64,000 nt of DNA, taken from contig CDROCS010001677.1 in the NCBI GenBank assembly GCA_977020255.1, forward strand, positions 310,001 to 374,000. Reading direction: 5' to 3'. Both the position numbers and the translations under genes were made by a program. This document shows positions 1-64,000 of the stretch, one piece after another (positions within the stretch are counted from its first letter, which is position 1; every line of letters starts with the position of its first letter). The notes beneath the pieces are model-generated. The model saw nothing but the letters and a program-made list of their open reading frames with translations. It had not been told where the DNA came from and did no database searches. The DNA is from Obrimoposthia wandeli (taxonomy: Eukaryota).

Positions 1-1078
1 GCATGTGTTCTATGTGTCACAAATTACTTCACAGATATCTCATCGGGGATTTCTCCCCGATGTAGTGGGGTACAACTATCATACTTTTTATGTAACGACT
101 TTCTTAGACAACAAAGATATTTAGCTGACCTGTTTGTCCTTGTGCTGACTTTTGTTATAGGATTGTTTTTTAATATTCACCCCACAAAACCTTCATTTTT
201 CCTGTTGGTATTCTTGATCTTGTAGAGCACTTTCTAAGAACCAAATCGAGTGATAAAATTTCAATTACCTACTTTATATGAAGAATATGTTTGTACAAAC
301 TAATAATAGCTATTTGTAATTTCTGTACCTTTAAGTATACATATTTTTCAATGACTTTTAGATGTAAAATCTCAAACAATACTACAGAAAAATATATATA
401 AGTTTAAACCATATTTGACAATGTCAGTTTAAACTAACACCAAAAATAAAAAAAAAGGCCGTAGATTTGAAGCATTTTGTTTTTTAATCATCTAATTTAG
501 TCCGAAATAACGTAGTTTCTTATTTTTTGTTAGTTTTCATTTGTTTAACTACGTTAATAGCTTATTACCAAGAACATTTCGTCACCATTATGGTTGAATT
601 ATGTTTAAAAATTCCGACTTGGGCAAATATGGGTTAAAGCTGGTACTTATAAATTAGCATTTAGGTGCTAAATTTAATTTGCGAATAGGTCGAGAAATAA
701 AATGCCAATATATATCTAGGTGTGTCATTTTTAGAGATTTTTTCAAAATCATTATCGAACCTACGGTTTCATATGAACTTTTAGGTGTTGATTACAAATA
801 TGACATCAGTATATTGCTACTTAAAAAAACTACTAACTTTTCAAGTTTATAATAATTCGTATTTTGTATCTCGATTATGAACCTAATTATAAAAATATCA
901 TATAACAAATATAAAAAAATTCTACGAAATATATCATGTAAAATTAAAATAAAAAAACAATAATGAATACAATGCATTTATAAAAATTTAATTCTAATGA
1001 AGTCTGGAACCGTTGTCAAAGTATTTTCTAAGTTAATCAAATTTATACAAGAAAACTCTTTCTACCAATTCATTTGTA

Positions 1079-1545
1079 TTAGCACGATGACGAAATCCTT
1101 ATGTAAGACTTGTTGATACCGACTTTTATCGCTTTTACTTTCGATGGATGAACTTTAAAGTTGACAGTCGATGTAGAACAATATACCATACCTTCTAATA
1201 GTTTAATATAATAAACAAGGTCTACTGAGCTATTGAACTGGGCTGTTCTAGCTATGACATCAAACAATTCTAATATATCTATCTTATCTTTAACCCTGTT
1301 TTAATTCCTTTCTTAGTAGCGTTATATGATTGATCTGGCATTTTTTCTATCCCATTGGATACCAAATCAAATATTTTATTTAACGAAATTCCGATGCGAA
1401 TCTGTTGTATGACCTTGACTCGTTCCGACACTTGTTTGTTTGTAGCTAATACCTGCATCGCATTAATCGCTGTTTGGTGGTCAGGCCACAATCGACTACT
1501 CTTGAGATGATTAAATGGCATTTTTATAACCCGAATATTAATCAA
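1079..1545 (-). mobile_element. piggyBac-like transposase relic (C-terminal part)
   Basis: EKMPDQSYNATKKGIKTGLK..YFDVIARTAQF..LVYYIKLLEGMVY resembles the piggyBac motif YNxTKGGVDxxDQ..Y..R.T.RW. Interrupted by a stop. Confidence 0.45.
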
Positions 1546-1863
1546 AGTAAATATCTAAATCATTGATTAATAAAAATCGTTATTTAAAGATTCGAAAAAG
1601 TGTCTTTACTTTTAATAACATTTTTTAATGCACTACTTTAATTCCCAAAAGTTCATATTACCCCGTTGGGTCCATGTTAAAACAGGAAAAAGGACACACC
1701 TTATATATATAATAATGTTCAAGTGCATAGGAAAATTTATTTGAAACAAATTACCAATTGAAAAGGCGTTTAGACTCAGCTCAACTTTCAATTACTTTTA
1801 TTTATTTCGTTTTTGGGTTTCTTCAAAGGAAACCTTTAATCAGAAAAGCAAATCGTCACTCAC

Positions 1864-1968
1864 GGTCTTTCTTGTCGCATGCATACACAATGAGAGCGTC
1901 CACGGGTCCACCAGCGATGTCGCATTCTCCAGGCTGCAAGAAGAAGTCTCTATCAACTTGTGCCAGTT
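1864..1968 (-). CDS. RAPGEF1: C3G-like exon, start of RasGEF N-terminal (REM) domain
   Basis: LAQVDRDFFLQPGECDIAGGPVDALIVYACDKKD; donor gtgagt starting at 1863. The acceptor is ambiguous (three candidate AGs). Confidence 0.7.
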
Positions 1969-2289
1969 CTTTTCAACGATAAATCGATAATTGAAAATAA
2001 CCATAAACCATTCTGACTTTACTATAGTCCAAAGTATTTGATAATATTTTGTTCACATTCTCCTAAAACCGAAAGTTTATTGATTATGGCTGCAACAGCT
2101 TATATGAAATACTTTGCTCTTCATTAAATATGTGACATTTGATCATTGACTGTGTCGAATAATTACATTTATTTCAGGCCAAAAGTATTTTACTGTATTG
2201 AAATATTAAAAAAAACTTTATGCATCAAATATATGATAAAAGAGGACCGTCTAATTTTTTGTTATCCTTATATTTTCAAATTACATTAA

Positions 2290-2720
2290 AGAAACGATCA
2301 AAAAGCCTTCATAGAATCTTGATATTAAATTATGTCCATTCTCACGTATACATCTGACCACAGCTTTGTTTGAAAACTCTTTGCTTTTATAAACCAAGTC
2401 ATAACCTTCCATATATTCTCAATTAGTCTTGTACCAGGACTGTAGGCTGGCCAGTCGAGTTTTACAGCATATATAACATCATTACGTTATAGACATATAT
2501 ACTACTGCTCTATCTTTGTAAATCAGAATATACCTGATTTACTCATCATTCCACAAATCATTTTAGACCCCTTTATAAGGTACTATATATATTTTAATAT
2601 TACGTAACTGCCACCTTTGGAATTTGTCTGGTCCAACTCACAAGAAATGGCAGTCATCAGAAAAAAAACTATATGATCCTATTTCAAAACCCTTTCTTGA
2701 TGTTTTAATTTTTCAGACAA
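2290..2720 (-). mobile_element. Tc1-like (DDxE) transposase relic
   Basis: Decayed IVFSDDCHFL.VGPD, GGSKMICGMMSKSG and LDWPAYSPGTRLIENIW match Tc1 VxFSDE..FNLDGPD, GGxSxMVWG and WPxxSPDLNPIENxW motifs. Confidence 0.7.
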
Positions 2721-3419
2721 TTCAGTGAAAATAATGGATGTTTACATGTTCAAGGAATTTTACAAATGTCATTAGATAAGTTTATTTTAAAATTTAAAAC
2801 GAAAAAGCAAACAAAATGCTTGCGAAAAGCAAATTTTCATTATCAGTAAAAACAATAAAATATGTATAGTATCAAAGTAGGTAAATTTATTTATCACTTC
2901 TAAAAGCATTTAGTATTTTTTGGGGAAATCTGCATTATCTTTGTAACAATAATAATTTTATATATTTTTCAAGGTTTCCTGTTCCACACTAATTTACAAA
3001 ATGTAGTAAAACAAAGTATTTTTATAATAAATATAAGGGTTATCTGAAGAAAAGTTTATTAATTACTCATTTCAATAGTCTTGATACTAATATTTTAAAA
3101 TGTCGGGAGTTTGCAATAAAGTATGATATGACTGCCGTATTCTCTATTTAATTCCCATACAAAAGAGCGGGGCTTCCATATGATAGGGATTTTATATTTA
3201 GATGGTTAATATGTATCCATTGGTCATTGATACATATAACTTGGAAAAAATAATACAAAACAAGTATTTAGGGAACTGCATGACAAACAAGAAAACAAGG
3301 CTAAATTATCTAATAAAATTAACAAAATCCCATAGGTAGATTTTACACGTACTTAGGTATATTTTTAATCCAATAGTTAGTTCAGTATAAATCTTCACTA
3401 TCACATCATTCAACTTAAT

Positions 3420-4400
3420 CCATTTCCTCTCCCTCTGATTCCCTCTCCTCATTGTCATCTTCGTACTCTGCATCTTCTACAGTATGTTGAGTTGACGGAA
3501 CCTTACAAGTTTCTTATGTTAATAGATTTCTGGCTGTATAACAATAAAGACCCTCTTTGAAACATTCAATAGGGTTTTCTTCCGGCCCATCCAGTGGATT
3601 TGTAATTACGCATTGCTTCATCGAGTTTAATATGTAGGAGTCTGGTATACACACACAAGCATCGGGAAGCTATTGAGAAACCATCACTAAAGAAGGTTCG
3701 CGCATGTTGCCTGACTTTGTGTAGGCATGTGGTCCATTCGATATTCATTTTTCATAATATTGACTTATGGTTGTCTGCAAGTGTTTCTTCCCCGACACGC
3801 CTGGCGGTTGGGTTAATCCAGTTCAAACAGCTGGAACAACAGCGGCTAATATTCGTCTTCTGACAGATATGACATCGGAAAGAATCCCATAAAATCCCAT
3901 GTTTGTTGAAACTGAATCTGCAATCACTCTTTAGTAAACTCATCATATATCCACGACTTGTGGGCATTTTCTGAGAGAACTGCAATTCTACGCAGCGTTA
4001 CATTCCCTGTTGTATTTATTGGAATTTCCTGAGCCAATGAAGTTAATTGTTGTAATGGCGATGGGTTCCACCCAATTGATGTTTAATCCATGGAAAAACT
4101 ATCCCAAAGAGATAAATTATTGTGTCAGTCTCAGAAATCTAATTTCCGTTTATTTTCGCACAAGCGTATCATAGTTAAGTTATGCCGAAATAAGAACTTT
4201 TGCGTTTAACCTTCACTAACCGAAATGTTTTGAATCCTACCATCATCCGTATGGTATTACAATTCTTTACCTTGTATTAATTTTCTACCACCTCCAGATA
4301 GTCACACAAAATTAAAATCAAGTTTACTCATTGTAAAGTTGGTCTTATCAAGCAACCATAGAGAATATTGTTTTTCTATTAGTCTGTATGATACATCGAT
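3420..4400 (-). mobile_element. pogo/Tc5-like transposase relic
   Basis: SFSMD*TSIGWNP (cf. FNxDETG), a later TRLLHIKLDEAMRN (cf. TxxLQPLDV), and an acidic C-terminal tail EDAEYEDDNEERESEGEEMD. Many stops. Confidence 0.45.
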
Positions 4401-7400
4401 GTTTATTAATTAACTATTTAACACTTAATTCCCAGATCAGGCTGATGTTAGAGAAATGGTTTATAATGGAAAGAATACGGTATATTCTACATTAGATAAG
4501 CCTTTGAATTATCTTTGTATTCATTATAATTGTAGGTATTAAAAGTAATCTCATTAGAATATGTCACTTATATGTGAATCCTTAAAAGTTATACTGAGAC
4601 TACCTTTTACTAGATAATGGAGCCGCTTTTGTTATGATTGAACTAGATCAAGGGGTAATTTATTTCGTACAAATCAACCTTTCTTATGAAAGCATATTTC
4701 ACTACATAGTGGGAGGTTCTCAAGATATATACAGTTGCAGATTTATGAAAGAAGACTATATACAGACTAGAATTGAAACAAATGTGTGGAAGAGCATTTC
4801 CTAACCATTTTAACTCAGCTGAATTTAGTAATTTCTTTATTTATTTTTCTTTTCAAAATTCGAAATATCTCTAAGTTTGTCTCGATGAAAAGGCACAGAA
4901 TTACGTGCGAAAAGAGAAGAACAAGTAGAATGGATTTAATGTTCACGCCCAACTGTGAAGTTTGTGTCTTTTATACTAGGCTACCTCGAAGCAGTGGATC
5001 TCTACCAATCTTATCAAATTGTTTTCATTTTTCCCAATTACCGGTGACATTCAATATGGGGATGTTTATGCCATTTAATTGTAAATCTAAAGGACTTTGG
5101 AAGATATTCTGTATTGTGTTGTTTAAACAGTGAAATTATTACATTAAACAATCTAGAATTGGATCATAAAAAAACACAGCAGTAATCGAAATGGCTAAAC
5201 AAACATGGCGACATCAAATGCTCGTCTTATCTGATACTTTCCAAGTTTTCTTGATGAATATTTGTTCACCTTTTCTATACGTCAATGCGTTTTCAAATAA
5301 TCGTAGAGAAATGTATGTTTCATTTATAAATTCAGGCCAATTTGAGATTTTTTAAAAGTTTAAAAATTAAAATAAATTTATCGATTGTAAGACTACTTAC
5401 TAACAAGGGAATAGTGCCGTGCTAAATTCTTCAATCTTACTCATATTAATTTTATAATTAAAAAATATTAATGGAAAACTAATCTATGCTTAATATTTTC
5501 TACATGTACATTTGAGAAAAGATTATAAATGATAAAAATTAATTAAACATCCTGTTTTAGGTTTGTAATATTTCAAATTTTAGGCTTATCTAAGTTATTA
5601 ATAAATGTGATTTCAACAAGATTAATTATTACTTAGAGTATTAACATAAATAAACTACTTATTGATTGTATAATATGACGTTGTAAATATGGCATTCCTT
5701 GGGGTTGAAAATGAATATCAAATCTGCATAATGTACAGCAGTAATAATTGAAATAGAAAAATGTTTTTTTTTTCTGACATATTTTCTAGCAAATTTTAAA
5801 TACATTTTATTATTTAAGATAGAATCTAAATTAAACTTAAAGACAAATGAAACAATAGAATATTCAAAAAATCAATTTAATCAATATTTGCTTGGTGTTC
5901 AAAAAAATAGAATAAATAGACGCAAACTCAGTAAACATGAGAAATGTGAACGAAAAAGGGTGGCATTCTAATTATTGTTTAGAAAGATGGGTCTGGGAAA
6001 TAATTAAAAAATTGCAAAAAGTCGGCCAACTTCTTGGTTTGAATATGGAATTTCCTCCACAAATATATCCAAATGAATCAATCGTTCAGTTAATTATTTA
6101 TGGAATATCGTCAGAAATCCTTCCGCCAGGTAAAATTCTAAAGGAAAGAAATCTAACCTAACTGAGAGACAAAAGACGAATACGAAATGTGGCTTCAAAA
6201 CCTGCTTCTAAAAGTGCTAACGCCATGGTCAATGTACTAAATGTTGATGAAACCAGACATAATATCTACAGAACCTTGAGAATGTCGAAAACTAAACAAG
6301 AGAAAATAAAACTGAAGTCCAATTTAACAAGGCATCGTGCTGAAAAACGATCGCATTTTGTAAAATTTATGTCAAACGGATTAGTCTAAAATCGGGGTTT
6401 GCGACAAGAAACGTTGAAACCCACATGGACCAGATTGTGTAAATGATTATTGGAACTATCTCAGGAAAGATACATTAACAATATTAGCTAACCAAGTTGA
6501 TTAAGGATGTTAACGTAAGATTTCCACTTTTGATAACTTGCTTTGATGTCTGACAATATTATTTTAATACATTATTATAAGCATATTTCATATTTTTAAT
6601 TATTTTAAAATACCACAACGTAACTTCTATTGTAATTTTTAGCATGTTTCAGTACCACTAACCTTCGGTTCATCATCGAATATTAGAAAGGGATTGGGGT
6701 TAGATTCTTTGAGTATAAATGACCACTGGTCGCGGGTTTCTGACAGAGAAGATGTTCGGTTGATTCTGGATTGAGAAAAAGGCTGAATTAATGACGAAGA
6801 TGGCGAAACATCTGAGTATTGATGGTTGAAATGGCTTGCAGTAGAATCTCTCCCACCACACGCATATGATTTCCCATGATCTGTCCGAGAGCCCTTGTCG
6901 AACTTATGCATAAATTATCACATTGTTCTGGTTATTACTGAATATATCCTTGGCAAATTTGTTCACCAACAGTAAGAAAATCAAATTGAGTGTTGTTGGA
7001 TTTTGAATTTTTCTAAATCAGGCAAAGATTACGTAATGTAGGCAAATAATGAAATGTGAAAACTTTGATGTGTATGTATGTGAATATTCACGGCTAATTA
7101 TGCATCCGCAGCACTCCGGTAAGCCGAGTCATATGCATTTTAGGCATTAATGTTTAGAAGGCCTCTATTAATGCTTCAGAAAAAGATAATCACTACTTTT
7201 TTATTAGGATATTATTATCCCACTTCAAATTATTTGTTTCGCATAACAAAAGTTATTTCAAATTACACTTTAACTCTTAAAAATCCATTTTTTCGAAACA
7301 ATTATTTATGTATATTGCAGTAACTCCAGTTGGCTAGGTCTCGCATAGAAAATATGCTGTCACTCGAGTATAATTTATCAGCTTGTAATCGTGGGTGACA

Positions 7401-7756
7401 CGATCTCATGGAAAAGTTATGTAGCCTAGAAAATAGCTTATAACGTTTTTAATATACTAACTAGACTTTAAAAAGACTAAAATTCCCATGAAATTTTCTT
7501 TAAAATAAATTCAGTCTATTCAATTTTGGTTTTGACACATGAAAATAATGATATCAATATAGGCAATACTTTTAAAGTGGAATTCAATAGATCAGATATC
7601 AGAAAATGCATTCTTAATTGTTTAATGAGAAAGTTGAATATCACTGAAATGATGCAGTTTCCCACAGGACAACAGAATTACTTGCCCTACATTTGAAACA
7701 ACTAACCCGGGTAATTGTTTAACTCTGTGTGGTGTGTGTATGTTTGAAGGACTCAC

Positions 7757-8118
7757 GAAAAGAAACAGGAGTCGAAGCTGCTGGAGCGATGCAACTCGGT
7801 ATCGTCTTCGGTGGCCAGAGCAGCAGCCCCAGGCTGCACCAGAGGCGAGTTCTTTTGATGCTGGGCTGCTGGAGGCGTATGAGGCTCGGCAATGACCACG
7901 TCTGCTGGCAAGATGGCCAATTCTCCTAAAGAAGAGGACAACGACAGCGCGTCGTCATCCTCCTCTTCATCCGGGAACTGCAAGCACAAGGGGGTGGGTT
8001 CCTCCTCGTCCTCATCCTCTTCTTCATCATCCGTCTCCAGGGCTATCACCTTTGCCACAACAGGCAAGTCTTCATCTTCCGGCATAGGCCCCGGCTCCGT
8101 GACAACCGCAGCAGCGGC
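7757..8118 (-). CDS. RAPGEF1: C3G-like exon (highly acidic)
   Basis: GC-rich ORF AAAVVTEPGPMPEDEDLP...ETDDEEEDEDEEE...SSSFDSCFF. Phase-0 acceptor ggatag (weak) and donor gtgagt (phase 2). Confidence 0.65.
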
Positions 8119-10369
8119 CTCATCCGGTGGTTTCTGTAGTAACAGAATGACGACTAAGATATTTTAGAGAGAGGAAGAGATCGAGACTGCGAGACTGAGA
8201 AATGGGCACAATTCGCACATTCACGCACCTGTGATTTTCATTGTGTGAGCGTGTGCGGTTGCGTCACATCGCCGATAACACAGCAATATAATGTCAGTTG
8301 CGATTGCGTGCTACTTCCTACCAAACGAACAAGGAAAGCAGATGATTACTAATCATTGCCGGTAATTAATTATTCCATGAAAACAATAGGCTGAACCTTG
8401 ATCCTTCGTCTTTATTAGCAGACCTTTAACTTTCCTCATCATGTTTTAGAATACACTGTCCAACACAATATCGAAATTTGATTTCGAAGTGTTTCAAGTC
8501 TCTCCTCAGTCCCTTTCTCGACACCCCTTTGTTTACAGCAGACCCCAGACGTCTGCTGTATTGATGTTCATTTAACTCAATGTTTGCAATGTTTTTGTTG
8601 GAACCCACATCTGGCTAAAAGAGTAGTTATTGAATCTGTGACATTCTTAAGTCTATATCTGGCACATTCTTTGGCATAAATTCCCTTATTGAATGCGGTG
8701 GATGATGGTGCCATAAAATGAGACTTCATATTTCATGCCCAAGTCACTAGGAAAGGGTGCTTTCACCAAGTGTCAAAAATCAGCTCATTTGTATTTGGCT
8801 GGTTAATTTTATGATGAACTTTTCAGACCCTTCAATTCGATCAACAGTAACCTCTTCATCATAGCACTTCAATGTTCTGTACACTGCACTCTCAGAAATA
8901 TCTTGTTCTTTGAAGTTCTGTGGAACAACAAGATGACTCTCATGATATTGGACAGTGATAAATGTTTCATTTTTCATTAAAAAAATTTCAAATTCAGAAA
9001 AACACAAATCGATATTCATTTTTCAACTATACTAATAGCTTTTAGTGGACTTTTTATTTTCCGTTAAATTACCAGTGTGTTTGAAAATTGTGTAGAGCGG
9101 TTCGAATTTCTAAAGCTTGATAAAGGCTAAAATATCGCAATTAAGACTAGTTAGATGTATTTAAATTGAACCGAAATTTCTCCCCCTCCACAATTATTCC
9201 TGAGCGCTGACCACTCAATTCCGGTAGCGCCTGAGAATCACTAAATCACCGATGTCAATGGGACTACACGACACTAATCTGGGATTGAGGAGATAAATCA
9301 GAGACTGAGAGAAATGATGAATTACCGGGATGGACTGACCTAATTGACTTGCCCCCTGTTATCACGGCACAGACATCTTCCTGAGACCCCTGGGCTGGTA
9401 ACTGCTAACCATGTTTGAACGCCCTAAATTGTGTATTCAAGACCCTCGAATGCTTTTCATCAAAAGCCAGACAAATGCTTTAATAAATTATCGGAAGTTT
9501 ATCAAAGCAAGGCTTAATAGGAATGGCTTCTTTTTTGGACGCTCGGAATTGAAGGAAATATTTTATGAATATATTATTAAATATTATTCTGCCCATTTTT
9601 GCAAAATGTTAATTCATTTCAATTTTACTGGGTAAAATTAGCATCCAGTCAGAATAGTTTTGTTTTTACTTGCTTATGATATAAGTATGAATTCTGTGTT
9701 AATTTATCCTTTGTTGATTATTTATTTAATTTTTAATACTAATAAGTTCCTAATAACATATTTGTATAACGTTATAACACAAATAATTTTTTTTTGTTTT
9801 TTAACGAAATAACGTAACGAAAACATTTTATGAGTTTTTTTTCGTTTTCCATCTTTGATATAAATATATTGCAATCTATAAATGTCTTTAAATAAAAAAT
9901 ATAGAAACCGTAATGTCTCAACCTGACATAACGATATTATCCGACAAAGCCCTGCAATGATTTCGATATATAAATGTATATTTGATACCAAGTAGAGTAT
10001 ATTTTGTTATTTGAATTTCTTTGCTATCAAATCAGTATATTAAGAAAAACTTTAGAACTTGAAACATATGAAAATGTCCAAAGCTTTTTGCATAGCTAAT
10101 TTAATTTGGATTTATTCAAAAAGTAACCTTTGTTAAATCGGTAAAATTTATTATAAGACAGATAATTTTATGTATTATCTTAATTTTAATATTCAATAAT
10201 AGAATGAACTTTTACGATCAAACTATTTCTGAATCAGGTCTAATTGTGCATATATAGTTTTACACTTTTTTCATTATCAGAATCATTATTGTAGAATGGA
10301 GACCTATGAAAGTCTTATTTAGATGAAATTATAGCTCGGTTTTGAACTAAATTCTGCTTTTTAAAAAAG

Positions 10370-10650
10370 CTAAATACGTTAAACTTAAATGATGTATCTG
10401 CACATGAAGATGTTTCATCAGATAATCTTTGGTGATTTGGTGATGACAAAAAGTCAATAATTGTCGATGCCTGCTGAAACTTCGTTCTATACTTGCAGTA
10501 CTCAATGCAACAAATTTCATTCCGAGAATTTCAGTGGGTTAGGGTTGTGGACGCCATGATTGAGTTGCTGAATGGCATTGTAACACATGAGCCATCTAGC
10601 AATATATTTGGTTTTTCTTGATCATAACCCATTCAAATTGGGATGCGTAT
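10370..10650 (-). mobile_element. hAT transposase relic (dimerisation domain)
   Basis: FVALSTASIERSFSRHRQLLT matches the hAT C-terminal ERxFS motif. Confidence 0.65.
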
Positions 10651-11746
10651 TTTAAAGATTCATCTATATGCACTAAATAAAACTTCATTTTAAAAAGTTT
10701 CATTATTTAAACCTTTTTTGTAAATTTTAAATCGCTTTCATTGTTACAAGCATGAGTTAAGTATTTAAGATTCAATCATCTAAGTCACTTAATTGGCACT
10801 GGCGTATTATTAAAGATTTTCTAGACATCGGCATTTCATAATCGATATTCGAAAAATTATTTCCATAATAATCTACTTCCAATATAGAAATTATAGCGAT
10901 CATTCAATTAAATTCCCAAAAAACATATCCATAAATGTTTTTTCGAAAGAAGGTTTGTCGTAATCAACTTGTAAAACTACGCCTAAATATTATTTTCATT
11001 AGAGGGAACATTTTCCAGTCGTTTGTAACGCCGTGTTTAAATTTAAATCAACTAAAAGCTTGGACGGCTGTAGCTTAGGCTTGTAACTTATTCTTAATCG
11101 TAAAGGTTAATAGAAGCTGCGTTCAGAATATATGTGACAAGACTATCGAATGTTAAAAGCAAGTAAACACAGACTGATGGGAATTGTCGGAAATTGTCTA
11201 AGAAACAATACAGACAATCCAATTCTACAGCCGTACATGATAATCGCGATTTGCCAAGTGTCAGACGGGATAATCTTCTGTTGACTTCATCTTCTTTTCT
11301 TTATCAATGTCGCATATTAATTCTAGTGGACAAGAGTGCACTGTCTGTGAGAGCGGTGATTCACAGATCATGCCCGTATCATTCAGCCCACACGAATATC
11401 GCTGGCAGAAGTCGCCACCAAATCATCAATCAAGAAGCCGATGTGCCTCAATTCCATTTACCAAACCCTGATTGCAAATGTGCCCAAGGCACGGTCATTT
11501 ATAGCAGAAATTTAATTAGAGAGTCCAACCAAATTCATGTATATGCAGTACCAAGTTCACAGTGATTTGTAAGCGTAATCTGATAAGAAGTATTGTAAAA
11601 GAGAAATTGAAAATAGACAAATATCTCTGAGAAACCCCCGTTGTGATCAGATCTTTTCTTACGCTTATAACTTTAAAAATATTTACATTTATTTAATACA
11701 ATATCTAAATAATCTTTTTTGTTTAAGTATAATAAAGCCCCTTTAA

Positions 11747-11973
11747 CCCTCAGCCTGCCAACGTTTGACATAACCTATTCAAGCCAACGTGTGATTTTAA
11801 GAATCACACCTTAATTTATGTATTTTTCATTGTTTTAGTCAGTTAAATGTAAGAATCACACCTTAATTTATGTATTTTTCATGTATGGATATACAATTCG
11901 TAGTTCAACTTATCAAGTAATTGTTAATAATTTGAAGTGTGATTTTTAAAATCACACGTTGGCAGGCTGAGGG
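11747..11973. mobile_element. piggyBac-type MITE (227 bp)
   Basis: TTAA on both sides (11743-11746, 11974-11977). Perfect 17-bp TIR CCCTCAGCCTGCCAACG / CGTTGGCAGGCTGAGGG. Internal direct repeat taagaatcacaccttaatttatgtatttttcat x2. No ORF. Confidence 0.9.
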
Positions 11974-14328
11974 TTAACAACCCTCTTAAAATCGTCAGAA
12001 CATTTTCACCGGTAAGGGAAAGGCTAAATGTATAAAATTGAAGCAGGTTAAAGTATTCAAATTCATTTACATACAATGTAATTCTGAAGTGCAGTTTCTT
12101 ATAGCGGTTTTTGATTTATGCCTAAACCCAATGAAGTCACAATAACATTGCCATTTCTCCTTTTCGATGACATTCAACTACTTTTAAACTTTTCCCTTTC
12201 GCTCAAAAATGATAACAAACTTTATGTGAAGAAATTTTCAAGAAATTTAACAACAAAAATTTTTGTAAATTAAATATCCGATGAGATAATCATAAACTTA
12301 GAGGGAATGCCATTTGTTAGAAATAGAAATAGTGTTCGTGAAAAAGTATTTGCATTTTGTTACTGAACTTTTTTTACTACCCAAATTTAAAATTGCTATT
12401 TAAATTAGAAAAAATTGAATTGTTTCAAAAATACTTATTTTAAAAAATGTCTTAATTAAATTACCAAATAAAATTCTGATCATTTTGAAAAAAAGAAAGC
12501 GCGTAAAATGATAAACTTCATTCGTTTTCATTTAATTCAATTACATTGCTAAATATTCTTAAAGTTTAGGTTTCTAACGAGGGAATAATTCCAATTGTGC
12601 ATCTGCAATAATTAAAAAAAATTAAATTAATTTTAACATTTATGCTGTTAATATCTGTAGAAGCAGAGAAATTTTGAACTAAACGAACAAATTAACTTTT
12701 TAAAGGCTTTTAAATTTATGAATGTAGATTAAACTAATAATTAATTTATACTAATCTTTGTCATAGAATTAGAACTAAAATCAATAATATTAATGCTTTT
12801 GAATTATTTTTATTTATTCAACAATTTTCATAACTTTATATTAAGATATTTAATAGTACATTTTTAAATAACCGAGTTAAGTATTTAATTTGAAATATAA
12901 GAAATTCAAAAAATAACATTTAATTAATTTCAATAATTTATTCTAATTTAAAATATATATTTAGCAAATATTAAGCATAGATTCGTACTCGATTTAATAT
13001 TTTTAATCTATCAATTTGCGTTTAGTTCCTTGTATAAGAATACACTAAATCTCTTACTAAAATATTTTTTATTAAAAAAGCTAGACATCGTTTATTTAAT
13101 GACTTTGTCAAATTCATTTTCAAAAAGTTTTAGATAAAAAAGATAATCAAAAACTGATTTCAAAAAATATTTTATTAAGAGGTCTAGCGAGTTTTACATA
13201 ATCAGTGAATTATTAATCACAGAACATTTAAAGTTTCTGTTGATAAATTATTTTAGAAATAACATAGTTCTGAATTAGCTGAATTTGCAAAATCTTGAAG
13301 TTAAAAGAAAAATGAGAAAGTACATTATTGCATTCATACAATCTTTAATTCATGAATTACTAAGATTAAAGTTGTAACAATTATTTTGAACTATCCTGTA
13401 CAAAGGAAACGGCGGAAAACGGAATATAAACGGAGGACATATCTTGAACAGCACTTCTAACGAAGTAGCATAAAATCCCAAACAGTGATTTGTAATTTCC
13501 CCAACTGCAGAAGACTATATATAATCAAAATTTAAGCAAATCAATTTTAGATTTACGCATTATTAGTCAATAAATTATTTATCATCTGCTTTTTAAATCA
13601 ATAGCGAATAATCAGAGAATTTATGGTCAGCTAGAAGCACTGGTTTCCTGTACAGCGATACATTCTCCCACGAAAGAGTAAAAATACACCATAAAATAAG
13701 AATGAGCAACTATTCCATGTAAAAAGCATTTCGATTTTCCACTTCTCTTCATATTGGGTGGATGGGCATTTATTTAGATTTCTATCCTTAGCTGATATGT
13801 AGCAATCTGTGGAATGATCTTTAAGTAAAACTTAATTGTATTACAATTTTTAGGCGAAATATACAGAAAATAGTACAACTCAAAATAAATTGAATTAAAA
13901 ACTGATAAAATTGTTTATCTCTATTTGAAAGATAGTATCATCCATTTATCTGTGTAAAAATAACTAAATACAGTATCAGTACAAAATCATGTATATAAAT
14001 ATCTGGTTTGATACTAATATTTTAAAATGTGAGGAATTTGCAACGAAATGTAATATTATTATATTCTATATTTGAAAAGATTTTGGACTACCTTTGTATT
14101 CATCAATAAATGTATATAACTAAAGCAATGCCCTCAAAATATGTTAATTTTGTGCATGAACCCTTTAAAGTTACGTTGAGAGGCTGCTTTAATTATATAA
14201 TATTTCGTGCAAACTAACATTTTTTATCAAAGTACATGAAAACTATATGGTGAGATATTATGAAAACAGTTAAGTTGCACATTTATGAAGCAAGCCTATA
14301 AAAATGGCTAAAGGTCAGCAGCACTCAC

Positions 14329-14636
14329 CATACGGACTGTGCGAGAGGCAGATACGCGCAGTGCCCCATGGACGGTGTTTCCTTCCTCGTTCTGCTGTCG
14401 GTACTTGCGCATGTAGCATATGCTCTTGGAGCGCTCGTGCGGAAGAAGCGATTCTGACAGCTGCATCCATGAGGCTCCGCTGTCGCCAACACTGATGTCA
14501 GCTGCTGCCAATGTTGCCGAGCCTGAGCCGACGTGGTGGGAATAGCGCATCTGTTCTCGCCGCATCTGCTCCGAAGTCAACAGCACCGGGTCGGACTCCA
14601 CATCGGATTTGCCGAACCGGTACATGTACTTGGCGA
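14329..14636 (-). CDS. RAPGEF1: C3G-like exon
   Basis: Acceptor ccccgcag, donor gtgagt; phase 1 to 0. (I)AKYMYRFGKSDVESDP...SICYMRKYRQQNEEG...RTVRM. Confidence 0.75.
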
Positions 14637-15076
14637 CTGCGGGGCACCGAATCAACGTTATGTTGTCAACCAATCAGGTGCAAGCTGTTATGAAAATTCC
14701 AATCGCATTTCCTGCACTTGTGTGTTAAAATTGATAAATATTGATGAGCTGATTTTTTATGTTTCACTTCTAATTTGCGTTTAGTATGGATAACTTTCAA
14801 GATGTTAAATGTAAAAGTTGCAACTTAAACTGATGACAAAAGGCTGGTAAATCTACAATTAATGCCACTATAATGTGCTTTAAGTTAAGTCCATCTGTCT
14901 GTATGTTTTAGTTCAATTCTTGACAAGAGGAGCTAGCTAAATCCATTAAAGATTCCAGAGATGACCAGCAGTTCTCATAACACAACACAATTGTTACCGA
15001 TCAAACTGGCCAATGGTAGCGTCGTACAAACATGAATGGTTCGAGATGAGGAGTCTAGTGGACACACGACACTCAC

Positions 15077-15308
15077 TCGGTGGTAGAGGCTTGCTTGGAG
15101 CAACACCGCCTCCGCTACTGCTGGGAGGGAGTGCCGTGGAAGGGACGATCTGGTTCGCAGCTGAGGTGATGGCGAGATTGACAGCAGCGGCGCGACTGTC
15201 CACGCTAGATAGGAACATGGAACGACTGACGCGCAGACGATCCTCCTTGCTGTGGCGTTTCATCACTTGCAGTTGGGGAGACTTTAGATCCTTTGGAGAC
15301 TGGATAGG
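15077..15308 (-). CDS. RAPGEF1: C3G-like exon
   Basis: Acceptor tatttcatgcag, donor gtgagt; phase 0 to 1. PIQSPKDLKSPQLQVMKRHSKEDRLRVSRS...SKPLPP. Confidence 0.75.
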
Positions 15309-15369
15309 CTGCATGAAATAGAAATCATCAAAATGTTGGTTTTCAAAAAAGAAATTCTGAATCACAAAC

Positions 15370-15543
15370 CGGAGAGGCTAAACTCTGCGGCGGAGGAGCG
15401 ACACCTTGGAAGAGACACGGGGCAGGGCCTTCAGTTGCGAGCGGTGTCGTCATTGATTCGCATCCATTCTCATCGTCTTCGCCTTCCTTGAAACCACCGA
15501 GGTCAGGTCCACTACCGTCAAATTTCAGAGGAGCAAATATCGT
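15370..15543 (-). CDS. RAPGEF1: C3G-like exon
   Basis: Acceptor gatcccgcag, donor gtttgt; 174 nt, phase 0 to 0. TIFAPLKFDGSGPDLGGFKEGEDDENG...QSLASP. Followed by a 61-nt intron (15309-15369). Confidence 0.7.
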
Positions 15544-15619
15544 CTGCGGGATCGGAGTCGGATTTGGAAAATGATATGAGAGTCATCAATCTTTGGAACA
15601 TAAATGTTAAAAGATTGAT

Positions 15620-16330
15620 GTTAATATCTAAAAAACTAAATTGAAAAAGGACCATTTTCGAATTGCAATAAAAGACTCTTGCACAGCAGTGAAATTCGTA
15701 TTCTTTAGCCAGTTTGCTATACGCCGTTTCCATTGGTTTACATCCGCTGCAACCCAATTATTTCTGTACACTTCCGGAGCTAGCTGACCAAAGAGATCTG
15801 CTATGATTGACTTTGACGAAGTTCGACCGATTAGGACTTTAGGCGTATAGTCGATCTTTTCGTCTGCAAGAAATGTCAAAGCTGAATTTGTGTAATGCAA
15901 AGTTGCCTTGTCGGGCCAGAAAAGATGATCCCTACTGATGATATGGCAGATGTTTCTTAAGATATTTTTCAATGTAAAGTTCCTTCTGTATCACCAAACC
16001 AATATCGCATGGCCAGTTACTGTTCAGAAATACTTTTGGGGATCACCGGTATACTACAACATGATAACCGGTGAGAGTGAAATATTTTTATTCGTCGAAA
16101 TTTAAGTTGGTTGTCTGAATTTTTCGACTGACTGACTGAAGTCTTTTGGTCACATTTCTTACACTCGGTTGATTTCTTCAACCATATGACTTTCTTCCAC
16201 TGCCTTTCTTTCATTAGATGTTCTTAAAGTTTGGTAACATGTTCTCCTTGACACCCTTGCACAAAATGAAACGCTGTGGCTGGTTTACCTTCATTTTACT
16301 GTGGCAATTAAGTATGGCCATCTCTGTTGC
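15620..16330 (-). mobile_element. IS630/Tc1/mariner transposase relic
   Basis: LFWPDKATLHYT..FLADEKIDYTPK...FGQLAPEVYRNNWVAADVNQWKRRI resembles ITm FWPDLASxHY and WxxLKxxVY..W.A motifs. Frameshifts and stops present. Confidence 0.65.
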
Positions 16331-17279
16331 GACGTGATGCTTCTTTACAGAACGAATGCAAAAACTGATGCTATGTGATATAAATAATGTGACCTTTAGT
16401 CCTATAACTAATTATGATACAACCAAACTATTGGCGGAACACATGCATTCAGAGCTAATCGAAAGTTAGGAATATTTTTAACTGACGCCCATTACTAAAA
16501 ATCAGTGGATGTCTGTCTGCGGCTGGGATCCTCCTTTACGACAAGAAGGAACCAATGAATTTTGATGGGGATTTTAAAGCAAAAATACATTTCAAAATGA
16601 ATATACAGGGCTCATTATAATGTAACTATTATATTGTAGTTTTACTTTGTTGGTTTGTGTCGTCAAGGAAATAATTTTAGAAATAGCATTGACAAATTCT
16701 GTTTTTATTAAATATTCATTCAGCTGCACGAAGCAATGGAGAGAAGCAGCCTGTCAAATGTATGGTGACCGGAAATTGTCGACATCAAATTAGATAAAGT
16801 TTCAGCAAATTGTAATCAAAAATTCGAACAAGAGCGAAAAAATGATACAAATTCCAGTGTTGTCAGTTGCTTAAATCACTATTTAATTTACAAAATAAGG
16901 ATTTTGGTGCCAATTCGAATTTCTTCCGTAGAAAAGATGTTAGATCCGGAGAAAATGAGTTGCCACAACCATGAATTGAATCACAGTCTCACTACTTGCA
17001 AGTCGCGCATTCTCTCACTGAACTATCGCTACAAATTGCCGAATGAGAATCATGTATTTCAAATTGATAGCAGCTGAATTCTGTCAAATATTCATTTCAC
17101 ACATGGAGCAGTTTTACTTTTGTTGATATACAGTAACCTGGAAGATTAATTCACCTCTAATCTGGAAACTTTGGAGGGAAATCCAAGAAGTCCATAAAAT
17201 CGTATTGATTTTCTATAACAATAACATTAATATATTTAATATTACCCAAATAAATAATTTATTACTCGTTTTGCAACAT

Positions 17280-17600
17280 ATTTTCTGAATAGCAAAGTCT
17301 TCAGCTGCTTCTTGAATTGTCAACATTGTAACAGTTTCTACATTCATCGGTAAATTTTTGTAAAGCTTCAGAGCATAAATTTAAAAAAGTCTATCACTCT
17401 GTTAATAGAGAATTTACAGTCCCCAATCTACAGTCATCATAGTTGCTCCTGAGATGCATATACATGCTCACTGCACCTCGCATGAGGAGATCATATAATA
17501 TGTGGGCTTTTGTGAATAGAGAATACCCTTTATGATAATAAAAAGGATCTTGAATTCATTTCTGGCATTGTTCGGTAGCCAATGGAACTTCACTCAACGT
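17280..17600 (-). repeat. Copy 1 of an unclassified interspersed repeat (transposase-like relic)
   Basis: Alignable by eye to 25700-26010 (aatagcaaagtctt..gctgcttcttga; ctgagatgcatatac; cttgaattca..tctggcattg) and to 50140-50260 in inverted orientation. Confidence 0.65.
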
Positions 17601-18962
17601 TCAGTTGTACTAGTACTTTTTTTTAAATTTAAATATAATTTTGACGCCTTTTTTCAATAAAGAATTTTGAAAATCAAGTCTTGATATAATAATCGTATGA
17701 GTTAGCATTGTACTTATCTCAGTTGACTGTTATATTTTTATAAGGCTGTTACATGCTCTCATCACTCTATTAATTTGAGATGTCATTGTAATATTTTCAT
17801 CCGGGACGCAACCAATATTCTTTATATTACTTTTAAATTTAATAATATTCTCTTCATCATGTATTGTCTTGATTTAATCCATGTGGCTATTTAATTAATG
17901 AAATTTCCCATTTCAGAAATTGTGATTTGATAGATTAGATCAAAATCAACATACAAATTGCGTCAACAGCATAAAAGTGGAAATTCAAATTTCATTTCTT
18001 AAAATTCATTTCAATTAAAGCAAGATAAAATAAAAACCAAATCGAATCACGAGGAACGCCGCATTGTAAGTATTCAGAACATGAGACAGTGTCATCAATT
18101 ATAACAGAATGTTAGCACAAAAGTAAATAACTTTGAAACTAATTCAGCTGCTTTTCATTGCTTCCAATATTTTGAAGTCTTTGAATAATTTTCTATGATC
18201 AAAATAGATATTATAAGAGATAGAATTTGGTCCAGAAGTATCATAAGTACACATTGTCCATTATTTCAACATTTTAATAGAAAGTTCAGTGATAATTACA
18301 GTAGTTGTTCTGAAAGAGATTTAAATCGTATTGTAACAAATCAGTGTTCAAATTAGACAATTTTCTCTGTCTTTACCAATGTCAACTAATCCATCTGCTC
18401 TTCAAGCTCAGTGACTGCAGTATAAACGATTGAAGGACGAGCCAAATTGATCGTGCTGTGGTGACCAATTAACCCACTCAACATGCTGCAGCACCATGGC
18501 AGAATGTCTATTAATAGAACAACTATCGATTTACTGTAGCTGCATCTCGGAGTCTGATGAATAAGAGACCCTTAATTGGCACAAGTTCACGATGACGATG
18601 CTGATGATGAGTTCCAATAATCGAGTCGATAAGCAAAATCACCACAACACTGCTAAGGCGTTTGTGTACGGAAGAGTTGTGAAAATCAATTGGCTGCACC
18701 GATCTGCTACCATCTATACACCAAAATTTACCGTTTCGAACTATTAATAGAAGACGTCTGACGACAAACAAATATTTTGTCTATTTTTCACATACAAAGA
18801 TTCAAGCAAAGCGTAAGCAAAGAAGTTGTATTACATCTATTTGTCTCTCTACCTGGTTGTTTGACTGACTGAATTCAATTTGCAACAAAAAGCCTATGTC
18901 TTTCAATGATATTTTAGCATGTCTAGGCGTTTATTGTGAGGGCCTTGGTAACAAAATATTAG

Positions 18963-19199
18963 CTAATAGCCATTTAATGAATCCAAAATCGGTTGGTCAT
19001 CAGTAGGAGATATCGTGTCTTTCGGAACGAAGACATTACCACCTCCACCTCTAGACAAAGGCCGTTCTTTGTGTCGTGGGGGTAATGTCCTTGTTCTCGA
19101 AAGACACACATCCCCTATTGTCATCGACCTCAACCACAGCCTCTCAACTACTCTTGATATTATTTCTAAATCTGCCATTTCCCTATTAGCCAAAAATGT
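18963..19199 (-). CDS. Possible alternative terminal exon of the C3G-like gene
   Basis: Acceptor tatattttcag in phase 0 (compatible with the donor after 21222). Open frame TFLANREMADLEIIS...LDSLNGY*, in a GC-richer island. Confidence 0.3.
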   Translation of the reverse strand, partial: TFLANREMADLEIISRVVERLWLRSMTIGDVCLSRTRTLPPRHKERPLSRGGGGNVFVPKDTISPTDDQPILDSLNGY

Positions 19200-21221
19200 C
19201 TGAAAATATACTTTGAAAGACTGTTAAATGATCTAAATCTGAAATGGACATACCCAATAGCTCTCTTACGATTTTTTATCATTTTGTCTTTGCGACAAAT
19301 CTGCGAAGAAACCTACTATTTAATATCGGTTTATATATATGCACATTAAAATAAGATGCTTAATAATAACTAGCCAATTAATAGGAAGAAATATTATAAC
19401 ACACAGTTAATTTGGGTGAAATACACCTATATAAAGTTTATTTACCTGAAACAAAATACATTATAACGAGTTTGTAGGTGCTCCTTCTTAAGTGCGCCGG
19501 GGTATAGTCAAATAGTCGTACTTTATGCATTGTTAAACTGCTATTTGAATGCTCACAGTAATGTATCTAAAGATTGGAATAATTCCGGAAGCAGTGGAAT
19601 GCATAGTCCTACACTAAAATTTATCTGTCCCTAAATTGGATTTATCGAGAAATTCTGGTTCATTAATGCAACTCTAAATGTATCCGGCGGCATTTTATTC
19701 AAGACTGAAAATCTCATTTCTCTCTATGTGGAGTACACATTTTAAAATAAGAAATATTTCTCTCAGTGCGAAAATATGCAATGTTGCTGTATTGTCAATC
19801 AAAATCAAAAATCACACATCTTAAATTGTCTCCACTTGTGCCAGACTTTATTGGTCGTCAACAACATCGTACGTCATAGATGTGTTCGTCATTCATTATA
19901 CATAAATTTATTACTTATAAAATAAAAGTAGTAAATAATAACTATTTTAAAATGTAGATTTTCTAAAGTATCAATTGTGCTGGTTTCAATTCCAATTTGT
20001 GTACAAAAATCTGCATCAATATACCCTTTAAAAGGATGCAAAGAAAATTCATAATTAATCATCTGTATTGAATATGAATTATTGAAAATGTTAACATTAC
20101 TGATACAGTAATTCTCTAAAGGTCAATTTCTAGCCTACTTCAGTGAAATTTCCGGTTAACCAGAGTGCATAGAAATGGAATTAATTTTAAAAACTGAATA
20201 CATCTGTAACCAAAATATGTCTGCACAAAAAATCTTAATTTTTCTGCAACAAATTAACTTAAAATACTGAACTAAAATAAGTAATACACAATAAATTGAT
20301 ACATTATTTATATTCAATTAAATTTTTGCTATTGTTAGTACTAAGATTTCCCAGAAAGTGTAACGAAAATATGTTATATAAGCGGAAATTTTAAATTCCA
20401 AAAAAGAAAATCGCTTTATTTAAATCTTAGAGGCCTATATGTGATTGATTCCTAGACAACGTCATAAAAACCGTATTTGCTCAGCGCTTGAGAAACATAT
20501 TATAATAAAAAGACGTTTATTACTAATTTGAATAGTTTCCAACTAGACCAAGTCAACAGGCACATTTTAGATCCTTGAAAAGCGATGAAAATAAAGATAA
20601 AAGTATCCCTATTAGCGCCATGTCACCAAGTAACATGACAACAAATATTTAAAAGTGGAAATGACAAATCTTCTTCATATTTAAAAAATATTTGTTTCCA
20701 ATAATGTTTAAATATGATCTTCTGAATTAAATTATTAAATTATTGTTCAAATGCTACGTTGCTATGGTTTTCATAAATTTATGCATTTAAAATCAATTTT
20801 CAAATGAAATAATCTACTTAATGAAGTCACTTTGATGTTAAGAAAAGTTTAGGTAAGTTTTAAACCCTCCAAAAGAATTGGGGTTGAATTAATTATCAAG
20901 AAATTGAAGGCGTTTAGAGATTCATTGCTGATGGAGTTTACGATAAATCCCAAATTGATAATCTTAATTCTTTAGCTACTAGTTTTAAATTTATATGATA
21001 CATTTCGATTTCAATTAGTCCAAACTCTTCCAAAATTTGAGAAATATTTAATAAAAGACTTCACTATCATTTTCTTGATATGTCTATTAAAAATATATAT
21101 ATATGTAAGAATTGGTTAAAAAAGTAAATTAAACTAAAATGACCTTGACATTAAAACTTGATACCTTTTAAAATATTGCGCTTCAGCATATTAAAGATAA
21201 CTCGGATAAAATGTTGCTCAC

Positions 21222-21470
21222 CTTCCGGATTTTGATCTTCTCAATTACGATTCGTTTCTTCATCTTTCGACGGTACTTTTGACCATCGATTTCAAAGTAC
21301 TCAAAGTATTCTTCCGTGTCGGACTTGATTTCTGAATCACACTGTACTCCGTCTTCATCGTGCGATTCACTGGCCACATCCCCGTTGCCCGGCTCCAGTT
21401 GCCCGGTCGTCCCTGGCAAGGGGGCAGAGCGATTGGAGAGCTGGCTGCAGCCACTTTGCCGATTCGTCGT
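21222..21470 (-). CDS. RAPGEF1: C3G-like exon
   Basis: Acceptor cttgttcag, donor gtgagc; 249 nt, phase 0 to 0. TTNRQSG...EYFEIDGQKYRRKMKKRIVIEKIKIRK. Confidence 0.8.
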
Positions 21471-21606
21471 CTGAACAAGCATCAGTGACAATGTGAAAAT
21501 ATCGATTTCATACAGCGTGCACCACCAGAAATTTGAGGTGACGTATTTCTATTTTCCGGAATTGTTTTAGATTTTTACAATTTCAAAAAACAGGTTGATT
21601 AAAATA

Positions 21607-22306
21607 CAGGGTATCCCAAAAGTTAGTGAACCCCTAAATAGATTTGTGTTTCCTTGGTTTTATGTGTTCCAAAACAGATAGTTGGTCCTTATTTAGTGTA
21701 TTTACACAATGTATACTTTCCTCCGATTGGAGCTTGTTGGAAACTGAATGGACATGTGAACAGACACAATTGTGTCTATGGGGGAACTGAGAACCTACAC
21801 CACATTATCGATCACGAACTCAATTTCTGGGGATGAATATGCAGCACTGGCATAATTGGCCCAGTCTTCTTTCAAGAGACTGTTTATGGTGAACTTCATT
21901 TCCAAATGGTGCTCATCCTCACTACGCCATATGTTTGACAATGGCTTGAAGAGACACTTCGCTTGGACACGTGGGCCAATCGTATGGCCTGCAGGATCAC
22001 AAGATCTTACCACATCTGATTTCTTCTTCAAGGGAGTTCTCACAAATGCTTCTAAGCAACGATCTTTTGATGAACTGAAACAAAGTATTCGGCATGAATA
22101 GAACCAAATTTCTGAGGACACTTGGAGGAAAGTATATGGCAGTGTTAGAGGATTTTGAGTTGCGGCTAACGACAGTCACGAACCTATGTAAATAATTGGC
22201 AATACTTGTTTGTATTGTTTAATGAAATTGTTTAATATTAATGAAAAATTTCTTAATTTTATAAAAATGATTTTTTAGCCATTGTGTTACTTTTGGGACA
22301 ATGTGT
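21607..22306 (+). mobile_element. Internally deleted ITm element (rosa/DD41D-like signature)
   Basis: Starts TA-CAGGGTATCCCAAAAGT, with an inverted remnant ACTTTTGGGA near 22290. Decayed WKLNGHVNRHNC, GIIGPVFF and RGPIVWPAGSQDLTTSDFFF match HLNGxVNxQN / IIGPYFF / WPPRSPDLTPLDFF. Confidence 0.8.
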
Positions 22307-22418
22307 TATGTTTGGTTGAAGATAGTTGAGGTTACGATTTGTAATTAGATACGACTTATGATTTGTAAATAAAAAATAAAATAACTTATATGATAAGATA
22401 ATAATATAATAAGAGTTG

Positions 22419-22876
22419 GTGAATGAATGAATGAATAAGAGAGTGAGAGTAAATGAGTAAATGAATGAATGAGAGAGTGAGTGAAAATGAAAGTGAATGA
22501 GAGTGAGTGAATGAATGAGTGATTGAGAGAGTAAGTGAGTTAGAGAATAAGTGAGTGAGAGAGAGTAAATGAGTGAAAGAGAGTAAGTGAGTGAGAGAGA
22601 GTAAGTGAGTGAGTTAAATATTATTAAGTAAGTGAGTGAGAGAGTAAGTGAGTGAGAGAGTAAGTGAGTGAGAGTAAGTGAGTGAGAGAGTAAGTGAGTG
22701 AGAGTAAGTGAGTGAGAGAGTAAGTGAGTGAGAGTAAGTGAGTGAGAGAGTAAGTTAGTGAGAGAGTAAGTTAGTGAGAGAGTGAGTAAATGAGTAAATA
22801 ATGAATGAGTGAGAATGAAAATGAGAGTGGATAAGAGTGAGTGAATGTATGAGTGAGAGTGCGAGTGCTGATGAGT
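22419..22876. repeat. Compound GAGT/GAAT/GTAA microsatellite with a 30-bp higher-order unit
   Basis: The unit agagtaagtgagtgagagagtaagtgagtg repeats exactly from 22641 to about 22754, with degenerate flanks. The array abuts the exon donor at 22880. Confidence 0.95.
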
Positions 22877-22880
22877 GTAC

Positions 22881-23177
22881 CTTATTCCCATCCACAAATT
22901 GGGCTGTAGCGGCAGCAGCAATGATGTCAACGTCGTCGCGCATGTCATGCAGACTGAGTAGTTGGTCAGGGTCGGTAACAAAGGTGGGGATCTGCTTGGC
23001 CATCAGCTGGTGTTTGTGCCGCTTCTGGTTACTGATTCTGTTGAGGGAGGGGCCACTGGGAGTAGAGGCTGAGGATAGATCACTGCGCACAGACGATGCA
23101 GGAGAGGCGGAACGAGGCTCGTGGGATCGGCGACACTCACTGAGAGGCGGGTCGCGGGGTCGAGTACGACGTTGGAG
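22881..23177 (-). CDS. RAPGEF1: C3G-like exon
   Basis: Acceptor gtcgtgcag, donor gtacac; 297 nt, phase 0 to 0. LQRRTRPRDPPLSEC...AQFVDGNK. Confidence 0.8.
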
Positions 23178-23384
23178 CTGCACGACACACAGAGCTAGAC
23201 TCAACGAAATCCAATATTTCAATCGAAGTATAGAAAACTAATCAATATTCATTATATTAATAATATTTAACTTTTTTATCTTTCTCTGTTTTTTTTCTTC
23301 CATTTTACATTTTTAATTTCAAACCTCCAATTTTACCCTTAAATGAAATAACATATCTCTAGGCTAAATTTCTTAGTTTCCGTT

Positions 23385-23654
23385 TCATCGGGAATATGAG
23401 ATACCGAAAAAATCAGCAAACAATTTTTTATTTACAGAATAACAATTTGAGATGAAAATGAAACAGTGTAATGAAATGCTCGTATTGGTTTCTAATAGAT
23501 TCCATTGTTGAAAACGTGCGCCAAATATCTCAGCTTGCCGCTTAGAAAGATTCAAATCTCTAACTAAGTCCTTTAACTGGCCCTGACTTATTAATACAGG
23601 TTCTCTAGAATCATGCATCACCTTAATTATCTCTTCAGTATCTAATTCTGACAT
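23385..23654 (-). mobile_element. Chapaev3-like (CMC) transposase relic
   Basis: EPVLISQGQLKDLVRDLNLSKRQAEIFGARFQQWNLLETNTSIS matches the recalled Chapaev3 motif SQxELNDLVRDLxLSKxxAELLGSRLxxxNLL. Confidence 0.6.
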
Positions 23655-25599
23655 AGAGATTTTTAAAATTGAAATGATAATTTAATTAAACAAAGATAAA
23701 AAGTGCAATAAATTTATTCAAAGATGAAAAGAGCAATTAATTTATTACAAATTTGTGTGCATAATAACAAAAAATGAGATTAAATAAATCCAGGTAGTAA
23801 CTGCAAAACCACTCAACACTCAACACTCAACAATGTCCAGTAACAACCCAGAATCGTGAGCAAATTGTCTGGAGAGGAAATGCCAGTGCAAGTTTAGGCT
23901 GTTCAGAAATTGGTTCGTCTGATTGTTGGGGATGAAAGTTGACAATAATATCTGCATCTGTGACACATATTTGTTTTCGTTGCTGTCTTCTTGACTTTGA
24001 CATGGAGTAATTGAAGTGAGAAAACTGTACATGAAGTGCTCATTGTTGTATTTGAGTTGGTTTTAATTTCAACGATTTACACTTTGACAACCTTCCTTCA
24101 GGAGACTGCATACAGTTTGGTTGTCTTTTCCTCGCAAAAAGATCGATAGTACAGCTAGCTTTCATCCACAATATGTACATACACAAAGTTAAGATATAGG
24201 TGTAAACACAACGACTTATATAACGTATATTAATGTGTACTGGTTGGCTTTCACAAGACATAAAATTAAATTCATTTGGTAGCATATAAATGATGAGTGC
24301 TGCAGGAGAGTAAATAAAAGTCAGTTGCAATACAAAATATGCTGAAAAATTATATCAACTGATCCTCCCCTAAATCTAATATTATTATCCAAATCCTCCT
24401 TTCGATCTCATTTGTCGCCTGGCTTCTAAACTTCATGCCCAGGGGCCACAGGGCCAATTGTTTAGAACCACTGACATAAACGATGAGCTGGCTACATCAA
24501 ACTTGACAATTCAGTGACCCGATTAGTCATGCGCAACTGGAATCTCACTGGACTTCGGTATATCTTATTCCGCTTAGTGGATATACAACTTAGATCCACA
24601 CGGCATCGAGGCTGATTCTATTAAGTTTATCAAACTGATAGGGTCACTTTGAAAGAAATTGGGCTACATTTTAAAAGCATGCTATTTAACTATTTTTACC
24701 ATTTAATTCTTTTAGATGTGTACTCGTAAATGACAGAGAAACGATATTTCTCCCTGTTAAATCATTGGATCCATCAGTAGTAATTGTTATTATTTTTTAT
24801 TATGTTAGCTTGATTTTTTTAAAATACAAGATTCACTGCATCAAGTACATTACCGCAATATTAATACAAGTTGATAATTGAGCAGTGCCCGAAGAGTCTT
24901 TAGATTCATCAAGAACTAAACTTAAATAAACTCAATTTGGAATTGTTCAATTGGATAATTTTGTACTCTCGTCAGGTATGCCTAACTTCCCTAACTCACC
25001 ATCAATAAAGCGTTTACATTTTAGCCAGTAAATGAGTTATCCGACAGCTTATTGGTGTAGATTCTTGTCGATTTGTTATTATTGAGAAATAAAGACGACA
25101 GAACTCAAATTCCAAAAGATACAGATACAATCATTTTTGGGGCCTAAGTAATGTGGAATAATTTACGTTTTGATCTAGAAGTTCACTAGGAAGACGAATC
25201 CATCGTTCGAGAGAAAAAGTGATCATATGTGAGTCAGTGTTGAAATCGGGTGTAGAATAACAAAATAGCGATTCATTTGGAGACAGTGAGACTGAGAAAT
25301 TAACTCTTTGTAGTAGAAAAGAAACCAGAACAAAGTTGAAGCATCGGAGTTGTCACTGAAACTCACACAGCAAAGTTGGATCATCTAATCCGCTTATTCT
25401 GCTGAATCCATCAACTTTCTGACATCGGCAATATTTATACAAAAATAAGAAAATAAATTAGGCAAGTTCTGCAAAATAAATATCGTTTTGGCTTAAGATT
25501 TTATGCAAAAAAACTACTTAGAGTTTTTGTTTATTGAAGCGCATTAAAAAAATTATTTCTTTTTCAATATTAAAATATTACATTTCTGAAAGTTAAAAA

Positions 25600-26020
25600 G
25601 AGAAAATGAAAGTGGAGTTGATCAGAGAGACGAATTGGATTTTTGTGTATGGCAGTGCTCTCAAATGACATATAATAACAACATTAACAATAATATATGT
25701 ACTAAATAGCAAAGTCTTTCGCTGCTTCTTGAGTTTTTCAACATTGACACAGAAACTGTCCCAGTTTATTATATACATCTCTTGTAAAGATTCGGAGAAT
25801 AAATCTCAAATATTGCACAACTTTGTTTGTTATTTGAGAATTTCCGGACTAATCTTCAGTCGTCATCGTTGCTGCTGAGATGCATATACACGTACACTGC
25901 ACCAGACTCGAGAATATCAGATAAATGTTTAGGATTTTGTGAGAGAATACATTTTCTGATAATATGTAGGTGCTTGAATTCAACTCTGGCATTGATCAGC
26001 AGACTGTATACTGTATAACA
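25600..26020 (-). repeat. Copy 2 of the same unclassified repeat family
   Basis: Shared blocks with 17280-17600. Minus-strand translation LLINARVEFKHLHIIRKCILSQNPK...VNVEKLKKQRKTLLF. Confidence 0.65.
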
Positions 26021-27800
26021 TAATTACTTGTACTAGCACTTTTCTTTAATTTGAATAAAATTCTGGCAGCTACGAACACAGATATTAAAATAACAAAATT
26101 TATCCGTGAAATTATTAAAGTGCTTAAAAAAGAAGAAAGTGGATATCAAATATCGAATACAGCTTTTCCTGCCATTTTCAATTTTCCTAATTTTAAAACT
26201 TCGACCTCAGATTTAAAACTCCAAGTTTGTATTTTCTGATAACAAATGAAAGAAATCCGACAATTTTCATCAGCTGTAATTCAAAAAGCAACTTTGAGTT
26301 TTGATGGAGTATCATTTTCGGAGTAATCCAAAGTTGTATAAAAACTGTCATAGCACTATCACAAAAGCTCATGTTTTAAAAATGTCTAACTACACCAATG
26401 TGAGGTCAACTTTACAGAAACGGAGAAGTGTTTGTACTCGGCACGATTTTCCATAGAAAAGGCGAAAACTTGAATATTTCGTGTCGTTTAAGGCCGATTA
26501 AACTTTGTTAATTGTGGAAATTTTATTAATTCAAAGTCGAGATAATTTTACTATGATTCAAAAAATATTTTCTATATTTTATTTAAACTACTTGAAAATG
26601 GTCAATACTAAATAGACACTTACGTGGTGATGAGTGCGGAGAATAAATTACCATCATTAATGCACAATAAAGTCTAAGACTGTAAACTGATGTATCAGCA
26701 ACCATTTGGTGAAGCTTTAATTGGCCACTCGTGAACCAATGAGCGCTGTTCAATTTTCTGACAAATTCGTGGGGCATTATGCAATTTGATAAACAATTGA
26801 AAGGATCTGTAAGTCGGTGGTGATTGAGAAAGGGATGTGAAGAACTCAGAAAAATAAATACAAAGCTATTACTAAAGTTAGTTAATACTTTCTAAAATTA
26901 CATTATTTCCTCATGTATATAAAAATGGGATTTGATATTTAAAAAACAGAATTCGCATATTTGCTAGAGTATATATTATGTTGCTCGATGTTTGCCCGAA
27001 CAAGCCGTTTAAGAACGCGATGAGACGAAGAAGAACGAGTGGATGTGGACCGATGTGTGAAAGCGGGACCTCCTACGGCAACCAAATCGTTCAAGAAATG
27101 ATGTATCAGCATTGCAATGGACGATCTGATCTGAAAAGATGATAGCGACAATGGCCGAACAACCATTGAGTAGGCCGATCATTTTGGGGGTGTCAGCGAA
27201 TGTAAACTATCACTAGCAATAATAGATTTCTAATTACGCTGTAACAAACTTTAACTTTAGTTTTCGCCTTTTAACAAAATAGCATATTTATATTCTAAGT
27301 GTGTTAACTTATCTATATATAATAAAGACAATTCCATTTCGTCTCGATTTTGAGACATCAACATGATCAGAAAAAGATTTGCATACAAAATATCACAAGG
27401 TGACATATACATGAACCAGTATATTTAGTTACTCTATGAAGCATTTAATCGCTCTAATGTTTAAATAATAATTCCACTTAAATTTTAGCAACAAAAAATC
27501 ATTATACTTTAAAAAAAAGTTCTTTATTTAGCTCAGAAACACACATCCCTTATAAAGAGTTTCAAAACGCGATTTTTGAGCTTCATTTTTCGATTTTCTA
27601 AAATAGCTGAAAACTCAGATAAAGTTGAAATTTGGATATGACATTTTGGTTTTATAAATAAATACTCTTGAATATTAAAAAAGGTTTATTTATTTTGGCT
27701 GCAAATAGAACTTACTCTTTGTATCTCATAATATTCTTCAATCACAACTTTATACTTAATATTTCATAATTAAAATTAAACAATACAAGGAATGACGAAC

Positions 27801-28028
27801 CTGTATCTGGGAGGAGGACGATAGCACCGAGAGTGGGGAGCTGCCAGTTGTGATAACCGACACAATGGCAGGCGAGCGAAGCGGGAAAGAGCGGTCTAGA
27901 AAGTTAGGGTCACAGGGTGATTGTTGAGTGATTGTTGAGGAACGCTGAGACAAATGCACTCGTCTTCGCTGCTGCGAGGGAAAGTCCTGCAGACACAATT
28001 GTCGACCCGGTGGAGTGCTGTTACGCTG
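27801..28028 (-). CDS. RAPGEF1: C3G-like exon (Ser/Pro-rich)
   Basis: Donor gttcgt. The phase-0 acceptor cacctctcccag gives 228 nt, QRNSTPPGRQ...SSSSQIQ. An upstream acceptor (exon starting at 28068) would be phase 2, so the 5' boundary is uncertain. Confidence 0.65.
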
Positions 28029-28379
28029 CTGGGAGAGGTGTTGCTCAGATAGTGATTTTATATTCCTTCTGAAAAATTGTTCCCCTATTCGTAAATATTG
28101 AAGTACAGATGCTGTAGATAATTTAGTCATATATGAATATGGGCTCGATTTTACAGCTGTATTTGGCTATATCTATCCAATACATAAACAAAGCATAGAC
28201 AAGTGGATGTATGGACCAACAAGGCAAAAATTAGAAATTTCCATGTACCACCACATTTATATGTATTTTGAAAAGTTAAAAATTAAAATACAAGTATGGA
28301 GCAAGATATAGAAGACATAAAAGTCCACATAAAGAAGGCTTTACGCAGATAATTGTTCAATACGGCTATCATTCTATCG

Positions 28380-28900
28380 CTTTTTAAACAATCAAAATCT
28401 CGTTTGACTATGTGAATGTTAATATTGCGCAGAAATGCTTCACGCCTTTAAGCTAGCTCTGGAAACGTTTCGTCTTATGGTGACTTGTAAGCAGCCGTAC
28501 AAACAGAAATCATTTACTGGGAGATCCAGGCTACGAGGAGGCCATTCTAAAGCATCTAACTTTCTAATCCTGCGATCTTTCAATTCTGTATTCAGAATAT
28601 CTTTACCAGTCAATGTCCAACTAACTGAAGCTCAATCTTGTTGGAAAATTTGATGGATATATCGCGTTGTAGACAGAGTAGGAAAAACAATATCTCGAAT
28701 TGTGTCCACATAACGATCTCCATTCATAGTTTCAAAGATAATTCAGAAGCGCAAACAGCCATCATAGGGAATCACTGCCCAAATGGTTAAGAAATTGGAT
28801 TTAGAACTTTCTTTGTGAGCCAGTGTTCATTCTCCATTGCATAGTAATAACAGTTATCAGTTAAATTCCTATTAGGGTGTAGCGTTGCTCCTCGGTCCCG
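28380..28900 (-). mobile_element. ITm (rosa-like) transposase relic
   Basis: NCYYYAMENEHWLTKKVLNP, TMNGDRYVDTIRDIVFPTL and LEWPPRSLDLPVNDFCLYG correspond to NCRYWxxENPH, TVNGxRY and WPPRSPDLxPxDFFLWG. Confidence 0.7.
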
Positions 28901-31900
28901 ACCACTACTGATGACCAGTCTGTAATAGTCCAGTCGTTTATAGCAGCCATCTTCCCTCCATTGCAGCATGTGCTTCTTCCATATCCTTGCATCCCTCCCT
29001 GTCGTCTCCATACACTCGTTAAACCAGAAATATCAGGTTGATTCGTTGACAAAATCCCGCAAAGAAAGACAAAATGGCTGCAGAGAGCTGAGGGGGCAGT
29101 TATACAAACACCGGATATTGTGTCAGGCGGAAACACATCTGACTTCATCTGACACATCTCATATGCTATGTTAATCTAAATAAAATTGCAAATTTGACCT
29201 TCAAATTAAAATTTGTCTTGAAGTGAACAACTAGTTTCACAACTGGATGTATATAGTATGTGAATTGATTCTGACCATAGAATTGCAATTTTTTTCTGTT
29301 TAATTGAACTCTTAATCGGTACAAAATAGAATTTAATTATTTCTAGCTGAATGCTGGATTTAAAATACTCGACAATATTGTTTCATGGGAATTGCATTTA
29401 AAACATTCTCCAGATTTGAACTGAAGAACATGTCCAAAGAGCTATCCCGTGTATTTAGAAACACACAATTACAAAAATATTGTATCACAGTTGTATAAAG
29501 CATTTATTTATCAACAATAGACACTGGAGAGCATAAATTGCATACTCAATCCTTGCTTTAATATTCAACTGAAATGTAATCATACAGTTAACAGCATTAA
29601 ACAAACCACTCACTTATGATCTACAGAGCTTTTTGAGTCATTCACAGCTGTATTTATATAAAGAAGGAATGTTTGAAGAACATATCAATTTCGCTCCAAA
29701 TTAAAAAGTGTATACAAAATATACACTTTTTAATGTAATGTTCTAAGAATTTAATTCCAAAAATGGAAAGAAATTTACTGAATAACTTGTCGATTTTGTT
29801 TAAATTTTAATTTTTGTTTCATCTTAATTTTTAAATTGTAAGTATATTATTTTACTATTAAATTGGTATTTCAGCAAAATGGAAGGGGATAATCCTACTA
29901 AAAAGAAGAATAATACAATACACTGATGCATTTTTGTTATTAGAAACAATTACTGGTCAGGTCAGTATAATTCGATATTGTCCAACATTTTAAAAAGTGT
30001 AAATTTGAAGATTCATCAGAAAAAATCTAAAGAAAGACCAGCAAAATTAGATGACTTATTCAAAAAGTGAATTCTCCACGAATTAAATCATTAAAGCTCG
30101 ATTATTTAGTGTCTGAAATCATAGCCAAAGTCGGAGCACTTTAAGAGTAGGGAGAAAAAATTGCATTTTAATATAAATAATAGGAATAGTGAAGCTCTAA
30201 AACATCAATGAAAGAGTTGAATGAACATTTTCAGCTTTGAGTTAACCATTTTTATACTTTATATTTGATATTTCATCGAAATACAAATCGACAGAGAATA
30301 TTTCAAATCACTAAAAATGATGAATTTTTTAAAGAAACTAATTTTTACAATGAAAAACACTTTCGAGATCAATTGATTTTTAAATAATCTACTTTTATTG
30401 CCCTGGAATTTTTTATCAAGAATATATTCCTATGATCAATCTTGTTTAGAATAAAATGTAATTGTGCTATGAAAAAAAAAAAATGTTTGAATTTAGTTTT
30501 TTGTCTTTTTACGAATTTTAAATAATTTTTATTAATCTAACAAGGAAACGTACTTTAGGTGTCATAAAAATTAGGAGTTCGCAATTTGTATAAAAAATAT
30601 GAATTGAATTCTACATATAAAAGTAATTTCATTATCTGCTAGTTTTCAGTATATAAAAAGTTATCGAAAGAAATATTTGTGATAAATTTATAAATGTGTT
30701 TAAATATATTAAATTATAGAAACACTAACGTGATTATATGAATAAATACCAAATAAAAATTAATTACCTAAAATATTAAATTGTTATTGGTTTAAAATGA
30801 AACCTTACCAAATTACTATTGGATTTTAAAATTCGCAACACTATTTCAACTAGTGCGCTTAAATTTTTGGATTTAAATTATTTCAATCAAACCAAATTAT
30901 AAAATTTATTTTATAAAAAGTTTAATACATATAACTTTTTTATTATAAATAAATAGCAGCTAAAACTACATTTTTAATATTGCAATATATTATGTTTATC
31001 ATATACTGAAATTTCATTGAGTTCTTTTTATGACCGTGCGAAACGTTTCCTTGTTAGAATAATTAATTACAAACACTTTTAAAGTAATCAATTGTCAGTG
31101 ACTTAATCATTTCGAATTAATCTAGTAATCAACAATTACACAAGTTTATCTCATTGAGTAAATTATTTTAATTCTAATTAAGTTACTGATATTTAATTTA
31201 ATCTATGCTTTAAAAGTTTCAAAAAAATTATGGGGTACGCCAATATTTATTCTAATTTGTGCTTCTTAACATCCTCAGAAATTCTGTAAAAAAATAAATT
31301 CATAAAATTACAAACTAGTTTATTTATGATCAAGAAATGTTTCGTCATGTTGGTAAAACATCGACCACCAATTATATGCAAATGAAAATCCATTGTTATC
31401 AGATCAGAAATGTGACATAGCATATAATTAAATATCCACCACGCATGACCTTTGCTTGATTAATCCGGTTGAATGTAAAATGATCATGTGACAGCGAGTT
31501 TGTAGCGACAGTATTCGTCCGTTCCAACTCTTGATTCAGTTAAACTAACTAAGCATAACGGTTACGACTTCAATTTCTAGTAATTCACCAAATGCAGTAT
31601 GTATGAGAATGTGTACAAATATATAATTGTAGAAGAATCCAAAAAATGCAAATCACAAATAAATATCCACAGCTATTATTGGATGTAATTTGGGGAAATG
31701 GTCGGAAGCAATATAAAGAATGTTCAAAATATTATCATCAAATTGTTTTTCAGTATGGCAATAGACAATAATATGGACATAGTAGTGTCAAAGGTTTTAC
31801 CAGACTAAAACTAGCATCATATTTACCTCAACACACTGTATAATGCTTCAAATTGTAGAATATGGGGAACTATATTAAGTTGCAATGCCAGGTAAGCATT

Positions 31901-32300
31901 TGAACTAAATTTATACCATATTTAGTGGAATACGTGGAATAATATTGACTTCATCTACAATTATATTCTTGGTTCATTTAGTTTTAATATATTTTAATGT
32001 CATCTTAAATCTACAGTGTACACTTGCATTATATTTCTATTTATAAGAGTACTCCTACTAAACCAGAATCCACGCATTTGTCGATTACTTATTTCCATTA
32101 AATATTTGTGCCGTATAAGAATACAAAATTGTTCTAATTTGATTTCTCTCATTATTCTATTAAAACTCAAAAACTTAAATTTGATTTTACTATACTACTT
32201 TTAAATGACAGTAGCAAAGTATAGGTTAATATTATTATATGATATTTAGTTTTTATTAAAACGTCATAAAAATAAAAAAAAACATTTCAAAGCTACATAC

Positions 32301-32646
32301 CTTGGCTAAGGAGAGTTGATTGGGTGGTGACGGTGGTAGGGGAGGAAGAGGGATATCCCTGGATCGCCTAGGCTGCCCCAAGTCCCCATTGGCAACGGCT
32401 ACATCCGTCTTCAATGGACACGGTTGACCTGCAGTACTTGATGGTGGTGGTGGGGGCGATGGCGTAGTGTCAAGGTCGTCCATGAAGGCACCCACACTGA
32501 CAACTGGTGCGATTTTACTCCTCTTGTTGTCACTACTGTCTGTGTCGTCATGATAACCGACGCAGTCATCGGGATCACTGTCCCCATTGAGCGAGTCTGC
32601 ATCTACCGGCTTGATGTCGTGGCTGATGATCGAGGCGGCCATGATG
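32301..32646 (-). CDS. RAPGEF1: C3G-like exon (proline-rich)
   Basis: Acceptor tgttgcag, donor gtatgt; phase 2 to 0. IMAASIISHDIKP...PSPPPP...DIPLPPLPPSPPNQLSLAK. Confidence 0.8.
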
Positions 32647-33349
32647 CTGCAACATAGATAATATCACACAATAAATATATAATGTCCGAATATTTTAGAA
32701 TACTTTTCAATGTTTTCCAACTTCAATAATCATAACCCATTATTTCATTATTATTTTCTTATTTCTTAGCATGGTTGATATATCATCTTATTCGCATTGT
32801 TAAATGACATCCAAACAAACCTATTCGCAAACGAGAATAGCTCAACCAAGACCTGCATTCATAGTTCCAACTTTGGGTGTCAGTTCATTCTAAGACCAGT
32901 AAAAAGACACATTACACAACTTGTAAAAAGAATAATGTGTTAAGCAATATGGGCAAATAGCAGTGACCATCATTCTGAATTGTCAATAGAACAAAACAAC
33001 CTTAAAAATATAAGTTAGAAAAGTTCGATATTTTTCGATCATTCAAAATAGGAACTAAAACTCTCATATAGCTAAAAGACGAAATCTACCCTGATGCATA
33101 TACCCCCTTGTTTCAGCTTCATTGTACTTAAGTAATAGTTTTCCCATAAAATCAATATATTGTCACGTAGTTTACAACTCCAAAATGTCATCTTCAATCA
33201 ACGACTAATATTCCACATACATACATTGAGCACATTTTCAAACCAAAGAGTCATATGGATGTAATTTTCAGAAACCTGACCCGCAAATGATCAATAGCTC
33301 TACAGTTAAATTAGATCAGCCATGACTCGAAAAGTAGACTTTTAAGCAT

Positions 33350-34100
33350 TATGGATATAATTTATTTCTTGTATAAAGAAATTGTTAATCAAAGCCACCA
33401 AATTCTTCATCAGATTCAGTATTAAAAAGATCGAGCAATTCCGTGAAAGATTCTGGGATTTTAAATTCGATATGCACTTATGAGATCACAGTTTCTAGTG
33501 TTACAGTTTGATACTTGGTTCTTATACCTGCAATGAGTTCAATCAAGCATTCGCGATCCTTTCACTTACTTTAGCATAATAAACCATTTTGATTGAACCA
33601 CACGTAATATAAGAAAACTCGACTTCGATATGCACGAGTTCAGATTATAGACAAGAACAGAGGGTGAAAAGTCGCCATAAAAATCTAATCCCTTAATCCA
33701 TTCGTTAACGTTTCTAAAAAAAATCGAGGGATTAGAAGTTTGCGAATTCGACAATTTGCAAGTCAAAAGTATCTCACTTAAAGTCGTATTTGGTTTTGAG
33801 ACACTACACCATTTTCTCCACGCTTTTTGAAGAGACTTATTTCTTTTCTATTCTTAAAATTGCCTAGCCAGTCAGTACTATACTTGAAGACCTGAGGAAT
33901 ACCAGGTTATATTTCAAACTCTTTGACCTTCTCACATGAAACCCAGTCTGTAATGGCTGCGTCTTTTCCCACATGAACAATGGCTCTTCCAAATTGTCGA
34001 ATTGCGGTTTTCTAACACGGTTGAGAATTTGAAGAGAATATCAATAGCGGAATGAATTTTTCACAATTATTGGCCATATCCCTTATTGTCGTGCAACTTA
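33350..34100 (-). mobile_element. pogo/Tigger transposase relic (CENP-B-type HTH)
   Basis: CEKVKEFEI*PGIPQVFKYSTDWLGNFKNRKEISLFKKRGENGVV matches the Tigger motif EKA..F..F.xSxGWLxxFKxR..I....GE. Confidence 0.7.
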
Positions 34101-34288
34101 CGTCAATGCATTGTTTATTTTTGATCAATTCACACAAATATTGTTGAAAATTTCTTCAGCGCGAGCTAAAAGCGTCTATTTTTCAGAAAACTTATTTATA
34201 CATTACAATTTTCTGTCCACGAAAGGAGTACTATACGCACCCAAAGATGTGAATAGGAACCCTACTGAATAGTATGTCCCATTCTCAC

Positions 34289-34546
34289 CAATTGCCGACG
34301 ACCTTGGCCATATTGCGCTGCCCAGCATCCGGGTCAGAGTAGTACCAGCCCATCTCAGTGGTAGTTGGACTTATCAATGATCCGGCCCCATGACCTTCCA
34401 CCAGCTGTCTCTCCACCTGACTCAAGTAACGATCAAGGTCACTCGTATCGATCTTGCCCATCTGCGGCTTGCGTGGAGCAACCTCTTCGGCAGTATCGAA
34501 CTGTCGCAAACGTTCTATCATCCGTAGATCCTCCTCATTGAAACGA
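34289..34546 (-). CDS. RAPGEF1: C3G-like exon
   Basis: Acceptor ttttgcag, donor gtgaga; 258 nt, phase 2 to 2. RFNEEDLRMIERLRQFDTAEEVAPRKPQ...KVVGN. Confidence 0.8.
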
Positions 34547-34959
34547 CTGCAAAATCACATTTTAGTTTCATATTGCTTACTGACTAATGTATTAGTATAG
34601 TTTTCGCAAATTATTTTTTGTAAATAATTTGGAATCAGCGATATTTTTTAGTTTCAAGCTTGTAAGAATTTTCAAACAGCTTTAGCTTGCAGAAGTGAGG
34701 TAAATATTTACATTAAGATCAAACTTAATATTTACTCAATATTTAACGAACTATTGCCGCAACATGGTGAAAGATGTAAAAAGATGTTTACAAAACAGAA
34801 AATTATCTTGGATTAATATTACACTAAATATCCACATAAAATCAATAGAATTCCAATTATGAATTAAAATATTACAAAACGTTCGTTGCAAATTTTGACC
34901 AATCTTTTAGGGGTTGTCAAAAAATTTGACCATTAAATTTATTCAAATATTCATGGAAT

Positions 34960-35100
34960 AATAAGCACCATCGTGTTTGGATTCCAACAAATATCTAAAG
35001 AATATGAAAATGGAACCTGTAAAGTATTAGATAGCAACCGTTGCGGTAGATCAAAAAGCAGTTGTAGCAAGGAGAATGTTGAATTAATAAGGGGGCTACA
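34960..35100 (+). mobile_element. ITm N-terminal HTH fragment
   Basis: YENGTCKVLDSNRCGRSKSSCSKENVELIR resembles FxETGSVxDxxRSGRPxxxxxENV. Confidence 0.45.
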
Positions 35101-35249
35101 CCTAATCAAAGTCGATATTGCCGATAGCGATATGTTTAGTGCCGCTGACTCGTCAGTTTGTACTTTTTACTTGATTTTGAAATAATTGTAGGATTAAATT
35201 GGATTATTGTACATGAATAAGACAAGAGAAGGTGATTATTTCATTAAAA

Positions 35250-35470
35250 TTATATTAAAATGAACTCAGGTACCAAAAATATCATCTTTGTCCAAACATT
35301 GAATTATGTTGCGAGACCCGAGAAATTGAGCCAAATCTTTCAGTGTTGTGTACGGATTTTGATCCAGCTTCTCCAATAACAAATTCACCGTCGTCTTCGG
35401 ATTTTTTGATTTTGATACTCCTGTGGCGACCCTGCTGTTAATATTAGTTCGCTTATACCTGCAAACGATT
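35250..35470 (-). mobile_element. mariner N-terminal fragment
   Basis: LLEKLDQNPYTTLKDLAQFLGS.NIIQCL resembles mariner LxxxVExDPxxTxxELAxxL. Confidence 0.5.
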
Positions 35471-35954
35471 GCCCTACCTGTGCGCCCCTTTATTTGTAGT
35501 TGCTGAGAAAGAAGATGCCCATCTTATGCTCTAATCAAGGCATCTTTGAGCTCTGAGGATATTCTAAATTATGAAAAAAAATACATTTTCCTATGATTTT
35601 CTCTGAAAGACGACTAACATCGGAGTTACGGTTAGTACTAAAGTTTTTTTTAATATAATATTATAAATCATAACCTCATAATATTCAAAAAAACACTTAA
35701 TAGTTCTTAAACCACCATCCTTTCATCGCTAGGGGTATATTTTCTATGTATTTTGATCAAATGAGTAGCAATAATGACTTTTTACGGCACTATTTAAGTT
35801 TTTTAATACACCCTATAGTAAAAAATACACAAACAATATTTTTCTGCCCTGTGGATGTGACTGTATGCCTTCTATAGTAAGTGATTATTCAGTTTTTACG
35901 CACCTTTCATTTTTATTGGTAAGTTTTACAATGTATTATTATTAATCTCATCTT

Positions 35955-36270
35955 ATACTATAGGATTGGGTGCCGACTCTTTATAACGGCAATAATCAGT
36001 TGGATTAGGTGTACTAGATGAAGATCCACGACTCAGTTGCCATATGTTAAACCGAATTACTGGAAACCCAATTAGATCAAATATTAGATTTAGGAGAAAA
36101 TCTTCCAAAAGAAACATACAAAGTATATGGGTTCCACATAAACTTTATCCAAGAAACAGATACTCAAGACAAACTGGTTATGATAGATGAAAATTGGGTA
36201 TATCTAGATGATGTGTCTCCTCATCCAACATCGTGTCGAAGTTATTCAACTGGTGGACCAAACGTTCTTT
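35955..36270 (+). mobile_element. mariner (DD34D) relic
   Basis: TIR-like tataggattgggtgcc; DEDPRLSC, IWVPHKL (mariner WVPHEL) and LVMIDENWVYLDD (cf. IVTGDEKWVYYDN). Confidence 0.7.
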
Positions 36271-38589
36271 GATGCAGCTTACTTTGTAACTTTTTTTTAA
36301 ATAATTGTCGCTTCTAACTATACAAAATCAGAATGTTATGATAAAATAATAGGTGAAGGTAAACAACTTAATTCTAAATTAAATGCAATTAAAAACGATG
36401 TTATTCTCACATCATAGACGATGATACACATACCGAAAATTAAAATAATCTATTTTTAACTCTAACATGTCAATAAATGAAACATTAATGAAATAATGCA
36501 TAAAATACGCATGTAATCAATGGAATTGGATGTAAAATGTAAGATAGGAAGGATGTTTACAGTTGCCAGATATTTACATCAATTTACGTAATTGTATTTG
36601 TATTTATAAAATTGTTTTATATACAACATAAATGCTCTAAATATACATTCGTCTTTGGGGCATTTTACCAATTTAAGGTCGAGCCTAAATACTTTATCGA
36701 AAAAAGAATATGCAAATAAAAGGGTTAAATGTGGAAGAGGAAATGGTTACTAAAAATATTAAAATTAAATGAATTCGACAAAAATTATGCTAAAAGAACA
36801 TATTTAGTTTAAAAATATATATAAAATAAATATGGAAAATATTCTTAACAATATTTTCAAAAGAACATATTTTTCTTATGTTCACTTAATTTAGAAACTC
36901 AAAATTAGTTTTTAACTCATTAGATAAACTTTGCTATTATAATATTTCATAAAAATCTTTAAAAAGCTTAATCTAAAAGGCTCTTATAAAAATTACCGGA
37001 TGACTAGTTAAATTATGTACTACAACTCAAATTGAAACAAAATTAATCTTACCGATACATGTGAGACAAAATTCCAACTTGAATACGATTTGGATACAGA
37101 AATAAACTGTAGACTCAGAACTCCAACAAAATTAATATTTCAAATTTCATAAACTGTACTTTTTAATTTAAGCAAACAAATAATTTATACACACCTGTTG
37201 TACTTAAAATAACTGATGTCATAATTTTAAAAAGTGGCACACCGTTGTAAGTGTGTATAATTCGGTTATCAATCCTTATTTATCGAGCTGCAAAAAATAA
37301 TAATTGAAACTACATACATAAAAATTATATTAATTAATCCATATTAATTAAAAATGAAATTTCAAATCATGAATTGAGGATTGCGATAAATCACTTTTGA
37401 AATATTTCGGATAAAATAATTATAATGGGTTCTTTTGTTAATTTTTTCAATTTTCTATATACTTTTTTGAGTGCAACTAACAATTTACAATTCAGCTTAC
37501 ATTTTTAAAGTTAGAATTATTTAAGTTTGATGTGGAAAATTCAAATTCAAATCCAAACTGGTGTACTTAAAAATAAACAAAGAAACATATTTTTAATAAA
37601 ATCAAAAATAATTTCTGCTACTCACGTTTAATGTAAATAAAATTTTAAAAAACAATAGAGGTTATAGAAATAAATGATAAAATTTCAAAAAAACATGTCA
37701 TAGAGTAACAGCAAATTGTAGGAAAAATCAGTAGCACGCTTTCTCTGATTTTTTAAAAAATTGCATCACTTATTTGTATTTGTAAGAAACTAAAATAATT
37801 TTTTATAAAATATTTGTTGGTTCCAGAACTCCAAAGGACAACTTGTTTTGTCAAACGTGATTTTTTTAAAGACAATTCATAACTTTTGATCTTGAATTTT
37901 TTTTCTGACTTAATAGACCATACCATATTTAAACATGGTGTTTGCTGTCTGTTCTTAAGTACCATTGATTGTGATTAATTTACCACATTTAATATTGTTT
38001 GGTCCAAATTCTTAATTTTCTGTACAATAAATCATCAAATCAATTATCTCGACTTATTTTTTAGAAACAGATAATTTTTATAGTGAAAGTATTTATTCAA
38101 TAATTTGTACAATTTGTGAAGTAAATTTAATATTGGATGCAGAAAAATTACAACAAAAAATCATCTTTATATTAGTATAATTAACAAGACGAAATGTTTG
38201 TGAATTATTTCTAATAGAGAATTTGAAGAACTGGAAGAGTAATTAATTATGCATTTCGGTATATTTCTGATTCTCAACTAGATTATTGGTACAAAATGTT
38301 ATTCAAAAAATTAAAACGTGCGTAGAAAATTAATTAATATTTATTTTTTAATATTTTGTAGATTAATAGTAATTATTAGTTTGTTAAACATTGATTGATA
38401 ATTTTTTTTTTGTAAATTATTTTTATTTTCTCTTTTATTATTTCTGTATCTTACAAAATATATTTTTCCATTTTTCGATGGTAGTAATGATAAAATTATA
38501 ATCACCAAATGAACGCTTTTTACTAAGCATAAGGCAGAATGTTTACAAATAAATTCTAATTGCGCGAATGTGCTATATATACACATGTC

Positions 38590-39000
38590 ATATGGTATAT
38601 GTCAATGCACGTGCATCTACAGAAATGCATAGATATCGCTTTTCCCAAATGTATCTTTTATGAAAGACAGCGATAAACAAAATAGTCCCATTTACTGTCG
38701 AAAAGCAATGTTTATCGCTCCCAAAATCTTTCTTAAATTGGCTGTCGATATGAAGCAAACTGTCATCTAAGTAGGCAATCACATTTCTTATGCCAACAAG
38801 CTCAGTCGATGGAAAGATCTGGGAGAAGTCTCATCGAACTGACGTACGATTCAGAGAAATACATCAAGAACGGTCCCGACGAATCGCAAAAAGACACATT
38901 TCAACAGCTATAATTGTATTTTTTGGAAATCGAAGTTTAATAGATGAACTAATAATTGCCGTATCTATCTCACCCAATCATAATGTCCGACTCATCAACG
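38590..39000 (-). mobile_element. Ty3/Gypsy-like reverse transcriptase fragment
   Basis: RQFDETSPRSFHRL followed, after a frameshift, by LVGIRNVIAYLDDSLL; matches RxPFGxxxSPxxFQR...GxxNVxxYLDD. Confidence 0.5.
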
Positions 39001-42000
39001 CAGCTTTATAACTTCATCAAAAACGTAATGGGTTTTAATGACACTAAGCATTACATGAATTAAAAAAGGTTCAGTAAGCAATATAGAAAATATTATTGCA
39101 ATCTAAATTAAAGACACAGTGAGTGTTTCGCAAATACCATATTCAGCTCCCTATATATTTTTCCAATTAATGTATTAATAACTTTAACTTTACAAATCAC
39201 GAGTTTATTTTGAAATGACGTTGTTATCAAAAATATTAAATTACAATATAAACTTTACTAAAATCCAATATTTTATCAATACATAATTACATCCATTTCA
39301 TTTTATAATGTATAATACAATGTAAAAACGAAATTTATGGTGAATAACATGTAAAGTGTTTAGGTCTTCTTCGTACGTTTTTTTCATTAATATTTTCTAA
39401 CCTCGACATGTAGAATACTAAATAGAACAAACAAACCTATTATTTGACAGTTAACAGGCTTTTAATTATTCTACTTACAGGATATGTACAATATTTTTAA
39501 ACTTTGCAATCAGTGAGAATTTTTTTGTCCCAGCCCAACAATAGTATTTTGATTGAAACACTGTTTATTTCACATTTATAAATTAATAAATACTAATAAC
39601 ATCAATTTGTGTACCAAAAATTACAAAACAGATAAAACACATCGATTTAGTATTAATAATTTAGAGGCATTTATTTTTTTCATTTCTCATACTTATATTT
39701 GTAATCATCACGTAAATTCGATGGTGTACTGTAATATTGTTTTTATAAACGTCAATATTGTGATAGTTTGTAACAAATGGTTACATATAAATTATAAAAA
39801 ATGCATTATAAATAATCCATATCACAGTTAAGATGCACATGCGTTTCATTAAGAAATAGTTGTTTAAGTACGCCACTATGATGCATCAAAATAAAAGTCA
39901 TGCTAACCTATTATAGAGCCAAAAGTACAAATTTTGAATAGTAAAATGTCTTCCAATTTCTATTGGCCAATTTTCTGACACTAATAATAATTATTGTTAG
40001 AAAGTTTAAATGTCTGATACGCAACTCTGCTGAATCCAACATTTAATCCAGATTTTTTACAATATCCTTTATTGACAACAATCATTAAAATATGTATGTA
40101 TAAAATAAGAAGTATAGTTAGGTGTATAAGATTGTTAATATTTGTTATTTTGGCTATTTGAATAAGTAAACTCAGAATGGGAATGTTATATTTACTATTA
40201 AAAGTTTAAAAATTAAGTTGAATGAAAATAATTTACAAAAGTCTATTTTAAACATTTTGATTGTAAAAGTAATTATTGTAGCTTAAAGCACTGTAAAAAC
40301 GTCAGGATAATATAAAATAATTTATTAATAGATTACTAAATTGTTAAAAAATTTGTTCAAACTAAGTAATAAAGCATTATATTATTAACAATGAATTTTA
40401 TTTTTATTTAGAAAAAGACCACCAGTTTATTTATGATGCCGATAATGATCAATTATTAAACTTTTAATGGATCAAATCAAATCTCGATGCTATGTACAAA
40501 ATCGTTCACTATCTCTTTGTTTGCAGCGTGTTGTGTTGATTGGAAGGGAGTTAAATGCTATTTTCGAAAATTATTTTCAATATAATGTTTCATATAACTC
40601 AATCCCTTCTAATTTTAAGAAAATCCAATAATGTTCAGTTTCAATTGAATAGGTGTGTTCTACAAATCTCCCTATGAACTGTGAGTGTCCTTGAATTATC
40701 GATTGGTATAGTAGAGTTGTTTAATTTATTTTCCGCTCTTAATTGGTAATTGACAATGTAGATGTAAGAAATAAGAGTAATTGTTTGTCTTTTAATGCAA
40801 ATCTGAAATCGTCTAAGATTGTATGTGCACGTGTATGCGATAGGGGTGTGGAGTGGTGATTTAGAAGGTGTGTGTGTGTGAATGTCAACGACCTGGATCA
40901 CGTTTGAAATTGGTTGTTAGGCAACATAGACGATTCACTGTCGATCTTTGCAAATAATTGGCACTACTTGCTTCGGAATTCTGCCAAGTCGGTGCTGCTA
41001 TTCTTGGAGGAAGGCGAAAGGCGAGGAGGGGAGAAGTGCTTTGCTGATTGGACTGTCAATGACTTTGAACACCATCATTAAATTACCAAGTTATTGGATC
41101 CATTTTGTAAGATGAGTATTCTAATCAGAGATTTTGGATTTCAACAAAACTTTCAAAAAAAATTGATAAATAAAATCGAGGAATTGATTATCGTGATTTT
41201 TAAACTTTCCGAAAAGAATTTATTCTAGTTCAAAAGCATTTCATTTACGTTAAAATAAAGGATTTAAATGTATGTTTAAATTCGTATTAAAAAATGCAGT
41301 CAAATTTTATTAACTAATCAATTTTAATTTGACCATAAATGGAATGAAATTGTGAATGTTATAAATTGGTTATATTTATTTCATTATAGTAAAAAATTGT
41401 CTTCAAAGCGACTGAAGATAAAGAAATAAATGTGAAGCAAGGCAAAACTATAAGTGATTTATCATGTTTTTCAATACTCAGAAATACAACTCAATATGCA
41501 GGTAATTCCTGGCCGCTTTGGTGAGGCACACACTGGTGCGAAAGGAGGCACAAGAAGTTTAACTGAAATGTAATTTTCAATTCTCGAAAGATTAATAAAA
41601 CAGTTAGAAAATTAGGCAATTAAGAGATTTAGTTGCATGTGCATACATAATTATATGTATTGTCAAATTCTTACCGCTCAAAAGTTATTATGAATAATAC
41701 GGTATATATTTAGGGAAGCGCCAATATTAGATCTTTCTTAAAACGGAGGCTAAGTAAAATAAAGTTTAAAAAGCACTGCTATAAGTTATGTTAGCAATTT
41801 CTTTTCAAATTAACTACAACAATAGATTGAAACAAATACCTTTCTAATTAAAATATACATTTAAACAATTTATTTGAATCATAATAAATATTGAAAATAT
41901 TTTCTGTTCATGGCTGTAATTTTTAATAACATATTTTAGTACATCCTTCAAAAAATTTTTTAAAATCCTTTTTCAATATATTTTTTTCAAATCATCAATA

Positions 42001-42580
42001 GTTTTTGGCTAGCGAGAATAAACGTTTCATTTGATATATTCTTAGAGAAAAAATTCTAAGCGCGCCAAATTTGGACTTTTGGTCTACCATTTAATTTATT
42101 AGAAGTTCGGTGGTTGTAAAAGTGGTTGTAGGGCCATCAGTCGAGTCAAGCCAGCTTTTGTTATGATGCAAGAGTATACTTTCTGTTTGCGAATCGACTC
42201 ATGTTTCATCAACGGTCACTAAATGTAAAGATTGAGAATTGTCTCGTTTTCTTCCCCAAATTTGTGAGGCAGCCAATTTTTGCAGCGATAATATTTGCCA
42301 ATCCAGTGTAGCCGACTATGTACTGCTTTATGTGAACAGGGCATAGTACAGGGTTGCGAGGGTTGTAAAGCCTATTTGATTACTATTTGACATTTATTGC
42401 TGACACAGCTTAGTCTTCCTTATTGGCTGTTTTCTCAGAATTAGCCGTGTCATATCTCATCAGCACACGGTGTATACAAATCCTATGAATAAAGGGCAGC
42501 TAACATTGTTTATTTTGTTTACGACGATATTAAGTCTTTAGCATTATTCCTCAGAAATTAAATGTAGAAGGTTTAAGTAC

Positions 42581-42693
42581 CTTTTGTGTCCCACAGAGTC
42601 GAAGGACCCTCCATCAACACAAGCACGTTTTGGAAGTTTATCGGACTCTTCAAATCCATTCTCTTGAGCAAGAATAAGCTGACCTATCAAATC
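42581..42693 (-). CDS. RAPGEF1: C3G-like exon
   Basis: Acceptor tttccag, donor gtactt. DLIGQLILAQENGFEESDKLPKRACVDGGSFDSVGHK; phase 0 to 2, matching both neighbours. Confidence 0.75.
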
Positions 42694-44447
42694 CTGGAAA
42701 TGTAAAAATACTTAAATTGGTCCTCATTATTTGAATTTACAAAATTATGAGAATACGAGTATTATTTGATTTGTTGATATGGTTGAAATTGTTAAATTGA
42801 ATCGAAAATATAATTACAGTAACGACAATTATAAGCACAATGTAGGTGATAACTTATCGACAAAAATAGTCAACGAGTTACAATATCCACGATACTTTTG
42901 ATGTCAAAAATAGCTACTTATTGACAAACCGAGCTCAAAAAGCTGGGCAACTGTTAAATACATTTTAAACACTTATTTAATAAAAAAACATTTAAAACTA
43001 TATCCAATTATTCACAATCTTTTCATTTTCATTTGAAAGGAAGGCTCGTAATTAAATGAAACTTTACACATATATGTTTGGACTTTCCAAAGGCTCAAAT
43101 AAAGTCTGGGTTTACATATATATATTTAGAAATTATAAATGATTTCAAGCAATATAATTCCTAAATATATATAAGAACATGCAATTTAATTTGTAAGATG
43201 AAAATCTAATATATCCTTGTTTGTTTCCATTTTGACATTAACATTAAAAAGTCAAAGTCCATCGCATTACTTTAACATGCATTTGCATTCATTAAAATAA
43301 CACTGATTTCTCGACCACGACACTGCATTTCTAAAGTTTCCAAGGAAACCCGATTCTCTGAACTGTCTACTCGAAATCGAAAATTGAAACTTGTCTAAGT
43401 TGAATACCAAATATTTTTTTACTAATGTTTATTTAATTTTTTTTATTTATACCATATTGGTATTTATGTTTTCCGAAACTGAAACTGAGGAAATACGGTA
43501 ATACATTTAAACAAAATGCACTTCCGCAGCTTTCTTTTTTTAATTTACTTTTTGAAATGCAATTTATATTGCAACAGTCTCTATTATCTTTTTTTACTAT
43601 AAACAAAACTATATTTAAAATATTAATTGCCAAAAATTAAAACATAAAAAACACAACAAAATCATTTAAGTCTGGTTTACATATATATTTAAATCCTTAT
43701 ATAATAAAATATATATAAAATAACTTTGTTGAAAATATTCTCTAAACAACATAAAAAATAGAAAATGTGGCACTTATAATACTTTTACATGTTTTTGAAA
43801 TTACATTTTATATTTTGTTAGTTAGAACTAAATTTTACTAACTTACATTTTATTTTTAAACATAATAGTTCATTAATATATTTTAATAAATTTACAAAAA
43901 GTGCTATATTATTTTAATTATTTTTATTATATATTTTACATTAAATTATATAATTTTTTGTGTATTTATTTAAAAATAATTTTATTCTATATTTATGTGT
44001 TTTTTTTGTGTTTAACATTTATTTTAAGTTTGTATAATAAATATAAGATGATTAAAATTTTGTCTGTCTATTAAACACAGGACTAAATATATAAATACGT
44101 CTTTTTAAAATAACGGCAAAAACTTTTATATCTGAGGAAAATGTCTATCAGAATTTAAAATTACAAATTATATTCAAAATATATATTATTAAAACAGATA
44201 CTTTTTTAACTTACATATCTTTTAATATATTGAAGAATTTATTTACTCAAAAATCATTTAACGTTTTTCTCACGTTTCTTTTCTATTTATACAGATTTCT
44301 TATGAGCTCGTACGGAAAACACTGGGAGAGTATAATATTTTGCCATTATTTCTATATGCAAAACTTCATTCGATTCTGTTCCAGTTGGAAGCTCTCCCTT
44401 CATAGTTTAATATGTTAGGACATCGTAGAGCTTAACGCTCAACTCAC

Positions 44448-44592
44448 TCTGGCCTCAAATTCCGCTCTAATAAACAGTTGTTGACCGATAGAGCGATTGG
44501 ATTCAGCCATACTGCCATTCATGCTGCTGACCCACTCCAGGAAGGCGTTGAACGGGTCCCGGAATGTTTGTAGAGATTGGTCGAGTTTTTTC
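44448..44592 (-). CDS. RAPGEF1: C3G-like exon (N-terminal helical domain)
   Basis: Acceptor tcttatag, donor gtgagt. Translates KKLDQSLQTFRDPFNAFLEWVSSMNGSMAESNRSIGQQLFIRAEFEAR; phase 2 to 0. Confidence 0.75.
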
Positions 44593-47382
44593 CTATAAGA
44601 AGAAAATAAGTTATTCTAATCTAAATACATAATTAATTTTGAGTTAGATAGTAGTATTAAATAAATAATACATTAAATATATTGCATCAATTCATTTCAA
44701 ACACTTTGTCTACTATTTTTGTTTAAAAGTACATAATATTTGGAAAAATGAGTTTATAATACATTTTATTTTATGCATATGATAATATAAATTATATTAA
44801 TATATTTTTCTGCAAATATTAGATTTTTAAATTTTAGCGAATTTCTTACGCAAGGTTTATAGACACATCAAGGAATCAATAAGCACTGTTTCGTTGTGAA
44901 TTAATACTTGTTTATAAATAAATATAATTCCAGCGAACTAATTCATTATCACTAGAGTATGTACCCTTGTTAGAATGAATTTTACTCAAATAATCTTAAA
45001 ATTTGTATTAGTTTCAGTATAAGAAATATATTAAAAACGAAACATTTCTAGCGCTTCGTTTGAGCAATAACAAACTTGTTTCGAGCTCGCACCGAATATT
45101 ATATTTAACAATACGTCCAAGTTCGGAGCCTTCTGTTGTAAGCGAGACATGTATTGTTCGCTAAGCTCGTGGCAAGTATATGCAAATGAACTTATAATGT
45201 TGAGCAGTCTAGCTTCTCTAACTGTTTCTTCTGACAGTTTCAAGAGCGCATATGAATGTTTGACAAAATATCAAAATCAACAGAATACACCACTGCTCTA
45301 ATGTTGGTCGATTCTCTGTATGTCACTTCGATATCTAACATCTGAACGCAGATAGCTGTCCGAGTCATCAAAATTCCCCATTGTTTGACTGCATAACTAT
45401 TCCTTGTGAAGTCAACAAAATCTAGTAAAACTGCTGTTGTTGACTGATGGTCGGTGAATAAACCCCATAGTCAGAAAATACACATCTAAACAACAGTACA
45501 GTTGAGCGTTCAACCTTTTGTCTGGCTGCAATATTATTCGAACGTGTTACCGATAAAATAACTGGGATAGAGTACAGAGAGCCTATTTCAATTACAACAT
45601 TGACGTGGGTGAAGTCACTGAGAGAAATAACGGTGTGATTTTAAAAAAAATACTACAAAACCTTCAACATCTGCTTCTTAATTGTCACTTGTTAACTTCA
45701 CAAAGACTCAAATTGCTCACCTAACATAGGTGGAGTCTGAACCCACTCGAATAAGACATAACATATAACTGTAAATGTTTCTTTGTAGCATAAAGTTCCT
45801 TTACCGAAAGAAATTATATCAAGAGATGATGCACAAGGGTGCACAAAAAGGTAAAGTGTTGTCTGTACTTCAAATAGAGTGTAAACGTTACCTACTATCA
45901 ATGTAGTGCATGTACTACCCCTTTGTGCATCACTCCTTGTTTCAAGGAATTCCATATTTGATTCATAATTAAGAACTCCGTCTAAGTGTTTGCAAAAAAT
46001 AAACATTTTATTCAGTCATTGTCTTTATTCATTTTCAATTCAGTAAATTTATTCGTCTATACACAGAAATAAGAAATTGTAATTTAAAAATTGTCCACAT
46101 TTTTATTAAACTGTCTATGCTATATTTCATACATACACGTGTTAGAAGCAGTAAAATAACATTAAAAATTGGGCAGGCAGAAAAATCGATAGAGGATGCA
46201 GTCATTTCTTCTGTCTTATCTCCTAGTTCGCGGGTAGTTTTTTTACCGCGAAGCACAAGATAAAAACTGGATATCACCGACAAAAAATTGCTGTTCGACT
46301 GTGGGAACTTCGATAAATGGATTTTAATTTTGAATATTTTAATTCCCAACACACGTACATTTAACAAAAACATTGTTCTAACAATATAATGAAATTCAAA
46401 TGCTTAACAAATAATAGATGTTACGGTTTCTCTTTTATGAAATAGTATATTCTTATCTAGGCTTACTACAAAGATGTTATTTAACCTTGTCAAGATTTTG
46501 TGATATCGACATGGCCAGACATTTTCTACACAACATATCGATATAACGATCGGCAGGTGACGAGTAATTGAGGTGTGAAGTAAAACTAGAATGTTTGATG
46601 AGATTGAAAAGTGCATGGTCAGATTGGTACTTCATACAAATTTGTACTGTATATGAAGAGCCCAAAAAACGTAAATAAGTTATCAAATAGTCGCCTTTTT
46701 GGACATAAAATTATTTAAAATTATTTTCGTCGAAATCAGGATGCTAACTGTATGTTAAAAGTGATTGTATGTTATTAAAGTATTTATAACGAAAAAGATA
46801 AAGCAATGTAAAATGTAAGACTAGATGTGTAAGTTTTCCATCAGATAGAAATATTAATTAAACGAACCAAAAACCCGAAAAAATTGACATATGCTCAAAA
46901 GTTTGACTTAAAAACTACTTTAAACATGGTCATTTCCAAAGATATATTTTCGGAGCTCAAACAAATTATTTTGAATCTCGAATTTTACGAAGATTGTTAT
47001 AAGATCTTTCAGCATTGAGAATGCATATATAGTCAATTACAATGTTTGATAATAATGAATAGGTACTAACAGAACCTAACGAATACTTGAGCATCGTAAT
47101 AATAGGCTAGAAGAGTAAAACAAAGTTTTATGATGGTTTAGAATAGTTTTCATGAACGATTTGTTCAATTCTATTATCTGAAAAGTTTCTTTGTACAGTC
47201 AAAATTGGCAACTAATATCATGTCAGATTATATATTATGCAACCCTCACCCCTAAATTAGGATGGTCTTAATTTGACCCATAATTTATGCAATGTATTGA
47301 ATATCTCAAAGTTCCACGACGGATTTGGTATATTAATTTTTGGAAATGTCAGTAATTTTATACGTCAAACAAAATATAAAAC

Positions 47383-48656
47383 ACAACTAGCAGTGACCGC
47401 ACTAAAGCTAGCTATCAAATTCCCCAACCACCTACAGCATACCAATAAACACGAATGTACAACTAGCAGTAGCCACACTAAAGCTAGTGATCAGTTTTCC
47501 TAACCAACTACAGCATACCCATAAACACGAATGTACAACTAGCAGTAGCCACACTAAAGCTAGCGATCAGTTTCCCTAACCAACTACAGCATACCCATAA
47601 ACATGAATGGACAACTAGCAGTAGCCACACTAAAGCTAGCGATCAGTTTCCCTATCCAACTACAGCATACCCATAAACACGAATGGACAACTAGCAGTAG
47701 CCACACTAAAGCTAGCGATCAGTTTCCCTAACCAACTACAGCATACCCATAAACATGAATGGACAACTAGCAGTAGCCACACTAAAGCTAGCGATCAGTT
47801 TCCCCAACCACCTACAGCATAAACACGAATGGACAACTAGCAGTAGCCACACTAAAGCTAGCGATCAGTTTCCCTAACCAACTACAGCATACCCATAAAC
47901 ACGAATGTACAACTAGCAGTAGCCACACTAAAGCTAGCGATCAGTTTCCCCAACCACCTACAGCATAAACTCGAATAGACAACTAGCAGTAGCCACACTA
48001 AAGCTAGTGATCAGTTTCCCTAACCAACAACAGCATACCCATAAACACGAATGTACAACTAGCAGTAGCCACACTAAAGCTAGCGATCAGTTTCCCCAAC
48101 CACCTACAGCATACCCATAAACTCGAATATACAACTAGCAGTAGCCACACTAAAGCTAGCGATCAGTTTCCCTAACCAACTACAGTATACCCATAAACAC
48201 GAATGTACAACTAGCAGTAGCCACAGTAAAGCTAGCGATCAGTTTCCCTAACCAACTACAGCATACCCATAAACACGAATGTACAACTAGCAGTAGCCAC
48301 ACTAAAGCTAGCGATCAGTTTCCCCAACCACCTACAGCATACCCATAAACTCGAATGTACAACTAGCAGTAGCCACACTAAAGCTAGCGATCAGTTTCCC
48401 TAACCAACTACAGCATACCCATAAACACGAATGGACAACTAGCAGTAGCCACACTAAAGCTAGCGATCAGTTTCCCCAACCACCTACAGCATAAACACGA
48501 ATGTACAACTAGCAGTAGCCACACTAAAGCTAGTGATCAGTTTCCCTAACCAACTACAGCATACCCATAAACACGAATGTACAACTAGCAGTAGCCACAC
48601 TAAAGCTAGCGATCAGTTTCCCCAACCACCTACAGCATACACATTAACACGATAAA
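47383..48656. repeat. Tandem satellite, 17 units of 76 bp (three 70-bp variants)
   Basis: Unit starts (ACAACTAGC) at 47383, 47459, 47535, 47611, 47687, 47763, 47833, 47909, 47979, 48055, 48131, 48207, 48283, 48359, 48435, 48505 and 48581. The 70-bp units lack acccat. Confidence 0.97.
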
Positions 48657-50139
48657 ACAACCAGCCAATCAGAAAGGCGTTTATTAAATAAAATGAATAT
48701 GTGGCTGGTTGTAATTGATTTTAATTTTAATTAATGTAAATTCTGGAGATTATATTTGATCACCCACCGGTTTTCCGCCTATCTTATAGTTTACGCACTC
48801 CTAATCGAAAATCCTGGACCCGCCCATTTTGAATCCAACCTTTTGCTATAATGCCGATGATATATTTTTATTAAAAAATATTTGTTTTCAAATAATCTTT
48901 TATCACAATATTTCACGTAAAAGATACGCATTGGAAAATGAAATTGTACTTAAAAATACATGTATTAATATATTTGTGTGGTTAGGAAATGGTTAGGAAA
49001 TCTATGTAAATTTAGTGTAGAATGAAAACGTGTATATCTACCCATAATTTAATAAAAATAGAATTCAGTGGAGTTGAGAATTTGGTGGAAATTTCGAGAA
49101 ACATTCACAGTAATGGTCATATTTATTTAACAAAATCTAAACTAATTTACATATCGCTGAATATTTTGTATTTAAATTTTTTGCAGAAATATTGTAAACA
49201 AACGTATAAAATACTTTAAACGAAAAGATAAACTAATTCATCTTTCTTACTTTTGTAACTAAAAATTTTGCAACTTTATCCAATCTCTAAATAAACTCAT
49301 GATTATTTTTTAATTCAAAATACAAAATAATGTGCATAAATTTATTTTGTTTAATAATAATATTTCTATTTTAAAAGAATTCATTTAATTTTTAAGTGTA
49401 ATTTGGGAACTTCAGATAAATAAGAATCAATAACATCCGGTTACGTAATAAGTTAAGTAGTTATTTTCGTTTACTAATCTGTTATTCGGATTGCGGCAGT
49501 TATATAATTGCAACGAAAGAATTTATATTTTAGGTTGTGTGAATTTTCCACACAGATTTGAAAATTGCCACCCCAATATTTAATAGTATAACCTGATTCG
49601 CTATTTTATAAAACTCTTATAATATTATCAGAAAAATGTATATTTTTAATAGGAATGAATCAAAAAGTTTAGACAAAATAATCTGCGTACCTATCTGTAG
49701 TGCTCACGAACTTTTAAAATTGGTCATAAATTCAGATAAAAATAAATGTAAAGTAAGTCAAAAAGATTCCTGTAATGTTTTTTAGGATAATTTATCGGCA
49801 AGTAAGATTAAATATCTTTGTAGATCTGTTAAAAAGGAAGTTTCAAAATCGTATAATTCACTTTAATTAAACAGGATACATTAGTAGGTAGATGTAGCAC
49901 TTCTGGAACAAAACTCCCGTCCCCTGAAGATTTCTAAATGCAGATTTCTAAATAAGTATCTTATTTTTATTTCATGTAATTCCTGGCATAGATTATACGC
50001 CCATTTCTTCTCAATAAAGAGCCATTTGTGAATTACACAACCAACCACATTTTGAAGAAAAGTTTTAAAATGGAAATTTTAATCAGAGCTGTCAGAATTA
50101 CATATATATTTTTAAAAATAAATCTTTTATGAATTCCTT

Positions 50140-50290
50140 TGGCTGCTGATCAATGTCAGAATTGAATTCAAGATCGTACTTATTGTAAAATAAGTATTCA
50201 CTCACGAAAGCCCAAATATTTAACAATTTATCGATGAATATAAGAAACTGGGACAATGTTCAGAAATTCAAGCCCCCACAGTTTTTACTA
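50140..50290 (+). repeat. Copy 3 (inverted, short) of the same repeat family
   Basis: ctgctgatcaatgtcagaattgaattcaag is the reverse complement of the copy-2 block cttgaattcaactctggcattgatcagcag, with few mismatches. Confidence 0.55.
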
Positions 50291-50979
50291 ATTCGGAAAT
50301 TTTACAAAAAATGATGGTAACCGGAAGCGATTCATTTTTTAAAATGGTTTTTGTTTCAAACACTTACAAAAACTGTTTTGACAGTAGCGTAAGCACTGGC
50401 ATGTGGACATCTATTCTTGCATTTTATGCCCAATTACAAAACTTATTTACCCTTGAATTCTGCATGTGTGTGTCGTGTTGTGTGGTGAAGACAACAGGCC
50501 GTGAATATAACCAGACAACATGATGCTAAGTGAAACGCGGTAACATGATCATGGTCGGCCGATTCTAGTGGACTGTGGACTTTGCCATAAACTGCCAGAT
50601 CAAAAGGTGCATCGATCCAGTTGGATCAAATACGAATCCAGGATCTTAGATCTGTTGGTCAGGTTTGTCATGCACTGATTGGCTCAATCGACGATATACA
50701 GTGTTACTTCAAATCCAAACATAATACACCTAACAAATGGTGATTCTGGAAAGCAGCAATAGTGCTCATCATTGTACTGAGCAGTTTTCCCTGTCATTCT
50801 AGATTCCATACACTCAATTTAACAGTAAAATAATATATTTTAAATTTTATTTGTGGTGCTAAATCGATAATTTAATAATATTAGTTAACTTCAAGTAAAA
50901 TTCGTTTATTATGGATAGGCTTTTATATGATGATCTTAATTAAGAATCTAAACGATATATAGAAACTTAATTAAATACT

Positions 50980-51710
50980 ATTTCTCATCATCTATGATTG
51001 GGAGTTCTGCATTTTCCAACTCTTAACACGGTTGGGGTTCCCAATTGGAATTTGTACCTTTCTTTTTTAATTGATTCTTGTTGAAATTTTACGTTCTGGG
51101 ATAATTTTTATTACGATCATCTTAACTTACGAAACTTACAAATTTACCGCTTGTTGATTTCATTTTGATACATGACAAATTAAATAACTTTTGATAAAAC
51201 CCAACAGTATTAGACTGTGAAGCTTCCCCTAATATTGTTCAAATTACCCAACGATGAAGCCACTTTACAGAAACGTCAATAGCAACAAAGTTACACGAAT
51301 GTTTAATCCAATGAAGCGATATTGTAAGATTATGTGGCGGCTTGTAATTTCTGCTCACTGGTGCACGTCATTTGAAGCAATGCATGCTTGGGCAAATGAG
51401 TAAGTGCTGGTAGCCAGTCCCAACTTGACATCACTGCTGTGTCTAGATGTACAGCATATTTTGCTGGCTTTAGAACATTTAGGACAATTACCTTTTTATG
51501 ATAAATAACTATATGTATAACTAACCTTTTCAAAGAATCTTTGTCAATTTTCTCAAAGGAAACTGCAGCTTCGGTTATTCTATTTTCGATCAGTTTAGAG
51601 CAGCACTGAAGTTGTTGGAGAAGATTGACCCGATTCAGGTCATCAATTTTTTGTTGCAAAAGACTAGTCAGATAGAGTAGTTCCAGTTCCAGATTTCTGG
51701 TGAATTTCAT
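50980..51710 (-). mobile_element. Probable hAT-like transposase relic
   Basis: 126-aa ORF containing LNVLKPAKYAVHL, with a downstream decayed IPIGNPNRVKSWKM...MRNS resembling the hAT dimerisation motif. Weak match. Confidence 0.35.
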
Positions 51711-54175
51711 CGTCTAAATAATTTAGATATTACTCAAATTCACTGTGGGAAATGTCTAGGTTATACGGGAAAATGAAGTGAAACAAAATAAAGGAACAAG
51801 TTATTTCTAATTTTTTTGTAAAAGTGCACAGTACGAACAAAAAACTGCATTATTGTATTAATGATTTAGTTACTCCTTCCATAACATATTTCCTATTATC
51901 TGCGAACTGTATAAAATCACCTTTTTGAATTTTGTTACAAAGAAATCGGGCGTGGTTCTAGAATTTTTCTAAGGTAAAGTAAATAAATTTGCTAATTCCC
52001 CTCGTATTTGTTTAAGTTTCTGTCAGTTGGCACTAGACATACTCTTCAATGAAAACGTGACCCTCTGTAAGATCTACGCTGACAAGGTATCGAATTCAAG
52101 AAAAATAGAGATAAAGCAGTTTGATTATATTTTTTGTTCAATTCAACAGTGCTTAGTTTGTAACGTATGGTAGAAGAAATAGTGGCGAGAAAAGATTCTA
52201 CGTCAGGTTGTCAACAAAAACATAAACTTAACTAATTAATAAGTCTATAGTTAGAGCTACCCACTTGTGAAACAGTAAAAATACAATACATTCCTTAGCT
52301 GATAACGAGGTGCATTTCAAGAATGTACAGAAACATGCGGTAGTGTAATACGCGTTTTAAACTAAATCAGCGCTTGGATAATAAATCTACAGGAAGTGAG
52401 GTAGAGAGTCAAATACGTACACTAAATGCTGAGTTTGAAACCCTCTATATATAATAAATATAAGCTATATATTTCTTTAACATCAAATGTATCCATTAAA
52501 CTTATTTGACATGAAAATTATTTTTCTTCAGCTAAAATTATTTTTCCATCAATCAGTACACTCAGATATTAAGTTTGACATTTAAACTTTCACTGTCTTT
52601 GACTCAGTAATGCTCTAGTTTGAAGCCATCAGAATTTTTTATATTTATTGAATAAATAAAATTATTTTTCGGCTATTTATCATTTTCTACTTACAAGTAG
52701 TACATAGCATATCATCGTAAAGATTTAATATATATATACAAATCAGCAACTTCGAGTAGTTAGCTGTGTTATTTTCTAAACAGGGTCGTCTTCATGTGTC
52801 TTGTGAATTCTTCATTTTTATCCTAATTTCTCACTGCTAACACGGCCTTCAGATCAATCGTCAATTCCGATCCCAGGAGGTAACTTTAAAACTGAATATT
52901 TCCGTTTCAGTTAATGTTCTTTTACTCATTTTGAGCATTTTTTGGCAGACAATGTAATTTCTCGGAGAGGGGTCGACAAAATTAGCTCAGATTTCAGAGA
53001 TACTCTAATTGGAATCTTTGACATTACATAGACTTGGAACTTTATCGCTAAATTCTAAATTAACAAAAAACTGACTCAAAGTAAAAGGGTCCATTTTATT
53101 GTGTATAACTCACGATATTATAGTAACCTTGACTAATGACCTTATATTGATTACATAATTATACTTTTGCATCAAATTAAATTTATTTTACTTTTGAAAT
53201 TAATTAATTTGAATTTCTATCTCAACAATCTGACTTTAGTTAATATTTTTTGCTTGTATGCTTATGAAACAGAATGGACCATGTAGTTGTACATATTTGA
53301 AACCGTCCATCCTGGAATGGTCCCCTTAATCAGAGCCGGATTATGACATTGTTGGTCCCTGAGCTACAGTTAGGAATACCACTCTTAATTTCTTGGTAGT
53401 CAAGTATGATATATGGTGACAATATTCCTAAATCGATGTTTGAGTAAACAGTTTGTTTGTGAGCTTTTAGAATACAGTTTCTTATTTTGTATTTTATGTC
53501 GAATTATACATGGAATGAGGAGTTTTCAATGTAATGCTCTACTCAGTGTATATCTGCTGGGGGCCCCGGCTGCAGAGTATTACGATTGCATTGTCAACCG
53601 TCGTCACTGCTCTTCGTGCAGGGTGATAGGAGCGATATTTAGAAAGATGGGGTAGACAAGATTGATACACCCAGGAGATGGGGAGAAAATAAATATAAAT
53701 TTGCTAAACCTGCCATGAACATAAGAAACCCTTGGTGACACTTGTCTTTGGCAATTCTTTTAACGACGAATTTATCAACAAATGGGTTTTAATGGGTACA
53801 CTTTTCTGTCTTTATTTCATAACGGTGCCAATCTGTGTATGTGTAGAACAGTCGGGTTGATACACAAAATTAAACCTTGAACAATTGAATGGTGTTATTT
53901 TATGACTATTTTTGACCCCAAAATTACAAATTCGAATGTTGGGATCTATGCATTGCCGAGTTTTCCAGAGCGATTGATTGGAAATACTGAACTCGACCGT
54001 GAATCCACAACGAATTGATTAAAGTCCGCGATGTGATACAGATAAGGCGTAATATTGTAATTGGAAATTACGTAATCAATTTAAGATAACATTAACGATT
54101 AAAAATGCAGTAAAACCGTTAAAATTTATGTTAAGACGAGATTGGAAAATGTAAAATAATTTAAATATCACTAAC

Positions 54176-54336
54176 ATCTGACTCTTCTACTTTGGTCTCT
54201 GTTTTGTTGACTTGGCTTTGCCCAGAATCATTTTTGTGCTTACCCCCGTTTGGTTGGCTGTTTTTGCCAAAAACTCTCGAAAAGACCGAAAACGATTTCG
54301 ACTTAGAATCGACTTCGGGCATTTCCTTTAGGCTTT
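54176..54336 (-). CDS. Candidate 5' coding exon of the C3G-like gene
   Basis: Acceptor tatatttag, donor gttagt. SLKEMPEVDSKSKSFSVFSRVFGKNSQPNGGKHK...EESD loosely resembles the C3G N-terminus (DSQRSHLSSFTMKLMDK). Not phase-linked to the next confident exon. Confidence 0.4.
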
Positions 54337-55411
54337 CTAAATATAAAATAAACAGTAAATTGTTCAACTTAGTTATCTGGAACTAAAACTTACTTTTTCG
54401 AAATGACATTACAACATATTTATTAAAAAGCTATCGTAAAATTATTTAAAATATTTTGAGTTGAATTTTAATTGAGTTAATATAAATTGTATGAATAATA
54501 TTGGAAGAGTATTTAAAATAGCATTTCACAATATTGAAAGATTTCGGTTATTATTTGATGAAAATAACTTATTTAAACAACTGTTTCCATTTAGAGTTTA
54601 TCAAATATTATTTTAAACATGCTATATTTCAATATTAAAATTCAAAAAGAATTAAATTCTTAAATTTCAAAAATATAAATGAAAGAGAAAAATTATATTT
54701 TCTAGGAAATTGATCTGCTATTTAATCGTTTCTCATATTCATGAATATTATCAATTTTCATGTATGTGGGAACAAATTAGAACATGCTTCACAGAATAGA
54801 ATCCGTCAAATAACTTTAAGGATATGAATAAAAGTTTTAAAATCTTCTTAGATTTCTATTCTAAGTTACAATAACACAAATCTAATTTCTGAGGATGCTT
54901 AGTGCTATTTATAGGACGGAAATTTGGATCTGAATTTAGCAAGCTCATTGCCACAACAAACACATTGTGGTTGGGTCATTCATCAAGGGTTTGTTACGGT
55001 TAATTATTGCCACGGTTCAACCCAAGTTCACGATCACGTTGACCACCGCACTTGGCCTATTTTTGGAGTCTTTGGCAGCCTTGAGACATCGCTTTAATTG
55101 TCGAAAATGGCTAAAATCTAAATTATATAAATACTTTGGTGCTGGATTAACAACTTCACTAAATGAACTAAAAGGCAAAGAAAGGGCTGTCGAATCTATA
55201 TTTATAAAATCGATTTTAAATTTCAAGCTCTTATTAAAATTTATCTATTATTTAAACTTTTGTGATGAATAAATTTAACAGGATAAATAAATATTTCACT
55301 ACGAACTAATTTAAATCAGTGCGTGATTTGAGGTATGAATAACTCTTGGTTTAAATATATATCATATGATTTATAAAACAGTTAATTGATAAGTATCTCA
55401 ATAATATACCT

Positions 55412-56340
55412 AGTAAGTAGGTGGATGTGTCCGGTCTAATCCACACCCCCCTCTCCCCCTTGTCCTTTAAAACCGTGCATGTGTGTGGAGTGAAATTTCG
55501 TGTAGGTGTGTGGAGTGAAATTTCATGCATGTGTGTGGAGTTAAATTTTCTACACCCCCACCCAACACTCAAAAACTAATTAACCCCATATAACACCCTT
55601 TAAAATTGAAAATCTCATAATGCTCCCAAAAAAGTGAGGAAGGTCCTGAGAGGTCGTTTAGTGGGCCAAAGCGTGCCCTCGGGGCCCGCGGTGGTTTAAC
55701 GAGCAACATATATACAGGGGCGCGAAAAAAAAATTCCTTATAAGAATTTATATCCATACATATCTAGTTAGGGTCGCGAAAAATTGTACGCGAGAAATAT
55801 TTTCGCTATAACAATTTATATCTAGATACATATATATAGGGTCGGAAAATTTTTTAAATTATCAACTACATAAATTGGAAATGATATCAACATTTTATTA
55901 GGATGAGTTATCATGACCTTAAATGACCTTGACCTCATGATGACCTTAAATGACCTTGACCTCATGAGGTCATGACCTTAACTTGACCTTCAATGACCTC
56001 TGAAAAAAATTCTACCCTTCAAACATGTACGATCAGGAAAATATTACTATTTTAAATCCAATGATATATATGTATTCAAACATCAACAAAAATTATGAAA
56101 ATACTATAAATTATTTGAATAATACGTTCTTATTGGACGTTGAACTTAAGCAACAAAAAACTTGAGAAAATAAAACTATTTTCAAATAAAATATTTTTTT
56201 TATCCAATGGCATACTCGCATTCAATCGTAGTTAAAAAATTGATAAAAGCCTACGGATTTTTCAAATAAATTATTTGAATAACCCGCTTTCATTGGACGA
56301 TAAAATAGGGTTAGTCTGTTGTTTTTGTATATAAGGAAAC
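55412..56340. repeat. Putative Polinton left terminal (TIR) region with internal short repeats
   Basis: Non-coding. GTGTGTGGAGT(G/T)AAATTT x3 at 25-bp spacing (55481, 55506, 55531), a GC-rich patch at 55664-55697, and a 27-bp direct repeat at 55913-55966. Confidence 0.6.
55914..55999. promoter_or_regulatory. Array of 10 AGGTCA/TGACCT nuclear-receptor-type half-sites
   Basis: TGACCT at 55914, 55924, 55930, 55941, 55951, 55957, 55973, 55984 and 55994, plus AGGTCA at 55967. TGACCTTGA occurs twice. Function is inferred only. Confidence 0.5.
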
Positions 56341-56351
56341 CTCTTTTCATT
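56328..56351 (+). promoter_or_regulatory. TATA/Inr-like promoter of Polinton ORF1
   Basis: TATATAAGGAAAC...TTCATT about 40 nt upstream of the ATG at 56370. Several CCAAT/ATTGG boxes lie upstream. Near-identical to 57498-57522. Confidence 0.6.
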
Positions 56352-56369
56352 ATTTTTCATTAATCAAGA

Positions 56370-57311
56370 ATGGAAAATTACAACAATGTCGATTTGGATG
56401 AAGAGATGGAGGTACATCTATATGGGGATCTCTCTCCAGTACAGCAGCGAACGCCACCACCGGCACAGTACATTGACTTACTTAGTCAAGACTCGTCGGT
56501 GGTGAGCGAAGAATACGAAGGAGAAGCAGCAGCAAGAGCCGAACTGTTGCTAGAAGAACCGCCATTGGCCAGCTCAACTCCGAGAGAAGAACCAATGAGC
56601 GTGAGAGGTGGGATACAGAGATCCCAATATATCGACCTGACTAGTCAGGATTCGATAGAGAATTGGGAAGACTGTACTCCCAGGCAAAACATAGAAGCTG
56701 TTCGTCCAGCAACGTCGGCAGTAGCAGCAGGGAGATCCAATCTATTCGAGAATTTTGAGGCGGCAATCAAATGCCCCTGGAAATTTATCCTGCTGTCTCA
56801 GCCGAAGATAGTACTCGCACCAGACAGACGAGGAGCTATTCACCGATGACGTCCCGTCGGATGGTGAGGAGGACTTGACTCCATTCATCGACGAATGGAT
56901 ACAGCCAAGTGTCGGAGCCCCAGGAGTCAACGATTCGATGGTGGCAGAATTGGACGAGGACGAGTGGCGCCTGTTCACCGACGATTGGGATGGTGTCACT
57001 CCCTCTACAACTCCAACTCCGATAGCTGACAATATGGTGCCTGATTCGTTCAAAAGACCGCAATCTCCGATACGTCCTGTTAGGAGAATAAAGGCGACGA
57101 ATGAGGTTAGACATCATTTATTTAAAATGTTTTTTAATTTTATTTTCAGAAACTTCAACTGGATTTGGCACTGTCAGTGACCACGATTGAGAGGCTGATT
57201 GAACCGCAGTACTTGGCGAGTCAATGTAGCCAGGATGATCCCAGGAGTGATCAGCGTTACCTACCGACTCCGGCTAAATTTGAGTTTTTCTTATTATTAC
57301 TTGACATGTAG
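56370..57311 (+). pseudogene. Polinton ORF1: acidic disordered protein with two SIM-like motifs; frameshifted, one 44-nt intron
   Basis: YIDLLSQD and YIDLTSQD motifs. Frame change at about 56770-56826 into ...EELFTDDVPSDGEEDL.... Intron 57106-57149 (gttag..ttttcag) continues in frame as KLQLDLALS... to a TAG at 57309-57311. AATAAA at 57389. Confidence 0.65.
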
Positions 57312-57497
57312 ATAAACAATTCTTCTAATTGGAGAAATTCATTATTAAAATTTTACAATTATTTACAAATAAGCCTTTTGATTGGAGGAATAAAAATATT
57401 TTTTTTAACCAATAACAGATAAACAATCCTTCTCAGTGGAGGAATAAATTCAATTTTTTAATCCAATAGGAAAAGAGCATGTGTGCATAAATTTTAG

Positions 57498-57522
57498 TAT
57501 ATAAGCAAACACTTTCTTCATT
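57498..57522 (+). promoter_or_regulatory. TATA/Inr-like promoter of the spliced pPolB gene
   Basis: TATATAAGCAAAC...TTCATT upstream of the ATG at 57546, preceded by three imperfect repeats carrying ATTGG/CCAAT (57312-57470). Confidence 0.6.
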
Positions 57523-57545
57523 TAAATCCCCGACAATTTGAAATA

Positions 57546-60500
57546 ATGACTATGGTAAGAATCTATACTTATTATTTCCTTAATAATATTTATTATTTCA
57601 GATTACTTGTATCCTGTTTCCAGCATATTGTGGTGCTTCGGCTCCGCATGGAGGAGAGACCTGCATGGAGATAATGTCCGCCTACTATCGGACAAAGTCT
57701 CGCGGACTTCATTTCTTCGTCTGCCCATTCTGCAGAACAATGGAGGAGAAGGAGTTTCGAGACTTCTTCGGTGAACATCGAGCTCATCTATCGTGTTTCA
57801 CGGCCAACAACAAGAAGAGGGATATCGTGCAATTGGTGCGCGATTCGCAGGCTGCTCCAGCTCCTGCTCCAATTCCAGTTGCAGTCGATCAACCCTTTTA
57901 CGGTCCTGCCATTGGTCCTTCTGTCCCGGCTCCTGATTCTGCTGCTGCCCCATCCACTCAAATGTCTAACAATGAGTGGATGAACGATATCTCCGAAGAA
58001 GATTTTGAGGAGTTGGCACCAGCAAACCAATTCTCAAACAATGACTGGATGGAAAATATCACCTAGTCAGATTTCGAGATAGAGCAGCCTCAGTGGAGCG
58101 ATAACTCATGGTTGGAGACCATCGAGGAATCCGATTTCGTCGAGATAACGGACGACAGCTGGATGGATTCCATCAATGAAGAGGATTTCATTCCAGCTCC
58201 AGTTGGATTGCCTTCATTAGGTATTTTTTATTATTATTTTTTAAAATTATATATATTATTGTAATTATATATATTTTATTTTTATTTTTTATTCAGGAAA
58301 TACCGTGATACAATCGTCATCTGCTACAACAGATATGCCTCCTCCATCGCGAGTGCCTACATCGATGTTAGCACGCCTTAGAGGTAATAATTTTTAAAAA
58401 TATATTTATTTTTTATTATATTTATTTCAGCAGCATTAACATCTACAACAGCCGCCTCTTCATCAGCAAGGTCAGCTTCTACCATTCCTACTCCAACTTC
58501 AAATGCAGCCTCTACAACTGCCACTGTCTCATCATCTGAGGCAGCATCTATTCAAGCAGCATCGTCTACACCAGCTGCGATTGCCTCAACATCGACAGCA
58601 TCACCAATAGCAGCACCTTCCACCTCAGCTGCGTTTGTGTCAACTGTTACTATAAATAGTTGTCTTCCCGTTCAATTAGGTGGATGTTTGTCAGCGACTG
58701 TAGAAAGAAAGAGGCGAGGCCAATTTCTTAATAAGGTCCCACCAAAAAAACGTAGAGAATACGGTGCTACTATAGAGTATCACCTAAATAATAAATATGT
58801 TATAGTTAAGGTGCCATTAGGAAATGAAATTTTATTAAACGTAGGTATAGATTCAAATATTGAAAATCTTTTAAAATCAGAAGTGACTAAATTAGGACAG
58901 GCTAAGGTTCAATTTTGTGCAACAGTGCAGTTTAAAAATGTCAATGAGGAGACTAAAACTTGAGTAATTTCACATAAAGCAACTGTTTTCTATGATAATT
59001 TTGTAACTGAAATTGGAAGAAACCTAGATGAAAAAATTACTAATTATAGCGAGTTAAGTAGTGGATGGACTCTAGTTAGAATTCACAATGTTAGCTTTGT
59101 TCTAACAAAGTTCACTGACATGATATATCTTTCGGGGAGTTCATACATTCCTTCACCTAGATCTCTTCAACTTTCACGTTCCATTGTTAACATACAAAAC
59201 AGTGGTAACCTTTGCTTTCTGTATAGCGTGTTGGCCATCCTCAAAAGGGGTGTAATTACTGAACATAGAGAGCGTGTCAGTAAATATACCCCTTTTTTAA
59301 ATGAATTGCAGTATCATGGAATAGATTTTCCTGTTAAATTAACTGCGATATCAAGATTTGAACATCTTAATAGCTTGAGTATTAATGTATTCAAATATAA
59401 TACTGATATCCCAGTTAATGTAACAGATGAAGAAATATTTAAAAATCCTTTTGTAGATGTAATTTATAGGAGCAAAAATGAGGGGACACAGGTCAACTTA
59501 ATTTTGCTCTAACAGAATAATAAATTCCATTATGCTGCAATTCCCAGTTTAGATCGTCTTCTAAATTTAGATAATGGAGCCTTACCGGCGAGGATAAGGT
59601 GTAAGTGGTGTCATAGATGTTTGCATGGATTCCGATCCGAGCTCTCTTACAGCAAACATCTGACATTATGTTCACTGAATCCTGATGACAATACGCTATA
59701 TAGCATGCCCAAGGATAAGGATTTAAAATTCAGGGATTGGGCAAAATGCATACCCGTGGAATTCAGGGTGTATGGAGATTTTGAGTCAATTTTAGCATTG
59801 CACGACCAGTATGAGAGTATTCACCTACCGGCTTCGGCAGGTCTACTATTCTTAGGCCCCAATATTACACAGTATCATAAAATTTCCGGTCCAAATTGTA
59901 TTTTAGATTTTATGTTAAAATTAGAAGAATTAGGAACAACAATTGTCAAACCGTGGTATGATCTTAATGCTCATCAAGCAATGATCATGACAGGCATAGA
60001 CTGGGTTAATTTTAATTCTTGTAGATAATGTAATTTGTGTGGAACCCAGTCTAAGTTAGTCAGAGATCACGATCATGTTACGGGGCGATACTTGGGAGCG
60101 GCGTGCAACCTCTGTAACCTTGGCCGTCGTCTCCCTAAAAACCACGAATTCATAGTGTTTCATAACCTCAAAGGATATGATTTGCATCATATACTTAAAT
60201 ATGCGTTGGGTACATTAAGCTCTTGGGAAATTTCATGTATACCTCAAACTTCAGAGAAATATTTATCTTTAACTGCATATACTGAATTCTGCAGTTTAAG
60301 ATTCATAGATTCTCTGCAGTTTTTGAGCGGATCTTTAAAAAATTTAACGGCATCTTTAAATGCATGGCCAATCACGCAGTCAGTGTTCCCAGCTTCGGTT
60401 AATGATAAGGGTATTTTTCCGTATAAATTGGCGAAATCTTTTGCAGATTTAGAAAATACTACAGAGTCCCACCCATAACTGAATTTGAGGGTGTAAGTCT

Positions 60501-60944
60501 TCAAGACTATAATGAGGCCCGTACATTTTGGGTGAATATTTGTCGAAATCTTCTCGAATATATGCTTTATTATATGAAATTAGACATTTATCTTTTAGCT
60601 GATGTTTTTGAGTCCTTTCGTGTAAAGTCTTTAGCAGAAGATGGGCTAGATGGGCTACCTGGTCTTTCATGGGCAACAGCAATAAAAACTCTTAAAATTA
60701 ATATCGAGTTACTGCAAGATCCTGCGATGTATCAAATGTATGATTATGGTATACGCGGTGGAATGACAACAAACATCATGTTTTCAAAAATCAATCCACG
60801 GAGATTCTGTACATCGATATTAATCATTTGAATGGGTGGGCGCTTACTCAACCTCTACCTCATGCCAACTTTAAGTGGGTTTATGATGAGGGAGAGTTGA
60901 ATAAGTTGATGACAGATTTGGCTACTGTAGATACAGTTTCATAA
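57546..60944 (+). pseudogene. Spliced protein-primed DNA polymerase B (pPolB) with N-terminal extension; disrupted and truncated after polymerase motif A
   Basis: Exons 57546-57554, 57602-58220, 58297-58383 and 58431 onward. Motifs: SSGWTL, GSSYIP..IVNIQN..CFLYSVLA, C..CL..F..H..C, ExoI VYGDFES, EndoVII RDHDHVTG..AACNLCN, ExoII FHNLKGYD, KGIFPY, ExoIII DIYLLADVFESFR, GIRGG, motif A LYIDINHL.GWAL.QPLP. In-frame stops at 58064, 58961, 59510, 60026 and 60476; frameshifts near 60500 and 60800. Confidence 0.92.
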
Positions 60945-60949
60945 GCCAA

Positions 60950-61916
60950 ATGTATAAGCCAAAGCATAAGCGTTACCTTCGAAATCTGTTTTATATGTTT
61001 CGCGATAATCAGTATTTTTTGAAAGTGTCACTGAACCTACATTAAGATTGTCAACTTAAGTTGCATCTGTCGTATAATTTCCTAGAATCTTTGCAATTTT
61101 TTGAAAAGAAATTAAAATGAATTTCGGTAATCTTACATCACCAAATATTTGATCCTTATTAAAAGCTTGTGTACCCGTACCTAAAGAGTATGTTATAAGT
61201 TTAGTTTCTCAAATAGGATAACAAGTATTGTTTTTTTCCATTCCTATATTATGTGCCATTAAAACTGATTGCTCGGTTTTAACTCTTCGGACATACAATT
61301 TTGCATCCAAAATATCAAGTCTAGGTTTTAGAACGTCTGTGCTTATCAAAGAAAAATTCCATTTATTACGTTTCAAACGAAGATGTACATTAACACCGGG
61401 AATTAAATATTTCGGTTGTTCAAAGAAATTCAATCTCAAAGACCCACACATTTCGTAAGCTTTAGAACCTGCAATCCATTCTTTGCGAGTTGCAACAGTT
61501 TTATCATAACCAATGGTTGCCAAATTAGTATTTTGAGTATCAGTACTATAATTCAAAAGACTTTCAATCAAAGCTTTATGAGCATAGGAATAATTTCCAC
61601 CTTCAATTTTGACATTATTAAGAGTAACAATGGCATCACTAAATAAAGAATTAAAGAGATAATTTACAGGTGTTACATCTGCATTTTCATCTAAATTAGT
61701 ACCATCCCGATTTAATACTTTTATTTGAACATAAAGCAAAGTATCATTCAAATCTAAATACTCGCTATTGGAACCATTAATATTAAATTCTAAATCGGTT
61801 AAAGTGGTTCCTGAAACTGAGTTAACTAGAAATATTTCTTCAAAGGAAGCATTATCTACAATTACTTGTGGAAGCGGTTTATCAAAAATTCACAATTCAG
61901 TTTTGGCGCAACTCAT
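60950..61916 (-). pseudogene. Polinton major capsid protein (double jelly-roll, PY), C-terminally truncated
   Basis: MSCAKTEL*IFDKPLPQVIVD..LEFNINGSNSEYLDLNDTLLYVQIKV..PVNYLFNSLFSD..YAHKALIESLLNYS..LRLNFFEQPKYLIPGVNVHLRLKR. It continues with frameshifts to YKTDFEGNAYALAY. Confidence 0.9.
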
Positions 61917-62296
61917 TTTGCAAATATTGTTCCTTCAACTTTCTTACGTTTGTTTATATTGATTTTTTGCTTCTTTTTATTTTTAAATCCACTACCTCCT
62001 TGGCTTTTATTTGATCTACGTTTTCTAATCAAATTAGCAACTTCAGGTAAAACATTATCAAGTTTATCAAGCGCATGCTTCTTAAAAGTTGGTATTAGTT
62101 TATTGTCCTTAGATGAAAGGTAGTCCTTTCCTAATTTTGATATAAATCGCCAGAGTCTCTTTAAAAGAGGAAAGGCAAATCTACTAATGTTCTAAGCCAG
62201 CCAGATCCGTATTTTTTACCAACAAAATATGATAATTCTTCTACTTGTTGAATGACTTTGACATATAAAAACTTCAATTATTGCTGGATTCGCCAT
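61913..62296 (-). pseudogene. Polinton basic core (pVII-like/PZ) protein, disrupted
   Basis: ISRFAFPLLKRLWRFISKLGKDYL...KSQGGSGFKNKKKQKININKRKKVEGTIFAK*. Lys/Arg-rich, with a QxGxG putative protease site, and located between penton and MCP. Confidence 0.7.
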
Positions 62297-63337
62297 TTTG
62301 TTTTCTTAAATCTATTGTTAAACTTGTCTTGGCCCCGTACGTGAAATCTATTAGTTGTCCGGAATCATCTCTAATATTTACTTCAATACTTTTTATAGAA
62401 AAGATAGAAACTGGAAGATACATTGGTTGATCTATACACATACCGACAGCGTCCCCATCTTTAGGTTCATTTTGAGAAATCCATATTGTTCTCAAAAGTG
62501 GAACTCACTGTCCTCCTACAAGTGTTGGTTCTATTAAATTAGTATAAATATATAAATGATTAAAAGCATTTAAAAGTTTTGCCTTATTTTTAGCTTTTAT
62601 GGTTTTTATTGTATTGGTTTCAAAGGTATTACTGTTTAAACCAAGGCTTTTAGCGAGTTTATCATCAAATAAAACTCGTATTATATTGCTCTTTACTGTA
62701 AACGTTATTTTACCATTTTTTAATGTTACACATTTATCGAAATATTCACTACATTCCTTCTGTATTAATTTACAGAAATTCACTTCATTATCTAATTTAT
62801 AATCTTTTGAAAACATTTTCAGTTCCACTACATACTTTGGTCTCGTTTCAACTAAAAACACTCTTGTTACTTTATCAGAACATTTTTAAACGATTAAGAT
62901 GAGGCTATATCAGATCTCTTCATACCTACTACATGTCCACTGTCAAAATCAAATTTAAGAGCTTCTCTATCAGATCCAAATATAAGTTGAATAGGTTTTA
63001 AAAAATGTTTTAGTCTATTTTTAAATCTGACTTTGTTTTTTTCATATATTACTTTCACTTCTTTATCTATACAATTGTAATAGCATTTTCCTTTACTATC
63101 AAATCCAATCACAACTTCAATTGATTTTTCATGATCAACTTCTTTTGTAAACGAAATATGTGAGTTTTTTCTGATAGTAATTGGAGAATAATAAAAGGAA
63201 AATTCTGTTAAAGCAGCTTCCAATTCTCCTTGGAGATTTGTAGAATTTTCCCAATCAATAATAAAGCTACTAGCGTAATTATCTGGTTGAGTCTTCGGAC
63301 ATCCGTTACTAGGTAAAACCATATACATAGATTTCAT
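62274..63337 (-). pseudogene. Polinton minor capsid (penton) protein, disrupted
   Basis: MYMVLPSNGCPKTQPDNYASSF..LQGELEAALTEFSF at the N-terminus; LYIYTNLIEPTLVGGQ*VPLLRTI..PMYLPV..IEVNIRDDSGQLIDF at the C-terminus. One frameshift near 62880 and one internal stop at 62505. Confidence 0.85.
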
Positions 63338-64000
63338 ATTATATTAGATGCTGATATCCAAGTTGGATCTGAATAACCATGCCATTTAACATAGTATTGT
63401 TTATGTTTTACCAGCACATAGATTTTAATATTTTTTGAATACGGAAAACACTGGTTTATTTGATATTACTTGTAGTTCTTGCTCGTAAAATTTACCGTGA
63501 ATGATATTATTGTCAAGCATCTTTAATAGTATACATTACTGGATTACTCTTTTGATCCCGATTTTACTTATACAAATATTTCATCGCTCCAATTCTGATC
63601 AAAGTTTTAATAAATGGAGTAGAGCTAATTTTCGAAATTCGGACATATTCGTTTTTCTTATATTTAGCTTTTTTTTAATATTTTCTTTTTATTCCTGTTC
63701 ATCAAATATCCATAGAATTTTTATTAATAACATCAACAGGTCTCATTCCCATGAGACCTTCTATGTTCAGTGATTATGGGCATGTATTGTTTTAGGTAAA
63801 ACTTGGATCCATTTTTTGTTTTCTTCTTTTGCCGAAATACTTGTTATTCGATCTCTTAAAGTACGATTAAATCTTTCTACTACTGCTGCCTTATACTGTG
63901 AAAACACAAGTAGTGATTTATATTATTTTTGTTTAAATAAAGATTGAACTTGTTATTATCAAAAATTCTTTTCCTAAATCAGTTTGCACATTTTGTGGAA
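63334..64000 (-). pseudogene. Retroviral-like (rve) integrase with C-terminal chromodomain, partial and frameshifted
   Basis: PQNVQTDLGKEF (second D), KAAVVERFNRTLRDRI (E), WSDEIF, HGKFYEQELQ and YYVKWHGYSDPTWISASNII*. Confidence 0.92.

Follow-up and report, generated by a model that had tools for sequence, protein, structure and literature searches.

A likely spliced pPolB gene with a conserved N-terminal Cys/His domain in a high-copy Polinton of Obrimoposthia wandeli

The core genes of Polintons/Mavericks are usually described as intronless, a description that is not a criterion for membership. According to the available parts of the respective papers, intact vertebrate Mavericks are without introns (PMC8097293), nematode Mavericks have intronless core genes and intron-bearing cargo genes (10.1101/2022.07.12.499685), and introners insert into Polinton-like elements of dinoflagellates (PMC12166617). 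The protein-primed family B polymerase (pPolB) has its priming residue, a Ser or Tyr adjoining Gly or Pro, in the first domain (Krupovic et al., 10.1101/2024.03.18.585575, accessible text). A spliced Polinton pPolB was not found in the literature searched, including the available portion of PMC12721341; Repbase, supplements and some reviews may hold cases.

We report on a Polinton of Obrimoposthia wandeli in which pPolB departs from the intronless description. The element lies in a 64,000-nucleotide stretch of contig CDROCS010001677.1 (assembly GCA_977020255.1, positions 310,001 to 374,000), here called the window, from whose first letter all coordinates are counted (plus strand unless stated otherwise). 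Three AT-rich segments in the 5' part of the gene are most likely introns removed by host splicing, such that translation from one ATG would yield a single precursor; based on sequence comparisons, we put the probability of this reading at roughly 0.8. Specifically, we consider it very likely that the replicase gene of this Polinton depends on splicing.

The Polinton belongs to a very high-copy family, and the copy at this locus is decayed. The element extends from 55416 to 4.1 kb beyond the window and is flanked on either side by the 6-bp target-site duplication (TSD) CTAGTA (left copy, 55410-55415; the right copy follows the element end), and its ends are inverted repeats, AGTAGG...CCTACT, that start with AG as in Polintons (left repeat, ~90 bp, 55416-55507, 87% alike to the right one). 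The copy in the window measures 12.7 kb after two deletions. One has its junction at 57279-57297, where two matched blocks overlap by 19 nt and 2.3-2.5 kb are lost, while the other removed ~2.0 kb after 60942 and hence most of the polymerase core. A sister copy is 17.4 kb end to end, which fits the ~15-20 kb of Polintons/Mavericks. Past the second deletion (60943-64000, minus strand) the window holds remains of capsid-like genes, of a small virion-protein gene and of the integrase, and the element continues beyond the window. In sister copies the integrase matches PF00665 (rve; E 2e-13) and Chromo (E 4e-6), and the packaging ATPase is a P-loop ORF with a Pox_A32 match just under the cut-off (E 1e-4). 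The polymerase is represented in the window by a PF03175 match above the cut-off (60029-60475, E 6e-9); at E 0.01 the family was not recovered for a frame of 1227 residues in another copy, and the best homologs of that frame carry it. The putative adenain-like protease and major and minor capsid ORFs were assigned by place and motifs (EHW...CGH) and are of suitable size; they have no fitting Pfam match. Searches with a pPolB piece and with exon 2 returned 32,545 and 21,666 candidates, respectively, totals that are lower bounds and not copy numbers, and the 150 matches scored in each search were all 93-100% identical. A viral contig scan gave 0 loci.

The integrase, ATPase and capsid-like ORFs are long frames with zero called introns. 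The first gene of the left arm, which is acidic/basic and without a Pfam match, has four phase-0 introns of 44, 44, 48 and 77 nt in the element; its first two exons are kept in the window (56372-57284, cut by the deletion at ~57280) and are separated by a likely intron of 44 nt and phase 0 (57106-57149). Two exons of this gene start alike.

The pPolB gene is preceded by a TATA-like box, TATATAA, at 57498-57504, 48 nt before the ATG, with identical letters in 44 of 50 copies, and TATATA is present 30-88 nt upstream of the ATG in 7/7 relatives. The predicted coding part of exon 1 comprises only three codons (MTM; 9 nt, 57546-57554), and its ATG is present in 30/30 copies. Mastadenoviruses have a three-codon first coding exon; for adenovirus pTP/pol, such an exon was not found in the literature searched. 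The three GT-AG segments that the earlier note, made from the sequence alone, had described were confirmed in place, size and composition: likely intron 1 (57555-57601, 47 nt, phase 0, G+C 0.17), intron 2 (58221-58296, 76 nt, phase 1, G+C 0.05) and intron 3 (58384-58430, 47 nt, phase 1, G+C 0.06), all ending in TCAG and all standing out, at 5-17% G+C, from flanks of ~49%. The exon phases given there (0, 1, 1) and the middle exon of 87 nt likewise hold. Exon 2 is 619 nt long, and predicted exon 3 (58297-58383) is symmetric (phase 1-1) and codes for a Ser/Thr/Pro-rich stretch; their G+C is 0.48-0.49.

A frame-blind caller using composition and splice dinucleotides returned exactly these three segments between 57546 and 59100. 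A stricter variant, run on both strands, returned 4 candidates in the 8.6 kb of the element, missing intron 1, and 8 weaker ones, all with G+C 0.15-0.17, in the 55.4 kb outside it. The presence of AT-rich GT..AG candidates outside the element is what would be expected if the segments were chance or degenerate insertions in a pseudogene that were never spliced. This we consider extremely unlikely, since the three segments are present in all covered copies of a multiplying family, none of them is a multiple of three, so that an unspliced gene could not make the precursor, and removal of the blind calls restores the frame both in the window and in one relative (L091). Three introns in host CCT genes, confirmed by frame, are similarly short (41, 48 and 48 nt) and end in TATT(T)CAG, so the likeness to host introns that had been pointed out before holds, while the 61-nt host intron on which that comparison was built was not located (six candidates). 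Reads of four runs over 56300-58220 cover intron 1 and the promoter like the exons; they thus behave as DNA and are uninformative on expression, and the joint at intron 1 was not among the 15 listed of the 185 read joints in this interval.

With the three segments removed, one frame runs from the ATG to 60476, broken by four point stops (58064, 58961, 59510 and 60026), each present in just 1-3 of 30 copies (58064 in 3/30). The proposal of one frame with point stops only therefore stands up to 60476 and fails for the remainder up to 60944, where frameshifting deletions near 60465 and 60766 and the loss of ~2.0 kb interrupt the window copy. Exon 2 starts with a Cys/His domain (57602-57850) that is predicted to bind zinc (C3, C10, H16, C21; C41, C44, H59, H62), and continues with a Pro/Ala-rich stretch and about four acidic W-x-x-x-I-x-E-x-D-F repeats (57851-58220). 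Exon 4 opens with a Ser/Thr/Ala-rich linker (58431-58672), which varies in length among copies, and a QLGG motif (58673-58684) followed by the basic patches RKRR and KKRR, a candidate protease site and a putative nuclear signal. Then come the terminal-protein (D1) region (58760-59120, with SSGW at 59057-59068) and a vOTU-like region (59120-59545, with the Cys of NLCFLYS at 59213 and the His of FHY at 59528), both with approximate limits, the latter placed by motif and position; the terminal protein-vOTU architecture (Ser/Tyr near Gly, then Cys and His) is thus seen by motif and order alone. The exonuclease and the start of the polymerase domain (59546-60942; PF03175, E 6e-9; EndoVII-like finger, E 6e-4) are truncated at 60942.

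Copies were compared in two sets, namely 30 of 40 matches, selected by DNA likeness and including the window copy, and 20 copies selected by long open frames. The splice dinucleotides at the six sites are kept in 45/46, 36/38, 46/48, 41/45, 46/48 and 44/45 copies, and 27 of 32 copies keep all six; no copy lacks an intron (0/46, 0/48 and 0/48 for introns 1, 2 and 3). The sites proposed in the earlier note are thus kept across the family, although, with copies that differ from the column majority by only ~2.5%, such conservation alone is weak evidence. In 3 of the 32 copies the frame is uninterrupted between the ATG and the terminal-protein motif. Indels among copies are mostly private and frameshifting in exons too, and are uninformative.

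Selection was estimated as dN/dS from variants common to at least 3 of the 50 copies, with CpG sites excluded. The Cys/His domain has 13 synonymous and 7 nonsynonymous variants (dN/dS 0.18, p 2e-4), and its shifted frames give 1.5-1.8; exon 4 between 58682 and 60100 gives 0.25. The exon-2 domain is thus under purifying selection. Without the CpG sites, constraint on the linker is slight, with values of 0.87 for the Pro/acidic stretch, 0.55 for exon 3 and 0.65 for the Ser/Thr/Ala stretch, none of them significant; the acidic part gives 0.40 without the CpG correction. For the 30 copies selected by DNA likeness alone the domain is at 0.22 (p 0.02) and the whole module at 0.78 (p 0.22), and with all variants, including private ones, dN/dS is near 1, as expected in decaying copies.

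If the segments were not spliced into pPolB, the polymerase would need a start in exon 4. A natural exon-4 frame has 1227 codons, and its first Met is codon 248 (59120), 52 nt past SSGW; earlier Mets occur in 4/20 copies, each at a different place. Because the priming residue lies in the first pPolB domain, a protein starting at 59120 would be without it. A start of pPolB's own after a conserved stop, the pattern that the earlier note had set against its reading, is not seen: the column majority of copies is free of stops from the ATG to exon 4, and the first shared ATG follows the priming motif. Both observations argue against two genes, i.e., a small spliced zinc-domain gene and a pPolB starting in exon 4 from a non-AUG codon or an internal promoter. 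One could cite for such an arrangement TATAAAT at 58651 (44/50 copies) and AATAAA at 58790 (48/50), a related element (L079) with a spliced pPolB start and no zinc domain, and the terminal protein that is split in some Polintons (10.1101/2024.03.18.585575, in the text available). The two signals are expected by chance in AT-rich coding DNA, and 12 relatives hold the domain and pPolB in one frame; we therefore regard two genes as very unlikely.

These relatives are four metagenome loci (L077, L078, L081 and L082), whose domain, linker and terminal protein share a single frame and whose ATG is preceded by a TATA-like box, and eight further predicted proteins. The closest pPolBs are 35-46% identical and have the same domain at their start. 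The domain-first pPolBs (P0001, P0002 in two copies, P0003, P0007, P0009, P0011, P0012, P0013 and P0122) have their Met at the register of exon 1; apart from P0013, which is L077, they are known as predicted proteins alone and may contain in-frame introns. One-frame relatives imply that this order of domains either predates the introns or does not depend on them, and the module appears to be an old part of the pPolB of this clade and not a fusion made by splicing. Of the spliced polyprotein proposed earlier, the inferred precursor in which pPolB is joined to the front module has good support, while the idea that this lineage fused a regulatory module to its replicase does not agree with the 12 one-frame relatives. 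Taken together, three observations strongly imply splicing: copies share no exon-4 ATG upstream of the terminal-protein motif, the domain in exon 2 is under purifying selection, and relatives have domain and pPolB in one frame.

The Cys/His domain has the ligand spacing C-x6-C-x5-H-x4-C-x19-C-x2-C-x14-H-x2-H, with C41, F55, H59, H62 and K71 invariant, and its conserved Cys and His suggest that it binds zinc. RING fingers (C3HC4/C3H2C3) have eight ligands in a cross-brace with CxxC at both start and end. The module had been called RING-like, which is not supported: the ligand spacing differs, and no RING family was matched in 8/8 members at E 1. No Pfam family at all was matched by the window member at E 1, and the other members gave weak single matches, two of them to zinc families. 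The single-sequence fold (pLDDT 41.9) was unusable, while AlphaFold with an alignment gave a model with pLDDT 83.6 (a helix, three strands and two helices), so that the fold prediction suggested earlier succeeded for this domain without yielding a significant match: neither PDB nor BFVD gave one at E 0.001, the highest Z score from VIA was 3.0, and the best hit of a PDB sequence search had E 1.1. The absence of a fold match does not show a new fold. A thioredoxin-like lead from the Atlas was also rejected. Hallmarks of thioredoxin-like proteins are a beta-alpha-beta core and, following the first strand, a conserved CxxC/CxxS; here the score (0.87) was below 0.9, the CGAS is not kept in homologs and the topology of the model differs. 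The domain is clade-specific and unclassified.

Nine proteins were found with a profile of the domain; all are pPolB-linked or close to such, and no named host protein is among them. This, together with the lack of RING spacing and the one-frame domain of the nearest pPolBs (P0001 and P0002), makes it highly improbable that an intron-bearing host RING-like regulator was captured and fused to pPolB via splicing, a possibility that is largely refuted for the domain. In its favour are the match of intron size and acceptors to host introns, the acidic repeats, found in this family alone, and the intron-bearing host cargo genes of Mavericks (10.1101/2022.07.12.499685, accessible part).

Returning to splicing into one precursor, we compared the region upstream of the terminal protein among metagenome loci (best 80 of 540). 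Among the 46 with enough upstream DNA, 4 have chains of intron candidates, 9 a single candidate and 33 none, and in 37 an in-frame Met lies 140 or more codons upstream of the motif. Four further related elements, new to this analysis, carry putative short phase-1 introns in the same linker. L091 and L086 have the domain followed by three introns each (L084 repeats L086 and was counted once), L080 has four linker introns on a contig that begins in the linker, and L079 has two and lacks the zinc domain. These introns are 40-53 nt long, AT-rich and of phase 1, in open frames. Together with the two of the window, all 14 linker introns are of phase 1; 12 are blind calls and 2 were placed manually, and the caller erred once, within the terminal-protein region of L080. 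Intron 1, which precedes the zinc domain, is present in this family alone among those examined. A quick tree built from 41 rows, which omits L083 and P0040 and in which the L079 row is just 26% filled, puts the intron-bearing rows at two positions, with the four further elements in a second branch. Its starred branches force at least two changes, which would be separate gains on two occasions or a single ancient intron that was lost several times. Two 66-nt exons of L080 both begin with IQTGGA, a direct sign of exon duplication. Introns may thus have entered a nearly unconstrained linker and multiplied via duplication of symmetric exons.

If intron 2 is read through, a stop follows 41 nt in, at 58262, and with all linker introns in phase 1, exon skipping keeps the frame. 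Both would suit a gene with two products, in which alternative splicing switches between a zinc-domain/acidic regulator of ~220 residues (intron 2 retained) and the full precursor, the symmetric exons tuning the linker. The acidic repeats with W, M and F resemble activation domains, which would also suit a regulator. Adenovirus pTP/polymerase RNAs are alternatively spliced and have shared 5' exons (available part of PMC11304566). Intronless relatives, however, have neither such a switch nor the acidic repeats, and dN/dS in the Pro-rich and acidic stretch is 0.87 with CpG excluded; two products are accordingly improbable.

Under the single-precursor reading, host machinery would use the TATA-like box (57498) to transcribe the gene, and the spliceosome would remove the three segments, to give a precursor with the order predicted zinc-binding domain, flexible linker, terminal protein, vOTU and polymerase. 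The leader may then be trimmed by the element's own protease at the GG motif that precedes the terminal protein, just as pTP is matured by the protease of adenoviruses. QxGG is present before the terminal protein in 8/66 homologs and absent from 59,655 downstream residues, and a wider motif is found in 12/19 near relatives, in part at a single homologous position. Cleavage after GG is known from the related mavirus protease (PMC6048507, in the text available), and this specificity together with the QxGG pattern makes trimming a lead. That QxGG is present in only 8 of the 66 proteins counts against it, and we hold trimming to be possible, at clearly less than even odds. Further still, one might picture a clade of animal Polintons with an adenovirus-like early-gene logic, i.e., a leader built from symmetric, duplicating and shuffling spliceosomal exons gained independently in two or more lineages, host splicing as a switch between regulator and precursor, and trimming by a viral protease; as a whole this is unlikely.

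Surveys call each Polinton core gene as a single ORF. Should splicing be required for the replicase in some lineages, annotation based on ORFs would cut off the leader and the terminal protein or score working elements as broken. It would also mean that nuclear transcription is tied to a host with very short introns, limiting host jumps, and that intron gain and exon duplication are at work inside a virus-like genome. The Cys/His domain, unclassified and specific to this clade, also offers a target that is small and foldable.

The element resembles known Polintons/Mavericks (Eupolintoviridae; 'Alpha adintovirus'; 10.1101/2024.03.18.585575 and PMC8502044, accessible parts) in its inverted ends, TSD, length of ~17.4 kb, integrase with chromodomain, A32-like ATPase and PF03175 polymerase with SSGW and Cys/His in the order TP-vOTU-Exo-Palm. 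It differs in the three likely introns of pPolB, where core genes are reported to be intronless, and in the extra, unclassified Cys/His domain before the terminal protein. Other pPolBs have N-terminal C2H2 fingers (P0029, P0036, P0037, P0039 and P0043) and are alike in combining a zinc-type module with a low-complexity linker upstream of the terminal protein, often with QxGG; their fingers match Pfam C2H2 families, whereas the domain described here matches none and has a further C-C-H-C set. Nematode Maverick cargo and dinoflagellate introners are similar in that spliceosomal introns lie inside Polinton-type elements, but those are captured host genes or mobile introners, while here the introns are in the replicase gene, common to all covered copies, and those in the linker are of one phase. 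Finally, the adenovirus E2B pTP/polymerase RNAs are likewise those of protein-primed replication genes spliced from short 5' exons (PMC11304566, in the portion available); adenovirus introns, however, are kilobases long and skip whole genes, and the terminal protein is separate, compared with host-type introns of 47-76 nt in one frame here.

Candidate copies of the Polinton family in the 1.35-Gb host genome run to tens of thousands at 93-100% identity, a figure that counts search candidates and not copy number; judged from these sequences, the expansion appears to be both unusually large and recent. Three of the copies (L045-L050 and L054-L056) cease to match one another at nearly the same point within the 3' portion of pPolB, the gene for the protein-primed DNA polymerase. 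This shared end lies approximately 490 nt beyond position 60942, where the copy in the window is truncated, and may represent either a shared truncation or a hot spot for breakage.

Among the relatives, three predicted pPolB proteins (P0016, P0023 and P0040) carry stretches rich in F, I, L and Y, that of P0023 being located within the vOTU region, which follows the terminal protein; by their composition these stretches look like read-through of AT-rich introns. For the more distant pPolB loci L101, L121 and L138, the frame opens only about 70 codons upstream of the terminal-protein motif, and other introns or splits may be present here. The predicted zinc-binding Cys/His domain at the start of pPolB is duplicated in P0002 (two copies), and L085 (2-385 and 381-1000) has two divergent copies.

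With respect to the host, roughly 20 intronless frames of about 550 codons each, on different contigs, match Cpn60/TCP1 at 225-265 bits; they occur in addition to the spliced CCT chaperonin genes and probably constitute an expanded chaperonin-like family. Several GC-richer open frames on the minus strand between positions 7756 and 32663 of the window (7756-8163, 14311-14673, 14997-15377, 22758-23237, 27759-28166 and 32259-32663) have the appearance of exons belonging to a single long gene of the host; a Pfam search of these frames gave no useful match. The window also includes a GAGT-rich microsatellite (22385-22866) and an array of 76-nt tandem repeats (47231-48728).

Upstream of both left-arm promoters of the element are short direct repeats with CCAAT/ATTGG boxes (56106-56304 and 57356-57463). 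Left-arm gene 1 (in the window 56372-57284; sister copy L162/L059) has four likely phase-0 introns of 44, 44, 48 and 77 nt. Two of its exons have similar starts, EPIQLTEE and EPVRIIEE, and this likeness points to an exon duplication, as do the twin exons of one relative.
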